Origin: Elusimicrobiota bacterium
GTDB taxonomy: Bacteria > Elusimicrobiota > Elusimicrobia > UBA1565
DNA: 64,000 bases
Assembly (NCBI GenBank): GCA_043819795.1
Contig: JBDREN010000120.1
Coordinates: 1 to 64,000, forward strand
Direction: 5' to 3'
The position numbers and the translations under genes are program-made. This document shows positions 1 through 64,000 of this stretch, in pieces; the stretch's first letter is position 1; each line of letters opens with the position of its first letter. Under the pieces are notes generated by a model that saw only the letters and a program-made list of their open reading frames with translations, did not search any database and was not told the origin of the DNA.

Positions 1-58
1 CCAAGATCACCAGCACGTTGTTGTTGGAATGCAGGTCGATTCCTGCGTATAATTTCAT
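1..58 (-). mobile_element. IS110-family transposase, 5' end (runs off the window)
   Basis: Manual minus-strand translation from ATG at 58 gives MKLYAGIDLHSNNNVLVIL, matching the N-terminal GID(L/V) motif of IS110 DEDD recombinases. An AGGAGG RBS lies upstream. Confidence 0.8.
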
Positions 59-60
59 CT

Positions 61-140
61 GTCCCCTCCTCGGGTTGGAATGTTCGTCTCGCAACGAAAC
101 AATACAACCTGCGGGAGGGGACCTCTAGATGATTATCAGG
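61..140 (-). mobile_element. Left non-coding end of the IS110 element, with a long hairpin (61-122) covering the RBS
   Basis: gtcccctcc (61-69) pairs with ggaggggac (114-122), with inner stems ggttg/caacc and tgtt..cgt/acg..aaca. A GATAAT -10-like hexamer lies near 132-137 on the minus strand. The boundary is approximate. Confidence 0.55.
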
Positions 141-165
141 CATTGAGTTGTTTGAGTAACTCGTC

Positions 166-194
166 AAGGGCGGGGTCCTAGCGACCCCGCCCTT
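166..194. terminator. GC-rich hairpin, possible terminator for pcp
   Basis: aagggcggggtc-ctagc-gaccccgccctt, a perfect 12-bp stem downstream of pcp. Confidence 0.5.
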
Positions 195-246
195 TCATTT
201 GGCGGGGGTTCAATGCTGTTTGGCGGCGGCAGCGGTCCCGAACGGA

Positions 247-831
247 TCAGCCGGGCCGGCCCGTCACGGCCGACAGGATGATCTCCAGCGGGTTGGACGG
301 ATAGCGCGAACGCGGATCGGCGCCTTCTTCCGCGCGGGGCACATGGATGAAGCCGGCCATGGCCACGCGGCCGGTGGACGTCTGGCGCATGAGGCGGTAG
401 AAGACCTCGTTGCAGAGGTAGCCTCCGGCCGAGAGCGAATACTCCGCGGGGATGCCGACCGCCTTCATCGCGGCGTGGATGCGCCCCAGGGGCAAGGTGC
501 TGAAGTAGGCCGCGGGGCCGCCCGGAAAAACCGGCTCGTTGCGGACGGACTTGCCCGCGTTGTCGGGCCGCTCGGCGTCGCGCAGGTTGATGGCCACGCG
601 CTCGAGCCTGAAGAAAGTGTTGGAGCATTCCCCCAAAGCCAGGATCACGTCGGGCTTGAGCTCCTCGACCGCCGGCGCTCCCGCCTCCCAGGCCGCGCCG
701 TAGACGACCGGCAGGCGCACGGCCCGGACCTCGTGCCCGCCCCAGTCCGGCGGCAGCCCCCGGATGAGATCCCAGCTCGTATTGACCTTCCGGCCCCCGA
801 AGGGCTCGAATCCCGTCAACAGGATCCTCAT
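247..831 (-). CDS. pcp: Pyroglutamyl-peptidase I (C15)
   Basis: MRILLTGFEPFGG, LERVAIN, SLSAGGYLCN and GFIHVP motifs. The true start at 831 overlaps the upstream stop (ATGA). Confidence 0.93.
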   Translation of the reverse strand: MRILLTGFEPFGGRKVNTSWDLIRGLPPDWGGHEVRAVRLPVVYGAAWEAGAPAVEELKPDVILALGECSNTFFRLERVAINLRDAERPDNAGKSVRNEPVFPGGPAAYFSTLPLGRIHAAMKAVGIPAEYSLSAGGYLCNEVFYRLMRQTSTGRVAMAGFIHVPRAEEGADPRSRYPSNPLEIILSAVTGRPG

Positions 832-1505
832 CTCCGCCACCCGCGCCGCTCCTCGGCCCTGGCCGCCCAGAGGAGGGTGTAGTACAGCCCGACAAGCGAG
901 AGCCCGATCCAGAGCACTCCCCAGACCACGGCCGGGATGAAGGTCATCACGGCCAGCATGCGCGCGTCCGACCAGCAGGAGCCCGCGACCACGTCGCTGT
1001 ACACGTCCAGGATCGCGTAGCCGCAGGAGCTCACGCCCACGACCTTGAGCAGGAAGTCGTTGGCGGGGTCGCTCAGCCAGCGAGCCGCGGCCAGCAGCGC
1101 CGCGGCCGTCGCCAGCCCGAAGAGGACGCCGGTGAGGTTTCGCACGTAGAAAATCGTCACGTAGACCAGTATCAGCCCCAAGGCCCCCGTGATGAGGCGG
1201 TCGCGCTTCGTATAGGCCGAGCCCAGGATGAGCGCCGAGCCCCACAGGAAGCTCCCCAGGTACCCCGCGCTGACGATCACGAAGCGGATCCCGCCCCGCG
1301 TCCAGGCCATTCCAGACTGGTTCATCTCCACGGAGAGACGGTCGATCTCCCCGCCGGTGAGGACAGCGGCGAAGCCGTGGCTGATCTCGTGGAAGAACAC
1401 GACCAGGATCTTCAAGGGCAGCATCACGGGCGTGTTCCAGAGCACCGTGACCAGGACGAACACGCCCAGAAGCGCCAAGACCGTCTTGTTGGGTCTATAC
1501 ATCAC
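828..1505 (-). CDS. M50B-like membrane metallopeptidase
   Basis: VFFHEISHG HExxH, AGYLGS and SDA motifs; multiple TM segments. Confidence 0.88.
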   Translation of the reverse strand: MMYRPNKTVLALLGVFVLVTVLWNTPVMLPLKILVVFFHEISHGFAAVLTGGEIDRLSVEMNQSGMAWTRGGIRFVIVSAGYLGSFLWGSALILGSAYTKRDRLITGALGLILVYVTIFYVRNLTGVLFGLATAAALLAAARWLSDPANDFLLKVVGVSSCGYAILDVYSDVVAGSCWSDARMLAVMTFIPAVVWGVLWIGLSLVGLYYTLLWAARAEERRGWRR

Positions 1506-1981
1506 GCCCCTGACCGCCCGAACTTCAATCTGTTCCTGAGCAGATCGAGCGTCGTCTCGGTCACCGGCAGGCCGGAGAGCTCCTCGGGCGAGACCCAGCG
1601 GGCGTCCATGGCGTCGTCTTGGGGCGAGAGCTCCCCGCCGGCGAACTCGGCCATGAGGTCGATGACGACATAGTGGTATCGGACCCGGCCCCCGGGCTCG
1701 GTCTCGATCAGCTCGAAGGTATGGACCGGCTCACCCGCGCGGGCGCGGACTCCGGTCTCCTCCAGGAGCTCGCGCTCGGCCGCCTCGGCCAGGGATTCCC
1801 CGAGGCGAACGCCGCCGCCCGGGATGGCCCACAAGCCCGTCTTGGGCGGGTGACGCCGCTTGACGAGGAGGACCCTGCCGTCCTTGATGACAACGGCGCC
1901 CGCCGCCACCCGCGGGCCCTCAGGATACGGCGCGGGTGCCACGGCTCGCGGATCCCCCTCCGACTCTCCGCTCGGATGCAT
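1502..1981 (-). CDS. NUDIX hydrolase
   Basis: Nudix box GGGVRLGESLAEAAERELLEETG. Confidence 0.9.
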   Translation of the reverse strand: MHPSGESEGDPRAVAPAPYPEGPRVAAGAVVIKDGRVLLVKRRHPPKTGLWAIPGGGVRLGESLAEAAERELLEETGVRARAGEPVHTFELIETEPGGRVRYHYVVIDLMAEFAGGELSPQDDAMDARWVSPEELSGLPVTETTLDLLRNRLKFGRSGA

Positions 1982-2062
1982 CCGTCAAGCATACCCGAAT
2001 CGCACGCTCTCCCGCCAGAGGCTCTGATGTGGGGCGGCCGCTAATGATGATAGAATGCCGGG

Positions 2063-2317
2063 GTGAAGAACGACCCCTCATTGGCCCGACTTATGGGAAG
2101 CGGCCTGGCGCATGTCCAGCACGCCGTGGACAGCGCATTCTTCTGGGGCTTCCGCAAGCTGCGCTCCGCGGGGCGCGGCAAGGAATCCCGCAAGGCCGCC
2201 AAGCGGCATCCCGCCCTGAGCAAGGCCAAGAAGGCCGGCAAGGGCGTGCTGGCCTTCATCGGCGAGCTCGGGGACTCGTACTACGAGAAGTACGGAAGAC
2301 TCAAGAGCCGTAAGTAG
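2063..2317 (+). CDS. Small hypothetical protein
   Basis: GTG start 6 nt after TGA-TAGAAT (extended -10); GC3-rich codons. Confidence 0.6.
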   Translation: MKNDPSLARLMGSGLAHVQHAVDSAFFWGFRKLRSAGRGKESRKAAKRHPALSKAKKAGKGVLAFIGELGDSYYEKYGRLKSRK

Positions 2318-2343
2318 CCCCCCGCGGAGGAGGAGGCCCGAAC

Positions 2344-2601
2344 ATGCTGCAGAAAGCCGCTCTTGTGGCCGCGGTGATATTGCCGCTGTGGAACATACCG
2401 CTCATCGCCAGGGTCGTGCGCAGGAAGTCCTCTAACGACATCAGCCTGCTCTGGACGCTCGGCGTATGGACATGCCTGCTCGTCATGGCGCCGGCGGGGT
2501 TCCGCTCCTCCGACATAGTCTGGAGGACGTTCAACATCGGCAACCTGGTCCTCTTCACGGGGGTGGTCGCGGCGGTGCTGGCCTACCGCAAGAAGCGCTG
2601 A
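2344..2601 (+). CDS. PQ-loop / SemiSWEET-like 3-TM membrane protein
   Basis: IPLIARVVRRKSSNDIS PQ-loop-like motif, three hydrophobic segments, GGAGG RBS. Confidence 0.75.
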   Translation: MLQKAALVAAVILPLWNIPLIARVVRRKSSNDISLLWTLGVWTCLLVMAPAGFRSSDIVWRTFNIGNLVLFTGVVAAVLAYRKKR

Positions 2602-2722
2602 ACCGCGTCGGGGCCCTCGCCCCGCCCCCCGTCCCCGCCCTCCGCTGACATCCGCTGACAACCGCCCTCTGGGAGCGCGCCGCCCCCGGGGCTATCCTAT
2701 GGGCAAGGAGGAGGTGACCCGA

Positions 2723-3193
2723 ATGGAAACCTTCAACATTGGACAGTTGACGAAGGAGATGGTCGCCAAGCGGCTGAGCGAGCTGGAGGACCCCTGCGCC
2801 GTGGCGGCAGAGCTCATGGAGGACGCTCTGTTTTCGGCCCTGCGCGGCGCCCGGGAGTTCGGCCCGGCACAGAAGGCCATGGTCTCCGAGGTATGCCACG
2901 GCGCACTCACCGGCATACTCCTGCGTTACCATAGCGTTCCCCGGGGCGCGATCCAGGTCCTTCGCGGCGCCTGCTCCGTGGCCCACAGGCTGAGCCTGGA
3001 CCCCACCGAGATCATGACCCGGGCCATCCGGGGCATGGCCCGGATACGTGCCGTCGCCACCAAGGAGCAGCTCTCCGAGACCGCCTACGCGCTGGAGGCG
3101 CAGTACATGGGAGCGGGAGAGCTCTTCAGCGACGAATGCCGGAAGGACGCCACTATGCCGATCTTGCGGAAGGCCGAGACGCCTCGGACCTGA
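2723..3193 (+). CDS. Hypothetical helical protein
   Basis: Strong RBS aggaggaggtg before ATG 2723; host-like codon usage. Confidence 0.7.
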   Translation: METFNIGQLTKEMVAKRLSELEDPCAVAAELMEDALFSALRGAREFGPAQKAMVSEVCHGALTGILLRYHSVPRGAIQVLRGACSVAHRLSLDPTEIMTRAIRGMARIRAVATKEQLSETAYALEAQYMGAGELFSDECRKDATMPILRKAETPRT

Positions 3194-3216
3194 GGGGACA
3201 GGCGCCCCCTTCCTCA

Positions 3217-3372
3217 GTCGCACCCTTCGCTGCGCTCAGGGCTGATGCCTCGCTCCGAAAGGAAGACCGCTCCGCTCGGTGCTCGCCCTGGGGGCTTCCG
3301 CCCCCTCGGGCCCGCAAGAACCCTGCGGGCCCTTGCGGGTCACCCCCACTAAGGATGGCGGACCATGCCGCC
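3217..3372 (+). repeat. Structured dispersed repeat, copy 1
   Basis: Closely similar to the reverse complements of 48841-49007 and 51201-51364; several hairpins. Confidence 0.85.
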
Positions 3373-3407
3373 AGCCTATACACAGGCCGCAGTCTGTCCT
3401 TTTCCGC

Positions 3408-3436
3408 TTGACGCCCCCCATACCGCGACGTACTAT
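3408..3436 (+). promoter_or_regulatory. Sigma70-type promoter
   Basis: TTGACG-N17-TACTAT upstream of the response regulator. Confidence 0.65.
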
Positions 3437-3460
3437 TACTGTGGGAGAAACGACAACCGC

Positions 3461-4141
3461 ATGGCGCGCATCTTGAGCGTAGAGGACGACGGGGAGTTCC
3501 AACAGGTCCTCGGCTTCTTTCTTCGCAGGGAAGGCTACGACGTCCACTACGCCTTTACCGGCCAGGAGGGCTACGAGAAGGCTCTCTCCCTGCGGCCAGA
3601 CCTCATCCTGTTGGACATGATGCTCCCGGTCATGAACGGCCCGGAGATCATCCGCCGCCTCAAAGCCCAGCCCGAGACGCGGGACATCCCCATCATCGTG
3701 ATGACCGCCTACTACAAGAACATCGAGTTCCTGGAGAAGAAGGTCAAGCCCATGGGCGTACTGGAGTATCTCCGCAAGCCCGTCGAGATGAAGGAGCTGC
3801 GCTCTCTCGTGCGCAAGGCCCTGGCCTCCCGCCCGCATACGCCCCCCGCTCCCGAGGCCGAGCCCCTGCGCCGCGGCGACATAAGGCTGGAGCCGGCCAC
3901 CCGCACGGTCTGGATCGAGGACAAGCTCGTGGCGACCCTTCCGCCGAAGCGCTTCGCCGTGCTTGCCGAGCTCGCCCGGCAAGACGGCCCCGTCGGCCGC
4001 GAGCACCTGCTCACGCGCGTCTGGAAGGACGATGGGAACGAGAACACGCTCGAGAAGACGATCGAGCGCCTGCGACGGGATCTGGGACCCGAAGGAGCCC
4101 GACGCATCCGCACCACCGAAGACGGCTACGAGCTCGCCTAA
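3461..4141 (+). CDS. OmpR/PhoB-family response regulator (no kinase in the window)
   Basis: Receiver domain (ILSVEDD, PDLILLDMMLP, YLRKP) plus a C-terminal winged helix (IERLRRDL, IRTTEDGYEL). Confidence 0.9.
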   Translation: MARILSVEDDGEFQQVLGFFLRREGYDVHYAFTGQEGYEKALSLRPDLILLDMMLPVMNGPEIIRRLKAQPETRDIPIIVMTAYYKNIEFLEKKVKPMGVLEYLRKPVEMKELRSLVRKALASRPHTPPAPEAEPLRRGDIRLEPATRTVWIEDKLVATLPPKRFAVLAELARQDGPVGREHLLTRVWKDDGNENTLEKTIERLRRDLGPEGARRIRTTEDGYELA

Positions 4142-4154
4142 GAGTCCCTCGGGA

Positions 4155-5381
4155 TCAAGAGCAGGCTTCCGCGAACGCGTCAACGTGGCGGCGGGCGAGG
4201 GATTCGTCCGACGGGAGTCCCGTCACGTTCAGCCGGCACCGGCCGCCCGGGAAAACGGGGTAGAGGTGCTTCTGGTAGAGCCGCGCGGGCGCCTCGGCCG
4301 ACGACTCCAGGTTCCGGAAGAGCCCCGCGAACCGATCGGTGAAATGCGGCGCGAGCGGGGTGCCGGCCGCCAGCCTCCTCCATGAGGCCTCCGCCTCGGC
4401 CACGCGCCGGAGGGCCGCCTCGTGCTCTTTCTCCAAAGAGGCCCGGGATTCCGCCATGGCTTTCACGAACGCCCGCGTAAGCGGATGCTCGAACGCCGAG
4501 CCCCTGGACCGGATGAGCGCCGTCAGGAGCACGCCCGCCTGCCCGCGCTTCTCGGGGTCGGGCTCGTGCACTAGGAGGACGCCGCAGGGACGGAGCGCGA
4601 ACGTGACGAAAGCTTTCGTGGGGCTCAAAGCCAGGGCGAAAGGAGCCTTCTTCCGGAAAAAGGGCTCGAGCTGAAGCTCGTACGACCTTCTCATGGCTCC
4701 ATCATAGCCCACTACGTCCATGTTCCGGGCGTATTCAAAGCCGGAGTAGGCCCGGTCCAGCACGACAAGCCGTCCGGAGGAGGCGGCTTGCTCCGCGCGC
4801 GCCTCGACACCCGGCCGCCGCGGTATTTCCCCGGTCGAGTTCATGGGTCCGGCCTGGTAAATGGGAAGAACGTCTCTTTCCTCGACGACTCCCTGGGACG
4901 GGAACTCCTTCACCCCCAGACGGGCCGCCTTGGCGATAGCCGTGTACGCGGGCCACCCCAATCTTTCGATAGCCAACGTCCCGAGCGACGGGTCGGCCAT
5001 GGCCGCGAACTGGACGGCGGAGCAGACCGCACCCGTGCCCGCGTCGGAGGGGATCGCGACGATCAGGTCTTCCCAGTGGGCTTCGGGGATACGCTGCCAC
5101 CGGAGGACCTCCTCCTTGAAGGCGGGAAGGATCTTCGCCGAGTTCATATAGCTGCCCCGCGCGGAAGCCTCGATCTCCTTCTTCGCGTACGCCGTGAGCG
5201 TCGCGGAACTCTCGACCGGCCGGCCGTCCCCTCCCAGGATGATGCCGATCCCGTAATTGTGGCCTTCGGGGTCCTTTTGGCAGAGGATATTGGCGATCTG
5301 GTTCGCGTCCCGGCCGGCCTCCTTGAGCCGCTGGGCCTCTTTCAAGACGTCTTGTCCGAAATACGCCGCCGTTTGAGCCAT
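4155..5381 (-). CDS. PLP-dependent aminotransferase class I/II
   Basis: AGTGA, DRAYSGF, SPTKAF (PLP lysine) and C-terminal RLNV motifs. Confidence 0.75.
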   Translation of the reverse strand: MAQTAAYFGQDVLKEAQRLKEAGRDANQIANILCQKDPEGHNYGIGIILGGDGRPVESSATLTAYAKKEIEASARGSYMNSAKILPAFKEEVLRWQRIPEAHWEDLIVAIPSDAGTGAVCSAVQFAAMADPSLGTLAIERLGWPAYTAIAKAARLGVKEFPSQGVVEERDVLPIYQAGPMNSTGEIPRRPGVEARAEQAASSGRLVVLDRAYSGFEYARNMDVVGYDGAMRRSYELQLEPFFRKKAPFALALSPTKAFVTFALRPCGVLLVHEPDPEKRGQAGVLLTALIRSRGSAFEHPLTRAFVKAMAESRASLEKEHEAALRRVAEAEASWRRLAAGTPLAPHFTDRFAGLFRNLESSAEAPARLYQKHLYPVFPGGRCRLNVTGLPSDESLARRHVDAFAEACS

Positions 5382-5422
5382 GGTATTTCCCTAAATCCCT
5401 GATTTCAGACCGCCGCTCCTTT

Positions 5423-6271
5423 CTACCCTTCCCGCGACGCGGACTCCAGCTTCAGCAGCGCCATGAACCGGTCATAGATCTCGAAGGGCGTACGCCCCAG
5501 TATCCGGACCTCCAGGATGCCGTTGCTCAGCTTCGTCCGGAAATCGCTCAGACACTCCAGGCACCGCAGGCCGTCGGTGAAGCCCAGATAGACCCGGAAA
5601 TCCACCGGATTGCGCGGCCGAAGGGGCGGGACCTCCCCAAGATGCAGGACAGCCTCCCGGGCCGTCTCTTCGATAAGCCCGCGAGATTCGGCCAGCGGGA
5701 GCATCTCGCAGCACTCCCGGGAGATGCCCCTTTTGACGACCGCCACCCGGGTCTTGGGCAGGAGCCTGCGGATCTCGCCCTTGAGCTTGTCGTCGCCCGT
5801 GGCCAGGACAACGGGGACGCCCCAGCCGCCCGCGAGGAAGGCGTTGATCCCGGTCTCGCCGACGTCCACCCCGTTGAGCAGCGCCCTCCGGACTTCCCTG
5901 TCGTAGGTATGGGACAAAACGCCCCCGGGTACCAGCGCGCGGGAGTGGTAGCCGATGAAGAAGCAGGCGTCGAAGCTCTTGTCGAGCCCCTCCAGCATGT
6001 TGGAATTGGGCGGCCAGCCGGAGATCAGGCGTACGCCGGGCTCCAGCTTATCCAAAACGATGTTGTCGCTGCCGCCGTGGGCGTCGCGCACCATGATCTC
6101 GCTTCCCGGCGCGGCGGCGCGAGCGCCCCGGATGGCGGCGTTGACGTCCTCGACCATATAGCTCTTCCCGAGCTCCCAGGCGTGCGACTTGGCCGAGGTC
6201 AGATGCTTTCCGGAGACCCCGGAGATCCCCTCGATGTCGGCGCTGATGAAGATCCGTCTCTTCTTGGCCAT
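5423..6271 (-). CDS. dppA: D-aminopeptidase, M55 family
   Basis: IFISADIEG, DAHG, IGYHS, SHT and GETGIN motifs. Confidence 0.92.
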   Translation of the reverse strand: MAKKRRIFISADIEGISGVSGKHLTSAKSHAWELGKSYMVEDVNAAIRGARAAAPGSEIMVRDAHGGSDNIVLDKLEPGVRLISGWPPNSNMLEGLDKSFDACFFIGYHSRALVPGGVLSHTYDREVRRALLNGVDVGETGINAFLAGGWGVPVVLATGDDKLKGEIRRLLPKTRVAVVKRGISRECCEMLPLAESRGLIEETAREAVLHLGEVPPLRPRNPVDFRVYLGFTDGLRCLECLSDFRTKLSNGILEVRILGRTPFEIYDRFMALLKLESASREG

Positions 6272-6353
6272 CCGCCTCCTCCTTGCCCCGCGCTATCGTA
6301 CACCAAGCCGGACCGACGATACAAGAGCGCGCCCTTTGCTAGAATGTTGCCCC

Positions 6354-8633
6354 ATGAAGTTCGGCGAGTCGGTCCTCCGTTTCCGTTGGCCCATCCTCCT
6401 GGGCTGCGCGCTGGTCCTGGGCGTCTGCCTCCACGGCGCCGGCCGGCTGCGCGCGAGCGTGGACCCGCACGACTACTTCGCCGAGGACGACCCGAAGCTT
6501 CTCGAGGTCAAGAAGCTGGAGGACACCTACGCCAAGGACCTGAACGTCATTTTCGTGCTCGCGCCCCCCGGGGGGACGGTCTTCACCCGGGAGACCCTGG
6601 AGGCCGTACGCTGGCTTACCGATGAGGGCTGGAGACTCCCGCTGTCGAGCCGAGTGGACTCCCTGACCAACTATCAGCACACCGAGGTCGACGGCGACGA
6701 GCTCCTCGTGGAAGACCTGGCGGACGACCCCGAAGCGCTCGACGCGGAGGGCCTGTGCCGCGTCCGCGAGATCGCGCTCTCCGAGCCTTCCCTGATAGAC
6801 AGGATCGTATCCAAGTCCGGACACGTGACGGCGGTAAGCGTCAATATCGTCAAGCGGGAGGAGACCCTGGAGGAGGAAGTGCTGGTCACGGAGCACGTCC
6901 GCCGCCTGGCCGCCGAGTTCCGAAAGCGCTATCCCGAGCTCCCTCTGCGCCTGACCGGGACGCTTATCTGGAACGCGGCCTTCCGCGAGGCGGCGCAGGC
7001 CGACCTCGGCTTCCTCATCCCGCTGATGCTGGGCGTGATGGCCGCGGTCATCCTGCTCCTATTGCGCTCCTTGGCCGCCATGCTCGTGACGATGCTGGTG
7101 ATCGGCTCTTCCGCCTTGACGGCCATGGGCGTCGGAGGCCTCCTCGGGATCCCTCTTGGCGACGCCACCTCCGCGGTGCCTCCCATCGTGATGACCTTGG
7201 CCGTGGCCGACAGCATCCATATCCTCACGACCTTGTTCCAGAAGATGGCGGACGGGATGGACCGCCGCGCCGCCATCGTCGAGTCCCTCCGCATCAACCT
7301 GCCGCCCGTGACGCTCACCAGCGTCACCACCGCGGTCGGATTCCTTTCCTTAAACTTCTCGGACGCTCCGCCTTTCCACGACCTGGGCAACCTGGTCGCG
7401 GTGGGCATCCTGTCGGCTCTGGCATACTCCGTCCTCCTGATGCCCGCCCTGCTGTCCTTCATCCCGCTCCGTCCCCGGGCCAAACCCAAGCCGATGGCCG
7501 CCCTGGCCGACGCGGTCGGGTCTTTCGTGCTCCGGCGGCGGACGCTCGTGCTGTGGGCTATGGGCGCCTTCATCCTCCTGCTCTCCGCGGGGATGGCGCG
7601 CATCGAGTTCGACGACAACTTCATCGAGTACATGGACGAAAGCATCGAGTTCCGGCGGGACACGGACTTCACGGAGAAGAACCTCTCCGGGCTCGACCAG
7701 CTGGAGTACTCCCTGGAAAGCGGCGAGGAAGGCGGCATCAGCGAGCCCGCCTACCTCAAGAAGGTGGAGGAGTTCGCGGACTGGCTCCGCGGCCATCCCG
7801 AGGTCCGCTACGTCACCTCCATCAACGACGTCATGAAGAAGCTCAACAAGACCATGCACGGCGGCGCGCCCGAATGGTACCGCGTGCCGGAAAGCCGCGA
7901 GCTCGCGGCCCAGTACCTGCTTCTTTACGAGATGTCCCTGCCTTTCGGCCTGAGCCTCACCGACCAGGTCAACCTGGACAAATCCGCCTCCCGGCTCGTG
8001 GCCAACGTGGCGGACATGTCCTCCACGGAGCTCAGCCGCATTGAAAAAGACGCCAACCGCTGGCTGCGCGAGAACGCCCCCGCCCCGATGCGGGCCCGCG
8101 CCTCGGGCCTTTCGGTCCTCTTCGCCCACATCACGGAGAACAACATCCAAAGCATGCTCTTCGGGACCGGCGCGGCGCTGATCCTCATCTCCGTGCTGCT
8201 GGTCTTCGCCTTCCGGAGCCTCCGTATCGGGCTCGTGAGCCTGGTCCCCAACCTGGTCCCGGCGGCCATGACCTTCGGGCTCTGGGGGTTCACGGTCGGC
8301 CGGGTGGGCCTGGCGTCCTCCGTGGTCGCCGCCATGACGCTCGGCATCGTGGTGGACGACACCATCCACTTCTTGAGCAAATACCTGCGGGCCCTCCGGG
8401 AGATGAAGCTGTCGCGCGCGGACGCGATCCGCTTCTCGTTCCATACCGTCGGGACGGCCATGTTCTACACCTCCGTCATCCTGGTGAGCGGGTTCCTAAT
8501 CCTGGCTCTTTCGAGCTTCCTCGTGAACCGGGTCATGGGGCTGCTCTCCGCGATCGCCATCATCTTCGCGCTGCTGGCCGATTTCTTGTTTCTCCCGGCT
8601 TTGCTGCTGAAAACGCGGTACAAAACGAAATGA
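6354..8633 (+). CDS. MMPL/RND-family exporter
   Basis: Duplicated TM blocks with LAVADSIH and GIVVDDTIHF motifs. Confidence 0.9.
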   Translation: MKFGESVLRFRWPILLGCALVLGVCLHGAGRLRASVDPHDYFAEDDPKLLEVKKLEDTYAKDLNVIFVLAPPGGTVFTRETLEAVRWLTDEGWRLPLSSRVDSLTNYQHTEVDGDELLVEDLADDPEALDAEGLCRVREIALSEPSLIDRIVSKSGHVTAVSVNIVKREETLEEEVLVTEHVRRLAAEFRKRYPELPLRLTGTLIWNAAFREAAQADLGFLIPLMLGVMAAVILLLLRSLAAMLVTMLVIGSSALTAMGVGGLLGIPLGDATSAVPPIVMTLAVADSIHILTTLFQKMADGMDRRAAIVESLRINLPPVTLTSVTTAVGFLSLNFSDAPPFHDLGNLVAVGILSALAYSVLLMPALLSFIPLRPRAKPKPMAALADAVGSFVLRRRTLVLWAMGAFILLLSAGMARIEFDDNFIEYMDESIEFRRDTDFTEKNLSGLDQLEYSLESGEEGGISEPAYLKKVEEFADWLRGHPEVRYVTSINDVMKKLNKTMHGGAPEWYRVPESRELAAQYLLLYEMSLPFGLSLTDQVNLDKSASRLVANVADMSSTELSRIEKDANRWLRENAPAPMRARASGLSVLFAHITENNIQSMLFGTGAALILISVLLVFAFRSLRIGLVSLVPNLVPAAMTFGLWGFTVGRVGLASSVVAAMTLGIVVDDTIHFLSKYLRALREMKLSRADAIRFSFHTVGTAMFYTSVILVSGFLILALSSFLVNRVMGLLSAIAIIFALLADFLFLPALLLKTRYKTK

Positions 8634-9424
8634 ACGTCCTGCCATTGCTCCTGTCCATCGTGCTCCAGCAGCCGGCCTTCTGCGCCCAGACGCCCGAGGA
8701 GAAGGGGCTCGCCGTCTTCCGGGAAGCGGAGAAGCGCGACGACGGCTTCCGGAATGCCCGGGCCGAGATGACCATGACCCTCAGGAACCGTCGCGGGGAC
8801 GAGAGCGTACGAAGGATGCGCATGAGGACCCTGGAGGTCACGGACGACGGGGACAAGAGCCTCATCATATTCGACAACCCGAAAGACGTGAAGGGCACGG
8901 CCTTCCTCACCTTCACCCACAAGAAGGGAAACGACGACCAGTGGCTCTACCTTCCGGCGCTCAAACGGGTCAAGCGCATCAGCGCCTCCAACAGGTCCGG
9001 CTCCTTCATGGGCAGCGAGTTCTCCTACGAGGACCTGTCCTCCTGGGAGGTCGAGAAGTACGCATACACGTGGCTGCGCGAGGAGGCCTGCCCTTCCGAG
9101 GAGTTCGAGGAGCTGCGCTGCGATGTAGTGGAAAGCTACCCCGCCGACAAGAAGTCGGGCTACACCCGGATCGTCAGCTGGATCGACGCCGAGGAGTACC
9201 GCAACGTGCGCTCCGAGTTCTACGACCGCAAGAGCTCGCGCCTCAAGACCCTCACGCCCGGCGGCTACGAGAGATACCTCGACAAGTTCTGGCGCCCTCT
9301 CCGGATGGAGATGGTCAACCACCAGACCGGCAAGAGCACGGAGCTCCGGTGGCGGGACTACCGCTTCCGCACCGGGCTCAAGGACAGCGATTTCGACCGC
9401 AACGCGCTCAAGCGGGCCAAGTAG
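8630..9424 (+). CDS. Outer-membrane lipoprotein-sorting (LolA-like) protein
   Basis: PKDVKGTAFL, DDQWLYLPALKRVKRI and FMGSEFSYED motifs; signal peptide; overlaps the MMPL stop. Confidence 0.9.
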   Translation: MNVLPLLLSIVLQQPAFCAQTPEEKGLAVFREAEKRDDGFRNARAEMTMTLRNRRGDESVRRMRMRTLEVTDDGDKSLIIFDNPKDVKGTAFLTFTHKKGNDDQWLYLPALKRVKRISASNRSGSFMGSEFSYEDLSSWEVEKYAYTWLREEACPSEEFEELRCDVVESYPADKKSGYTRIVSWIDAEEYRNVRSEFYDRKSSRLKTLTPGGYERYLDKFWRPLRMEMVNHQTGKSTELRWRDYRFRTGLKDSDFDRNALKRAK

Positions 9425-9429
9425 CGCCT

Positions 9430-10623
9430 ATGCGGGGCATACTCGCGCTTGTGGCGTGCCTGGCGGCTCCCCTCCACGGCGGGGACTGGACCCCAAAGCT
9501 CTCCGGCTACGCGGCCGGCGAGGCGCGGGGATTCGCCGCGGCGCCGCCCTATCAAGGCCAGGTCCGGAACACGGTCTCGGCCGTCTTCGAGCCCGAGCTG
9601 CACCTGCCTCTGGGCCGCGAGGAGCTCACCGCGACCTTCTCCCCCTTCGGCCGGTTGGACTCGGCGGACCCCGAACGGACGTACTTCGACGTCCGAGAGC
9701 TCTTCGTCCTGTGGCACGGCGGGCGGTGGGAGGCGCGCGCGGGCGTGGACAAGGTCTTCTGGGGCGTGACCGAATCGGCGCACCTCGTGGACATCGTCAA
9801 CCAGACGGACACCCTCGGCTCCTTCGACGGAGAGGACAAGCTCGGCCAGCCCATGCTCAAGCTTTCGCTGTCGCCGGACCTCGGGACCTTCGACCTCTTC
9901 CTGCTGCCCTATTTCCGCGAGCGCACCTTCGCGGGGGCCAGGGGCAGGCTGCGCGGCCCGTTGGTCGCGAAGAACTCGCTCGCCCGCTACGAAAGCGCGG
10001 CCGGAGAATGGCATCAGGACTTCGCCGTCCGCTACAGCCGGAGCGTTTCCGTGCTAGACATAGGGCTGTCGCACTTCCATGGGACCGGCCGGGAGCCGAC
10101 CCTGCTCCAAGGCGTGGACCCTTCCGGCACGCCCGTCTACATCCCCTTCTACGAGCAAATAGACCAGACCGGGCTGGACGCGCAGCTGACCGCGGGCTCC
10201 TGGCTATGGAAGCTGGAGGCGATCAGGCGAAACGGCGAGGGCCCGCGCGCCTTCGTGGCGTCGGCCCTGGGATTGGAGTACAGCATCTCCGGCGTGCTCG
10301 GGAGCCCCATCGACCTCGGCCTGCTCGCGGAATGGCTGCTCGACGACCGGCACGGGGACGCCCTGCGGGCGGCCGACAACGACATCACGGCGGGCTTCCG
10401 GCTGGCCTTCAACGACGTGCAGGGGACCGAGCTGCTGGCCTTCGTGGTCCACGACTACCGGAACGCCTCCCGCGTGCTGAGCGTGGAAGCCGGCCGCCGC
10501 CTCACCGACAACTGGAAGGCGGAGGCGCAGGGGTTCATGTTCCTGGGGGCGGCCCCGGGCGATCCCACCTACCTGGTCCGCGACGACGACCACCTCGAGA
10601 TCCGGCTCGCCTATTACTTCTGA
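9430..10623 (+). CDS. Outer-membrane beta-barrel protein of the MMPL/LolA-like cluster
   Basis: Signal peptide, KVFWGVTE..HLVDIVNQ motif, C-terminal YYF. Confidence 0.8.
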   Translation: MRGILALVACLAAPLHGGDWTPKLSGYAAGEARGFAAAPPYQGQVRNTVSAVFEPELHLPLGREELTATFSPFGRLDSADPERTYFDVRELFVLWHGGRWEARAGVDKVFWGVTESAHLVDIVNQTDTLGSFDGEDKLGQPMLKLSLSPDLGTFDLFLLPYFRERTFAGARGRLRGPLVAKNSLARYESAAGEWHQDFAVRYSRSVSVLDIGLSHFHGTGREPTLLQGVDPSGTPVYIPFYEQIDQTGLDAQLTAGSWLWKLEAIRRNGEGPRAFVASALGLEYSISGVLGSPIDLGLLAEWLLDDRHGDALRAADNDITAGFRLAFNDVQGTELLAFVVHDYRNASRVLSVEAGRRLTDNWKAEAQGFMFLGAAPGDPTYLVRDDDHLEIRLAYYF

Positions 10624-10633
10624 CCCATCGGCC

Positions 10634-12463
10634 TCAGTCTTCGATCGATTCGGTCCTGGAGCTCTTCTCGCTGCGGCGGCGCATCCCCTTGGGGAGCACG
10701 CGCTTGCGCAGGCGCAGGGCCTTCGGGGTGACCTCGACAAGCTCGTCCTCGGCGATGAACTCGATCGCCTCTTCGAGGGTCATCGCGCGCGGACTCGTGA
10801 TCGTCAGGGCTTCGTCGGAAGCCTTGCTGCGGATGTTCGAGAGGTGCTTGGTCTTGCACGGGTTCACGACGGCGTCGTTCTCGCGGCTGTGCTCGCCGCA
10901 GATCTGCCCCTCGTAGACGTCCACGCCCGCCCCGAGGAAGAGGACGCCGCGCTCCTGAAGGTTGTAGAGCGCGTAGGCCGTCGTCCTGCCGAGCTCCTTG
11001 GCGATCATCGCTCCGCTCTTACGCCCGCCCAGGTCCGGACCCTTCGGCGCCCAGCCCCGGAAGCTGTGGTGCATGATCCCGGTACCTCTCGTCATCGTCA
11101 TCAGCTGGTTCCGGAACCCGAGCAGGTTGCGCGCGGGGATCTCGTACTCGAGCCGCAGGCGCCCCTGGCGATGGGGGGCCATATTCTCCATGTCGGCTTG
11201 GCGCTTGCCCAAGCTCTCAATCACGGGGCCGCGGTAGGCTTCATCGATGTCCAAGACCAGCCCCTCGGTCGGCTCGCAGAGCCTCCCTTCGAGGCGCTTG
11301 AAGATCACCTGCGGGCGGCCCACCGCGAGCTCGTAGCCCTCGCGCCGCATCGTCTCGATCAAAATCGAGAGGTGAAGCTCCCCCCGGCCCGAGACCTTCC
11401 ACACGCCTTCGCCCGCGAGCGGCTCGATCCGCAGGCCGACGTTGTGCTGGAGCTCCCTATCGAGCCGATCGGCCAGATGGCGCGAGGTAAGGTATCTGCC
11501 GTCGCGCCCGGCGAACGGCGAGTTGTTGACGCGGAATTCCATCTCGAGCGTCGGCTCGTCTATCGAGAGCGCCGGCAGGGCCTTGGGCGACTCGGGATCG
11601 GCGATCGTCTCGCCGATCTCGATCCCCTCGAGCCCCGCGACCGCGACGATATCCCCCGCGACGGCCTCGGCGCGGTCCTCCCGGCCGAGCCCCACGAACG
11701 CCTGGAGCCGGGTGACCTTCGCGGGGATGATCGAGCCATCGGGCAGGATCCGCACGATGCTCCCCCCCTTGACGATGCGCCCGTTTCGGACGCGCCCGAT
11801 CCCGATGCGCCCGATGTAGCTCGAGTAGTCCAGCATCGTGACCTGCAGTTGGAGGGGCTGGTCGGGATCGCCCTCGGGAGCGGGGACATTATCGAGGATC
11901 GTCTCAAAAAGCGGCTTGAGCGACTCGCCCGCCGTCGCGGACTCGCGGGACATCCAGCCTTGCTTCGCCGAGCCGTAGATGATCGGGAAGTCCAGCTGCT
12001 CGTCGGTCGCGCCGAGGTCCGCGAAGAGGTCGAAGACCTGGTCCAGCGTCCCTTCCGGGTCGATGTGGGGGCGGTCCATCTTGTTGATCACGACGATGGG
12101 CGCGAGGCCGAGCTCGAGGGCCTTCTGCGTGACGAACTTCGTCTGCGGCATCGGGCCCTCGACGGCGTCCACGAGGAGGAGCACGCCGTCGACCATGCGC
12201 AGGATGCGCTCGACCTCGCTGCCGAAGTCGGCGTGTCCCGGGGTGTCGACGATGTTGAGCGTGGTCCCCTTGTAGCGGACGGAGGTGCACTTGCTCAGGA
12301 TCGTGATGCCGCGCTCCCTCTCGAGATCGTTGACGTCGAGCGCCTGGGCCCGGGCCTCGGTGTGCTGGCCGGTCTGGCGGAACATCGCGTCCACCAGCGT
12401 GGTCTTGCCGTGGTCGACGTGCGCGATGATGGCGAAGGTCCGGACGTCCTGGCGTCGAGGCAT
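10634..12463 (-). CDS. typA: Translational GTPase TypA/BipA
   Basis: [34 protein letters not shown] and DELVEVTP motifs. Confidence 0.97.
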
Positions 12464-12470
12464 GGACATA

Positions 12471-13022
12471 TCAGCCTGGCTTGCGCAGGCAGAACTCCTG
12501 GGACGGCACGTCAAGCGCGGCGTTGAACCGGCTCGAAAGATTCTGAAATGCGATCCAAGACGTCAGCTCCACAAGCTGCTCCTCGGAAAAATGCGGCCGT
12601 AGTTGCGCGAAGACCGCGTCGTCCACCCGCGCGCCGGTCTCCGACATCGCCTCGGCGTAACGAAGCGCGGCCCGCTCCCGATCGGTGAAGAAGGGGCTCC
12701 GCCCATGGTCGCCGAGCGAAGCCAGCTTTTCCTCGGAGATCCCCAGAGCCTTCAAAGTCTCGGAACTCAGAGAGAAGCAGAACTGGCACTCGTTGAGCTG
12801 CGACACCCGCGCCGAGACCAAAGACCGGAGAGCCTTGTCCACGAGCGAGCCCCGGCGGTCCAGGAAACGGTAGTAAATCTGGAGCCCGAGCATAAGGGCG
12901 GGCACCCGGCCCCAGACGTAGGCGGGAGCCAAGGTCTTGCCGTACTTGCGCCCCTGAGCCCAGAAGATCAGGCGCACGTACCAGGGATATTTCCGCGTTT
13001 CCAATGGGGCGACCCGCGACAT
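12471..13022 (-). CDS. Carboxymuconolactone decarboxylase / AhpD-like protein
   Basis: [11 protein letters not shown]xx[10 protein letters not shown] and FQNLSSRFN motifs. Confidence 0.85.
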
Positions 13023-13144
13023 GCCCAAGTTTTACTCCTTCGGCGGTTCAAGCGCAAGGGCCCGCGGAACCGGGGCTCCCGCCTATTTTTGTATCCTTTT
13101 TGCCGAGGCCGTTGAGGCCGAGGCGGACTTTACGCGCTGAAGAG

Positions 13145-15268
13145 ATGGAGCTGCTTGCGCCCGCGGGATCCAAAGAATCCTTCGTAGCCGCGATACGCGG
13201 CGGCGCGGACTCCGTATATGTGGGCGTCAAGAGCCACAACGCGCGCATCTACGCGAAGAACCTCAGCTTCTACGACCTCGAGGTGCTCATCCACCACGCG
13301 CACGAGCGCGGGAGGAAAGTCTACGTCACCTTCAACACGCTGATAAAGCAGCGGGAGATGGACGACGCGGCGAGAGCGCTCGCGGCCCTCGAGAGGCTCG
13401 GCCCCGACGCCCTCATCGTCCAGGACATGGGCGTGGCGCGGGTCGTCCGCGAGCATTTCCCGGGCCTCGCCCTGCACTCCAGCACCCAGATGGCGGCGCA
13501 CAACGGCCAAGGCGCGGCCGTGCTCGCGGAGCGCGGGTTCACCCGCGTGATCGTGGCCCGCGAGCTCTCCTTCTCCGAGCTGAAGCTCATCGCCGGCGGA
13601 TCGCCGGTCGAGCTGGAGGTGTTCTGCCACGGAGCGCTCTGCTTCTGCGTCTCCGGCATGTGCCTGTTCTCCAGCGCCATGGGCGGCCACAGCGGCAACC
13701 GCGGACGCTGCACGCAGCCGTGCCGCCGGCTCTGGAGAAGCGGCAAGGAGAAAGGCTATCTATTCTCGCCCAAGGACCTCCAGCTCGCGGAGCACGTGCG
13801 CAAGCTGCGATCCATCGGCGTCGCGGGCCTCAAGATCGAGGGCCGGCTGCGGAGCAGCGACTACGTCTACCGCGTGGTGAAGGCGTACCGCGCGATCCTG
13901 GACGCCGACGACGGCGGTCTCGACGAGGCGCTCAAGGAGGCCCGGGCCCTGCTCGCCGCGGACTACGCGCGGGCGAAGACCACCGCGCTCTTCTCCGGCC
14001 GAGATCCGGACCTGATCAGCCCCGGTCAGACCCAGTGCCTCGGCCTAAGGATAGGCGAGGTGGCCGGCTCAGTGGAAGGCCGGCTGTCGATCGAGGTCTC
14101 CCGCGCGCTCGAGCGCGGCGACCGCCTCCGCGTATCCGACCCCGGCAGCGACCGTACCGAGGTCCTGAAGGTCAAGGATTTCACGCGCGACGGAAAGCGC
14201 TACGAGCTGCCCTACTCGGGCCCGGCTTTCGGACCGGGGACGCCAGTCTTCCTGGCCGGAGACGCCCGGTCGGAGGAAAAAAGCTTCACCAAGGAGGTCG
14301 ACGCCCTCTTCGTCGCATACGGCGGGTCGCGCGGCCGGGCCGGGGACGCGCCGCCCCATTCGAAGGCGTACGCCGGGCTTCTGGCGAACCAGTGGGCGAG
14401 GAATCGCGGGGCCGCCCGCTCCGAGCGCTTGTGGATCACCATCGACGACCCGGCCTGGACGCGGGTCATCCCGCTCCGGAAGGCGGCCGCCGGAGTGGAC
14501 GCCCCACCGGACGCCCACTCACTCCCCGATGGCGCCCGGCATCGCGCCCCTGCCGGGGTGGACGCGGATCTCGTGATGTCCCTCAATCGGGACAATCTCC
14601 ACGCGTTCCTGGATGCCGCCAAAGACCTCCCCGTGGCGGCGAAAGACGTGATCTGCCAGCTGACCCCCTATATCGGGCAGAGAGAGCTTCCCGAGTTCCG
14701 CCGCGCCGTTCAAGTCCTGTCCGCCGCGGGTTTCTCGCGATGGATCCTCAACAACGTCTCGCACTTCGGGTTCTTCAAGGACACGCCCGCCGAGCTGATC
14801 GCGGGCCCGTTCCTATACACCTGGAACGCGTACGCCGCGCTCGCCTGGAAAGAGCTGGGAGTATCCCGCTTCATCGTGTCATGGGAGGACGACGCGCTCA
14901 ACATCAAAGAGCTCTGCCGCCTGGCCCTGCGCGGCCATCTGGTCGCGTATCTGTACGGCTATCCCCCGCTGGCGCGCTCCCGCATGCTGAGCAAGCGGAT
15001 GTGCGACGGCGGCCCGGTGGAGGAAAAGCCGGGCGTCCGCTTCCGGAGAGTGTTCGAATCCGGCTCCGCGATCTTGATCCCGGACAAGCCCGTGTCGCTC
15101 TTCAACGCGAGGAAGAAGCTCTCGGAGCTCGGGATAGACGCCTTCGGGATCGATCTGAGCTTCATCGCCCCGGACGCGGAGCGCTGGAGCGCGATATACG
15201 CGTCATTTCGCGACAGGGTGAACCCCGACGATACGATCAAGTTCAACTTCAAGCGCGGGGTGAAATAG
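13145..15268 (+). CDS. U32-family protein (RlhA/TrhP-like RNA hydroxylation family)
   Basis: MELLAPAG, GADSVY, HSSTQM, HGALC..SGMC..NRGRCTQPCR and KIEGR motifs. Confidence 0.9.
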   Translation: MELLAPAGSKESFVAAIRGGADSVYVGVKSHNARIYAKNLSFYDLEVLIHHAHERGRKVYVTFNTLIKQREMDDAARALAALERLGPDALIVQDMGVARVVREHFPGLALHSSTQMAAHNGQGAAVLAERGFTRVIVARELSFSELKLIAGGSPVELEVFCHGALCFCVSGMCLFSSAMGGHSGNRGRCTQPCRRLWRSGKEKGYLFSPKDLQLAEHVRKLRSIGVAGLKIEGRLRSSDYVYRVVKAYRAILDADDGGLDEALKEARALLAADYARAKTTALFSGRDPDLISPGQTQCLGLRIGEVAGSVEGRLSIEVSRALERGDRLRVSDPGSDRTEVLKVKDFTRDGKRYELPYSGPAFGPGTPVFLAGDARSEEKSFTKEVDALFVAYGGSRGRAGDAPPHSKAYAGLLANQWARNRGAARSERLWITIDDPAWTRVIPLRKAAAGVDAPPDAHSLPDGARHRAPAGVDADLVMSLNRDNLHAFLDAAKDLPVAAKDVICQLTPYIGQRELPEFRRAVQVLSAAGFSRWILNNVSHFGFFKDTPAELIAGPFLYTWNAYAALAWKELGVSRFIVSWEDDALNIKELCRLALRGHLVAYLYGYPPLARSRMLSKRMCDGGPVEEKPGVRFRRVFESGSAILIPDKPVSLFNARKKLSELGIDAFGIDLSFIAPDAERWSAIYASFRDRVNPDDTIKFNFKRGVK

Positions 15269-15292
15269 CGGCCGCGCGTCCAAAGCTCCGGG

Positions 15293-15979
15293 TCAACCGA
15301 ACAGAAGGTGGTAGCCCGCCAGAAAGATCGCGGCGTCGACGCAGGCGTGGCTGACCCAAGGGCCCCAGAGCGAGCCGGTCCTGCGGTACAGCCACGCCCA
15401 GTAGGCCCCGCCTGCGCCGACCGCCGTTCCGAAGAAGGCCGCCCAACCCGGGCCGAAGAACTGCCAGAGGATCACGTAATGGTGAAGGGCGAAGGCCAGG
15501 GCGCTGAGCCCCACGGCCGCGCGAGCCGGAACGAGGCGCTCCAGCCTCCCGTAGACGAACCAGCGCCAGTAGTACTCCTCGATGAGCGAATGCGCGGCCG
15601 ACACGAAGACGGCGAACGGGAGGTAATGCTCGAGGACGCCCAGTCCCGCCGCCTTGGCGCGGATCGCCGGCACGAAGGGCCGCAGCGATTCCTGCAGGCC
15701 GAAGCGATAGACAAGCAGCATGAGCGCCGCCAAGCCCAGCCCGCCGGCAAGGCCCAAGCAGAGCGAGAGGTTGCCGTCCTCTATCCCGCGGCGTCGCCCG
15801 CTTGAAGGGCCGTCCCCCCCGAAGCGGAGCCACAACGCCGGCCAGGCGACGGTGAAAAGCTTCACGCCGCCGTACGCCGCCTGAGCGGCCGCCGACGCGG
15901 GAAGCCAGACGAAGTACCCCAGCGCGCCCAAGAACGGGACCAGCATCGCCGCCGTCAGGAAGAACCATTCAACGCCCAT
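15293..15979 (-). CDS. CPBP/Abi (CAAX) intramembrane protease
   Basis: EEYYWRW, FALHH and SHACVD motifs. Confidence 0.88.
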   Translation of the reverse strand: MGVEWFFLTAAMLVPFLGALGYFVWLPASAAAQAAYGGVKLFTVAWPALWLRFGGDGPSSGRRRGIEDGNLSLCLGLAGGLGLAALMLLVYRFGLQESLRPFVPAIRAKAAGLGVLEHYLPFAVFVSAAHSLIEEYYWRWFVYGRLERLVPARAAVGLSALAFALHHYVILWQFFGPGWAAFFGTAVGAGGAYWAWLYRRTGSLWGPWVSHACVDAAIFLAGYHLLFG

Positions 15980-16160
15980 GTCGGTGACCCGCCATCACCC
16001 TGGGTGGAGCAATTTTTGTGCCAACTGAACGGGCCGCCTCCCCGCCCGTGCTCGGATCGATGTCAGCGCTCCACAGGTCGGGCGCCGCCACCGACTGAAA
16101 CTCCGCTGACATTCAATATCGCCGTTTATCGACGAGCGGCATGTCCATATCCGGCCTAAA

Positions 16161-16256
16161 CGCTGACACGAAAAATTAATACTTTGAAAATAACACCTTT
16201 TCTAAGTCCGATGTCAGCGCTTTGTCCTTGACTTCCAGGCGTCGCGAAGCAATACT
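16161..16256 (+). promoter_or_regulatory. Conserved operator/promoter module, copy A
   Basis: cgCTGACa-N43-tGTCAGcg-ctttgtcc-TTGACT-N17-AATACT. Extra sites at 16061-16068 and 16104-16111. Confidence 0.75.
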
Positions 16257-16281
16257 ACGATGAGCTTCAAGGAAACGGCCC

Positions 16282-17298
16282 ATGGTTTCGGCATTCCGCC
16301 ATAGCGGCATATCATACCCCGGATGCGACCGCCGGACCGCCGGCCGCGTCGACGACCGCCCGCCCCGGATTCTCCGCTGGTCTCTGGCCGCCCTGCTCTG
16401 TCCGGCGACGTGCCTTTCGGTGCGCGCTGCGGAAGCGCATTTGGAATTCCGCGTGGACGGTGTGGACGGCCGCAGCGCGCTCATCGTGCCGGCCGAACTG
16501 CGGAAGGTTATGTTGGTCCACATCTTCTCGATAGGGGAAAAGGACTGGCAGGGGGAGATCGAGGACCTGCAAGCCTTGCATAAACGCCACAAGGAGGATG
16601 GCTTCGCCGCGATCTCGGTGGCGGCTCGGGCGCCGGGAGTCGAGCGGAAGCTGAGGAGGTTCGCCTCCGCGCGGAAGATCGCCTTCCCGATCGGAGTGGA
16701 CTCCCCGGGCGGGGCCCTGGACGTCTTCGGCGTCGGCGAGATGCCCCGCGTCGTCCTGATCGAGGCGTCCGGGAAGGTAAGCCTGCGCTCTACGGAGAGG
16801 TTGGCGTCCCTCCTTCCGAGCCTCAAGGAGACGCTGCCCCGCCTGCTGGAGGAGCGGAGGGGATATATAAAGGAGCAGGAGCGTCTGGCCGAGGAGCGGG
16901 CCGCGAAGATGAAGGCCGAAGAGCAAGCCCCAATCCTCGACGCCGAGGGGGAAATCGAAGCCGTCACCCCGGAGGATCTCAAGAAGATGCTCGAGGACGG
17001 CGAGGACTTCGGCCTGTATTTCGTGGGCATCAAGGAGGATTTCGAGGAGAAGCGCATCCCCCGGGCGGTCTTCGTCCACATCGGCGAGGTGGACGGCTAT
17101 TTCGAGGGCCGGGGCCGGGGGGAGCGGATCGTACTGTACTGCGGCTGCGGAGAAAGCGAGCTGGGCGCGAGCGGCCGCGCCGCCATCGAGCTTTACCGGA
17201 AGGGCTTCAAGAACGTGGCCTATCTGGAAGGCCATATCCACGAGTGGGAAGCCAGGGGCTTCCCGCTCATCAAGGGGACGCACACAAACGGAGGCTGA
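16282..17298 (+). CDS. Redoxin-like (no CxxC) plus rhodanese fusion protein
   Basis: TlpA-like fold (IEDLQALH, MPRVVLIE cis-Pro strand) and rhodanese domain (RIPRA, VLYCGC, GFKNVAYLEG). Start uncertain. Confidence 0.75.
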   Translation: MVSAFRHSGISYPGCDRRTAGRVDDRPPRILRWSLAALLCPATCLSVRAAEAHLEFRVDGVDGRSALIVPAELRKVMLVHIFSIGEKDWQGEIEDLQALHKRHKEDGFAAISVAARAPGVERKLRRFASARKIAFPIGVDSPGGALDVFGVGEMPRVVLIEASGKVSLRSTERLASLLPSLKETLPRLLEERRGYIKEQERLAEERAAKMKAEEQAPILDAEGEIEAVTPEDLKKMLEDGEDFGLYFVGIKEDFEEKRIPRAVFVHIGEVDGYFEGRGRGERIVLYCGCGESELGASGRAAIELYRKGFKNVAYLEGHIHEWEARGFPLIKGTHTNGG

Positions 17299-17299
17299 T

Positions 17300-18211
17300 A
17301 TGAACAGACGAAAAAACGTCCGGTGCGGGCTGATCATGACGGCGGCCCTGCTTATGAGCGTTGCGCTCGGTTCGGATGCGTTCGCGTTGACCGCTACAGT
17401 CGATCTGAATCGCGGCGCTTTCACGGGATGGGGCACCTGCAACCAGTGTTGGTGCGGGGAACGGTGGTCAAATTCGGACAATCAAAACCAGAAGGCGACG
17501 TTCACCGACACGACGCCCACGCCTGTGAGTCCCGGCGTGGACCTCGCATCGATCGTCCTCGACATCCCGCACAATATGTGCAACGAGGGGACCTTCGTGA
17601 TCTTCCTCAACGGCGTCGAAATTGTGCGCCAGTCGGGAGGCCAGGGGTGCTGCAGCCGCAAGAAGTTCGGGCCGTACGACGTCAAGCCTGGCGTCTACCC
17701 GGCGGGGATATACCAGTTAGGGGGAACGAACACCGTCGACATCCTGCATCTGGGCAGCGGCGGCTCGGCAGACACCGCGTTCTACAGCGACGACCCCATG
17801 ATCACGCTGCAACTGGACATCGGGATCCCCGCTCTCATCACCTCGCCGGAGGACGCGTCGTTCACGAACGCCGTCACGCCGGAGTTCCGGTGGAACGACC
17901 TCAGCGCCTTGGGAGTGACATCGTATCGTCTGGAAGTCGCGGAAACCCCATTCTTCGATCCGGACGTGATCGATGCGACGGTGAACGGCACCCAGTACAC
18001 GCCGTCGACCAGCCTGGGCAACGGCATCACGTACTACGCCCGGGTGACTCCGATCGGCATCGCCGGCGACATCCTCGCATACATCTCGGACTTCACCGTG
18101 GACACGACGCCGCCGCACCACCCGGTCTTGGAGTCGCCCGCGGACGAGGCGGAGGACGTGGTCGAGACCCCCACGTTCGACTGGCAGCCCCTGACGTCGG
18201 GGAGCGAGTGA
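17300..18211 (+). CDS. Secreted protein: Cys-rich head, one FN3-like domain and an orphan two-strand C-terminal tail
   Basis: Signal peptide ending DAFA, GGAGG RBS, head with 6 Cys, FN3-like unit, and tail PVLESPADEAEDVVETPTFDW followed closely by the stop. Confidence 0.85.
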   Translation: MNRRKNVRCGLIMTAALLMSVALGSDAFALTATVDLNRGAFTGWGTCNQCWCGERWSNSDNQNQKATFTDTTPTPVSPGVDLASIVLDIPHNMCNEGTFVIFLNGVEIVRQSGGQGCCSRKKFGPYDVKPGVYPAGIYQLGGTNTVDILHLGSGGSADTAFYSDDPMITLQLDIGIPALITSPEDASFTNAVTPEFRWNDLSALGVTSYRLEVAETPFFDPDVIDATVNGTQYTPSTSLGNGITYYARVTPIGIAGDILAYISDFTVDTTPPHHPVLESPADEAEDVVETPTFDWQPLTSGSE

Positions 18212-18250
18212 TCGGGCGGGCCGCCGCGCCCGACAAAGCGCCATGAGGCG

Positions 18251-21200
18251 ATGATGAGACGATCATCCGCGATTTTGGCGGGCCTGCTCGCGACGGTGCT
18301 GTGCGCGCGCGCGTGGGCCGTGCCGGATTCGCCCGCATTGGAGTTCCCCGTCGACGGTCGGCTGACGTCGGACAGGACTCCTTCGTTCGATTGGGCGGAC
18401 GTTCCCGGCGCCTCCCTCTACCGGCTCGAGGTATCCCTCAACTCCGGCTTCACCTCCATCGTGCAGAGCATCTCGGGGATCACCGAGTCCCGGTATACGC
18501 TGACGGGCCCGAGCCCGTACGGCCTGGAGCGAGGCAAGACATACTACTGGCGGGTCATCGCCAAGGACGAGACGGGGGAAAGCCCCCCCTCGGGCGGGAG
18601 GAGCCTGAAGCTGCGGCTGAACACGATCACCTACGACTTCGAGCTGAGCGACAACGAGGCCTTCGCCCCGCCGCTCGTCGCGGCCAGGACCCTGAGCTCC
18701 GAGGACCCCATGGTCGCGACCGCGAGCGAGGTCACGCTGACCGATGAGGAGCGCCTTCCCAACGACGCGCTGCTGTTCTGGCGGGTGCGGGCCATCGATT
18801 CCTCCGGCAACGTCCCGGCCTTCGTCGCGACGCGGAAGTTCACGACCATCGAGCCGCTCGACCCCGCCGCCCTGCTCCTGCCCGCGGACGGCTCCAAGCC
18901 GATCACGCCGACCCCGCTGTTGGACTGGGCGGACGTTCCCGCCGCCACGCAATACACGGTGACGGTCTCCACAGACCCGGGCCTGGAGCCGGCCCTGTTC
19001 ACGCGCAACTCCGGCTCGTCGCAATACCAGGCCGTCTCCGGCGACAACCTGCAGGACCAGGCCACCTACTATTGGAGGGTGAAGGCCGCCGACGCGGGAC
19101 GGATCAGCCTCTCGGATACCCGGAGCTTCATGATCAACTCCCTGGATCCCGCCGCGCTGCTCTTCCCCGCGGACAGGCGACGGACCTCCGACCGCACCCC
19201 GTCGCTTCAGTGGAGCGTGCCCCCCGACATGACGGGCCTGAGCTTCACTTTGGAGATGGCCGTCAACTCCTCCTTCTCGTCGCTGCAGTTCACGAGGAGC
19301 GGACTCGTCACCGGAGCCTACACGCTGGCCGGCGCGGGCGGGGAGCTCCTGGAGCGCGGGAAGACCTACTACTGGCGGGTCAAGACGATCGATCCCGGGG
19401 GCCAGGTGGTCACCTCCGCCTCGAGGAGGCTGCTGGTGGTCCACGACACCATCACCTACGACCTCGAGATCGCCGATGAGGACTCGTTCTCCCCGCCGCT
19501 GATCTTCGCGAGAACGCTGGCTTCCGACGATCCGATGGTCCCGACGACGAGCGAGGTCACGCTGAGCGAGGCCGAGCGCCTACCCAACGACGCGCTGCTC
19601 TTCTGGAGAGTGCGGGCCGTGGACTCCGCCGGGAACGCGCCCGCGTTCGTGCTCACGAGGAAGTTCACCGTCGTCACCGCGCCCCCGGTCGCGGTCCTGC
19701 TCTCGCCCGCGGAGGGCGCCCGGCCCATCACGCCGACGCCGCTCTTGGACTGGACGGACGTCCCGGGGGCCACGCAATACACGGTGACGGTCTCCACGGA
19801 GCCCGGCCTGGAGCCCGCCCTGTTCACGCGCAACTCGGGCGCGTCGCAGTACCAGGTCGCCTCCAGCGACAACCTGCAGGACGGGATCGCCTACTTTTGG
19901 AGCGTGAAGACCACGATCGGGATACGGACCAGCTACTCCGAGACGCGGAGCTTCACCATAGCGGCCCTCGAGCCGGCCGAGTTGCTCTTCCCCGCGGACA
20001 GGCGGCTGACCTCCGACCGCACCCCGACTCTGCAATGGAGCATGCCCCAGGACATGACCGGTCTGAGCTTCACCCTGGAGGTGGCCCTCAACTCGAGCTT
20101 CTCGTCGATGCTCTTCACAAAAACGGGCCTCTCCACCGGGACCTACACGCTCACCGGAGACCTGCCGGAGCGCTTCGAACGCGGGAAGACCTACTACTGG
20201 CGGGTGAAGACGATCGACGCCGGAGGCCAGATCCTCACATCTTTGACCAGGAAGCTCCAGGTTCGCCTCAACACCTACACCTTCACCCTGGAGGTCGACG
20301 ACGAGCTCCCGATGGCCCCGCCGTTCGTCTTCACGAGGACCGTGACCTCGGACGATCCCATGGTCCCGACGACGGACAAGATCACGCTGGCCCCGGAGGA
20401 GGCCCTCCCGTACGGCGCGGTGCTGTATTGGCGGGTGCGGGCGATCGACGCCGCGGGTAACGAGAGCGTGCGCGCGCCCGAGAGCAAGTTCACGGTCGTC
20501 GACCGGCTGGAGGCGGCGATCCTCCTGAATCCGTATGACGGCGCCCGGTCGTATACGCGGACGCCGCTCATGGACTGGACGGACGTCCCCTCGGCCACGG
20601 ACTACACGGTGTCCTTCTCGTTCAACGACGCGATGGACCCCGTGCTTTTCTCCCGCAACACCGGCGCGTCCCAGTACCAGACCGCCTCAGGCGACAGCCT
20701 CCAGGACCTGACCACCTATTACTGGCAGGTGGACGCCTCCGGGGAAGGGCAGACGAGCTCCTCCGCGATCCAGCGCTTCTTCGTCCGGCTGAGCGACTTG
20801 AGCGCGCCGGAGTTCCTCCTGCCGGAGAACGGCGCGACGGTGCGCACGAGGACGCCGCTCCTGGACTGGTCGGACGTCGCGGACGCGACGAGCTACACGG
20901 TGTTCTTCTCCAGCAAGGAGGCGCTGGAGCCGCTTCTGGTCAATCCCTCCATCACGGTCTCCGAGTTCCAGATCACGGAGGGCGACAACCTGGAGAACGG
21001 GACCACCTATTATTGGAGGGTCGAGTCCCGGACCGCGGGGGGGGAGTTCGCAATCTCCCCGATCCAGAGCTTCCTCGTCCAGGAGATCGTGGTCGTGCTC
21101 CCGCCGGGGCCGGTGGACCCGCTCTATCCGCCGGACGGCCGGCTCACCTCGGACCGGACGCCGTCTCTGGAGTGGAGCCCGCACGAGGACATGTCCGGCC

Positions 21201-24200
21201 TCAGCTTCACGCTGGAGGTATCGAAGAACACCTCGTTCTCCTCTCTGCAGTTCAGCCGGAGCGGCCTGACCGAAGGCCGGTACACCCTCGCCGGCACGGG
21301 CGGAGAGGAGCTCGAGCGCGGCAAGACCTACTACTGGCGCGTGAAAACGGTGCCCTTCGCGGGCGATCCCCTGGTCTCCTCCGCCCGAAGCCTGAAGGTG
21401 CGCTTGAACACGATCACCTACGACCTGGAGGTCGACGACGAGGCCTCGTTCTCCCCGCCGCTGACCTTCGCGAGGACTCTGGCTTCCGCCGACCCCATGG
21501 CCGCGACGCCTAGCGAGGTCGCGCTGACCGATGAGGAGCGCCTGGCCAACGACGCGGTCCTCTTCTGGAGGGTGAAGGCCGCCGACGCCGCCGGCAACGC
21601 CTCCGGAGGCGGCCCGGCGCGCTCCTTCACCGTGATCAGCGCCCTCCCGGCGGCCGCGCTGCTCGCTCCCTGGAACGGCTCGACCCCGTTCACCCGGACG
21701 CCGCTCATGGACTGGGAGGACGTGCCGGCGGCGAACCAATACACGGTGACCGTATCCACGGAACCGGACCTGGAGCCGGCCCTGTTCACGCGGAACTCCG
21801 GCTCGTCGCAGTACCAGGTCGCCTCCGGCGACGACTTTGCGGACGGGACCGTCTACTATTGGAGCGTCAAGGCGACCGACGGGGGGCGGGTCAGCTTCTC
21901 CGAGACCTGGAGCTTCACGCCCGTCACGCTGGCCCCGGCCGCGCTGCTGTATCCCCCGGACGGCCGGCTCACATCCGACCGCACCCCGTCGCTGCAGTGG
22001 AGCATGCCCGGCAACATGACCGGGCTCAGCTTCACGCTGGAGGTGTCGAAGAACTCCTCGTTCTCCTCTTTGCAGTTCAGCCAGCCCGGCATATCCACGG
22101 GCGCCTATACCCTGACCGGCGAGACGCCTCAGCGCCTGGACCGCGGGATGACGTATTACTGGCGGGTGAAGACGGTCGACCCGGGAGGCCAAGAGATCGT
22201 TTCGGGATACAGGACCCTCAAGGTGCGCTTGGATACGATCACCTACGACCTGGAGGTGAGCGACAACGAGACGTTCACCCCGCCGCTCATCGTGGCGAAG
22301 ACCCTCTCCTCCGGCGACCCCATGGTCGCGACGCCAAGCGAGTTCACGCTGAGCGCCGAGGAACGCCTGAGCAACGACGCAGTCCTGTTCTGGAGGGTGA
22401 AAGTCGCCGATTCCGCCGGGAACGCCCCGGCCTTCTTCCTGGCGAGGAAGTTCACGGTCATCGCCCCGCTGCCCACGGCCGCGCTGCTCGTTCCGCCGGA
22501 CGTGTCCACCTCCGTGACCCGGACGCCGCTCATGGACTGGACGGACGTCGCCGGCGCGTCGAACTACGCGGTGACGATATCCACGGACCCGGGCCTGCAG
22601 CCCGCCCTGTTCACGCGCAATTCTGGCTCCTCCCAATACCAGACCACCTCCAGCGACAACCTCCAGGACCTGACCTCGTACTATTGGCAGGTGAAGGCCT
22701 CCGGGGGAGGCCGGGACAGCTTCTCCGCGACGCGGAGCTTCATCATCCAGTCCCTGGCGCCGGCGACGCTGCTCTACCCGCCGGACGGCCGCCTCACCTC
22801 GGACAAGACGCCTTCGCTGCGGTGGAGCGTCCCCGAGGACCTGACGGGGCTGAGCTTCACGCTGGAGGTGTCGAAGAACTCCTCGTTCTCCTCCCTGCAG
22901 TTCAGCCAGCCCGGGATATCCTCGGGCACGTATACCCTGACCGGCGACACGCCTCAGCGCCTGGACCGCGGGAAGACGTACTATTGGCGGGTCAGGACGA
23001 TCGATGAGCGGGGCCAGCAGCTGACCTCCGGCTCGAGGAGCCTGAGGGTGGGCCTCAACCAGATCGCGTATCGTCTCCAGGTCTCGGGCCTTTCCGATTT
23101 CTCCGCCCTCCTCATCGATGAGCCGGTGGCGCCCTCCGCGGACCCCCTGGTCGAGACGCCGTCCTTGTACGCGGTCCCCGCCTTCCAGGTCCTGGAGAAC
23201 CGCAAGACCCATTACTGGCGGGTGGGGGCCCGCGACGCGGGTGGCAACGAGGCCTTGCTCAGCCCCGCGCGCAAGTTCAAGGTCGACGACCCGGACCCGG
23301 GGCCGATCCTGCTCGACCCCGACGACGACGCCCGGCTCCTGAGCGCCACGCCCTTCACGGACTGGACCGACGTGATCGGGGTGGACAGCTACGAGTTCCT
23401 GGTCGCCCGCGACGCGGGCTTCGCCTCCCCGGTCGTGACGCAGAACGTGGTGGTCTCCATGACCCGGGTCCGCACCGTGGACAACCTGCAGCTCGACACG
23501 CGCTACTTCTGGAAGGTGTCGGCCCTGAGCCAGGGGACGACCACCTATTACCCGACCCGGAGCTTCATCGTCACCGAGGACATCCCCAACGAGCGGCCCG
23601 TGGCCGTGGCCGACTCGACCTCCACGCTCGAGGATGTCCCCTTCCCGATCTTCGTGCTGGCCAACGACTTCGACCCGGAGGGCGACCCGCTCGTGGTCGC
23701 GGAGCACACCCAGGCCTCGCACGGGACGCTCCAGCTCAGCCTCGGCGCCACCGTCGTGTTCTACACTCCGGATGAGGACTTCTACGGGAGCGATTCCTTC
23801 ACCTACCGGGCCTCCGACAGCGACTTGGTCTCCACGAACACGGTCACGGTCTCGATCACGATCGAGGCGGTCAACGACGCCCCCGTGGCGGTGGCGGACT
23901 CGGCCACCACCGCCGAGGACACCGCTGTCTCCATCGACGTCCTGGCCAACGACTCCGACATCGACAGCCCGGAGCTCTCCATAGCGGAGGTCTCCGACCC
24001 GCCCAACGGCTCGGCGTCCCTGCAGGACGGGGCGATCCTGTACACGCCGGACCTGAACTTCTTCGGAACGGACGAATTCACGTGCACGATCACGGACGGT
24101 GAACTCACCGCCGCGGCGGATGTCACCGTGACGGTGACGCCGGTCAACGACGCCCCGGTGGCGGTGGACGACTCGACGACGACCCCCGGCTTCGACCCGT

Positions 24201-27200
24201 ACGAGATCGAGGTCCTGCTCAACGACGTCGATGTCGAAGGGGACGCGCTCGCGGTCCACTCCTTCACGCCGCCCACCAGCGGCAGCCTCGAGCTGAGCCC
24301 CGACGACAAGGTCTTCACCTTCACCCGGGACCCGGGCTTCAACGGGACCGTGTTCTTCACCTACACGGCGACGGACCAGGCGCTCGAGTCCACGAACACG
24401 GCGACCGTCTCCGTCTTCGGGACGAACAAGCCCGCCGCGGTGGACGCGGGCGCGGACCAGGAGATCGGCGAAGGGCAGTCCGTCAGCCTGCCCCCGGCCA
24501 CCTTCACCGACGTCGACATCGAGACCCACACGGCCGTCATCGACTGGGGCGACGAGACCGTGGAGGCGGGCGAGCTCGACGAGGAGGCGGGGACCGTCTC
24601 GGGCTCGCATCCGTATCCCGATGACGGGACGTTCACCGTCACCGTGACGGTCCGGGACGCGGCGGGCAACGAGGGCTCCGACAGCTTCGAGGTCACGGTC
24701 AACAACGTGGCGCCCGCGGTGGAGGCGGGCGCGGACCGGACGATCGACGAGGGCTCCGTATTCGCCGGCTCCGGGTCATTCACCGATCCCGGCGCGGATA
24801 CGTGGACCGCCACGGTGGACTACGGCGACGGCGGCGACCCCGAAGCGCTGGAGCTGGACCCGGACAAGACCTTCGCGCTCGAGCATCCCTACAGGAACCA
24901 GGGCGAGTACACGGTCACGGTGAGGGTCGAGGACGACGAGGAGGCCGCGGGCGAAGGCGCCCTGACGGTGACCGTGCTCAACGTCGTCCCCACCCCGAAC
25001 GCCGGCGGGCCCTACGAGATCGACGAAATGACGGCGCTCACCCTCGTCGGCTCCGCCACCGATCCCGGCCCGGACGACACCCTCGCCTTCGCCTGGGACC
25101 TGGACGGCGACGGGGAGTTCGACGACGCGGCCGGGGCGGGCCCCGAGCTCTCCTGGGCGGAGTTGCAGGCCCTGGGCCTGGGCGTCGCGCCGGAGACCTT
25201 CAACACCCCCCTGCCCATCGCCTTGAGCGTCGCCGACGACGAGACGTCTGCGACCGCGGCGACCACGCTCACGATCCTCGACCGCACGCCGCCCACACCA
25301 CCGGGCGATGTCGTCGCCGGGGAGACCCCGAACAACACGGGGGACGTCACCGTGACCTGGACCGCGGCGGCGGACCCCGGCGGCTCGGGAGTCGAGGACT
25401 ATCTCGTGCTCCGCAAAGACGGCGAGGACGACTTCGAGCGGATTGCGACCGTCCCGAAGGGCACGCTCGAGATCGAGGAAACGTCCCTCCCGGATGGCGC
25501 GTACACCTACCGGATCGTGGCGCGCGACCGGGCGGGCAACGAGTCCGAGCCGGCCGACTCGAACCCCGTCCTCGTCGACAAGACCGCGCCCACCATCACG
25601 GCGATCCTGGCCCCCCCGCCGAACCCGGCCGGGTGGAACAACAGCGACGTGACGATCTTCTTCAACTGCGCCGATGAGCCCGGCGGCTCGGGGCTGGCCC
25701 CGGACGCCTGCCCGGCCGCGAGGACGGTCACCGGCCAAGGCGCGGACCAGGACGACACCGCCGGCGTGAGCGACCTGGCCGGCAATACGGGGACGGTCGA
25801 GTATGCCGTCAGCCTCGACAAGGAATCCCCCTCCGTCCTGATCACGGCGCCGTCGGGCGGCCAGTATGTGGCCACGCGCGATCCCATCAGGATCGACTTC
25901 ACTCTCACCGACAACCTCGACCCCGCCCCGGCGTTCACGGCCACGCTGGAGCTCCGCGCGGCGGGGACCGGGGCCCCGGGCAAGCCGACCCGGCGCACGG
26001 TGGAGAACGGCGAGACGCTGGAGCCCCTGGACCTCGCGGCCGGCCTATGGCGCCTGACGGTGAGCGCGACCGACCAGGCGGACAACCCCGCGCTCGCGAT
26101 CGGCGCGGAGTTCGAGATCATCCACGATATCATGGAGCCTCGCACGACGGTGAGCGTGGCGGAGCCGAGGTATCCTGACGCTACGGAGCCTGAGCCGGCG
26201 GTGATCTACCTGACGGGAACGACGGATGTGACGGCGAGCTCGATAGACGACCTTGTGGCGGTGGACGGTCTAGGGCTCGGAGTGGCGACGCAGACGATCA
26301 CGGTGGGCGGAAACCCGCGCTTCGAGTACGTGAACCCGGCGCCGGCGATCGGACAGACGTACGCCAACACGTTCACGCTGAGCGACACCGACGGCCCGCT
26401 GGCGCTCTTGGCGGAGGCCGTGGACACCTTGGGCAACGCGGAAACGGGCGTTCCGGTGAGCCTGCACGTAGACAACACGGCGCCCGTGATGGACCGCGGT
26501 TTCAGCGCGGAGCCGGTGGTGCGCGAGCCCAAGAACGAGGAGTGGTTCGCGGCGGACTTCGAGATCATCTGGTCGGCGGGGGACGGGATGGGGTCGGGGG
26601 TGGCGCATCTCGACGGGCCGACGCCGGTGACGGCGGAGGCGGCGGGGGCGGATTACACGGGCCGGTCGGTGGACAACGTGGACAACGAGCGGACGCTGAC
26701 GGTGCGCGTGAACCTGGACAAGACGGCGCCGGTGGTGAACGCGGGCGCGGACTCCACTGTTGAGGAGGGCGCGGAGCTGGTCTTCTCGGCGACGGTGACG
26801 GACAACCTGGACGCGGCGGTGGTGTACGGCTGGACGTTCGGCGACGGCGGGATCGCGGGCCGGGAGCTGACGCCTGCGCACGCGTATCTGGACGAGGGGA
26901 CCTACGAGGTCACGCTGACGGCGACCGACCACGCGGCGCACCCCGCCTCGGACTCGCTGACGGTAACGGTGACGAACTCCGCGCCGATCGTGACGGCCGG
27001 CCCGGACCGGAGCACGAAGGAAGGGTCGCTCGTGGGCATCAGCGCGACGTTCACGGACGCGGGCATCCTGGACACCCATGCGGCGGAGGTGGACTGGGGC
27101 GACGGGACGACGTCGCCGGCGAGCCTGACGGAGACGGACGGTTCGGGCAGCCTGAGCGCGGAGCACGTGTACGCCGACGACCGTGTGTACGCGGTGAAGA

Positions 27201-29638
27201 TCACGGTGACCGACGACGACGGTGACGCGGGGGAGGCGACGCTGGCGGTCGCGGTGGAGAACGTTCGGCCCACGATCGAGGCGGGCGCTGATCAGACCGT
27301 GGACGAGGGCGCGCCCATCAGCCTGGCGCCGTCGACGTTCCGCGACCAGGGCGCGTTGGACACGCATACCGCCACCATAGATTGGGGCGACGACACGGGC
27401 GTGCAGGCGGCCGCCGTGACCCAATCGCCGTTCGGCCCGCCGGGCGACACGGCGGGCCAGGGCGGGACGATAGCCGCCTCGCATGTCTACGCGGACAACG
27501 ACGCCTACACGGTGACTGTGTGCGTCAAAGACGACGATGATGCCGAGAAGTGCGACACCCTGACCGCGAGCGTGAATAATGTGGCCCCGACCATGGAGGC
27601 GGTCACGGACAAGATCGCGGCGGCGGACGGGCGCCTGATCGTGGGCGGCGGGATCCCGGTGCGGAGCATGGATGTCTGGCGGCTTGGGCAGAGCGGCCTG
27701 CAGAGCGTCGTGATCGGACCGGACGAGCCTGTGGCCGCTCCGCCGATCGAGTTCCACGACCAAGGCACGCTGGACACGCACGGCGTGCTGATCGAGTGGG
27801 GCGACACCACGTCCGACGCGGCGACAGTGACCGAGTCGCCGTTCGGACCTCCGGGCTCGACGGGAGGCGCGGACGGGTCCGCGGTGGCGCCGCATCAGTA
27901 TACGGCGAACGGATACTATCCGCTCAAGGCGACGGTGACCGACGACGACGGCGGCCAGACGGACGACGGGTACCTGGTGACGGTGGATGTGGAGCCGCCG
28001 GTTACGACGATCTCGCACAGCGGGAACGTGAGCATGGGGGCGGGGACCCCGGCGCAGGTTTCGGTGTTCCTGGACGCGGGCGCGATGAACGCGCTGAGCG
28101 CGACGGACCCCATGATCAACGGGATCGCCTTCGGCGCGCAGTGGACCTTCCGCAGAGACCTGTCGTTCGAGGGCTCGAACTCGACGTACACGGTGCATGA
28201 GGTGGCGTTCAACCTGGCGGAGGAAGGGGTGCACACCCTCGAGTACTTCAGCGTGGATAGGCGGGGAAACGAGGAGACGCACAAGCTCATCACGATCGGG
28301 GTGGACCATACGCCTCCCATCCCGGCGCTGGCGGTGGGCGATCCGCATTTCATCCGGTTCGGGCTGACCATCATCGAGCCGGAGACGCCGATCATCCTGT
28401 CGGCGGAGGACCCGGTGACTTCCGACGTCGCTTCGGGATTGGACCGGATCACGTACCGGATCGACGGCGGGGAGCTCCTGACCTACGCGGAGCCGTTCAC
28501 GCTGGATGAGGGGACGCACGTCATCGACTACGGCGCGGTGGACAAGGTCGAGAACGAGGCGCGCGAGACGTTCACGGTGGCGGTGGCGGCGTTCCAAGTG
28601 ACGGGAGTGGAGCGGGTGGACGGGACCGGGAGCTCGGACATCAAGGGCTTGCTGCGGTCGAACGGCCTGGTGGACCTAGGCGGGTCGAGCCGCGTGGACG
28701 GGGACGTGATCGCGGGGAACGTGACGCTGAAGGGCAAGGCGGAGGTGACGGGCACGATCACGGAGGGCGCGTCGCCGGTGCAGGCCGAGCCGATCGACCT
28801 GGAGTTGGCGGAGAGCCTGGCCTTGGCGATCAGCGCGACGTCGACGATCCCCGATGAGTTCATGTCGGGCGGAGAGATCGTTGTGAACTCGGGGCGGACG
28901 CTGACGCTGGCGACGGGGACCTACGTGGTCGAGGGTCTGCGTATCGCCGGCGGCGGCTCGATCGAGACGGCCGGCGCGGTGAACATCCTGGTGCGGGGCG
29001 AGGTTCGGGTGACCGGAGGCGGGAGCTTGAACGCGGCGGGCCACGCCTCGGAGCTGGCGGTGTTCACGAACACGTCGCAGCCGACGCACTTCTCGGGCGG
29101 GGCGCTGGTGGTGGGGATATTCTACGGACCTCGGGGCGAGCTGCAGGTCGCGGGCAACACGCGAGTGGGCGGACATCTGTTCGCGAAGACCGCGAAGTTC
29201 TCCGGGACGGCGAACGTGGTGGGGATCGGGGAGAGCCTGCCAGAGGAGCTGGAGGATCCGAACGGCGGCAAGGGCGGCAAGACGGCCGGATCGGGGTCCG
29301 CCGCTCTCTCCGGGACGGCCGACCCGGGCTTCGCGTTGCGCGCGGCCTACGTGTTCCCGAACCCGGCGGTGGGCGGCGCGAGGCCGACCGTCCACATCGC
29401 GGTCGGGATCGCCGACAAGGTGACGCTGCGCATCTATAACGTCGCGGGCCAGCAGGCGCATCAGGTCACGCTGGAGGGGACGCCTCCCGTTATCGACGAC
29501 GGTAGCGGGTCGAAGTTCGCCTACGAATACACCTGGGACGGACACATCCCCAGCGGCGTCTATCTCTACACCTTCGTCGCGGAGAAGGCCGGAGAGTCCG
29601 GCATCCGGCGAGCGGGCAAGTTCGCCGTCATCCGCTGA
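18251..29638 (+). CDS. Giant secreted multi-Ig protein, 3795 aa
   Basis: Signal peptide; 19 FN3-like cores; three Big_9/cadherin-like units (PVAVAD..LAND); several PKD units (IDWGD, Y.D.G.Y); OmpL47-like units; a Gly-rich beta-helix-like region; C-terminal YVFPNP...SGVYLY Ig domain. Confidence 0.93.
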   Translation: MMRRSSAILAGLLATVLCARAWAVPDSPALEFPVDGRLTSDRTPSFDWADVPGASLYRLEVSLNSGFTSIVQSISGITESRYTLTGPSPYGLERGKTYYWRVIAKDETGESPPSGGRSLKLRLNTITYDFELSDNEAFAPPLVAARTLSSEDPMVATASEVTLTDEERLPNDALLFWRVRAIDSSGNVPAFVATRKFTTIEPLDPAALLLPADGSKPITPTPLLDWADVPAATQYTVTVSTDPGLEPALFTRNSGSSQYQAVSGDNLQDQATYYWRVKAADAGRISLSDTRSFMINSLDPAALLFPADRRRTSDRTPSLQWSVPPDMTGLSFTLEMAVNSSFSSLQFTRSGLVTGAYTLAGAGGELLERGKTYYWRVKTIDPGGQVVTSASRRLLVVHDTITYDLEIADEDSFSPPLIFARTLASDDPMVPTTSEVTLSEAERLPNDALLFWRVRAVDSAGNAPAFVLTRKFTVVTAPPVAVLLSPAEGARPITPTPLLDWTDVPGATQYTVTVSTEPGLEPALFTRNSGASQYQVASSDNLQDGIAYFWSVKTTIGIRTSYSETRSFTIAALEPAELLFPADRRLTSDRTPTLQWSMPQDMTGLSFTLEVALNSSFSSMLFTKTGLSTGTYTLTGDLPERFERGKTYYWRVKTIDAGGQILTSLTRKLQVRLNTYTFTLEVDDELPMAPPFVFTRTVTSDDPMVPTTDKITLAPEEALPYGAVLYWRVRAIDAAGNESVRAPESKFTVVDRLEAAILLNPYDGARSYTRTPLMDWTDVPSATDYTVSFSFNDAMDPVLFSRNTGASQYQTASGDSLQDLTTYYWQVDASGEGQTSSSAIQRFFVRLSDLSAPEFLLPENGATVRTRTPLLDWSDVADATSYTVFFSSKEALEPLLVNPSITVSEFQITEGDNLENGTTYYWRVESRTAGGEFAISPIQSFLVQEIVVVLPPGPVDPLYPPDGRLTSDRTPSLEWSPHEDMSGLSFTLEVSKNTSFSSLQFSRSGLTEGRYTLAGTGGEELERGKTYYWRVKTVPFAGDPLVSSARSLKVRLNTITYDLEVDDEASFSPPLTFARTLASADPMAATPSEVALTDEERLANDAVLFWRVKAADAAGNASGGGPARSFTVISALPAAALLAPWNGSTPFTRTPLMDWEDVPAANQYTVTVSTEPDLEPALFTRNSGSSQYQVASGDDFADGTVYYWSVKATDGGRVSFSETWSFTPVTLAPAALLYPPDGRLTSDRTPSLQWSMPGNMTGLSFTLEVSKNSSFSSLQFSQPGISTGAYTLTGETPQRLDRGMTYYWRVKTVDPGGQEIVSGYRTLKVRLDTITYDLEVSDNETFTPPLIVAKTLSSGDPMVATPSEFTLSAEERLSNDAVLFWRVKVADSAGNAPAFFLARKFTVIAPLPTAALLVPPDVSTSVTRTPLMDWTDVAGASNYAVTISTDPGLQPALFTRNSGSSQYQTTSSDNLQDLTSYYWQVKASGGGRDSFSATRSFIIQSLAPATLLYPPDGRLTSDKTPSLRWSVPEDLTGLSFTLEVSKNSSFSSLQFSQPGISSGTYTLTGDTPQRLDRGKTYYWRVRTIDERGQQLTSGSRSLRVGLNQIAYRLQVSGLSDFSALLIDEPVAPSADPLVETPSLYAVPAFQVLENRKTHYWRVGARDAGGNEALLSPARKFKVDDPDPGPILLDPDDDARLLSATPFTDWTDVIGVDSYEFLVARDAGFASPVVTQNVVVSMTRVRTVDNLQLDTRYFWKVSALSQGTTTYYPTRSFIVTEDIPNERPVAVADSTSTLEDVPFPIFVLANDFDPEGDPLVVAEHTQASHGTLQLSLGATVVFYTPDEDFYGSDSFTYRASDSDLVSTNTVTVSITIEAVNDAPVAVADSATTAEDTAVSIDVLANDSDIDSPELSIAEVSDPPNGSASLQDGAILYTPDLNFFGTDEFTCTITDGELTAAADVTVTVTPVNDAPVAVDDSTTTPGFDPYEIEVLLNDVDVEGDALAVHSFTPPTSGSLELSPDDKVFTFTRDPGFNGTVFFTYTATDQALESTNTATVSVFGTNKPAAVDAGADQEIGEGQSVSLPPATFTDVDIETHTAVIDWGDETVEAGELDEEAGTVSGSHPYPDDGTFTVTVTVRDAAGNEGSDSFEVTVNNVAPAVEAGADRTIDEGSVFAGSGSFTDPGADTWTATVDYGDGGDPEALELDPDKTFALEHPYRNQGEYTVTVRVEDDEEAAGEGALTVTVLNVVPTPNAGGPYEIDEMTALTLVGSATDPGPDDTLAFAWDLDGDGEFDDAAGAGPELSWAELQALGLGVAPETFNTPLPIALSVADDETSATAATTLTILDRTPPTPPGDVVAGETPNNTGDVTVTWTAAADPGGSGVEDYLVLRKDGEDDFERIATVPKGTLEIEETSLPDGAYTYRIVARDRAGNESEPADSNPVLVDKTAPTITAILAPPPNPAGWNNSDVTIFFNCADEPGGSGLAPDACPAARTVTGQGADQDDTAGVSDLAGNTGTVEYAVSLDKESPSVLITAPSGGQYVATRDPIRIDFTLTDNLDPAPAFTATLELRAAGTGAPGKPTRRTVENGETLEPLDLAAGLWRLTVSATDQADNPALAIGAEFEIIHDIMEPRTTVSVAEPRYPDATEPEPAVIYLTGTTDVTASSIDDLVAVDGLGLGVATQTITVGGNPRFEYVNPAPAIGQTYANTFTLSDTDGPLALLAEAVDTLGNAETGVPVSLHVDNTAPVMDRGFSAEPVVREPKNEEWFAADFEIIWSAGDGMGSGVAHLDGPTPVTAEAAGADYTGRSVDNVDNERTLTVRVNLDKTAPVVNAGADSTVEEGAELVFSATVTDNLDAAVVYGWTFGDGGIAGRELTPAHAYLDEGTYEVTLTATDHAAHPASDSLTVTVTNSAPIVTAGPDRSTKEGSLVGISATFTDAGILDTHAAEVDWGDGTTSPASLTETDGSGSLSAEHVYADDRVYAVKITVTDDDGDAGEATLAVAVENVRPTIEAGADQTVDEGAPISLAPSTFRDQGALDTHTATIDWGDDTGVQAAAVTQSPFGPPGDTAGQGGTIAASHVYADNDAYTVTVCVKDDDDAEKCDTLTASVNNVAPTMEAVTDKIAAADGRLIVGGGIPVRSMDVWRLGQSGLQSVVIGPDEPVAAPPIEFHDQGTLDTHGVLIEWGDTTSDAATVTESPFGPPGSTGGADGSAVAPHQYTANGYYPLKATVTDDDGGQTDDGYLVTVDVEPPVTTISHSGNVSMGAGTPAQVSVFLDAGAMNALSATDPMINGIAFGAQWTFRRDLSFEGSNSTYTVHEVAFNLAEEGVHTLEYFSVDRRGNEETHKLITIGVDHTPPIPALAVGDPHFIRFGLTIIEPETPIILSAEDPVTSDVASGLDRITYRIDGGELLTYAEPFTLDEGTHVIDYGAVDKVENEARETFTVAVAAFQVTGVERVDGTGSSDIKGLLRSNGLVDLGGSSRVDGDVIAGNVTLKGKAEVTGTITEGASPVQAEPIDLELAESLALAISATSTIPDEFMSGGEIVVNSGRTLTLATGTYVVEGLRIAGGGSIETAGAVNILVRGEVRVTGGGSLNAAGHASELAVFTNTSQPTHFSGGALVVGIFYGPRGELQVAGNTRVGGHLFAKTAKFSGTANVVGIGESLPEELEDPNGGKGGKTAGSGSAALSGTADPGFALRAAYVFPNPAVGGARPTVHIAVGIADKVTLRIYNVAGQQAHQVTLEGTPPVIDDGSGSKFAYEYTWDGHIPSGVYLYTFVAEKAGESGIRRAGKFAVIR

Positions 29639-29750
29639 CGGCGCCTCGATCGACCTTCCTTCCGAATGACAAGACGATAGACCCGTGTCCGGGCTCCGCT
29701 GGGGCCCTGTCCTTGACTTTCGGGAGGCTTTTGGGGCAGACTACCCGTGC

Positions 29751-30956
29751 GTGAACCGAACCACCGAGCATTTTCGGAGCGCGGGCGCTCCGGCGTCGGC
29801 CTTGGCCGCGCTGCTCCTTCTGGCGCCTCTCGTCGCGGGACAGCAAGCCCGAACGGACGAATCCCGGCCGAGGGCCCGCGACCTGGGCATCATCATCGGG
29901 CGCTACCCGCCGGGCCGGCTCAACGCCATCACCGACGTGCGGGGCGTTCGCGTCGGCCATCTGACGCTGGTCTCCGGGGAAGGCAAGCTGCGGCCCGGCA
30001 AGGGCCCGGTCCGCACAGGCGTCACCGTGATCGTGCCCGCGGAAGGGGACTTCTGGAACCTGAAGGTCCAGGCCGGCAGCTTCGTGCTCAACGGCAACGG
30101 CTCGGCCACCGGCCTCATGTGGATTGGGGAGTCCGGGAACCTCGAGGTCCCCATCGCCCTCACAAACACCCTCAGCGTCAGCGACGTCCACCGCGGCGTC
30201 ATCGACTGGATGCTGAATAAGTATCCCGCGGTGGGCGTCTCGGACGACACCGTGGTCCCGGTGGTCCTCGAGTGCGACGACAGCACCCTCAACGACATCC
30301 GCGGCCGCCACGTCAAGCCGGAGCACGTGCTCCAGGCCCTGGAGAAGGCCTCATCGGGGCCGGTCCCGGAGGGCGCGGTCGGAGCCGGAACCGGAATGAT
30401 GGCCTATGAGTTCAAGGGCGGCATCGGCACCGCCTCGCGCCTGCTGCCAAAGAAGGTCGGGAGCTATACCGTCGGCGTCCTCGTCAACGCCAACCACGGG
30501 GAAAGGCACACGCTCCGGGTGCTCGGGGTGCCCGTCGGCAAGGAGATCAAGGACCTCATGCCGGTCGAGCGCAAGGACGGCTCCATCATCCTCATCGCGG
30601 CGACCGACGCGCCCCTCACCGCGCGCCAGCTCAACCGCGTGGCCAAGCGCGTCATGCTGGGGCTGGCACGGACCGGGGCGGTCGCGCACCACGGAAGCGG
30701 GGACGTGGCCGTGGCCTTCTCGACGGCCAACCGCATCCCGCATTACCCCAAGGAGCCCCTCGTGGAGCTCAAGGTCCTCTCCGACGCGTGGCTCGATGAC
30801 CTTTTCGAGGCCGCCGAGGACGCCGCCGAGGAGGCGGTCCTGAACGCCCTCCTGGCCGCCGACACCGTCGTGGGGCGGGACGGCAATACGGCCTACGCGC
30901 TTCCCCACGACCGCCTCACGTCCCTGCTCCGCGAGCGCGGCGCGCTCGGGCGGTGA
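29751..30956 (+). CDS. dmpA: P1 (S58) DmpA-family aminopeptidase
   Basis: NAITDV.GV.VGH, RTGVT, NGNG, ECDDS.LND, GAGTGM, KGGIG and GSIIL motifs. Start approximate. Confidence 0.9.
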   Translation: MNRTTEHFRSAGAPASALAALLLLAPLVAGQQARTDESRPRARDLGIIIGRYPPGRLNAITDVRGVRVGHLTLVSGEGKLRPGKGPVRTGVTVIVPAEGDFWNLKVQAGSFVLNGNGSATGLMWIGESGNLEVPIALTNTLSVSDVHRGVIDWMLNKYPAVGVSDDTVVPVVLECDDSTLNDIRGRHVKPEHVLQALEKASSGPVPEGAVGAGTGMMAYEFKGGIGTASRLLPKKVGSYTVGVLVNANHGERHTLRVLGVPVGKEIKDLMPVERKDGSIILIAATDAPLTARQLNRVAKRVMLGLARTGAVAHHGSGDVAVAFSTANRIPHYPKEPLVELKVLSDAWLDDLFEAAEDAAEEAVLNALLAADTVVGRDGNTAYALPHDRLTSLLRERGALGR

Positions 30957-30957
30957 C

Positions 30958-32328
30958 ATGGCCTTCGTCGACCGCTTCTTCGCCGTCGCCGTAGACTACG
31001 CCTGGGGCTGGCCGCTCATCATCCTTCTGATCGGCGGCGGAGCCTACCTGACCTTCCTCTCGCGCTTCATGCCGTTCTTCGGCGCCCGCCACGCCGTTCA
31101 GATCATCCGAGGCAAATGGGACGACCCCAACGACCCCGGCGAGATCAACCACTTCCAGGCGCTCACCACGGCCCTCTCGGCCACCATCGGCGTCGGCAAC
31201 ATCGCGGGCGTGGCCATCGCCATCACCCAGGGCGGGCCCGGGGCCGTCTTCTGGATGTGGGTCGCCGCCGTCGTGGGGATGGCCACGAAGTTCTTCGAGT
31301 GCACGCTCTCCATCATGTACCGCGAGGAGGACGAGACCGGCAACCCGCAAGGCGGGCCCATGTACTACATCGAGGCGGGGTTGGGCAGGCGCTTCCGGTT
31401 CATGGCGGTCCTGTTCTCGGTCTGCGGGCTCATCGGGTGCCTGTCTCTTTTCCAGGCCAACCAGCTCGCCAAGGTCCTCAGCGAGAACCACGCCGTCAAT
31501 CCCTGGGTGACGGGCTTCGCCATGGCGGCGATCGTCGCGGTGGTGATCCTGGGGGGCATCCGCAGGATCGGGCGGTTCACCGAGAAGCTGGTGCCCTTCA
31601 TGTGCGCGCTCTACGTTCTCGCCTCCCTCTACATCCTGGCGACCCGGGCGGACATAATCCCCTCGATCCTGTATCGCATCGTCCACGACGCCTTCACCGG
31701 GACCGCCGCCGCCGGAGGAGCGGCCGGGATCGCGGTGCGCGAGGTCATCACGACCGGCGTCAAGCGCGCGGCCTTCTCCAACGAGGCCGGCATCGGCACC
31801 GCGCCCATGGCGCACGGAGCCGCCAAGACCAAGGAGCCGGTGCGCGAGGGCCTGGTCGCGATGGTGGGGCCCTTCATCGACACGGTCGTCATCTGCTCGA
31901 TGACGGCCCTCATCATCCTTTCCACCGACCATTGGCAGCAGGGCGCGATCCGGGGGGTGGCGCTCACCACGCAGGTCTTCGAGTCGGCCCTGGGCGGCTT
32001 CGGGCGCCTGCTCATCACGATCTCGGTGGCGCTCTTCGCGATCTCGACCATGGTCGGCTACTCCTACTACGGGAAGAAGTGCTTCGCGTACCTTTTCGGG
32101 CAGCGCCGGGGGCCGCTCTACAACTACTTCTACATCGCGTCGCTCATCGTGGGGGCGGTCTGGTCCGTCGGGACCGTGGTCAACGTCCTGGACACCGCCT
32201 TCGCCCTGATGGCCTTCCCCAATATGATCGCGACGCTGCTTCTGGCCCCCCGCGTGATGCGGGCCGTGCGCGACTACTTCTCCCGCTACCAGGTGCTGCG
32301 GGGCCCATTCGCGGCCGGCGGGCGCTAG
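30958..32328 (+). CDS. Alanine/glycine:cation symporter (AGCS)
   Basis: TIGVGNIAGVA, GGPGAVFWMW, GGPMYY, SNEAGIG and FIDT motifs. Confidence 0.95.
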   Translation: MAFVDRFFAVAVDYAWGWPLIILLIGGGAYLTFLSRFMPFFGARHAVQIIRGKWDDPNDPGEINHFQALTTALSATIGVGNIAGVAIAITQGGPGAVFWMWVAAVVGMATKFFECTLSIMYREEDETGNPQGGPMYYIEAGLGRRFRFMAVLFSVCGLIGCLSLFQANQLAKVLSENHAVNPWVTGFAMAAIVAVVILGGIRRIGRFTEKLVPFMCALYVLASLYILATRADIIPSILYRIVHDAFTGTAAAGGAAGIAVREVITTGVKRAAFSNEAGIGTAPMAHGAAKTKEPVREGLVAMVGPFIDTVVICSMTALIILSTDHWQQGAIRGVALTTQVFESALGGFGRLLITISVALFAISTMVGYSYYGKKCFAYLFGQRRGPLYNYFYIASLIVGAVWSVGTVVNVLDTAFALMAFPNMIATLLLAPRVMRAVRDYFSRYQVLRGPFAAGGR

Positions 32329-32386
32329 CCCGGAACCAGTCCGGAGGTATTGCGCGTCATCCTGCTTAAATCTATACTAGTCCTCC

Positions 32387-32854
32387 ATGCTGCTCGCAAG
32401 AGTCCGCAAATTGCCAGTCGGCACCAAGGAGATGCGCTGGCTCGGCCTCACCCTGAGATCGTCGGAGGTCTTCGGCCACCTGAGGGTGGGACAGGTCGAG
32501 GAGATCCTCAACGGATTCGTCCTGTACCGCTACCCGAGGGACTGCGTGGTCATCGAGCAGGGCGATAAGGATCAGGCCCTTTACGTGCTCTTCAAGGGCC
32601 GCGTGGTCGTCACCCGCAGACGCTGGGGACTGTTTTCGACGCCCATCCGGAGCCTCCTGCCAGGGGACGTCTTCGGGGAGATGGCTCTGATCTACCGGGC
32701 GCCCCGCTTCGCCACGGTGACCACCACGGAGCCCTCCGATGTATTCATGCTCTCCGCGGCCGATTTCACGAAGATGCTGGACAAAAGCCCGAAGTTCAAG
32801 GACTATCTGACGAAGAAGGCGGAACAAAGAAAAGTGGAGCTCGAAAAATGGTGA
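32387..32854 (+). CDS. Stand-alone cyclic-nucleotide-binding domain protein
   Basis: EQGD, GDVFGEMAL and PRFATV phosphate-binding cassette. Confidence 0.88.
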   Translation: MLLARVRKLPVGTKEMRWLGLTLRSSEVFGHLRVGQVEEILNGFVLYRYPRDCVVIEQGDKDQALYVLFKGRVVVTRRRWGLFSTPIRSLLPGDVFGEMALIYRAPRFATVTTTEPSDVFMLSAADFTKMLDKSPKFKDYLTKKAEQRKVELEKW

Positions 32855-33417
32855 AGGCGATAAGACCCGTCAGCGAGAAGAAGCCGGTCCATTTCACCTG
32901 GCTGGATTCGGGCGAGCGGTCCCACCGCAAGCCCAAGACCGCGACGAGGGGCAACGAGGTCCGCCTCGATGAGAAGGAGTACCTCTGGCTCGAGAAGGGC
33001 ATGCGCTCGCTGGGCTTGTTCGCCAAACTGAACCTGCGGAACCTGGCCACCCTTCTGCCCTACATGAGGCTCTTTTCCTTCCCCAAGGGAAGCGTCGTGT
33101 GCCGGGAGGGTGACCCGGGAGACAGCTTCTTCCTGATCTACCGGGGCGGGGTGGACGTGACCAAATCCACCGGCATCTTCAGCGGCTCCCCGATCCGCCT
33201 GGCGAGGCTGCAGTCGGGAGATTTCTTCGGCGAGCTCGCCCTCCTGCTGAACCAGCCGCGCTCGGCGACCTGCGTCGCGACCAAGGAGTCGAGGATATTC
33301 GTCCTCAAGTACGACGACTTCCGCCGCATCCTGGAGAAGCATCCCGTGGTCTTGCGAAAGGTGCGCAAGGTGGGCGAGCAGCGGATGAGGCAGTTGACCA
33401 AGGCCTGGGCGCATTAA
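32848..33417 (+). CDS. Stand-alone cyclic-nucleotide-binding domain protein
   Basis: REGDPG, GDFFGELAL and PRSATC motifs. Confidence 0.88.
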   Translation: MVKAIRPVSEKKPVHFTWLDSGERSHRKPKTATRGNEVRLDEKEYLWLEKGMRSLGLFAKLNLRNLATLLPYMRLFSFPKGSVVCREGDPGDSFFLIYRGGVDVTKSTGIFSGSPIRLARLQSGDFFGELALLLNQPRSATCVATKESRIFVLKYDDFRRILEKHPVVLRKVRKVGEQRMRQLTKAWAH

Positions 33418-33462
33418 CCCGGATTCCTCACCTCGTCTCCTGTCCGATGGGCCCACTCGGGC

Positions 33463-33633
33463 CCTAGCAGTCCGTGGCAAAAGTCTTCCGGGGCCTGCAA
33501 TCGCCTGGAAGCGGCCTGCGCCTGCGTTGCTCCTCGGTCACATCCCGTCGAGGGATGCTCCCTCGTCGCGCCTTGGCTCGACTCGCTCCAGACGATTTCG
33601 CCATCCGAAATACTTTTGCCACGGACTGCTAGG
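33463..33633. mobile_element. MITE-like element, about 170 bp
   Basis: Perfect terminal inverted repeat ctagcagtccgtggcaaaagt (33464-33484 / 33612-33632); no coding capacity; second copy at 63945. Confidence 0.8.
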
Positions 33634-33706
33634 CCCCCCGGGCCGTGATTTTGCTAAAATAAGCCCGGTACCGGTAGTCCCACGCGATTAACGAGGGAGA
33701 ACCTAA

Positions 33707-34924
33707 ATGAGATATTTCTGGGTGGTGGCAGCGTGGTCGTTGTTGTTCGCGGCGCGGCCGGCGCAGGCGGGCGTGGCGCTCTCCGCGGCGGGGGTGCAAG
33801 ACCGACTGATGATCGTATTCAAGCCCGGCGTGACGGAAACCCAGCAAAGGCAGATGGCCGCGGCCTACGGCCTAGAGGTCCTGAGGGTCTTCCGGCCGAT
33901 GCGGGCCCTCGTAGTCCGGGCCAAGCCCAACCAGGCACGCATGATGACGATCCGTCTCGGCTACGAGCCCAGCGTCCTACTCACCGGAAGGGATTTCTAC
34001 ACCAAGTGGATCGAGTCGTCTCCGGAGTCCCTGCAGGCGCGGCCCATGCCGACTTTGGGGTCGGTCATGGAGCGGCTTCCCGAGCTAAGCCCCGACCTGG
34101 GGAAGAAGCCCTCCGAGGTCCAGTGGGGCGTGCAGCGGGTCAACGCTCCCGCCGCCTGGGCCGCGAACCAGGGCAAGGGCGTGAAAGTGGCGATCGTGGA
34201 CACGGGGATCGACCCGAGCCACCCCGAGTTCGCGGGCCGCATCATGGGAGGCTACAACGCCATCGACGAGGACTCTCCGTGGCATGACGACCACTTCCAC
34301 GGCACGCACGTGGCCGGCATCGTGGCCGCCGCCCGCGACGGCCAGGGCGTGGTGGGAGTGGCTCCGGAGGCCCACCTCTACGCGGTGAAGGTCCTGACCA
34401 AGGACGGCTCCGGGTCGCTCTTCGGCATCATGGGCGGCATCATGTGGTGCGTCGAGAACGGGATGCAGGTGGTCAATATGAGCCTCGGCGCCGCGCAGGG
34501 CCACCCCTTGTTCGAGCACGCCGTCAACGCCCTGGCCGACGCCGACATCCCCCTGATAGCGGCGGCCGGAAACGACGGCAAGGCCGTCAACTTCCCCGCC
34601 AAGTACGCGGCGGCGATCGCGATCTCGGCCCTCGACGAGAAGGACGGCATCGCGAAGTTCTCCAGCCGGGGGCCGGAGATCGAGTTCATCGCCCCTGGAG
34701 TGAAGGTCCCCTCCACCATCACGGGAGGCGGGATCAAGGCCTACTCCGGGACCTCGATGGCGACGCCGCACGTCACGGGTCTCGCGGCCCTAGCCATCGC
34801 CGCCGGCGCCCAAGGGCAGGCGGGGGTGCGCCAGGCGCTCAGCTCGGCGGCCGTGAAGATCGAGGGGCTAAGCCCCACGGAGCAGGGCTCCGGAGTGACC
34901 GACGCGGGGCAACTGGTCCGCTAA
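33707..34924 (+). CDS. Secreted subtilisin-like S8 serine protease
   Basis: Signal peptide, propeptide, and catalytic motifs VAIVDTG, HGTHVAG, AAAGN and GTSMATPH. Confidence 0.95.
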   Translation: MRYFWVVAAWSLLFAARPAQAGVALSAAGVQDRLMIVFKPGVTETQQRQMAAAYGLEVLRVFRPMRALVVRAKPNQARMMTIRLGYEPSVLLTGRDFYTKWIESSPESLQARPMPTLGSVMERLPELSPDLGKKPSEVQWGVQRVNAPAAWAANQGKGVKVAIVDTGIDPSHPEFAGRIMGGYNAIDEDSPWHDDHFHGTHVAGIVAAARDGQGVVGVAPEAHLYAVKVLTKDGSGSLFGIMGGIMWCVENGMQVVNMSLGAAQGHPLFEHAVNALADADIPLIAAAGNDGKAVNFPAKYAAAIAISALDEKDGIAKFSSRGPEIEFIAPGVKVPSTITGGGIKAYSGTSMATPHVTGLAALAIAAGAQGQAGVRQALSSAAVKIEGLSPTEQGSGVTDAGQLVR

Positions 34925-34935
34925 ACGTTATCTGA

Positions 34936-34977
34936 AAGAAAAGACCCGCCGTCCTCCGGGACGGCGGGTCTTTTCTT
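34936..34977. terminator. Bidirectional intrinsic terminator
   Basis: aagaaaagacccgccgtcc..ggacggcgggtcttttctt between convergent genes. Confidence 0.85.
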
Positions 34978-34986
34978 CCCCCCTCG

Positions 34987-36228
34987 TCACTCCTCCAGGC
35001 GGGCCCCCTTGAAAGCCAAAGGCCAGAAAATCCGCTGCCATCGGTCCCGGCGGAATGTGATCTTATTCGGGTCCGAGGACTGGTACTTCCACCCGTCGAG
35101 CACGACGCCGCTCTCCTTCCAGTCCGCGCCCTTGGGATAGACCACGACCGCGTGATGCTCCAGCCCCCAGCCGATCTTGACGCGCTTGACCTCCAGCGAT
35201 CCGTCCTTCGGGATGGCGTCGTAGGTCTCGTTCTGATGGCTGATGCAGCCCCTCTTGAGCTGATACTTGCCACGAGAGAACACCCACTTGGCGCTGTCCT
35301 CGATGTTGGTCATCGTCCCGCCGCCGTAAGCGTGCGCCACGGCGCTGGGGTATTCCTCGTGAAGCTTACGGATCGCTTTGCTGCCCTTGTCGATCGCGAC
35401 GCTCAGATCCGAGAGGTTGTCCGGGCTCCAGCCGGACGCGGCAAGGCCTTTGGGGTCCAGGCCGCCGAACTGCTCGGCCTTCATCCCCGCCGGGGCGGCC
35501 TCCCCGATCCGCCCGGCCGAGGGAACGGGCTTGATCCTCGCGGAAACGTTCGACTGAGCCGCGGGGAGCGCGTTGAGGCGCGCGAGCTCCGCGCGCGTGA
35601 GCCCTCCCGCCGCGGGCAATCCCCGACCGCTCGCGGCGGGCAGATCCCGGCCGCGCCTCAATGAGCCGAGGAGGGCTTGACCGGTCCTCCTCGCCGCCGA
35701 GCCGGTCCGCTCCAGATGCTTGGGGGCGAGGGCTCCCTTCGCCAGCTTCTCCCGCGCCTCTTTGAGCGCGCGCGCCGGCGCCTTTGCCCCCGCGCGCGCG
35801 GCCGTCCCCGCTGCCGGCGGGATCTTAAGCCGGCCGGAGTACAAGAGTAGCGCCGGCTCCGCGTCGACCCGCAATCCCTCCGCGGCCCGGCGGATCGAGG
35901 ACCGGAACTCGGAGGCCGTCGCTCCCGCCGCCCGCCCGGTCTGGATCGCCCGCGCCCGCTCCAAGAGACCGCGGACAGCGCCGATCCTGGCCTGGGCCGC
36001 GCCCCTGGCGGGCTCGGCCTCGGGCACGCTGCCGTCCAACTCCGGCTCCGGGAGAGCCTTGTCTTGGAGGAAGGCGTCCCCGGCTTTCTTAAGGAAAGAC
36101 GCGTAGGCTTGGTCGAAAGAAGGCTGCGCCCCCGCCGCCTCGGGTTCGCCCTCCGCGGCCCAGCCCGCGCAGACGCCCAGGTGGAGCGTCAACGCGGCGA
36201 TCATCCCCAATCGCAGGAAAAAATTCAT
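34987..36228 (-). CDS. Secreted hypothetical protein with a candidate Cys-His-Asp C-terminal domain
   Basis: Signal peptide, Ala-rich linker, and C-terminal GC..EHHAVVV..VLDGW. Confidence 0.7.
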   Translation of the reverse strand: MNFFLRLGMIAALTLHLGVCAGWAAEGEPEAAGAQPSFDQAYASFLKKAGDAFLQDKALPEPELDGSVPEAEPARGAAQARIGAVRGLLERARAIQTGRAAGATASEFRSSIRRAAEGLRVDAEPALLLYSGRLKIPPAAGTAARAGAKAPARALKEAREKLAKGALAPKHLERTGSAARRTGQALLGSLRRGRDLPAASGRGLPAAGGLTRAELARLNALPAAQSNVSARIKPVPSAGRIGEAAPAGMKAEQFGGLDPKGLAASGWSPDNLSDLSVAIDKGSKAIRKLHEEYPSAVAHAYGGGTMTNIEDSAKWVFSRGKYQLKRGCISHQNETYDAIPKDGSLEVKRVKIGWGLEHHAVVVYPKGADWKESGVVLDGWKYQSSDPNKITFRRDRWQRIFWPLAFKGARLEE

Positions 36229-36279
36229 GGCGCCCTAAGTGTAGACGGGAAACGGGGAATTGTCCAGGGACCCCCCTTT

Positions 36280-36320
36280 GTCGCACCCCTCGCTGCGCTC
36301 GGGGCCTGAAGGCTCGCGCG
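36280..36320 (+). repeat. Partial copy of the structured dispersed repeat
   Basis: gtcgcacccctcgctgcgctcggggcctgaaggctcgcgcg matches the 5' module of the full copies. Confidence 0.7.
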
Positions 36321-36324
36321 GTTC

Positions 36325-37581
36325 TCAACTGGCGTTGATGGAGGTCATGATGTCCTGGGCCGCGACACTCAGGGCGTCCGCCTGCTGCTCCGTGAGCTTC
36401 TTGCCCCGCTGGGCCCGGACATGGTTCAAGAAAGCGCCCAGCTTGTCCAGCGCGTCAGCCTCGTCGCCGGCCATCAGGCTGACGAGAGCATTGTCGATCT
36501 TCGTACGGAGGGCGTTCTTGATCCCCTTGTTGGGCAGGTCCATCGCGCCGATCGCGTCGCTCAGCTCGGCGAGCGCCCCCTCCGGCGTCTTGACCGTCAT
36601 AATGGCCGTGTCCTCGCCGGCGGCCCCGTCGTCGTCGGCGACCGTGAGCGTCACCGTGTAGGTCCCCGGCTCCGCGTAGGCGTGCGTCGCGGAAGCACCG
36701 CTCGCGATCGAGTCGTCGCCAAAGTCCCACTCATAAGAGACGATCTCGCCGTCCGGGTCCTCGGAACCGCCCCCGTCGAAGGCCAGCTCGAGTCCCGTGA
36801 GGGTCTCCTGGTCCGGGCCCGCATCGGCGGCCGGCGGCAGGTTCGACGGTCCCGCCACGCACTCGTAGACGTCGCGGATTTCACCGTCGGCCAAGGCCCG
36901 GTTGTAGATCCGTATCTCGTCGAGCTTCCCGTGGAACTGGTACGCGGGATCGTACCACCACAGCCCGAGAGCGCCGGACCAGAAGACGCTGTTCCGGGTG
37001 AGGCCGTTGCACTGGGCCATGCTGCCCGTTCCCGCAAGCTCGCCGTCCACGTAGGTCTTGGCCTCGTCGGCGGACCAGTCCACGCTCACGGCGACATGGT
37101 GCCATTGGCCCGGCACGATCACGTCGCTGGGGGTGCCGACGCCCCATCTGTTCGAGGCGTTGTTGCATCGTCCGCCGAAACTCATGCCGCCGGCCCAGTT
37201 GAGCGAGAAATGGTACCCGTAATACTGATCCGTGCCGCGGCCTTCGATGAGCGGCGCCCAGGCCGCGGGCAGCCTGTCCGCGTTGACCCACATCTCGATC
37301 GTGAAATCCGAGCCGCGCGCGAAGCGGTAGGGACTGCCCGCCTGGAACCGGCCGCCGTTGTATTGGGCCGCGTCGCCGATGAGTCCCTGCGCGATCCCGA
37401 CGTTCTGGAAGAACCAGCCGTTGTTGGCGCCCGCGGTGTCGAGCACCGTGCCGCCGCTCCGGCTGTCGAACGTCCACTCGCCGATCCCGCCGGACGGACG
37501 CGGGCAGGAGCCCGCGGGAAGGGAGTAGGCCCTGCCCGCGGTCATAAGAGTAAGCGCTGTGACGAATATGGTCAATCTCAT
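36325..37581 (-). CDS. Secreted LamG + PKD + FIMAH-like protein
   Basis: Signal peptide; LamG (FTIEMWV, WHHVAV, FHGKLDEIRIY); PKD (SYEWDFGD); helical C-terminus AFLNHVRAQRGKKL. Confidence 0.88.
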   Translation of the reverse strand: MRLTIFVTALTLMTAGRAYSLPAGSCPRPSGGIGEWTFDSRSGGTVLDTAGANNGWFFQNVGIAQGLIGDAAQYNGGRFQAGSPYRFARGSDFTIEMWVNADRLPAAWAPLIEGRGTDQYYGYHFSLNWAGGMSFGGRCNNASNRWGVGTPSDVIVPGQWHHVAVSVDWSADEAKTYVDGELAGTGSMAQCNGLTRNSVFWSGALGLWWYDPAYQFHGKLDEIRIYNRALADGEIRDVYECVAGPSNLPPAADAGPDQETLTGLELAFDGGGSEDPDGEIVSYEWDFGDDSIASGASATHAYAEPGTYTVTLTVADDDGAAGEDTAIMTVKTPEGALAELSDAIGAMDLPNKGIKNALRTKIDNALVSLMAGDEADALDKLGAFLNHVRAQRGKKLTEQQADALSVAAQDIMTSINAS

Positions 37582-37604
37582 GGCGACACCTCCAACGATG
37601 GCAT

Positions 37605-37700
37605 AGTATGGCTCGTATGCGCCGACATTTCAAGGACAACGGCCTGACAGAAGAGTGATAAATACACATAAGAAATAAGTGGTTTTTATATTGGTCAGAA
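37605..37700 (-). promoter_or_regulatory. Conserved operator/promoter module, copy B
   Basis: Minus strand: CTGAC-N45-GTCAG, then gc-cgttgtcc-TTGAAA-N17-CATACT. Confidence 0.7.
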
Positions 37701-37800
37701 AAGTGAGGCCCCTCTGGGAAAACTCTCTCTAAGTTCATAGTATTTATTGATGCAAAGTCCTTTCCCGTCCATGGTGAAGACGGGAGAGAGGAGGCATGTT

Positions 37801-39030
37801 ATGGGAAGAATTCGCGTTGTCATGCTGATCGCGGTCGCCGCGCTGGCGCTGCCGGCCGCGACCACGGCTTCCACGGGTTGTCCGAGCGACCTGGTGGGCT
37901 ACTGGGCGTTCGACAACGGAAACGCCGACGATTCCGCGGGCGCCAACAACGGCACGGTCCTCGGCGCGCAGCCGACCGCCGGCGCCGTGGGGCAAGCGTT
38001 CGACTTCGACGGGATCGACGACTACATCACGATACCGGGCAATCCGACCCCGACGAACGATTTCACGGCGGTCTTCTGGATCTATTCGCGTAATGACGGC
38101 TCCGTGAGGACCCCGCTCATGATCGCGACCGTTCCCGGGAGCTACACGTTCCATGGGTTCTACTTCGAGCACCATGGCGGCAACTTTTACGTGAACTACG
38201 ACGAGGACGGCGTATCGCCGTGGGTATGCTGGGATGGAACCGTCCTGTGCGGGATATCCCCGAGCGGCGATATCCTCAACGGCTGGCACCAAGTGGCCGC
38301 GGTCAAGTCCTCGACGCTGGGGCTGATGACCTATCTCGACGGCGAGCTGACCAACTCCTATCCCGCCAGGACGGAGAACGTCTACTTCGGGTCCGGCGAG
38401 CCGATCGAGATCGGAAGGCACAACCCGGCGCATAGACGCTATTTCGACGGGAAGATCGACGAAGTGGCCATCTTCGATAAAGCGCTCACGGGAGACGAAA
38501 TAGGGGAATACTACCGCCGAGCGCTCGCCGGGGTGGGCTACTGCGGCCCCGCGGACGCGGACGGCGACGGCATCGAGGACGATCTGGACCGGTGCGACGG
38601 GACCCCGGCCGAGGAGACCGGGGACGTGGTGCAGGACCCCGCCTCCCCCTTCTACGGCTGCGGCCCCTCAGAGAGGGACCTGGACGGCGACGGCATCAAG
38701 GACAACCTGGACGCCTGCCCGAACAACCTGCCCGAAGAGATTCCGGAGGTCCTGGCCGGCCTGGGCTGCGTGCCCGCGAGCCCGTGCGATCCGAACGAGA
38801 CGGACGCTGACGGCGATGGATTCGTGGACGCCGTGGACGTCTGCCCGTGGACGGACGCTGCCAAGGCCCCGGCCTCGCCGGTGATCGCCGGCTGCTCCTG
38901 CTACCAGATCCTGCAGTGGAAGCCGGGCAACAACAAGGGCGAGCTCAAGAAGGGCTGCTCCCAGGACACCCTGGACGAGTTCTCGGGCCGCAACGGCTGG
39001 GCCAAGGAGGTCCCGCTGCCTCCGCGGTAA
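37801..39030 (+). CDS. Secreted LamG + TSP3-like Ca-binding repeat protein
   Basis: Signal peptide, LamG (YWAFD, WHQVA, FDGKIDEVAIF), DxDGDG..D.C repeats, Cys-rich tail. Confidence 0.88.
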   Translation: MGRIRVVMLIAVAALALPAATTASTGCPSDLVGYWAFDNGNADDSAGANNGTVLGAQPTAGAVGQAFDFDGIDDYITIPGNPTPTNDFTAVFWIYSRNDGSVRTPLMIATVPGSYTFHGFYFEHHGGNFYVNYDEDGVSPWVCWDGTVLCGISPSGDILNGWHQVAAVKSSTLGLMTYLDGELTNSYPARTENVYFGSGEPIEIGRHNPAHRRYFDGKIDEVAIFDKALTGDEIGEYYRRALAGVGYCGPADADGDGIEDDLDRCDGTPAEETGDVVQDPASPFYGCGPSERDLDGDGIKDNLDACPNNLPEEIPEVLAGLGCVPASPCDPNETDADGDGFVDAVDVCPWTDAAKAPASPVIAGCSCYQILQWKPGNNKGELKKGCSQDTLDEFSGRNGWAKEVPLPPR

Positions 39031-39054
39031 GTCCCGCCCGGACAGGACCGACAG

Positions 39055-39090
39055 AGAAGCCCGCCGTCGGCAGACGGCGGGCTTCTTCTC
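39055..39090. terminator. Intrinsic terminator
   Basis: agaagcccgccgtc-ggca-gacggcgggcttct. Confidence 0.75.
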
Positions 39091-39105
39091 GGCACGCAGG
39101 CGCCT

Positions 39106-39807
39106 TCAGTCCAGCCCGGCGCGGCGCACCCGGAACGGCCCGGGATCGTCGAAATCGGTCGGGGGCAGGGGCGGTTCGAGGCCCGGCAGGCGGGCTCTGG
39201 CAAGGTACCGCTCTACGGGGTCTTCGTCGCGGAGGAGGGTCGCGACGGGAAGAAACCTCACGCGGGAGCGAGGTCTGAAGGCGGGGTTGATGCGATCGCC
39301 CACTTGCGACCCCGACGGCATCGCCGGCACGGGCTCGAGCGGGAAGACCTCCGCTCCGGGAGCCTCGGCCCGATCCCCTCTCCTGATTGCGCCCGCCGCC
39401 AGCCACCGGCCGCCGGTCCGCGCGGAGGTCCACACCGACCTCGCATACCTCTCTTGAACCCCGCGGCAACGCCCGCCGGGAGACCGTCGGACGCACGCGG
39501 CGACAAGATCGGCCCCAAGCGGCGGCTGTACGGGAACGCTTTCGATCTCCAGCAGATCCGGCCTTCCGGCCGCCAAGGGGAGCAAGGACTCATCGACGAC
39601 GTTCAAGATCGCCCCCAGCGTGCCCTCGTACCAGTGCGCCAATCCCACGTAGATCACGGGAACGGCGAAATCCGCCAGGACATAGAACGCGCGCTCTCCT
39701 CTCTCACCGCCCGAAGTGACGTATACCGCGCTCGAGGCGACCGCTGCGAAGAGGAACGCCTTTGGGAACCATACGCCCACGCCCCCATGGTGACGCGGAA
39801 TCGTCAC
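39106..39807 (-). CDS. Hypothetical protein (uncertain)
   Basis: Longest ORF in the gap, with a hydrophobic N-terminal segment, ending at the terminator. No recognised motif. Confidence 0.35.
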   Translation of the reverse strand: MTIPRHHGGVGVWFPKAFLFAAVASSAVYVTSGGERGERAFYVLADFAVPVIYVGLAHWYEGTLGAILNVVDESLLPLAAGRPDLLEIESVPVQPPLGADLVAACVRRSPGGRCRGVQERYARSVWTSARTGGRWLAAGAIRRGDRAEAPGAEVFPLEPVPAMPSGSQVGDRINPAFRPRSRVRFLPVATLLRDEDPVERYLARARLPGLEPPLPPTDFDDPGPFRVRRAGLD

Positions 39808-39912
39808 GCGGATGTTGCGGGAGATTAAATGAACGGCAAATTCCCAGGTCCCAAGAGCGCTGGGAAGGAGGGAGATGAGCGCTTTGGTCGATGGCCCCGG
39901 GGCTGGCCTCGA

Positions 39913-39958
39913 TCAGGACCGCTTGCGCCGCTGGAAGTCGAGCACGACCCGGGCCGGA
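39913..39958. repeat. Direct repeat of the 3' end of gene 44209-46434
   Basis: 39919-39958 is identical to 44215-44254 (40 bp); 44/46 identical when extended through the stop codon. Confidence 0.9.
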
Positions 39959-40055
39959 GACTCTGAGAAGCATGAGGTCCCGGTCGCATCAGCGGGCCCG
40001 CGGCTCGCCTGGGAAGAGGACCTTCAGCCCCGATGCCCAGCGCTTCCGTTCTTCT

Positions 40056-40151
40056 GGCTGACAAATAATAAAAGAGGGTATTTTACATATATTATTTCTA
40101 CATCAATGTCAGCGATCTGTCCGTGACATGACGGCGGGTTCCTGCTATCAT
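40056..40151 (+). promoter_or_regulatory. Conserved operator/promoter module, copy C
   Basis: ggCTGACa-N43-tGTCAGcg-atctgtcc-GTGACA-N17-TATCAT. Confidence 0.75.
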
Positions 40152-40209
40152 AATCATACCGACCACGATGCCGCGCCAAGGACGCTTCCCATATGAGGAG
40201 ATATCCCCG

Positions 40210-43200
40210 ATGAAAAAGATACTTTGCGCATTCCGGGCAGGGCTCGCGACAGCTTCGCTGGCGGGCTTCATGCTCATCGGCGGCGGTCCGGCGTTCGCGG
40301 ATGCGGACGGCGACGGCGTTCCCGACGGGACCGATAACTGCCCGTCGGTCCCCAATCCGGGCCTGGGCTTGCCCGGCTTCTCCGACCCCGTGGCCTACTG
40401 GACATTCGACTCCGGAAGCGCCGACGACTCGGCCGGCGCTCATGACGGCAGCGTCCACGGAGCGTCGCCCGTCTCCGGGCAGGCGGGCGGCGCCCTGAGC
40501 TTCGACGGCGCGGACGATTACGTGCTCGTACCGAACGCCGCGGGGCTCGATCTGACGGGCGCGCACACCCTGGAGGCGTGGGTCTATTTCCGTTCACTCC
40601 CGCCCGTCTGGGCTCCGCTCGGGATCGTGAAGACCGAGGCGTTCGGTCTTTTCTACTACAGCCCCGCGGGCATCGTCAGGCCGCACGTCTATTCCGGCGG
40701 GGCGTGGCGGTACTACAACTCCTACGTCACCCTCTCGCCCGGCGAGTGGTATCACTTTGTGCAGGTGTTCGATCCGCCGGTCCTGAAGTGGTATCTCAAC
40801 GGCCAACGCAAAGGGCTGCAGGACGTCGGCGTCTCCGCCGCGGACTCGTCTTCCCACGACCTCGCCATCGGGCGGGGCTGGGCGCCGACGGGAGGATACA
40901 AGGTCGACGGGGTGATCGATGAGGTCGCCCTCCACGGCCGCGCGCTGACGGGGGAGGAGGTCCGGCGGCACTATCAGCACGGGCTCCAAGCCCTAGGGTA
41001 TTACCCGGGCCAGGCCGACAGCGACGGCGACGGAGTCGGAGACGTCTGCGACAACTGCATGGCCGCCGCGAACCTCCTCCAGGAGGACGCCGATTCGGAC
41101 GGCGCGGGGGACGTGTGCGACAATTGCCCCCAGTCCCCGAATCCCGGGCAGGAGCCCTCGGCCTGCGTGGACACCGACGGGGATTCCGCGTTCGACCTCT
41201 TCGACAACTGCCCGGACGTCCCGAACGCGGGCCAGGAGGATGCGGACGCCCCGGACGCGATCTCCTATTGGAGCTTCGACGACGGGACCGCGGCCGACGC
41301 CCTCGGCTCGAACCACGGCGCGATCCAAGGCGGCGCGTACGCGGTGCCCGGGATGAACGGGCAGGCGCTCCGCTTCGACGGCGTCGACGACATGATCACG
41401 GTGCCCTTCGACATGTCCCTCAACCCGGAACATGTGACCATCGAGGCCTGGGTCAAGAGGGAACCCGGCTCCGTAGGGCGGCTGGTCGAGAAGGACGGCG
41501 CCTACATCGGCGGATACGACCTGCTGATCCTCTACGGCACCGGGGTGTACGGGCACGCCGAACCCGGGCATCTGTCCGCCAGCTTCGGACATCACTTGTG
41601 GGGCAACACCTGGGGCGACGAGTACTACGACCACGGCGAAGAAGACCCCGACCCGATGCCGGAGGAGCAATGGCAGCATGTCGCGGTCACCTACAGCGGC
41701 GACTATGCCCGGCTCTTCCGCAACGGCGTCGTCGTGGCCGAAGGCCGGACGCGCGGCTACCAGTACTTTTCGAAGCGCAACGGCGCCCTGCACATCGGCA
41801 GCAAGACGTTCGCCGGTGAGATCGACGAGGTCATCCTCTACGGCAGGGCGCTCTCGCCCGACGAGGTCCAAGGGCATTACCTGCGGAGCCTGGAAGGCGC
41901 GGGCTACCGGGGAGACGGCGTGGGAGAGGTCTGCGACAACGCGCCGGGGGTCTACAACCCGGACCAGGCGGACACCGACGGCGACGGGATCGGCGATGCC
42001 GGAGACAACTGCCCGGAGACCGCCAACGTCCAGCAGGAGGATTCCGACGGAGACGGCGTGGGTGACGCCTGCGACAACTGCGTGGCTCTCCCCAACCCGG
42101 AGCAGGAGGACGGCGACGGGGCGGGGCTCGGGGACGCCTGCGACAACTGCCCGCTCGTCCCCAATCCCGGCCAGGAGGACGCCGACGCCGACGGGGTGGG
42201 CGACGCCTGCGACAACTGCCCCGCGGCCGCGAATCCCGACCAGGCCGACGACGACGGAGCCGTGGCGGAGGGGCTCGTCGCCCGCTGGAAGCTGGACGAG
42301 GGGGCCGGCGCGGCGGCGGGCGATCAGACGGAGGCGCACGACGGAGCGATCCACGGCGCGACGTGGACCGACGGGGCCGAGGGCGGCGCCCTCGAGTTCG
42401 ACGGCCTCAACGATTACGTGAGCGTCCCCCATCACCCCGACTTCAACATCGGGACCACGGGGGAGATGACTTTCTGCGCGCGGGTCAACCTCAAGTCCTA
42501 CCCGGTCAGCTCCCAGTTCCGCTGTCCCATCGTGGAGAAAGGCGACGGCGGGCGCTGGGAGTACGCCTTATACATCAGCGCCGAAGGCTACCCTTACATG
42601 AACCTGTGGCCCTGCTCGGGCTCCTACGACCGCAGCACCACGGGGATGTTTGACCAACCGCTCGAGCTGGGGCGGTGGTACGCTTTGTGCGCGACCGTCA
42701 AAGACGGGGTGGAGGCCAGGCTCTATCTGGACGGGCGGATCGTGGGGGAGAACACCGGCTTCGCGGGCGTCCAGTGCGACGGGGACGCGCCGTTCCTGAT
42801 CGGGACCCGCACCAGCGGCTCCCAGTATCTCAACGCCGTGATCGACGAAGTCACGGTCCACGGCAGGGCCCTCTCCGCCGAGGAGATCGCGGCGCAGTAC
42901 GGAGACGGCGTCGGAGACGCCTGCGACGCCTGCCCCGGCGCCTTCGACCCGGACCAGGCCGACTCGGACGGCGACGGCATCGGGGACGCCTGCGATAACT
43001 GCCCGGCGGCCCCCAATCCCGATCAAAGCGACACGGACGGAGACCAGGAAGGGGACGCCTGCGACTGCGACGACGGCTTCTGCGACGGACGGGAGCCGCA
43101 GTTCTGCTCGGACCTGGGACGCCCCGATCCCACCTGCTGCGTGGATGGCGACGGGGACGGCTACGGCCAAGAAGGATTCACGTCCGGCTGCGCTTTCTCC

Positions 43201-44202
43201 GGGGCCGACTGCGACGATGGCGACGCGGCCGTGCATCCGGGAGCGACGGAAGCCTGCAATGGGACCGACGACGACTGCGACGGCTTCGTTGACGAGGGCT
43301 TCCCGGACACGGACTCAGACACGATCGCGGACTGCGTGGACCCCGACGACGACGACGACGGGGACCTAGACGAGGCCGATAACTGCCCGCTGACGGCCAA
43401 TCCCGACCAAGCCGACCTGGACGAGGACGGGGTCGGGGACGCCTGCGACGACGACCTCGACGGCGACGGCACGCCGAACGCGGAGGACGACGACGCCAGC
43501 CAGGTCATCGGCGAGGAGGGCGGCACCGTGGAGACCGACAACGCGGTCGTCACGATACCGCCCGATTCCTTCGAGGAGCCGGCCACGGTCACGGTGATCA
43601 GCACCACGGGCAGCTTCAAGGTCTCGACCAATAAGGGCGAGGCCTTCGCCCTGGCGGACTACGCGATCACGCCGGAGGGGGCGATCTTCGGCGAGCCGGT
43701 GACGATCGTGTTCACCTACGACGACACCATGCTAAAGAACCCGCGGCAGGAAGAGAAGATGGACGTCTTCTGGTTCAACCCCGCGACGGAGTCGTGGGAG
43801 GCCCAAAACGCCGAGCTCGACATGGAAGCCAACACCCTGACCCTGCATACCCATCACTTCAGCAACTTCGCGGTGTTCGCGCCGGAGGACGCCGACGCCG
43901 ACGGAGTTTACGACGGCTTCGGGGAGGAGGCGGACGCGTGTCCGGGCTCGACGGCGGACGGCATCGCGCTCAACCCGAACCAGTACGCCCAGAACTCGGG
44001 CTTCGGTCCCTTCGAAATCGGCCCGGACAACACCCAGAGCGCGGTCTACGACATGCTCGCGACCAGGGGCTGCACCTGCCGGCAGATCGTGGCGGCCTCG
44101 GGCGCGGGCAAGGGCCACCTGAAGAAGGGGTGCTCGCCAGGCCTCATGGAGGAGTGGACGGGTTTGAGCGGCGAGGCGGACCGGGGCGGCAAGGTCAAAT
44201 AG
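40210..44202 (+). CDS. Large secreted protein with three LamG domains, TSP3 repeats and a ZU5-like region
   Basis: Signal peptide; three LamG domains; many DNCP..NP.Q.D.DGDG.GDAC repeats; [21 protein letters not shown] motif; HFSNFAV; Cys-rich tail. Confidence 0.92.
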
Positions 44203-44208
44203 CGCCGG

Positions 44209-46434
44209 TCACGGCCGCTTGCGCCGCTGGAAGTCGAGCACGACCCGGGCCGGATTCTCGGGGAAGGCGGCGGGGTCCTCGTTCGGGCTATCGAGGACCT
44301 CGTAGACCGTGAGCCAGCGGGGGTTCTCCCCGCCGTCTTCCCGATCCTCGAAGAGCTTCTTGAGGCGGCGGCGCCAGAACTCCCCGAAGACCTCCCCGCG
44401 GATGAGGTCCTTGGGCATCACGGCCTCGGCGTCGGCGCGGTAGAGCATCTGCCGCGCGCTCAGGAAGACGTGCGTGACGCCCAGACCCCTGACCGCGGCG
44501 TGGAGCTCATCGGCGCTCCTTGCCGCGCGCACGGCGACCCAGAACGGGTTATGGTCGAAGACGGTCGCAGCGATGAAATCCCGCTCGCAGTAGTAGGCCC
44601 GCGACTCGCCCAGGAAGAGCACCTTCGCGTCCAGGGGCAGGCTCTCGTTGACGAACTCCATGGCCGCGTAGTACGGCAGCCCGTAGGTTACGTGCTGGCG
44701 CTTCAGGTATTCGGCGCGCTCCAGGCGCCCGCGCAACACGTCCCATTGCCCGATCATCTCCCCCTGCCGCAGGACGACCTGAAGGTCGAACAGGCAGGCC
44801 ATGATGGCGAGCGTCCATCCGGCGCGGCGCAGCCAGCCGGGGAAAGCCCCCCGCTGCACGGCCAGGGCCACCACGCCGGCCAGAAGCGGCAGAACGGGCA
44901 GCACGAAGCGGACCAGCCGGCTGGCCAGGCACCAGGACAAGTAGCCCGCCGCGGCGAGCACGGCCACGGCCGTCCATGCGGCGGTGTGCGGGCGTCCGGG
45001 CGCCGGGGTCCACTTGAGGAAGAACGCCCAGGGGATGAGCAGGAGAAACGCGGGACCCGCCCAATCGCCGGCGGGCCAGTCCCCCACCGAGTAGGTCCAG
45101 GGATGCGTGAGGAAGGCCTTCCACCCGTCGGCCGAACCGAACGTGGCCGCGAGGTCCCGGGAGCCGGCCGCTTCCATGAACGCGCTCCAGTGCGCCGGGG
45201 CGGCCCAGCCCAAGGCCTGATGGAAGAACGGGTAGACCGGGTTCCCGTAGAACACTAGGTTCTTGACGAGCCAAGGGGCGAAGGCCAAGGCCGCGGCCGC
45301 CGCCATCCAGAAGGTCTCGCGCGCGGGACGGCCCGCTCTCCGTCCCAGCCAAAAACGGACCAGGACGAAGGCGGCGCCCACCGGCAGGACGTTGTACTTC
45401 ACTCCCATCGCGAAGCCGGCGAGAAGGCCCGCGGCGAGGGGCCAGGCCAGCGGCCTTTCCACCTGCCTGCCCGCCAGCCCTTGCGGCAGGGCGACGAGAG
45501 CGAGCGCGATGTAGAAGCTGGCGCCCAAGTCCACCCCGCAGTGCCAGGACGCGTAGAGCGCGACGGGGCACAGGTAGAAGACCAGCGCCGCGAGCAGGCC
45601 GGCCGCGTCCGAGGCGTGCCTGCGCATCCATGCCCACAGCGCCGCGGCCGCCCCCAGCCCGAAGGAGCAATGCAGGAGCGCGGCCAGCCCCTCGCCGGAG
45701 AGGGCCAGAGCCAGGCCGTAGAGGGACTGCAGCCCGAGCGGCGTCCCGGAGAAAACATTCCCGGGCGTCGCCATGATCTCCCCGCGCAGCAGAAAGAGCT
45801 TGGGAAGCGCCAGGTGATAGACCAGCGAGTCGTAGAAGATCTCGGGCGCGGCCGTGGTCACCACGTTCAGAAGAGCCGCGACGGCGATCAGGACGACGGC
45901 CGCGTTCTCCCATAGGCCGCGGCGGGCTACTTGCGGGAGCGCGACGTCGGTCTCCTCGGCGGGCGCGGAGCCGCCCGCCTTCCGGCGGCGCCGCCAGCGC
46001 CGAATGGCGGACGCGGCCAAGACGGCGAGCCCTCCGAAGAAAAGCCCGCGAAGCAGCTCCGGACTCCAGAGCCCGGCCATACCCAGGCCCAGCAGGATCA
46101 AGGAGACGGTCCCGGCGCCGAGCCCCGCCGAGAGCAGGCGGCGCTCCGCTCGGGTCATGCCGGCGAGACCGATCCAGCGTGCGAGGACCCCTCCCACGCC
46201 CCCGAACAGAAGCCACATCGCGGCGACCCAAAGCAGGTCCCGGCCCAGGCCCGCGTGCAGGATGCGCGGAAGGTCCGACAGCAGCCCCAGGAAGCTCCGC
46301 CAGTCGGACGGCACGAACGTCACGCCCTGGCGCCTGAACGCCACCGCGGCCCACACCGTCCAGACGCACAAGACGGTGGATGCCGCGAGCGCGGGGACCG
46401 AGAGCGGGAGGGAGCTGGCCGGCCGGCGCTTCAA
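44209..46434 (-). CDS. Polytopic membrane protein, GT-C (ArnT/PMT-like) glycosyltransferase family
   Basis: YDSLVYHL, GVKYN, PWLVKN..GNPVYPF and RFVLP motifs. TTG start overlaps the hemL stop. Confidence 0.78.
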   Translation of the reverse strand: MKRRPASSLPLSVPALAASTVLCVWTVWAAVAFRRQGVTFVPSDWRSFLGLLSDLPRILHAGLGRDLLWVAAMWLLFGGVGGVLARWIGLAGMTRAERRLLSAGLGAGTVSLILLGLGMAGLWSPELLRGLFFGGLAVLAASAIRRWRRRRKAGGSAPAEETDVALPQVARRGLWENAAVVLIAVAALLNVVTTAAPEIFYDSLVYHLALPKLFLLRGEIMATPGNVFSGTPLGLQSLYGLALALSGEGLAALLHCSFGLGAAAALWAWMRRHASDAAGLLAALVFYLCPVALYASWHCGVDLGASFYIALALVALPQGLAGRQVERPLAWPLAAGLLAGFAMGVKYNVLPVGAAFVLVRFWLGRRAGRPARETFWMAAAAALAFAPWLVKNLVFYGNPVYPFFHQALGWAAPAHWSAFMEAAGSRDLAATFGSADGWKAFLTHPWTYSVGDWPAGDWAGPAFLLLIPWAFFLKWTPAPGRPHTAAWTAVAVLAAAGYLSWCLASRLVRFVLPVLPLLAGVVALAVQRGAFPGWLRRAGWTLAIMACLFDLQVVLRQGEMIGQWDVLRGRLERAEYLKRQHVTYGLPYYAAMEFVNESLPLDAKVLFLGESRAYYCERDFIAATVFDHNPFWVAVRAARSADELHAAVRGLGVTHVFLSARQMLYRADAEAVMPKDLIRGEVFGEFWRRRLKKLFEDREDGGENPRWLTVYEVLDSPNEDPAAFPENPARVVLDFQRRKRP

Positions 46435-47708
46435 AGGTTCTTGAAGGCCCGTGCCGCCGCCTCGAGCGTGCGCTCGAGGTCGAGGTTCGTGTGCTTGACG
46501 CTGAGCATGGCGGCCTCGAACTGGGACGGCGGGAAGTAGACGCCGCGCTTGAGCAGGGCGTGGAAGAACCGGGCGTAGGCGCGCGCGTCGGCCGTCTTGG
46601 CGGAGGCGAAGTCGCGCACCGGCTGCTCGGTGAAGAACACCGTGAACATCGAGGCCACGTGGTTAACCTGGACCGGCACGCTCGCGAAGCGCGCTAGGCC
46701 GCGCAGCTCGGTGACCAGGACCGCCGTCCTCTCGGCCAGGTCCGCGTAGGTATTCTTCCGCTTGAGGACCTTCAGCGTCGCCAGCCCCGCCGCCATGGCC
46801 ACGGGGTTGCCCGAGAGGGTCCCGGCCTGGTAGACGGGCCCGAGCGGAGCGACGGTCTCCATGATCCGCCTTGTTCCGCCGTAAGCTCCGACCGGGAAGC
46901 CGCCGCCGATGATCTTGCCCAGGCAGGTGAGGTCGGGGCGGATTCCCATCGTGGTCTGGGCCCCGCCGTAGAACATCCGGAAGCCGGTGATGACCTCGTC
47001 GAAGACGAGGAGGCTGCCGCTCTTGCGGGTGACCTCGCGCAGCGTCTCGAGGAAGCCCTCCCGCGGCGGCACCACGCCCATGTTCGCCGCGACCGGCTCC
47101 ACCACGGCCGCCGCGATCCGGCGGCCATAGCGCCGGAACGCGCGCTCCACGGCCTCGACGTCGTTGTAGGGAAGGATCAGCGTCGTCTTCGCCCAGGACG
47201 CGGGCACCCCCGCCGAGTCCGGACGCCCGAGAGTCGCGGCGCCCGAGCCCGCGGCCACGAGCAGGCAGTCGGCATGGCCGTGGTAGCCCCCGGCGAACTT
47301 CACGATGAGGTCCCGTCCCGTGAAAGCCCGCGCCACGCGCAGCGCGCTCATCACGGCCTCGGTGCCCGAGCTCGTGAAGCGCACCCGCTCCATCGACGGA
47401 AGGGCTTCGCGCACGGCCTCGCCCAGGCGCAGCTCCGACTCGGTCGGGGCCCCGAAGCTCGAGCCCTTCTTGAGCGCCGCGGCGGCCGCGGACGTCACCT
47501 CCGGATGGGCGTGACCCAAAATCAACGGCCCCCAGGAAAGGCAGTAATCGATGTAGGTCCTGCCGTCGGCGTCCGTGATGCGCGCGCCCTTGCCCGAGCG
47601 GATGAACAGGGGGGTCCCGCCCACGGCCCGGAAGGCCCGCACCGGCGAGTTAACGCCTCCGACGAGGACCTTCTGCGAGTCGCGGAAGAGGGACTTCGAG
47701 CGCCTCAT
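46431..47708 (-). CDS. hemL: Glutamate-1-semialdehyde 2,1-aminomutase
   Basis: GGVNSPVRAF, SGTEA, DEVITGFR, GKIIGGG and YQAGTLSGNP motifs. Confidence 0.97.
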   Translation of the reverse strand: MRRSKSLFRDSQKVLVGGVNSPVRAFRAVGGTPLFIRSGKGARITDADGRTYIDYCLSWGPLILGHAHPEVTSAAAAALKKGSSFGAPTESELRLGEAVREALPSMERVRFTSSGTEAVMSALRVARAFTGRDLIVKFAGGYHGHADCLLVAAGSGAATLGRPDSAGVPASWAKTTLILPYNDVEAVERAFRRYGRRIAAAVVEPVAANMGVVPPREGFLETLREVTRKSGSLLVFDEVITGFRMFYGGAQTTMGIRPDLTCLGKIIGGGFPVGAYGGTRRIMETVAPLGPVYQAGTLSGNPVAMAAGLATLKVLKRKNTYADLAERTAVLVTELRGLARFASVPVQVNHVASMFTVFFTEQPVRDFASAKTADARAYARFFHALLKRGVYFPPSQFEAAMLSVKHTNLDLERTLEAAARAFKNL

Positions 47709-47757
47709 GCTCCCTCCCGGCAAAGGCCCCGGAAACAGCCGGTTATAGCCGAAATGA

Positions 47758-48744
47758 TCATTCCCCGAGCCAGCGGGCCGCGTCCAGCGCGTGGTAGGTG
47801 ATGATGAAGTCGGCCCCGGCGCGCTTGATGGCCGTGAGCGCCTCGAGCGCCGTCTTGCGCTCGTTCATCCAGCCCCGCTCCGCGGCGGCCCGGATCATCG
47901 AGAACTCGCCCGAGACGCTGTAGGCGGCCGTCGGAAGACCGAAGCGCTCGCGCACGGCCGCGAGCACGTCCAGATATGCCAAAGCGGGCTTGACCATGAC
48001 CATGTCGGCGCCCTCTTCCACGTCGAGCGCCACCTCGCGCAAGGCCTCGCGCACGTTGGCCGGATCCATCTGGTAAGTGGAGCGGTCGCCGAACTGGGGA
48101 GGGGACTCGGCCGCGTCGCGAAACGGGCCGTAGAACGCGCTGGAATACTTCGCCGAGTAGGCGAGGATCGCCGTGTCGCGCAGGCCCGCGCCGTCGAGGG
48201 CGCCGCGGATCGTCGCGACCTGGCCGTCGATCATGCCGCTCGGGGCCACCACGTCGGCGCCGGCCTTGGCCTGGCTCACGGCCGTCTTGGCGACGAGGTC
48301 GAGCGTGGCGTCGTTGTCGAGGATGAAGCCGCCGCCCGCCCGCCGCACGACCCCGCAGTGGCCGTGGTCGGTGTACTCGCAGAAACAGAGGTCGGCGACG
48401 GCGACCAGGTCCGGGGCCGCTTCCTTGACGGCTCGCAGAGCCTCCTGGACGATCCCCTTGGGCGCGTAGGCCCCCGAGGCGTGCTCGTCTTTGCGATCCG
48501 GGATACCGAAGAGGATGACGGCCGGCACACCGAGGCCCTCCACCTCGGGGACGACCTTGGCCAGCTCGTCCACGGAGTATTGGAAATGCCCCGGCATGGA
48601 GGAGATCGGCTTCTTCACCCCTTTCCCGGGACGGACGAAGAAGGGCATCACGAAGTCGGCCGGGGTGAGGACCGTCTCGCGCACCAAGGCGCGCATCCCG
48701 GGCGTGACGCGAAGACGGCGCGGGCGGTGGGTGGGGAATGGCAT
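47758..48744 (-). CDS. hemB: Porphobilinogen synthase (Zn-type)
   Basis: DLCFCEYTDHGHCG, SAFYGPFRDA and MVKP motifs. Confidence 0.97.
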   Translation of the reverse strand: MPFPTHRPRRLRVTPGMRALVRETVLTPADFVMPFFVRPGKGVKKPISSMPGHFQYSVDELAKVVPEVEGLGVPAVILFGIPDRKDEHASGAYAPKGIVQEALRAVKEAAPDLVAVADLCFCEYTDHGHCGVVRRAGGGFILDNDATLDLVAKTAVSQAKAGADVVAPSGMIDGQVATIRGALDGAGLRDTAILAYSAKYSSAFYGPFRDAAESPPQFGDRSTYQMDPANVREALREVALDVEEGADMVMVKPALAYLDVLAAVRERFGLPTAAYSVSGEFSMIRAAAERGWMNERKTALEALTAIKRAGADFIITYHALDAARWLGE

Positions 48745-48788
48745 GGGCCCATTCTACAAAAATGCCGGGCTCAACGGCCTCTATCCGA

Positions 48789-49007
48789 CTCGCGCGGGCC
48801 ATCAGGCCCCGAGACGCAGTCGAGGTGCGACGTATTGGACGGCGGCATGGTCCGCCGACCTTAGTGGGGGTGACCCGCAAGGCCCACTCAGGCGATGTGG
48901 GTCTTGCGGGCCCGAGGGGGCGGCAGCCCCCAGGGGGAGCACCCGCGCGAGCACGAAACCTCTCTCGCGCGGGCCATCAGGCCCCGAGCGTCAGCGAGGG
49001 GTGCGAC
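48789..49007 (-). repeat. Structured dispersed repeat, copy 2 (48841-49007), plus a tandem partial module (48789-48831)
   Basis: Reverse complement aligns to 3217-3372. ctcgcgcgggccatcaggccccgag is duplicated locally. Confidence 0.85.
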
Positions 49008-49017
49008 AGAGAGACCC

Positions 49018-49046
49018 TTGACGCTCTAACATAGTCCCACTATCCT
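49018..49046 (+). promoter_or_regulatory. Sigma70-type promoter
   Basis: TTGACG-N17-TATCCT. Confidence 0.55.
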
Positions 49047-49113
49047 TGCTAATAGGATAGCCCGATCGGCCGCCCGGAGAATACCCCTCCGGTCTCCGAG
49101 CCGACGCGTGAAC

Positions 49114-50106
49114 ATGACCGGCCCATCAGGCGGCCCCCCGGGGGGCCTTGGCGACGGATCCTGGGTAGACCTCATGCAGGTCTGCCGGAACGGCCATAAG
49201 ATCACCGCCTTCGGGAAGAGCAAGCCCAAGCAACTGGCCGATGCATGCGTCGTCTGCGGCCAGCCCACTTTGACGGCCTGCGGGAAGTGCGGCGCCTGGA
49301 TCCCGGGATACCACCATATGCCGGGCAAGCCCGAGAACGACAAGACCCGCCCCCCGGACTTCTGCTCCGCATGCGGCGCGCGCTTCCCCTGGCAGGGCGT
49401 CCGGTGGGTGGCCAAGCTCCCCCCTAGGCCGGAGGACGTCCCCCTGGTCCCGCCGCAATTCAGGGAACGGCTCGCCAAGACCGCGTCGCGTCTGCGGGGG
49501 CTCATGCCCCGGCCGGCCTACCTCGTCATGGGGCTCCTGCTGGCCTCGACCTGCGCGGCGGCGAGCATCGGCGCGCACGGCTATCTCGAGCGCCCGGCCG
49601 TCAAGCTGGACGTCTCCATGCCGGCCTACGGCAAGCTCATGCGGGGCGTCCACCAGGTGTATATGGTCGTCGGGATGCGCAACAGCGGCGGAAGCCCGGC
49701 CCTGGACCACAAGGTCTATCACGCCTTCCTGAGGCCGCGGGGAGACATCGAGGATTTCCAGTGGAGCCTCGCCGACAGCCTGGAGCCCGGCCAAGCCGGC
49801 AGCCTGCTTCTCCGCAACAAGATCGCGACCGAGGACGTGGCCTCCTCCCTGAAGGCTTTGGGCCGCCAGGAGCTCCTGATCGTCTCCCAGTTCAAATGCA
49901 AATGGCCGATCCTCGGCGCGGCGACCTTCCACCACGTGCTGCGGCTCGGCATGTCCTACCCGCTCGAAGAGACCCCGATCGAGACGCTGGGCAGCGCGCG
50001 TTTTACGACATGGTTCCGGAGCGACGAAGACGCCGCGAGGAAAGCGATCGAGTCCATGGTTGATGCCGAGAGCGCGCCCACGCGCGACCCCGGGACGGAA
50101 GGATAG
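49114..50106 (+). CDS. DUF2321-like Zn-ribbon N-terminus fused to a TM helix and a C-terminal domain
   Basis: QVCRNGH, CVVCG, CGKC and PDFCSACGARFPW, followed by a hydrophobic segment. Confidence 0.7.
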   Translation: MTGPSGGPPGGLGDGSWVDLMQVCRNGHKITAFGKSKPKQLADACVVCGQPTLTACGKCGAWIPGYHHMPGKPENDKTRPPDFCSACGARFPWQGVRWVAKLPPRPEDVPLVPPQFRERLAKTASRLRGLMPRPAYLVMGLLLASTCAAASIGAHGYLERPAVKLDVSMPAYGKLMRGVHQVYMVVGMRNSGGSPALDHKVYHAFLRPRGDIEDFQWSLADSLEPGQAGSLLLRNKIATEDVASSLKALGRQELLIVSQFKCKWPILGAATFHHVLRLGMSYPLEETPIETLGSARFTTWFRSDEDAARKAIESMVDAESAPTRDPGTEG

Positions 50107-50334
50107 CCCGGGATCCGCCCTCCGCGAAGAGCCGAGCCCTCTCCGGCAGGATACGTCCGGCGGCGCCGGCGCGCGCCAAGCCGGATTTTGTCGCCGATAG
50201 CCTACTTTGCTATCATTGTGCCGCACGCACGCTGCGGCCGTGGGTCCTGTCCATCCTCACCGGACTGAAAAGATGGCCGCTCAGGCATTCGGCAGCAAAC
50301 ACGTCCATTGTTGGCTGTCGACGGGAGGAAAGCG

Positions 50335-50742
50335 ATGGCGCGATATCGTAAACGGCGGCGGATCGTCGGCGCAAGCAAAAACGAGAAGAAGGTTCAGCGC
50401 AGGCGTGTCGCGGGATTCGAGCCCGCCAACGCGTCTCTCCTGCGGGAGATCCACCCCTCCGTCACCCGTCTGACGATCCAGTTGCGCTTCATCAGCCCGG
50501 AACAACAGCTGGTGGGGGAGGAGACCCGGACGTTCTCCCCCCAGGATCCGTGCAACTTCGCCTCCGCGTGCCCCGGCTCGTGCGGTACCGGCGCCTTCGA
50601 CGTCGAGGCCAAGATCGGGGAGATGGTGGAGACCAACGAGACCCATGCGGAGAGCACCGGACGGTGCGAGCGGGAGCGCTTCGGGGGCATCCCGCAGCCT
50701 TGCGGCTACGAGCTTCACTGCGAGATCGATATCGCCTACTAG
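50335..50742 (+). CDS. Hypothetical protein with a basic N-terminus and a Cys-rich (possibly Zn-binding) domain
   Basis: GGAGG RBS; CPGSC, GRC and PCGYELHC. Confidence 0.7.
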   Translation: MARYRKRRRIVGASKNEKKVQRRRVAGFEPANASLLREIHPSVTRLTIQLRFISPEQQLVGEETRTFSPQDPCNFASACPGSCGTGAFDVEAKIGEMVETNETHAESTGRCERERFGGIPQPCGYELHCEIDIAY

Positions 50743-50770
50743 ATAGCCCGGGACATCCGGCAGGTGATCG

Positions 50771-50803
50771 GAAGGGCCCGCGACCCAAGGTCGCGGGCCC
50801 TTC
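50771..50803. terminator. Hairpin between convergent genes
   Basis: gaagggcccgcgacc-caa-ggtcgcgggcccttc, a perfect 15-bp stem. Confidence 0.7.
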
Positions 50804-50823
50804 GGTTTCGACGACGCGGCCGC

Positions 50824-51027
50824 CTATCCTAAAGGCTTGACGTTCCCCGCGCGCGGCCCCTTCGGAGAATCCTCCACGTCGAACTCGACCTCCTGGTTCT
50901 CGCGGAGACTCTTGAATCCATCGGCCATGATCGAGCTGTGGTGCACAAAGAGATCCTTCGAGCCGTCCTCAGGCGTGATGAATCCAAAGCCCTTCTGATC
51001 GTTGAACCACTTCACCGTACCTTTCAT
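50824..51027 (-). CDS. cspA: Cold-shock protein
   Basis: GTVKWFN, KGFGFI (RNP1) and LFVHH (RNP2). Confidence 0.95.
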
Positions 51028-51200
51028 GAATCGCCTCTCCGTACCTGCCGTAAGTTTCGGTTTTGAAGCCGCGACCGAGCCGATGTCGCAAGATTCAAGC
51101 TTACGCCGTCCATCATACCAAGAATTCGCCTCAAGGAACAGAATTTCTTCTCCCACATGTCAGCGCCGGTTGCGCGAAGCGCGGAGTGCGACATATTAGT

Positions 51201-51364
51201 GCGCCGCATGGGCGGCGCGCCTTAGTGGGGGTGACCCGCAAGGCCCACTCTGGCGACGTGGGTCTTGCGGGCCCGAGGGGGCGCAAGCCCCCAGGGCGAG
51301 CACCGAGCGGAGGACTTTTCCTCTCGGAGCGAGGCTTCAGTCCTGAGCGCAGCGAAGGATGCGA
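51201..51364 (-). repeat. Structured dispersed repeat, copy 3
   Basis: Reverse complement aligns to 3217-3372; begins within a few nt of the rnpB 3' end. Confidence 0.85.
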
Positions 51365-51368
51365 AAAA

Positions 51369-51734
51369 GGGGCGGCCTGTACCCCGAATTCTGTCCCCCA
51401 TCCCGAAAGACGGGGGGAGGATCATTTCTCTGATGCAGCTACCGGGCGGTTCCCATCTATCGATGGGGCGCGGACAACGCGTCCCGCCCTATGCCTTGCT
51501 CCCGGTGGGGTTTACCTAGCCCCCGGGGTCGCCCCCGGAGCGGTGAGCTCTTACCTCGCCTTTTCACCCTTACCCTCGGCCCGAAGGCCGAAGGCGGTGT
51601 GTTTTCTGTGGCACTTTCCATGGCGGCGGGCTTTGGCCCGCCGCCTCCCGCCTTTCAACGGGCACCGCGTCCTGCGGAGTTCGGAAGTTCCTCCCCCCCG
51701 CCCGGAAGGCGGGAAGGCGACCCTCCGGCCGCCC
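51369..51734 (-). ncRNA. rnpB: RNase P RNA, bacterial type A
   Basis: Minus strand: P1 ends gggcggcc/ggccgccc, GAGGAA..UCC, GGAAAGUGCCACAGAAAA, GGUGAAAAGGCGAGGUAAGAGCUCACCG, GGUAAACCCC, GAGCAAG and ACAGAA..CGG. Typical position after the Zn-ribbon/rnhA genes. Confidence 0.95.
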
Positions 51735-51740
51735 AAAATC

Positions 51741-52229
51741 TTACTTCAGGAGCTCGCGCGAGACCTCGAAGCGGCGGATGACATCGGGAGCCGCTCCGTC
51801 AAGCTTGCCCGGGCGGAATACCGGGCTTTTTTTTACGGCGTCGAGGGCGTCGTTGGCGAGACGATCGGCCCGCTTGTTCTGCTCGCGCGAGATGTGGACG
51901 ACCTCCACGGTCTTGAACTGCTTGCGGAGGTTCCGGATCTGAAGCATGTACTTGAAAAGGCGCTCGTTCTTGACCCGGTACTCGCCGCTCAGCTGCCGCA
52001 CGAGCAGCTGGGAATCGGAATGCACCGTGATCTCGTCGGCCTTCATCTCGCCGGCGAGGCGCAAGGCGTCGAGCATCGCCGTGTACTCCGCGACGTTGTT
52101 CGTCGTCTCGCCGATATAGCGGTGGTACTCCTTGACGGGACGGCCGGAGGCGTCCTGCAGCACGACCCCCACGGAGGCCGGCCCCGGGTTGCCCCGGCTG
52201 GCGCCGTCGATGTAGATGCTCAGCTTCAT
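51741..52229 (-). CDS. rnhA: Ribonuclease HI
   Basis: DGASRGNPG, TNNVAEY, DSQL and REQNKRADRLAN motifs. Confidence 0.93.
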   Translation of the reverse strand: MKLSIYIDGASRGNPGPASVGVVLQDASGRPVKEYHRYIGETTNNVAEYTAMLDALRLAGEMKADEITVHSDSQLLVRQLSGEYRVKNERLFKYMLQIRNLRKQFKTVEVVHISREQNKRADRLANDALDAVKKSPVFRPGKLDGAAPDVIRRFEVSRELLK

Positions 52230-52966
52230 GTCCCGGTCTTTTCCGCCGCCCTCGGCTCGATCTCGTAGAGGATGCGCTGGCAACTGTCGCAGACCGATAT
52301 CAACTTCCCCTTCTTCGCATGGATCAGGACCTGCACGGGCAGCGTCATGTGGCATTCGCTGCAGGTCTCGCCTTTTACGCGGGCCAACGCGATGCCGTCG
52401 CGGCGCTCGCGCGTGGCGTCGTAGAGCTCCACGATGTCCTCGCGGATCCCGCCGACGTACTCCTTCCGCTTGGCCTCGGCTCCGGGGACCTGCTTCTCGA
52501 GGTCGGACCTGCGATCTTCGAGGGTCTTGATCCACGCGTTGCGCTCGCCCTCGAACGCCTTGAGGCTCTCCTTGACCGCCTTCTCTTCCGTCAAGACCGC
52601 GTCCGCGTCGTCCATCAGCGTCAGGATCGCGGTCTCGAAGTCGCTGACGGCGGCCTTCTCGCCGTCGATCTCCTTGAGCAGAGCCTTGAAAGCCTCGTTG
52701 GTCTTGATCTGGTTGAGCTCCGTCTGATGCTTCTTGATCGCCTCCTCCTTCTCGGCCATCGCGAGCTCTTTCTCCTTCTTGTCGGCCTGTAACCGCTTGG
52801 TCTTCTCGTGGATCTCGTGGAGGCGGGTATTCTCCTGCTCGATCTCGGCGCGCAGGGCCGCGATCTCGCCGGGCACCGAGGCTATAGATTTTCTGAGGGA
52901 GTCCAGGAGATTGTCCTGTTCCTGCAAGAGCAGCAGCTTCTCTAGATCTTCTTTGCTGATCGCCAT
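52226..52966 (-). CDS. Coiled-coil protein with a C4 Zn-ribbon (DUF164-like)
   Basis: Long coiled coil, CSECH and CDSCQRIL. Confidence 0.9.
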   Translation of the reverse strand: MAISKEDLEKLLLLQEQDNLLDSLRKSIASVPGEIAALRAEIEQENTRLHEIHEKTKRLQADKKEKELAMAEKEEAIKKHQTELNQIKTNEAFKALLKEIDGEKAAVSDFETAILTLMDDADAVLTEEKAVKESLKAFEGERNAWIKTLEDRRSDLEKQVPGAEAKRKEYVGGIREDIVELYDATRERRDGIALARVKGETCSECHMTLPVQVLIHAKKGKLISVCDSCQRILYEIEPRAAEKTGT

Positions 52967-53210
52967 AGGAGGAAAGCCATTTAGATTATACAAAAAACCC
53001 CGCCGAGGCGGCTGCGCCATGCGCATGGATCGCGTTCGGAGGCCAATCGTCCGATCACGGCGGTCACGGCCGGGTCGTCATCCGCTGCTAAGGGTCCGGG
53101 ATACGAGACCTCCTACGATAAGCAGGAACGGGCGGGGCCTGGGACGGGTAGGCGCAGCGACGGCGTAGGCGCGGGCGGATGGGAGCGGCGACGCGGAAGG
53201 CCCTTCCCGC

Positions 53211-53816
53211 TTACCGGCCGTAGCGCCCGACCAGCTCGGCCTGGGCCAGTATGTGCCCTTCCATGGCTTGCAGAAGCCATGCCTTGTCGGCCTTCGGTGA
53301 GAGGTCAAGGGCCGTATCCAGGGCGTAAAGCTTGAAGTAGTAGCGGTGCGGTTTCCCAGGCGGCGGGCAGGGACCGTAGTAGCCGACCCGACTGAAGCTC
53401 TCCACCCCCCAGCAGGCGCCCTGCTTCGCGCCTCCGGCGAGGGTCTCCTTCTTCTCCACGCCCTCGGGAAGGCCCTTGGCCTCGCCCGGCATGTCGTAGA
53501 GCACCCAGTGGACCCAAGCGCCGGAAGGCGCGTCCGGGTCGTCCATGATCAGCGCGAGGCTCTTCGTCCCTTCCGGCACGCCGGTCCAGGTCAGCTGAGG
53601 GGACGCGTCGTCTCCGTCACAGGTGTACTTCTTCGGTATCGTCCCGTTGTTTTGGAAGGCGACACTCCGAATATCCATGGGCATGTGGGCGGCCTCCGTC
53701 CCGCTCTCGGTCCGGGCGGCCGGCTCGAGCGCGCTCCGGCTCGCTGGGGGAATCCGTTCCCCGCAGGAGACGAATACGAGCGCTCCGACGGCCACGACAA
53801 CCTGGCGGTTCAGCAT
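53211..53816 (-). CDS. YbhB/YbcL PEBP-family protein, probable lipoprotein
   Basis: DDPDAP, WVHW, GPCPP and HRYYF motifs; lipobox FVSC. Confidence 0.92.
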   Translation of the reverse strand: MLNRQVVVAVGALVFVSCGERIPPASRSALEPAARTESGTEAAHMPMDIRSVAFQNNGTIPKKYTCDGDDASPQLTWTGVPEGTKSLALIMDDPDAPSGAWVHWVLYDMPGEAKGLPEGVEKKETLAGGAKQGACWGVESFSRVGYYGPCPPPGKPHRYYFKLYALDTALDLSPKADKAWLLQAMEGHILAQAELVGRYGR

Positions 53817-53884
53817 GACGACATTATATAACCCTTTGCCGGGGAACGCGATGCTCTCTTGCCACCGCGCGCCGCGCGCTTCGC

Positions 53885-53913
53885 TTGACAGGCCCCGCAG
53901 CGCGGACTAAACT
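53885..53913 (+). promoter_or_regulatory. Sigma70-type promoter
   Basis: TTGACA-N17-TAAACT. Confidence 0.65.
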
Positions 53914-53929
53914 GCCCGAAGAAGGGTTC

Positions 53930-55822
53930 ATGAGCATGGAAGGGCTTCTCTGGATCGAATTCGCGGCACGCCAGTTCGTCGAGGTATTCCTGCATCCTTT
54001 GCTGCTCGGGCATCTCTACGGCATCCTAGCCTTTACCTTCCTGTCCCGGAAAGCCGTCCGGCACGGCTTCCAGGGCCTATCGTGGAAGGCATGGACCGCC
54101 TGGGGGCTCTGCGCTCTTCTGCCCAGCGTGATCCTAGCGTGGCTCTGGCCCGCGCCGTTCCTCGGCGCCGGCGACGCCTGGGAGGAGCTTTGGATGGCCC
54201 GCCTTCTGGCCGACGGCGAGGTCGCGCGCTTCCTCGCCGAGCACCGCCACGGCGCGCTGTTCCCCTATCTGGGCTCCTGGCTGATCCCGGTCTTCGGCGA
54301 GTCTCCCGCCGTCTCGAGCGCGCTCACCCACGCGGCCGGGTTCGGCAACGTCCTGGTGATCTTCCTCCTGACCTACTCATGCTTCCGCGACGAAGCGGCC
54401 TCGGTGTGGGCCGCGACGCTATACGTCTTCTCCCAGTCCTACTTCCGCTTCGTCTTGGCCCTCAAGGGGGCGCCCACGGTCTCCCTGTTCGTCATCGCGT
54501 CCGCGGTCCTTCTCTGGACGATCGCCTACCGGTCGCGCGAGATCCGCCTGCACCTGGCCGCGCTCTGGGCGGCCGCGCTGCTCGTGAACGTGCGAGTGGA
54601 ATTCGGGGTCTACCTCCCGCTCTTCGCGGCCGGATGGTTCCTGCTCTCGGGACCGAAGGAACTGGGCCCGCTCCTGGCGCGGCGCCCGAAGACGGGCGCG
54701 GTGGGGCTGGGGCTTCTTCTCGTGCTCCTGGCGCCGGCGTGCACCAACCTGCTGCCGGGCCTACGGCTCTTTCAAGGCCCCTCGGTGATCGAGAACCTCG
54801 AGGCCTACGGCTGGGGCTCGGCCGGCTACGCGTTCTATTTCGCGCGTCGTGTGCCTGATTGGCTCCGGTATTGGTTCGGCGGGCCCCGCCTTCTACTGCT
54901 CGGCGCGCTGGCCGTCTGCTTCCTGCGTCTCAGGCCCGAGCACCGCAGAACGGCCCTGTGGCTGCTGGGGGGCTTTCTGCTCCACAACGCGGTCTATATC
55001 GCCTTCGTGAACGGGCTCGAAAGGCGATATCTGGTGACCACCTGCGCCCTTCTGCTGCCGCTCCTCGGATACGGCATGGCCCGCGTATGGGACCTCCGAA
55101 GCCGCCTGGCGAAGGCCTTCCTGGTCGCGGCATTCGTCTTTTCCGTGAGCAAGGACCTCCGCCCGTTCTTCCATCCCTCGGACGACCCCAGCGAGCACTC
55201 CTGGAGGCGGCACCAAAACGTGGCGCGCGCCGAAGCCGCCATCAAGGTGCACGCGCGTCACGCGGGAAGGAATGATCCGATCCCCATCCTGGTAGGTAAA
55301 GAGGAGTTTCGCTACTCCTGGCTATTCCTCACCGACCGGACGGTGCTGTCCTTGCAGGACGCGCTCATCTCCGAGCTGGACGCCCGCCGGGAGGAATCCG
55401 CGGGGACGGATCGCCGGAAGACCGCGTTGCCCTCGCTGGCGGGAGAATCGGTCTACTACGTGCGCACGCCGGACAACGGCGATGCCGCGCGCTTGGACGT
55501 GCATCCGTTCGACCGGATGATAAGCGAAGCCTGCCGGGCGGAGCGCGTGGCTCTCGTCGACGATTGGGAGGTCCTGCTGCTCTCCGGCTGCGGCGATCCG
55601 AGAACAAAGAGGAAGTCCCCGCCCCGCAGGCCCTTCAGCTCCGAGATCCGCCACCGCCTCGGCCTCGCGCACCTGCGCCAGAGACGCTTCGCTAAAGCCA
55701 TCGAAGCGTTCCGGGAGGCGCTCCGGCTCGATCCTCGCCACCCTATGGCCCGTCGCGACCTCGGCTTGGCTTACCGCCTGGCCGGGCGGCCCGACGAAGC
55801 GCCGGCCGCGAACGAAGAATAG
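53930..55822 (+). CDS. Polytopic membrane protein (GT-C-like) with a C-terminal TPR
   Basis: Many TM segments, ERRYLV, and TPR LGLAHL..AIEAFREALRLDP. Confidence 0.7.
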   Translation: MSMEGLLWIEFAARQFVEVFLHPLLLGHLYGILAFTFLSRKAVRHGFQGLSWKAWTAWGLCALLPSVILAWLWPAPFLGAGDAWEELWMARLLADGEVARFLAEHRHGALFPYLGSWLIPVFGESPAVSSALTHAAGFGNVLVIFLLTYSCFRDEAASVWAATLYVFSQSYFRFVLALKGAPTVSLFVIASAVLLWTIAYRSREIRLHLAALWAAALLVNVRVEFGVYLPLFAAGWFLLSGPKELGPLLARRPKTGAVGLGLLLVLLAPACTNLLPGLRLFQGPSVIENLEAYGWGSAGYAFYFARRVPDWLRYWFGGPRLLLLGALAVCFLRLRPEHRRTALWLLGGFLLHNAVYIAFVNGLERRYLVTTCALLLPLLGYGMARVWDLRSRLAKAFLVAAFVFSVSKDLRPFFHPSDDPSEHSWRRHQNVARAEAAIKVHARHAGRNDPIPILVGKEEFRYSWLFLTDRTVLSLQDALISELDARREESAGTDRRKTALPSLAGESVYYVRTPDNGDAARLDVHPFDRMISEACRAERVALVDDWEVLLLSGCGDPRTKRKSPPRRPFSSEIRHRLGLAHLRQRRFAKAIEAFREALRLDPRHPMARRDLGLAYRLAGRPDEAPAANEE

Positions 55823-55889
55823 TCTTGGGCATAGCGCGGGTTTTTCATACCATCTCCCATCGCTTGAGCACATCCCCGGGAGATACATC

Positions 55890-58800
55890 ATGACGCGACT
55901 GACCCTATCGCTCGGCCTTCTCGCCACGCAGGCCGCCGCCGAGCCCGCGCTCGCCGATCCGAGAGACTTCACGAAGGACGCCGAGATCGAAGGCTACCGC
56001 GTGATCAGCCTATACCTCGACGTCCAAGGCCAGCCCATGGGGGCCCGCTTCCGCCACGGCAACGGCATGCCGGTCGATATCATCCGGGTTCCCTCGGTCC
56101 CGCAAGTCTCGCTCAACGTGGCCACGCCGCCCGATTCGGACAAGGGGGAGCCCCACACCCAGGAGCATCTCATCCTGGGCAAGGGGAAGACCGGCATCTA
56201 TCTCAACAGCCTGTTCTCTATGAGCCTGGCCGACCACACCGCCGCCACGTACGCGGACGTGACCAACTACCAGTTCCATACCGCGGCCGACAAGGAGACG
56301 TTCTACCGCCTCCTTCACCAGTTCTTCAAGGCCTTGATCCGTCCCGACTACACCGACGAGGAGATCCGCCGGGAGGTGGCGAACCTAGGCGTGGTCGAGG
56401 ATCCGAAGTCCGGGCTGCTGCGTCCCGAAGAGAAAGGGACCGTCTACAACGAGATGGTCTCCACGATGGAGAAATCGGACAGCGTCAACTGGTATCAGAT
56501 GACGCCTCTCATCTTCGGGAAGGACAACCCCATGGCGCGCAACCAAGGGGGGCTGCCCTCCGCGATCCGCGAGATGACCCCGCGGGACATCCGGCGCTTC
56601 CACCGGATCCGCTACCACTTCGGGAGCAACATGGCGCTGATCGCCGCTCTCCCGGCCAGCTATCCCTTCCGCGAGTTCCTCTCGCGCCTCAACGGCGTCA
56701 TGAAAGCCGTCGAGCCCGAGGCGCTCGACGCGGCGCCCGGCTGCCTGCCGCGGACCGGAGGCGGGACCGGTGAGCGGTGCGCCCGCTATCCCGCGATCCC
56801 CCCGTATAAGCCGGCGAAGGGAGCCCCCATCGTCATCGGCTCGTATCCCGGAGAGGACCCGAACCTCCCGCAAAGCGTCGCCTTCTCCTGGAAGCCCCTG
56901 AAACGAGCGCTCTCTCCCCGGGAATCGGTGGAGCTGGGCCTGCTGTTGTCGGTCCTGGCCGACGGCGAGACCTCATTCCTCTATCGGGACCTCATCGATG
57001 AGAAGACGCGCGCGATGGGGTCGGGCGCGACCAACGTGGGCTCCTACTTCCTGGAGGCTCCCGCGAACGTCCCGATGGTATTCCTCTCGGGCCTGCCCCC
57101 CTCCGACCTGACCCGGGACAAGCTGGGCGAGATCCGGAAGGCGGTCATGAACCGCGTCCGTTCCCTCCGCGAGGCGCGGCGGCGCTCCCCCGTGCTCAAG
57201 GAGCTCAACGACAAGGCGGCCTCGCTGCTCTCGTCCCACCGGCGCAGCGCGCTCAAGTTCATCGACGCGCCGCCCGGCTTCGGCCGCCGCCATTCCGGGA
57301 TATCCTGGCACCAGCATCTCGACACCCTGCACCAAGCGCCGGGGTTCCGCAAAGCGTTGGCCATGACCCCCTGGTTCGACGCGGTGGAGAAGAAGCTCAA
57401 GAGCGGAGACAACTTCTGGGAGTCGGTGATCCTGCGAAACGGCCTCGATAAGGAGCCGATCGTCAGCGCGGTCAGGCCGGACAAGTCCCTTTTGGAGTCC
57501 GACAGGAAGGCCAAGGCCGAGCGCCTCAAGGCGCATGAAGCCCGTCTTCTGCGGAAGTTCGGGACCAAGGACGCGCAGCGGGCGCTCGCCCGCCACAAGA
57601 CGGAGCAGGAAAAGAAGACCGCCGAGCTCAAAGAGCAGGAAGAGTCCGTTAAGCGGCCCCGCTTCGTGGGCGATCCGCCCTTGACCCTGGACGAGATGAT
57701 AGACTGGGAGGAAGGCGTCCTGAGCGGCCCGGTCCGGGTGGTGACCAGCCGCTTCCCCTCGACGCCGTTCACCGACGTCCACGTGCTTTTCGACCTGCGG
57801 AGGCTTCCGGAGGAGGACCTCCCCTACCTGCCGGTCCTGCCCCCGCTGCTAACGGAGCTCGGCGCGACCACCCGGGACGGCGAGCGCCTCGACTACGTCG
57901 CGATGCGGGAGCGCTGGCGCGCGGAGATCTACGGCCTGAGCGCCAGCCTTTCCGAGAACCCCCGTACCGGGCGGCTCGAGCTCTCGCTCGCCGCCTCCGG
58001 CTCCGGCCCGCGGGAGAACGTGAAGGCCGTCGAGTGGCTCGAGAACTGCCTCTTTCGGGCGGACGTTTCCAGCCGTACGACCGGCCGCCTGCGGGCGGTC
58101 CTCCGCGACCGGATCCGCGGCTTGCGCCAGATATTCCAGCTCTCGGAGGAACGCTGGGTGCGGCAGGCCGCCGACGCCTACGCCTATCAGGACGATGCCC
58201 GCTGGATGAGCGTGAAGAGTCCCTTCACGCGTCTTCAGCACTTCAACCGCGTCTATTTCCGCCTTGCGGGTTATCCCGACGCCGGGACCCGGGCCCTCGT
58301 CGAAGAGACCCTGCGGGACCTGGCCCGCGAGACGCGCGAGGGGACCCGCGCGCGGATCATGGAGCGGATCGACGGCCTGGCCTCGGGGGCGGGGCTGCGG
58401 CCCGAAAACCCCGAAACGCCGATCCTCGTCGACTTCGGCCAGTACCTGCAGGCCGAGCTGGCTTGGCTGCCCGAAGGAAGCTGGCGCAGGGACCTCGCGC
58501 GGATGATCCGGCAGACCGCGGCCGACCTGGCCCGCGACCCCGCCGCCGAGATGCGCCATATGAAGAATATCCTGTCCGACACGCTCACCAGGCGGAACGC
58601 GCGCGCGGCGCTGACCGGGAACCCGAAGGACACGAGGGACATCCTCCCGGCGCTGCGCTCCTTGGCGGAGGCTCTTCCGAAGGGCAAAAGGCCCTCGTCC
58701 CGCCGAGGACGGACCGGGTCCGTGGTCCTGGCCCGGCTCCGGGAGCGCCATCCGGGCCTCAAGAGGCCGGTCCACGTCGGACTCGTCAACAACAGCACGA

Positions 58801-59468
58801 AATCCGGCGTCTATGTGCTCTCCGCGGCGGCCCCTTCTTATTGGGACCGCGGCGAGGACGCGGCGCTGGATTACCTGGCACTGGAGGCGTTCTCCGGAGC
58901 CGCGCCCCACTCGTTCTTCATGCAGACCTGGGCGGCCGGCCTGGCCTACTCGAACGGCGTCAGCCCCTCCCTGGACCGGGGGCGCGTGGCCTACTACGCG
59001 GAGCGCTGCCCGGACCTGACGGCGACGATGCGGTTCGTGACGGAGCTGGTGCGCGACACAGAGATGGATGATGTTTCCTTCCTGGATTTCGCCGTGGCGA
59101 ACTCCTTCGGGGACTACCGCGGAGCCGCCGGCTTCTCCACGCGAGGCTCCGCCATGGCGACCGACATCGCCGATGGGAAGACGCCCGAGGTCGTGCGCCG
59201 CTTCAAGCGCGGCCTCTTGCGAGCCGCGCTCGTTCCCGGCGCCCTGAAGAGCCTGCGAAAGCGGCTGCCGTCGACTTTGGGCTCGGTGCTGATCGGCTAC
59301 GGGAAGAAGATGGCCAAGGCCCTGCGGGCCGCGGGCGTCGTCATCGGCCCGGACCGGCTCCTCGACCGCTACGCGGATTTCCTCAAGGAGAACGGCGAGG
59401 CCCGGCGCCTGATCAAGCTCTATCCCCGGGACTTCTGGTTCTTCGACGCCGAGCGGGGAGCGCGTTAA
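55890..59468 (+). CDS. M16 (insulinase / PreP-like) metallopeptidase, probably exported
   Basis: GEPHTQEH HxxEH, KGTVYNEM and GLAY motifs; short signal-like N-terminus. Confidence 0.85.
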   Translation: MTRLTLSLGLLATQAAAEPALADPRDFTKDAEIEGYRVISLYLDVQGQPMGARFRHGNGMPVDIIRVPSVPQVSLNVATPPDSDKGEPHTQEHLILGKGKTGIYLNSLFSMSLADHTAATYADVTNYQFHTAADKETFYRLLHQFFKALIRPDYTDEEIRREVANLGVVEDPKSGLLRPEEKGTVYNEMVSTMEKSDSVNWYQMTPLIFGKDNPMARNQGGLPSAIREMTPRDIRRFHRIRYHFGSNMALIAALPASYPFREFLSRLNGVMKAVEPEALDAAPGCLPRTGGGTGERCARYPAIPPYKPAKGAPIVIGSYPGEDPNLPQSVAFSWKPLKRALSPRESVELGLLLSVLADGETSFLYRDLIDEKTRAMGSGATNVGSYFLEAPANVPMVFLSGLPPSDLTRDKLGEIRKAVMNRVRSLREARRRSPVLKELNDKAASLLSSHRRSALKFIDAPPGFGRRHSGISWHQHLDTLHQAPGFRKALAMTPWFDAVEKKLKSGDNFWESVILRNGLDKEPIVSAVRPDKSLLESDRKAKAERLKAHEARLLRKFGTKDAQRALARHKTEQEKKTAELKEQEESVKRPRFVGDPPLTLDEMIDWEEGVLSGPVRVVTSRFPSTPFTDVHVLFDLRRLPEEDLPYLPVLPPLLTELGATTRDGERLDYVAMRERWRAEIYGLSASLSENPRTGRLELSLAASGSGPRENVKAVEWLENCLFRADVSSRTTGRLRAVLRDRIRGLRQIFQLSEERWVRQAADAYAYQDDARWMSVKSPFTRLQHFNRVYFRLAGYPDAGTRALVEETLRDLARETREGTRARIMERIDGLASGAGLRPENPETPILVDFGQYLQAELAWLPEGSWRRDLARMIRQTAADLARDPAAEMRHMKNILSDTLTRRNARAALTGNPKDTRDILPALRSLAEALPKGKRPSSRRGRTGSVVLARLRERHPGLKRPVHVGLVNNSTKSGVYVLSAAAPSYWDRGEDAALDYLALEAFSGAAPHSFFMQTWAAGLAYSNGVSPSLDRGRVAYYAERCPDLTATMRFVTELVRDTEMDDVSFLDFAVANSFGDYRGAAGFSTRGSAMATDIADGKTPEVVRRFKRGLLRAALVPGALKSLRKRLPSTLGSVLIGYGKKMAKALRAAGVVIGPDRLLDRYADFLKENGEARRLIKLYPRDFWFFDAERGAR

Positions 59469-59513
59469 GCGCCCCCGGCTGCAAAGGCGACGGCGTCTCA
59501 ACGGCGTCAACGA

Positions 59514-59570
59514 CGTTGAGTTTGTTGACTAACTGGCGACCACATGCGGACTTACTCGACAAACTCAACG
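59514..59570. repeat. AT-rich intergenic inverted repeat
   Basis: cgttgagtttgttgacta / tactcgacaaactcaacg, 16/18 complementary. Confidence 0.75.
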
Positions 59571-59587
59571 CCCACTGTCTTCTTCGA

Positions 59588-59616
59588 TTGACCGCGAAAC
59601 CGATCGGGGCTATACT
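59588..59616 (+). promoter_or_regulatory. Sigma70-type promoter
   Basis: TTGACC-N17-TATACT. Confidence 0.7.
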
Positions 59617-59634
59617 CCCCGGGGGGGGATCATT

Positions 59635-60000
59635 ATGCTCTGTCCAAAGTGCGAGAAGTCCGAACTGACGGCCCACCGGGTCAATATGCTGCTGGAGACC
59701 GACCATTGCGCCAGGTGCGGCGGGGTCTGGTTCGACCAGCAGGAAGTGTACGCCCGGATCAAGCGGCCCGCGCAGTTCTTTGAGGTATTCAAGGCGGCCT
59801 ACGCCGATTCGACCGACACGAAATACGCCTGTCCCCGGGACGGCAAGCCCATGATCCAAGCGACGATCGAGGCCGCGGAACTGCCCTTCGAGGCCTGCAC
59901 TCAATGCGGCGGGATGTGGTTCGACGAGGGCGAGGTCGAGAAGCTCAATCGCTACCTCGATGACTGGGACGCCTGCTCGGCGGAAGGCCCCAAGCCCTGA
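59635..60000 (+). CDS. Tandem zf-TFIIB-like zinc-finger protein
   Basis: CPKC..CARCGGVWFD and CPRD..CTQCGGMWFDEGE. Confidence 0.85.
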   Translation: MLCPKCEKSELTAHRVNMLLETDHCARCGGVWFDQQEVYARIKRPAQFFEVFKAAYADSTDTKYACPRDGKPMIQATIEAAELPFEACTQCGGMWFDEGEVEKLNRYLDDWDACSAEGPKP

Positions 60001-60084
60001 CCCCCATCCACGCCCTCGCTGAAAGGCACGCATGATCGAGAATGCGCGGCATTATGTGCTCGCGGCGGGGCTGACCGAAAAGAA

Positions 60085-60660
60085 TCAGGCGGGACCTTGC
60101 TCGGACCTCTCGCGCGGCCGATCCCCGGCATTTCGCGCGCGCCTCAAGTAATACAGGCCCGCGTAGATCCTCGGATCCACGAGGAGCCCCTTGGCTTGCT
60201 GCCGCCTGAGCCAATCATCCACATCCGGGACCGGCACTTCATGGACGGATATCGATTCAGTATGATCGCCGCCCCCCTCTCCCGCTTTTTCCAAGCCCGT
60301 CGCATGGAAGAAAGAGAGGATATCGGATGTCGAGGCTTGAGAAGACGGCCCCTCAAAGATCAACTCGGCGTCGGCCGCCGCGTACCCGGTCTCCTCCAGG
60401 AGCTCGCGTTTCGCGGCCTCCTGCAAGGTTTCACGCGGACCTGTCGCGGAATCGTTGGCAAGTCCCGCCGGGAATTCGATCACCTTGCCGCGGACCGGGA
60501 TACGGTGCTGTTCCACCAAGACAAGCTTGTCCTCATCCGTCACCCCGATGATGACCGCGATCCCCGTGCAATTCACTCGCTCCGTATATTCCCACCCATC
60601 ACGGCAAACGAAACGCCGGTACTTCCCTTCATATAGGACCATCTTCCCTGTGTTTCCCAT
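60085..60660 (-). CDS. NUDIX hydrolase, ADP-ribose pyrophosphatase-like
   Basis: QHRIP, EFPAGL and AAKRELLEETGY motifs. Confidence 0.9.
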   Translation of the reverse strand: MGNTGKMVLYEGKYRRFVCRDGWEYTERVNCTGIAVIIGVTDEDKLVLVEQHRIPVRGKVIEFPAGLANDSATGPRETLQEAAKRELLEETGYAAADAELIFEGPSSQASTSDILSFFHATGLEKAGEGGGDHTESISVHEVPVPDVDDWLRRQQAKGLLVDPRIYAGLYYLRRARNAGDRPRERSEQGPA

Positions 60661-60675
60661 AACCCGGTTCTTAGA

Positions 60676-62619
60676 CTATCCGGGACGCTCCGGCCTGTGG
60701 GTGAAGAAGCGCCCCTGCGCGTAAGTCATGCGCATCCGGGCGTTGATCGCCCACCCGGAGGCCTCCAGGATGGCCGCGAGGTCGCGCCGCCGGAGCTTGA
60801 AGAAGGCCGCGGCGATCGCGGGCAGGACCACGGCGAAGACCGCGCCCGCGGTCCCCGCGAGGACTTTGTAGAGGGCCACCCCCGCGAGGGTCTTGGTGAT
60901 GAACGCGGCCGCCGACCCGAGGGCAGCCGTTCCCATCATGATGCCGCCGATGGCCACCGCCGGCGAGGCGCCGCCCGAGATGAGGGAATCGAGCTTCTTC
61001 TCGGCGCCGCCCGTGATGGACTCGATCTTGCCCATCAGGGTGCGGCCCAGCCGCCCGAACGGGGCCACGATCGCCTCCCCGAACCCGATGGGGTTCTCGA
61101 TGATGTGAACGACCCTCGCGTCGCGCTCCCGGCCCTGGAGGTCCCAAAACAGCCCGCGCTTGCCCACGCAGAGGTTGCCGCGCCCGCCCGAGGTCACGGG
61201 GATGGCGACCTCGTAAGCTCCCCCGTCCTGCTTGGCGTCCACCTCGACGTACATCACGAACATCTGGCTCGCCTCCGCGACCTTGACATGCCCGGCGCGT
61301 TCGCGCACCCGCACCGCCAAGCAGAAGCGGCGGCCGTCCATCACCAGGGTCCCCGCCTCGAAGAGCGCCCGCCGGTCGTTGACGTAGAGGTCCGGGAAAC
61401 TCACGAAGTTGTTCGCCAGAGACAACAGATGGGCCTGGTACAGGATGAGCTTCTCGATCAGCCGGACATCGTCCATCGCGGCAGCCATCGCCCGCCCGCG
61501 CGCGATCAGCTTCCGTACGCCCTCGGCCTGCTTGCCGCCGAGGTAAGCGCGCAGCTTCTCGAGCCCGAGCGGCTCGACGACGGCTCCCGCCTTCTTCTCC
61601 TCCCACGTCCCGTGCTCGGCGAAGAAGGCCCGCACGGCCCGCCAGTCTCCCTCGGAAAGCTCTTCGACCGCACGCCCGAGCGCCGGCTCGATCGCCCGCT
61701 TGCGCAGCTGGAGCAAGTCCGGCTCGAAATGGGGGTTCAGCGGCTCCGCGAAAGCGAGTATCCGTTCCGGCCTCGGCCGCGAGAGCGGCGCCTTCTTGAG
61801 CAGATCCTCGAGCACCGAGCGGTCCGCGAGGTCGAGCTTCTCCAGCTCGCCGGGACGCGCGCCGAAATGCCCGTCCACGCCGCCGTCAAGGACAAGGAAC
61901 CGGCACTGGGCGAAGTACTGGTCCACCTTCTCGCCGAGCGTCCGGAGCAAGGCGTAGGCGGGCGCGGTATCCGGCCCGAGCGGCATGATCCCCGAGCGCT
62001 TGTCTCCGTCGGCCAGCGTCCCCCGCTCCTGCCAGCCGAGGTAGGCCTTGGCCTCGTCGAGGAACTTCGCGAGCTGCTCCTCGCCCACGCCCTGCTTGCC
62101 GCCCGGGTGAGCGGCCCCTCCCACGGTCGCGAGCACGTCGGCCAGAAACGCCTTGAGCTCGGGGGTCTCGGCGGCCTCCTCCAAGACCACGCCCTCCTCG
62201 CTGACCGGAAACTTCTCCATCCCGGCCTTGATCCCGCGGACCTGCTCGAGAGCGATCTCCTTGTCCCCGTCCCGGCCCATCCGCGAGAGCAGCCTCGCGG
62301 CCGCGTCCCGAGCCCGGCGCCCCTCCTCCGACCCGCCGTCGATATGGGCCAACGACAGGGTCCGGCTTCCGGCCACCACGCCCGCTTCCTCGCGCAGGCA
62401 CGCGAGGGTCCATTCGATCGCCTGCCTGATGTCGCCGCAGAGCAGGCGACCGTCGCCGTCAGCGTCCACCAGACGGAGGAAGGTCTTGTCGCAGTAGATG
62501 GCCTCGACCGGAGCGCCGGTGGCCACCCAGTGCGCCTCATTGAGCTTGAGCACGGACCGCAGGTCCGCGACCGACTCGATCACCAGATGCCGCGTGCGGC
62601 CGTAGCGCCGGAATCTCAT
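60676..62619 (-). CDS. Hypothetical protein with an EF-hand-like loop and C-terminal TM helices
   Basis: DADGDGRL loop, host-like codon usage, hydrophobic C-terminus, GWAINAR. Confidence 0.8.
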   Translation of the reverse strand: MRFRRYGRTRHLVIESVADLRSVLKLNEAHWVATGAPVEAIYCDKTFLRLVDADGDGRLLCGDIRQAIEWTLACLREEAGVVAGSRTLSLAHIDGGSEEGRRARDAAARLLSRMGRDGDKEIALEQVRGIKAGMEKFPVSEEGVVLEEAAETPELKAFLADVLATVGGAAHPGGKQGVGEEQLAKFLDEAKAYLGWQERGTLADGDKRSGIMPLGPDTAPAYALLRTLGEKVDQYFAQCRFLVLDGGVDGHFGARPGELEKLDLADRSVLEDLLKKAPLSRPRPERILAFAEPLNPHFEPDLLQLRKRAIEPALGRAVEELSEGDWRAVRAFFAEHGTWEEKKAGAVVEPLGLEKLRAYLGGKQAEGVRKLIARGRAMAAAMDDVRLIEKLILYQAHLLSLANNFVSFPDLYVNDRRALFEAGTLVMDGRRFCLAVRVRERAGHVKVAEASQMFVMYVEVDAKQDGGAYEVAIPVTSGGRGNLCVGKRGLFWDLQGRERDARVVHIIENPIGFGEAIVAPFGRLGRTLMGKIESITGGAEKKLDSLISGGASPAVAIGGIMMGTAALGSAAAFITKTLAGVALYKVLAGTAGAVFAVVLPAIAAAFFKLRRRDLAAILEASGWAINARMRMTYAQGRFFTHRPERPG

Positions 62620-62762
62620 GGCTCTAGCTCCTCAATGGGGGTCTACGGCAAGGCAAATCATACCCAAATAGGCCATTCTCATTATTACATTTTTTCAGAC
62701 GGCAAGCCGCGCACTCCGGCCGGCATCCCCGTCTCCCCGGAGGATTATTGCATAATACCGCG

Positions 62763-63899
62763 ATGAACGGCCCCATGGCGATGGCACTCTTCCTCGCGAC
62801 CGTCATATCCATCTACCTCGGGATGCAGTACTACGTCGCCTTCTGGGTGATACGGTATTTCCCGGGGTTCCCCGTCCACCCCGCCATCATACGGTGCGCG
62901 GTTTTGCTCATCGCCCTTTCGTCCCCCTTTTCTCTCTTTTGGCTGAGGCGTCATGGCGGGCCGGCGGCCGAGGCCTTCGCCTTCGCGGCCTGCGTATGGC
63001 TGGGAGTCTCTTTCGTATGGCTGGTGTGGGGCCTGCTCGGAGACCTGGTCTGGGTCATCGCGCGCATCGCGGGGACGTCCACCTCGGTCAAACGGATCAT
63101 CGGCCAGACGGTGCTCGCGGTCGTCGCGGCCCTGTGCCTCTACGCCTTCTGGAGCGCCTCCCGGCCGCCAGAGCTCAAGCGGATCGAGCTAGCCGTCCCC
63201 GGCCTGCCCGCGGCATTGGACGGCTTCTCCATCGTACAGATATCGGACCTGCACCTCGACACCACCATCCCGCTGAAGAGGCTCGAGCAGGCGGCCGCCA
63301 TGATCGCCGCCATAGGCCCGGACCTTATCGCCTTCACCGGCGACATCGTGGAGCCGGGATTCCGCAAGAAAGCGCGGCTCAAGGAGCTGGGATCCCGTAT
63401 GCGCGCGAAGTACGGCGCGGTAGCGGTCTTGGGCAACCACGAGTTCTATCTTGGGACGAAGACCGCGATCGAATGCCACGAGAGCCTTGGGGCGCGCCTG
63501 CTGAGAGACGAGGTCATCGAGCTACCCGCCGGCATCCAGGTCGCGGGGGTGGACGACATACGCACGTCCCGGATGACCCGGGAGGAGGTCCGGCAGGTCC
63601 TCCGGAAACTCGATCCGGACAAGCCGTCCGTCTTCCTCTCCCATCAACCCATGATGTTCGACCTGGCCGCGGAGCACGGAGTGGACCTGATGCTGTCGGG
63701 GCATACGCACCGGGGACAGATATTCCCCTTCCACGCTTTCGTCAAGATGTCCCACCCATACTTCCACGGGCTCTACCACATCGGAGACTCCCGCCTCTAT
63801 GTGACATCGGGCGCCGGCCATTGGGGACCGCCCATGCGCCTCTTCGCCCCCTCGGAGGTGGTCCACATCACGCTGCGCTCCAAATCCTCGCGCCCATGA
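62763..63899 (+). CDS. Membrane-bound metallophosphoesterase (YkuE-like)
   Basis: N-terminal TMs; SDLH, GD, GNHE, SHQP and GHTHRGQ motifs. Confidence 0.93.
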   Translation: MNGPMAMALFLATVISIYLGMQYYVAFWVIRYFPGFPVHPAIIRCAVLLIALSSPFSLFWLRRHGGPAAEAFAFAACVWLGVSFVWLVWGLLGDLVWVIARIAGTSTSVKRIIGQTVLAVVAALCLYAFWSASRPPELKRIELAVPGLPAALDGFSIVQISDLHLDTTIPLKRLEQAAAMIAAIGPDLIAFTGDIVEPGFRKKARLKELGSRMRAKYGAVAVLGNHEFYLGTKTAIECHESLGARLLRDEVIELPAGIQVAGVDDIRTSRMTREEVRQVLRKLDPDKPSVFLSHQPMMFDLAAEHGVDLMLSGHTHRGQIFPFHAFVKMSHPYFHGLYHIGDSRLYVTSGAGHWGPPMRLFAPSEVVHITLRSKSSRP

Positions 63900-63944
63900 T
63901 CGCCTCGCGGTGAGCCGCGGCGGCCCTCAGGACTGTTTGCGGCC

Positions 63945-64000
63945 CTAGCAGCCCGTGGCAAAAGTATTTCGGACGGCGAAATCGCCTGGAGCGAGCCGAG
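63945..64000. mobile_element. Second copy of the MITE-like element (cut by the window end)
   Basis: 52/56 identical to the reverse complement of 33577-33632. Confidence 0.8.

Follow-up and report, generated by a model that had tools for sequence, protein, structure and literature searches.

Background

Chaperone-usher pili are assembled by donor-strand complementation and exchange, in which a single strand (G) comes from an N-terminal extension and a linear polymer is built with a chaperone and an usher. Cellulosome scaffoldins are loaded through cohesin and dockerin, both of which are complete folds, and many enzymes carry the tag. Donation of a hairpin in trans is also known already: in the lactococcal phage Tuc2009 baseplate, a C-terminal β-hairpin of BppU, about 25 residues long, completes domain 2 of BppA, a titin-like β-sandwich of another protein, and attaches an accessory carbohydrate-binding module (PMC4742702). 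This is a phage particle with one acceptor per chain, located at the chain end, and valency achieved via oligomers. Two further proteins are relevant, namely anastellin, a recombinant eukaryotic fragment corresponding to fibronectin III-1 without strands A and B (PMC2671840), and the BIg adhesin SiiE, whose rigidifying, inter-domain type I Ca2+ sites consist of three Asp residues, one at the end of the previous domain and two in the next (PMC5466336). For a multivalent split-FN3 scaffold version of such an arrangement our literature search, which covered subscription papers in part, found no published description.

Results and discussion

A giant scaffold with hairpin-less units and a partner ending in a lone hairpin

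The window, i.e. the whole 64,000-nucleotide stretch of DNA analysed, encodes a giant secreted-type protein and a smaller upstream partner (Table 1). The giant protein matches PF25788 (Ig_Rha78A_N; E 8e-46, above the cut-off), the FN3-like domain family to which all its repeat units belong and whose ordinary members contain only complete domains. It has 19 F-strand cores as against 13 opening (A/B-strand) motifs, in the unit order A B C A B C A B C C A B C A B C A B C, which bears out the original prediction of six A-B-C triplets with one extra C and six B units devoid of the motif; our refined B positions lie within 9 nt of those predicted. The strands in the models and the top Foldseek matches, which are FN3 arrays, identify A and C as seven-strand FN3 sandwiches (C versus 9kvu: Z 11.1, rmsd 2.1 over 87). 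All six B units are 78 aa long, lack the opening motif (6/6) and do not contain seven strands within themselves. The DP(M/L) loop that had been regarded as private to B is indeed present in 6/6 window units but is lineage-specific, with only its Asp kept in 9/9 rows and the loop absent from myxobacterial B. A motif matching the scaffold C-terminus ends 14 genome ORFs longer than 300 aa, scaffold included. By its likeness to T9SS/FlgD-like C-terminal domains, this domain is probably an export or anchoring signal.

Table 1. Positions in the window of the genes, domains and units discussed in the text
Feature	Position	Strand	Remarks
Redoxin-like + rhodanese fusion	16282-17298	+	signal-like N-terminus; Pfam AhpC-TSA/Redoxin (under cut-off) and Rhodanese
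Partner (donor) gene, 303 aa	17300-18211	+	signal peptide, head, complete FN3-like domain, orphan A/B hairpin
Partner signal peptide, aa 1-29	17300-17386	+	hydrophobic 19-mer ending in A-x-A-like site, judged by eye
Partner variable head	17387-17821	+	6 Cys
Partner complete FN3-like domain	17822-18103	+	EF loop L-x-N-G
Orphan donor hairpin	18104-18208	+	linker Asp, strand A, A', strand B with Trp295, BC-loop start, then stop
Scaffold gene, 3795 aa	18251-29638	+	signal peptide, 19 FN3-like units, Big_9/cadherin-like, PKD and other Ig-like domains, C-terminal domain
A1 adaptor domain	18317-18613	+	complete; EF-loop Arg
Further A units	19136-19438, 19961-20263, 21080-21400, 21923-22225, 22748-23050	+	
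B1 acceptor	18614-18847	+	strands C-C'-E-F-G only
B2 acceptor	19439-19672	+	
B3 acceptor	20264-20497	+	
B4 acceptor	21401-21634	+	
B5 acceptor	22226-22459	+	
B6 acceptor	23051-23284	+	most divergent, 32% to B1
C1 spacer domain	18848-19135	+	complete
Further C units	19673-19960, 20498-20785, 20786-21079 (extra), 21635-21922, 22460-22747, 23285-23572	+	
Scaffold C-terminal domain	29351-29635	+	common to other secreted proteins of the genome; absent from partner

The partner shows the reverse imbalance that had been predicted: it has two opening motifs, the last of which forms a lone A/B hairpin ending 7-8 residues ahead of the stop. This is the sole orphan opening motif among 50113 six-frame ORFs of the genome, which is 90% complete. 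Although the partner matches our local profiles, Pfam returned no match for it, and neither Pfam nor NCBIfam matched its head. Structural look-alikes of the head in the Atlas fall in SBD, BcsB and CBM60 clusters (TM 0.59-0.67, all below the bar for naming a family; Atlas feature matches all <0.9), and it probably adopts a jelly-roll fold resembling carbohydrate-binding modules. The head had been described as Cys-rich; its six Cys are present, but heads differ among homologues (22-29% identity across five), such that Cys is not a defining trait and the cargo is variable. A homologue search with the window's partner recovered just itself and two FN3-only matches.

As predicted, each gene has its own export and translation signals, namely a hydrophobic segment at the encoded N-terminus, with an A-x-A-like site at its end (judged by eye), and an SD-like sequence (GGAGG or GAGG). 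The two genes share one frame, with one TGA and 13 codons between them. A 161-nt contig from two DNA sequencing runs spans 18091-18251 including this stop and shows no difference, but it may come from the source sample and is given no weight as support. Three joints listed from these runs fall outside the split-gene region and have short sides, and other pieces from the runs are scattered.

Conservation and predicted structure of the tail and the B unit

Among 25 homologues of a myxobacterial partner (locus L024), 24 stop 5-7 residues past the hairpin Trp; 22 of these 24 have an Asp at Trp+5, and the linker Asp is invariant in 24 myxobacterial partners. The tail of this type ranks in the top 4.4% of 34-aa windows for conservation. 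In a fold test on a myxobacterial homologue, rather than the window's protein, the tail alone acquired no secondary structure (pLDDT 35-57), as against 90+ for the adjacent FN3 domain. A fold search with the myxobacterial partner drew in generic β-propellers (lectins, sialidases) that point to no function, and this second-lineage partner looks membrane-anchored.

In 89 B cores the 13 buried positions are hydrophobic as often as in 313 complete control cores, the Trp is kept in 89/89, and the face that would be buried by a hairpin has not drifted towards polar residues. Myxobacterial B units have no spare sequence that could replace the hairpin. When A-B-C was modelled by AlphaFold without the tail, B was built as four strands with strand E unformed, albeit with fair pLDDT (block means 61-91), and A was built complete (pLDDT about 90). 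A always precedes B and carries invariant junction residues; its EF-loop Arg is seen in 78/89 A cores, as against 0/88 B cores and 10/309 control cores. An FG-loop Asp is found in 85/89 B cores.

Recurrence of the gene pair

The co-occurrence of orphan tails with B domains, proposed as a check of the original prediction, was observed in two phyla. A hairpin-ending gene precedes the scaffold in six of the seven B-bearing scaffolds with upstream DNA (the window, L021, L022, L023, L024 and L122), although these loci include kin and are not independent. In the seventh (G039) the partner lies on another contig of the same genome and the genes are unlinked; this scaffold was found with a window-only profile, and its partner with a profile that did not contain it. 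In two further loci (L025 and L211) the partner is accompanied by the beginning of a scaffold-like gene, which runs off the contig. Within the Elusimicrobial phylum the same three of 401 genomes top both the partner search (E<=2e-32, next 4e-19) and the scaffold search (E<=5e-89, next 8e-28), and in the second, myxobacterial phylum the same 4/401 genomes top both; only 2-10 candidates were scored per genome, and the matches of G039 and G114 arise partly by construction, since scaffold profile A5 held sequences of both and partner profile A4 held that of G114. There are individual deviations: in G549 only the N-terminal part of the partner was seen, in G412 the hairpin is internal to a 2900-aa frame rather than terminal, and G541 has two partner-like genes.

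As a control, we surveyed 99 core-bearing ORFs from 80 genome loci, among which there was one true orphan tail (L122) and orphan cores were limited to L122 and L125. The gap between successive cores in 261 family proteins (3241 cores) is bimodal, with 56 gaps of <=4 aa, four of 10-19 and the rest >=20, indicating that the hairpin-less B did not arise by chance or drift; one hairpin-less core, in P0206, lies outside the A-B pattern. The number of B units per scaffold varies from 1 to 21 among relatives, and the myxobacterial scaffolds have 9-21 of them in a repeat of A-B only, without C. When 1.84 billion representatives were searched with a profile of the partner alignment, ordinary repeat proteins swamped the result, though three more scaffolds were gained; a scan of genome contigs with alignment A3 gave no usable pattern, and viral contigs yielded two weak single-domain loci only.

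In a tree of 98 cores (71 columns, quick method) 15/17 Elusimicrobial-type B cores group together (SH-aLRT 99). The myxobacterial B cores fall outside this group, and profiles applied across the lineages score no higher than controls do, so that the data are compatible with one origin of B as well as with two. The control set of this tree held duplicates of system domains, and 13/326 were removed for later counts.

Proposed assembly and alternative explanations

The B units lack strands A and B, the partner ends in strands A and B, and both traits are conserved together. Given the co-occurrence of tail and B in two phyla, the kept hydrophobic face of B and the conservation of a tail that is unfolded alone, we consider it highly likely, judging from sequence, that the partner tail completes B in trans and thereby creates branch points on a linear β-sandwich chain. 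After Sec export, the last ~35 residues of the partner would fold onto B to rebuild a seven-strand FN3 sandwich. Since strand C is the point of entry of the scaffold chain into B, the A domain in front and the partner's FN3 domain would lie on the same end of B, making each site a three-way branch point, with A as a dedicated adaptor for the B-hairpin junction. By FN3 topology the junction would comprise the EF-loop Arg and AB-loop motif of A, the C'E-loop Asp(-Pro) and FG-loop D-x-x-G-N of B, and the linker Asp and last BC-loop residues of the partner. The scaffold would become a bottle-brush bearing up to six heads in the window, at a presumptive 6:1 stoichiometry, and 1-21 in relatives.

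An inter-domain Ca2+ site of the SiiE type, common to both chains, may lock this junction. This step is weakened for the Elusimicrobial form, since Trp+5 in the window tail is Ser rather than Asp and the linker Asp is missing from two Elusimicrobial-type tails; it is more likely in the myxobacterial form. The likeness to SiiE lies in a tandem-domain surface protein with a candidate Ca2+ site, which here would span two chains; a PDB sequence search gave no SiiE match.

Of the alternatives, the one that survives best, though we hold it to be improbable, sees in B a half-domain that stands alone or self-associates, either packing against A or cross-linking scaffold molecules by pairing with B or opened FN3 domains of others, with the tail binding something else. 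Anastellin, an FN3 fold cut as in unit B, is structured and self-associates (PMC2671840), the four-strand sheet of B is modelled with pLDDT up to 91, and an A with invariant junction residues invariably stands before B. This would leave unexplained why in both phyla it is precisely the missing strands with which the adjoining gene ends, why the tail is conserved yet unfolded alone and why the exposed face of B shows no polar drift. Anastellin also has no encoded cognate hairpin, whereas B is encoded, repeated and paired with one. The fair pLDDT of the hairpin-less B, together with the defined structure of anastellin, suggests that B might persist unfilled.

A relic of gene splitting, in which an inserted stop, RBS, signal peptide and A domain cut an ancestral fused protein into non-functional halves that do not dock, appears very unlikely. 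Tail and B do read together as one ordinary family domain and an insertion of this kind would give the gene order seen, but B has been amplified up to 21-fold and is still conserved, conservation of the tail exceeds the partner-protein average (0.62 versus 0.47), and no fused head-FN3-hairpin-B protein was seen in near-length searches. As history, apart from present function, a gene split may well have taken place.

It is equally unlikely that the halves are joined at the level of nucleic acid or translation, whether the ribosome reads through the TGA or bypasses it or the partner 3' end undergoes shufflon-like recombination with one of the six B starts. The in-frame arrangement across a single TGA and 13 codons, shared in frame by several relatives on ORF coordinates, would favour this, but L021, L022 and L211 are out of frame, L023, L024, L025 and L122 have further stops, the genes of G039 are unlinked, and read-through could fill only B1, across a signal peptide. 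We rejected recombination sites and read-through, as the longest word common to the partner 3' end and the six A/B junctions (6-9 nt) is of random-control length (5-10 in 100 controls), and TGA terminates 253/530 long ORFs of the genome. Least probable of all is a nested arrangement in which the tail completes the A core and the scaffold's own opening motif completes B, with the A core in the BC loop of B: the count of missing hairpins is equal either way and A has unusual invariant residues, but strand C of A starts and strand G ends at opposite ends of the FN3 fold by its general topology, there are no linkers, and AlphaFold builds A complete.

Comparison with described systems and implications

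Completion of B by the partner tail resembles hairpin complementation in that the strands missing from the acceptor are found at a terminus of a second gene product, the donor is conserved and unfolded alone, and the acceptor groove is hydrophobic (the fold test being on a myxobacterial homologue). Compared with BppU/BppA, we have here cellular secreted proteins with 1-21 acceptors inside one chain, each behind an adaptor domain and forming putative branch points. With chaperone-usher pili it would share an incomplete β-sandwich finished by another chain's strand after export. It differs in that two strands (A/B) come from the C-terminus, in FN3 topology, and the branches would be heteromeric; donors lack a hairpin-less core and hence would form no polymer. 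A scan of the three operon genes detected no PapD-like chaperone or usher family. As in cellulosomes, a long scaffold with tandem docking sites would load many cargo copies tagged at the C-terminus; here, however, one domain is split between site and tag, and the 90%-complete genome yielded a single tagged gene rather than many tagged cargo proteins. Pfam gave no cohesin or dockerin match in either protein at E up to 0.1.

The window system probably serves to present multiple copies of a glycan-binding head along an extended surface adhesin, and that of the second lineage probably the multivalent mooring of a giant protein to membrane-anchored partners. A broader reading, for and against which we see about equal weight, is a general branching code, in which the A-B cassette fits any β-sandwich chain (1 to 21 times) as a near-irreversible, possibly Ca2+-locked socket for any protein tagged with a 35-residue hairpin. 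The outcome would be bottle-brush adhesins in the Elusimicrobiota and moorings at many points of the membrane in the myxobacteria. Cargo that has no export domain would travel on the scaffold, and the system may include a dedicated helper protein and may have originated on two occasions.

The giant repeat proteins found in uncultured bacteria are regarded as linear chains, whereas the scaffold here would encode side-branch sockets. The proposal yields a concrete assembly rule that can be tested, and its sequence signature (successive cores without a hairpin; a gene ending 5-8 residues past the hairpin Trp) is usable for finding partners of other giant proteins. If it is true, strand donation extends beyond linear pili and the joints of phages to multivalent scaffolds of cells, and a cellulosome-like logic derives from one split fold; a natural pair of tag and socket that evolved to work in tandem could, in addition, be used as a tool for assembling proteins.

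A neighbouring redoxin-rhodanese gene

The redoxin-rhodanese gene upstream of the partner is probably the first gene of an operon with partner and scaffold; a CxxC was not seen by eye in its redoxin-like part. It was not found in the carrier G114, and we consider it to be associated with the system and not obligatory. Homologues with 37-38% identity immediately precede the partner in L023 and L025 and adjoin it on L090, and in the phylum the gene was detected in 2/321 genomes, both of which carry the system.

The split domains of the scaffold and its partner

The imbalance between cores and opening motifs claimed by the original prediction proved to be real. The N-terminal half of the 3795-aa scaffold consists of 19 cores with the FN3 fold, in the order ABC ABC ABC C ABC ABC ABC, and a profile of the opening motif (the A/B-strand hairpin) detected 13 copies there and two in the 303-aa partner, the last of which is a lone hairpin with 7 residues between it and the stop. 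The same profile, run over 50113 six-frame ORFs of the genome, recovered no credible copy beyond these two proteins. All six B units (acceptors) start at strand C, directly after strand G of the A unit (adaptor). In an AlphaFold model of a single A-B-C triplet (mean pLDDT 85), A and the spacer C are complete, and B has four strands, with strand E unformed. Over 300 nt, DNA identity among the repeat copies is 60-81%, indicating that they arose by an old amplification and are not an echo of assembly. Many 4000-10000-aa frames with other FN3-like repeats are present in the genome (contigs C19, C56, C82, C105 and C172), and such frames reach 20647 aa in a relative.

Examination of the B cores showed that their 13 buried positions are hydrophobic as often as those of complete domains, and that the F-strand Trp and the EF-loop Leu are each invariant (89/89). 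No extra segment able to stand in for the hairpin was seen in the myxobacterial B units, and we regard an autonomous or self-pairing B unit as improbable. The last 34 residues of 24 partners are better conserved than the whole protein (0.62 versus 0.47, within the top 4.4% of windows), and this tail is predicted to be without structure alone. That the two halves are non-functional relics of a gene split appears very unlikely.

Co-occurrence of partner and scaffold

The layout of a signal followed by A, B and C units recurs in two homologues (P0004 and P0005). A search with an A-B query yielded 39 metagenome loci, four of which (L021 to L024) have B units; each of these four lies behind a gene whose product closes with a complete domain and then an orphan hairpin. 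In L025 a hairpin-ending gene precedes an A-type start interrupted by the contig end. The partner heads are diverse, with 22-29% identity among homologues. Across 401 genomes of the phylum, the partner profile matched 69 at E 1e-8 and the scaffold profile 15 at 1e-20, with only the genome under study, G114 and G039 falling below 1e-30 and 1e-60, respectively. G114 sequences are part of both profiles and the G039 scaffold of one; the independent part of this co-occurrence comes from G039, where a profile built from the window alone picked up the B unit, and the partner, on a different contig, was picked up by a profile that did not contain it. The gene upstream of the G039 scaffold is divergent and unrelated, implying that partner and scaffold can be unlinked. 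A 2301-nt locus of G039 (L090, G039:C80) has a redoxin-rhodanese gene and a partner as its sole genes, and its 141-nt terminal overlap identifies it as either a circle or a tandem repeat that has been collapsed. The donor cassette may be multicopy there, compared with one B unit in the known G039 scaffold.

A second lineage was detected in myxobacteria, where locus L024 encodes an 829-aa partner frame followed by a frame of 4641 aa that is built of A-B pairs, lacks C and has, by profile, 16 B units. The scaffolds P0121, P0138 and P0165 contain 21, 16 and 10 B units, respectively. All but one of the 25 homologues of the L024 partner stop 5-7 residues past the hairpin Trp; the exception is a 585-aa protein lacking the entire C-terminal part. 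The partner adjoins the scaffold in a Deltaproteobacteria bacterium (L122), and a scaffold is present in a Myxococcales bacterium (L125). The partner profile matched four of 401 genomes of this second phylum, and these same four also give the top scaffold matches, all at E 5e-36 or below, ahead of the next at 3e-21. Hairpin-less cores occur in each of them, and the 26 next loci have normal gaps only. In G549 only the N-terminal part of the partner was seen. The G412 hairpin lies within the protein rather than at its end: in a 2900-aa frame (L212:3-8702), FN3 and the hairpin come before Cys-rich and other domains, as an internal donor, and a 5511-aa frame on another contig (L213:1-16533) opens with the partner's N-terminal domain. 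These frames may represent one giant partner broken by assembly. The myxobacterial partners are predicted to fold into a beta-rich domain, a beta-propeller and FN3; by eye, an N-terminal hydrophobic helix leads directly into charged residues, resembling an uncleaved anchor. A widespread myxobacterial protein of ~1200 aa (26 loci, L218-L243), with two complete family domains near one end, is not part of the system.

As controls against chance, core-to-core gaps were measured across 3241 cores from 261 family proteins. This flagged 60 short gaps in eight proteins, 58 of them in six system scaffolds. The short gap of P0125 is a profile artefact, and P0206 (2710 aa) has one unexplained hairpin-less core (residue 1081) outside the A-B pattern. 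The apparent orphan tails of P0180 and P0206 look like cut gene calls; the C-terminus of P0206 is the Trp of an opening motif, and this protein could represent a variant that complements itself or assembles head to tail, or else combine a deletion with a cut gene call. In a second set of 80 genome loci (654 cores; 99 ORFs, 77 with a terminal stop), the sole true orphan tail was that of L122, and orphan cores occurred in L122 and L125 only.

Proposed mechanism and relation to known systems

These analyses establish complementary halves, their joint conservation, an unfolded donor and an intact acceptor core. The pair is real and conserved in two phyla, and, as judged from sequence, is best explained by trans-complementation building branched surface proteins. 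After export, the partner hairpin very probably completes B, forming a branch point on the scaffold, where B sites are spaced 275-379 residues apart. An EF-loop Arg typifies A cores (78/89, versus 0/88 in B and 10/309 in controls). From general FN3 topology, checked against the strand list of the model, this Arg and the AB loop of A, the C'E-loop Asp and FG loop of B and both hairpin ends are predicted to meet at one spot, the would-be junction of A, B and the partner FN3. Joining of the halves by read-through or recombination has very little probability, and a nested A is the least likely alternative.

We are less sure of a Ca2+ site divided between the chains, of the SiiE type I kind, in which three Asp residues sit where domains meet (PMC5466336); such a site has better support in the myxobacterial form of the system. 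Similarly tentative is display of the partner head, which is carbohydrate-binding-like at a structural likeness under the naming bar.

The working principle resembles strand donation, but the pair belongs to neither the chaperone-usher nor the cohesin-dockerin systems. The closest solved case is phage Tuc2009, in which the C-terminal hairpin of BppU completes domain 2 of BppA (PMC4742702), and B is truncated as anastellin is (PMC2671840); among the literature listed in searches, no multivalent scaffold of this kind was found.

Genomic context

Features of the window
Feature	Position	Strand
Redoxin-like/rhodanese fusion gene	16282-17298	+
Partner gene, 303 aa	17300-18211	+
Scaffold gene, 3795 aa	18251-29638	+
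Shared C-terminal domain of the scaffold	29351-29635	
Two secreted proteins	36325-39030	-
Transport cluster	6189-10623	

The first three genes form a probable operon, and a scan of 15900-18400 showed no terminator-like site between them on the + strand. The redoxin-rhodanese gene is rare in the phylum (2/321 genomes, both system carriers) and was not found in the carrier G114; a helper role for its product is less certain. By eye, its thioredoxin-like domain, to which the rhodanese domain is fused, has no CxxC.

The C-terminal domain of the scaffold is common to 14 long ORFs of the genome and absent from the partner. It ends many large secreted proteins, is near-identical in about ten and looks like a sorting signal; a literature search found no description of it. 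Less surely, the partner, lacking this domain, may hitch-hike on the scaffold.

The two secreted proteins have lamin-G-like heads by eye, with PKD in one and Asp/Cys-rich repeats in the other. The transport cluster, of ordinary look by eye, is a row of an MMPL/RND-family gene, an outer-membrane lipoprotein-sorting-like gene and a probable barrel.
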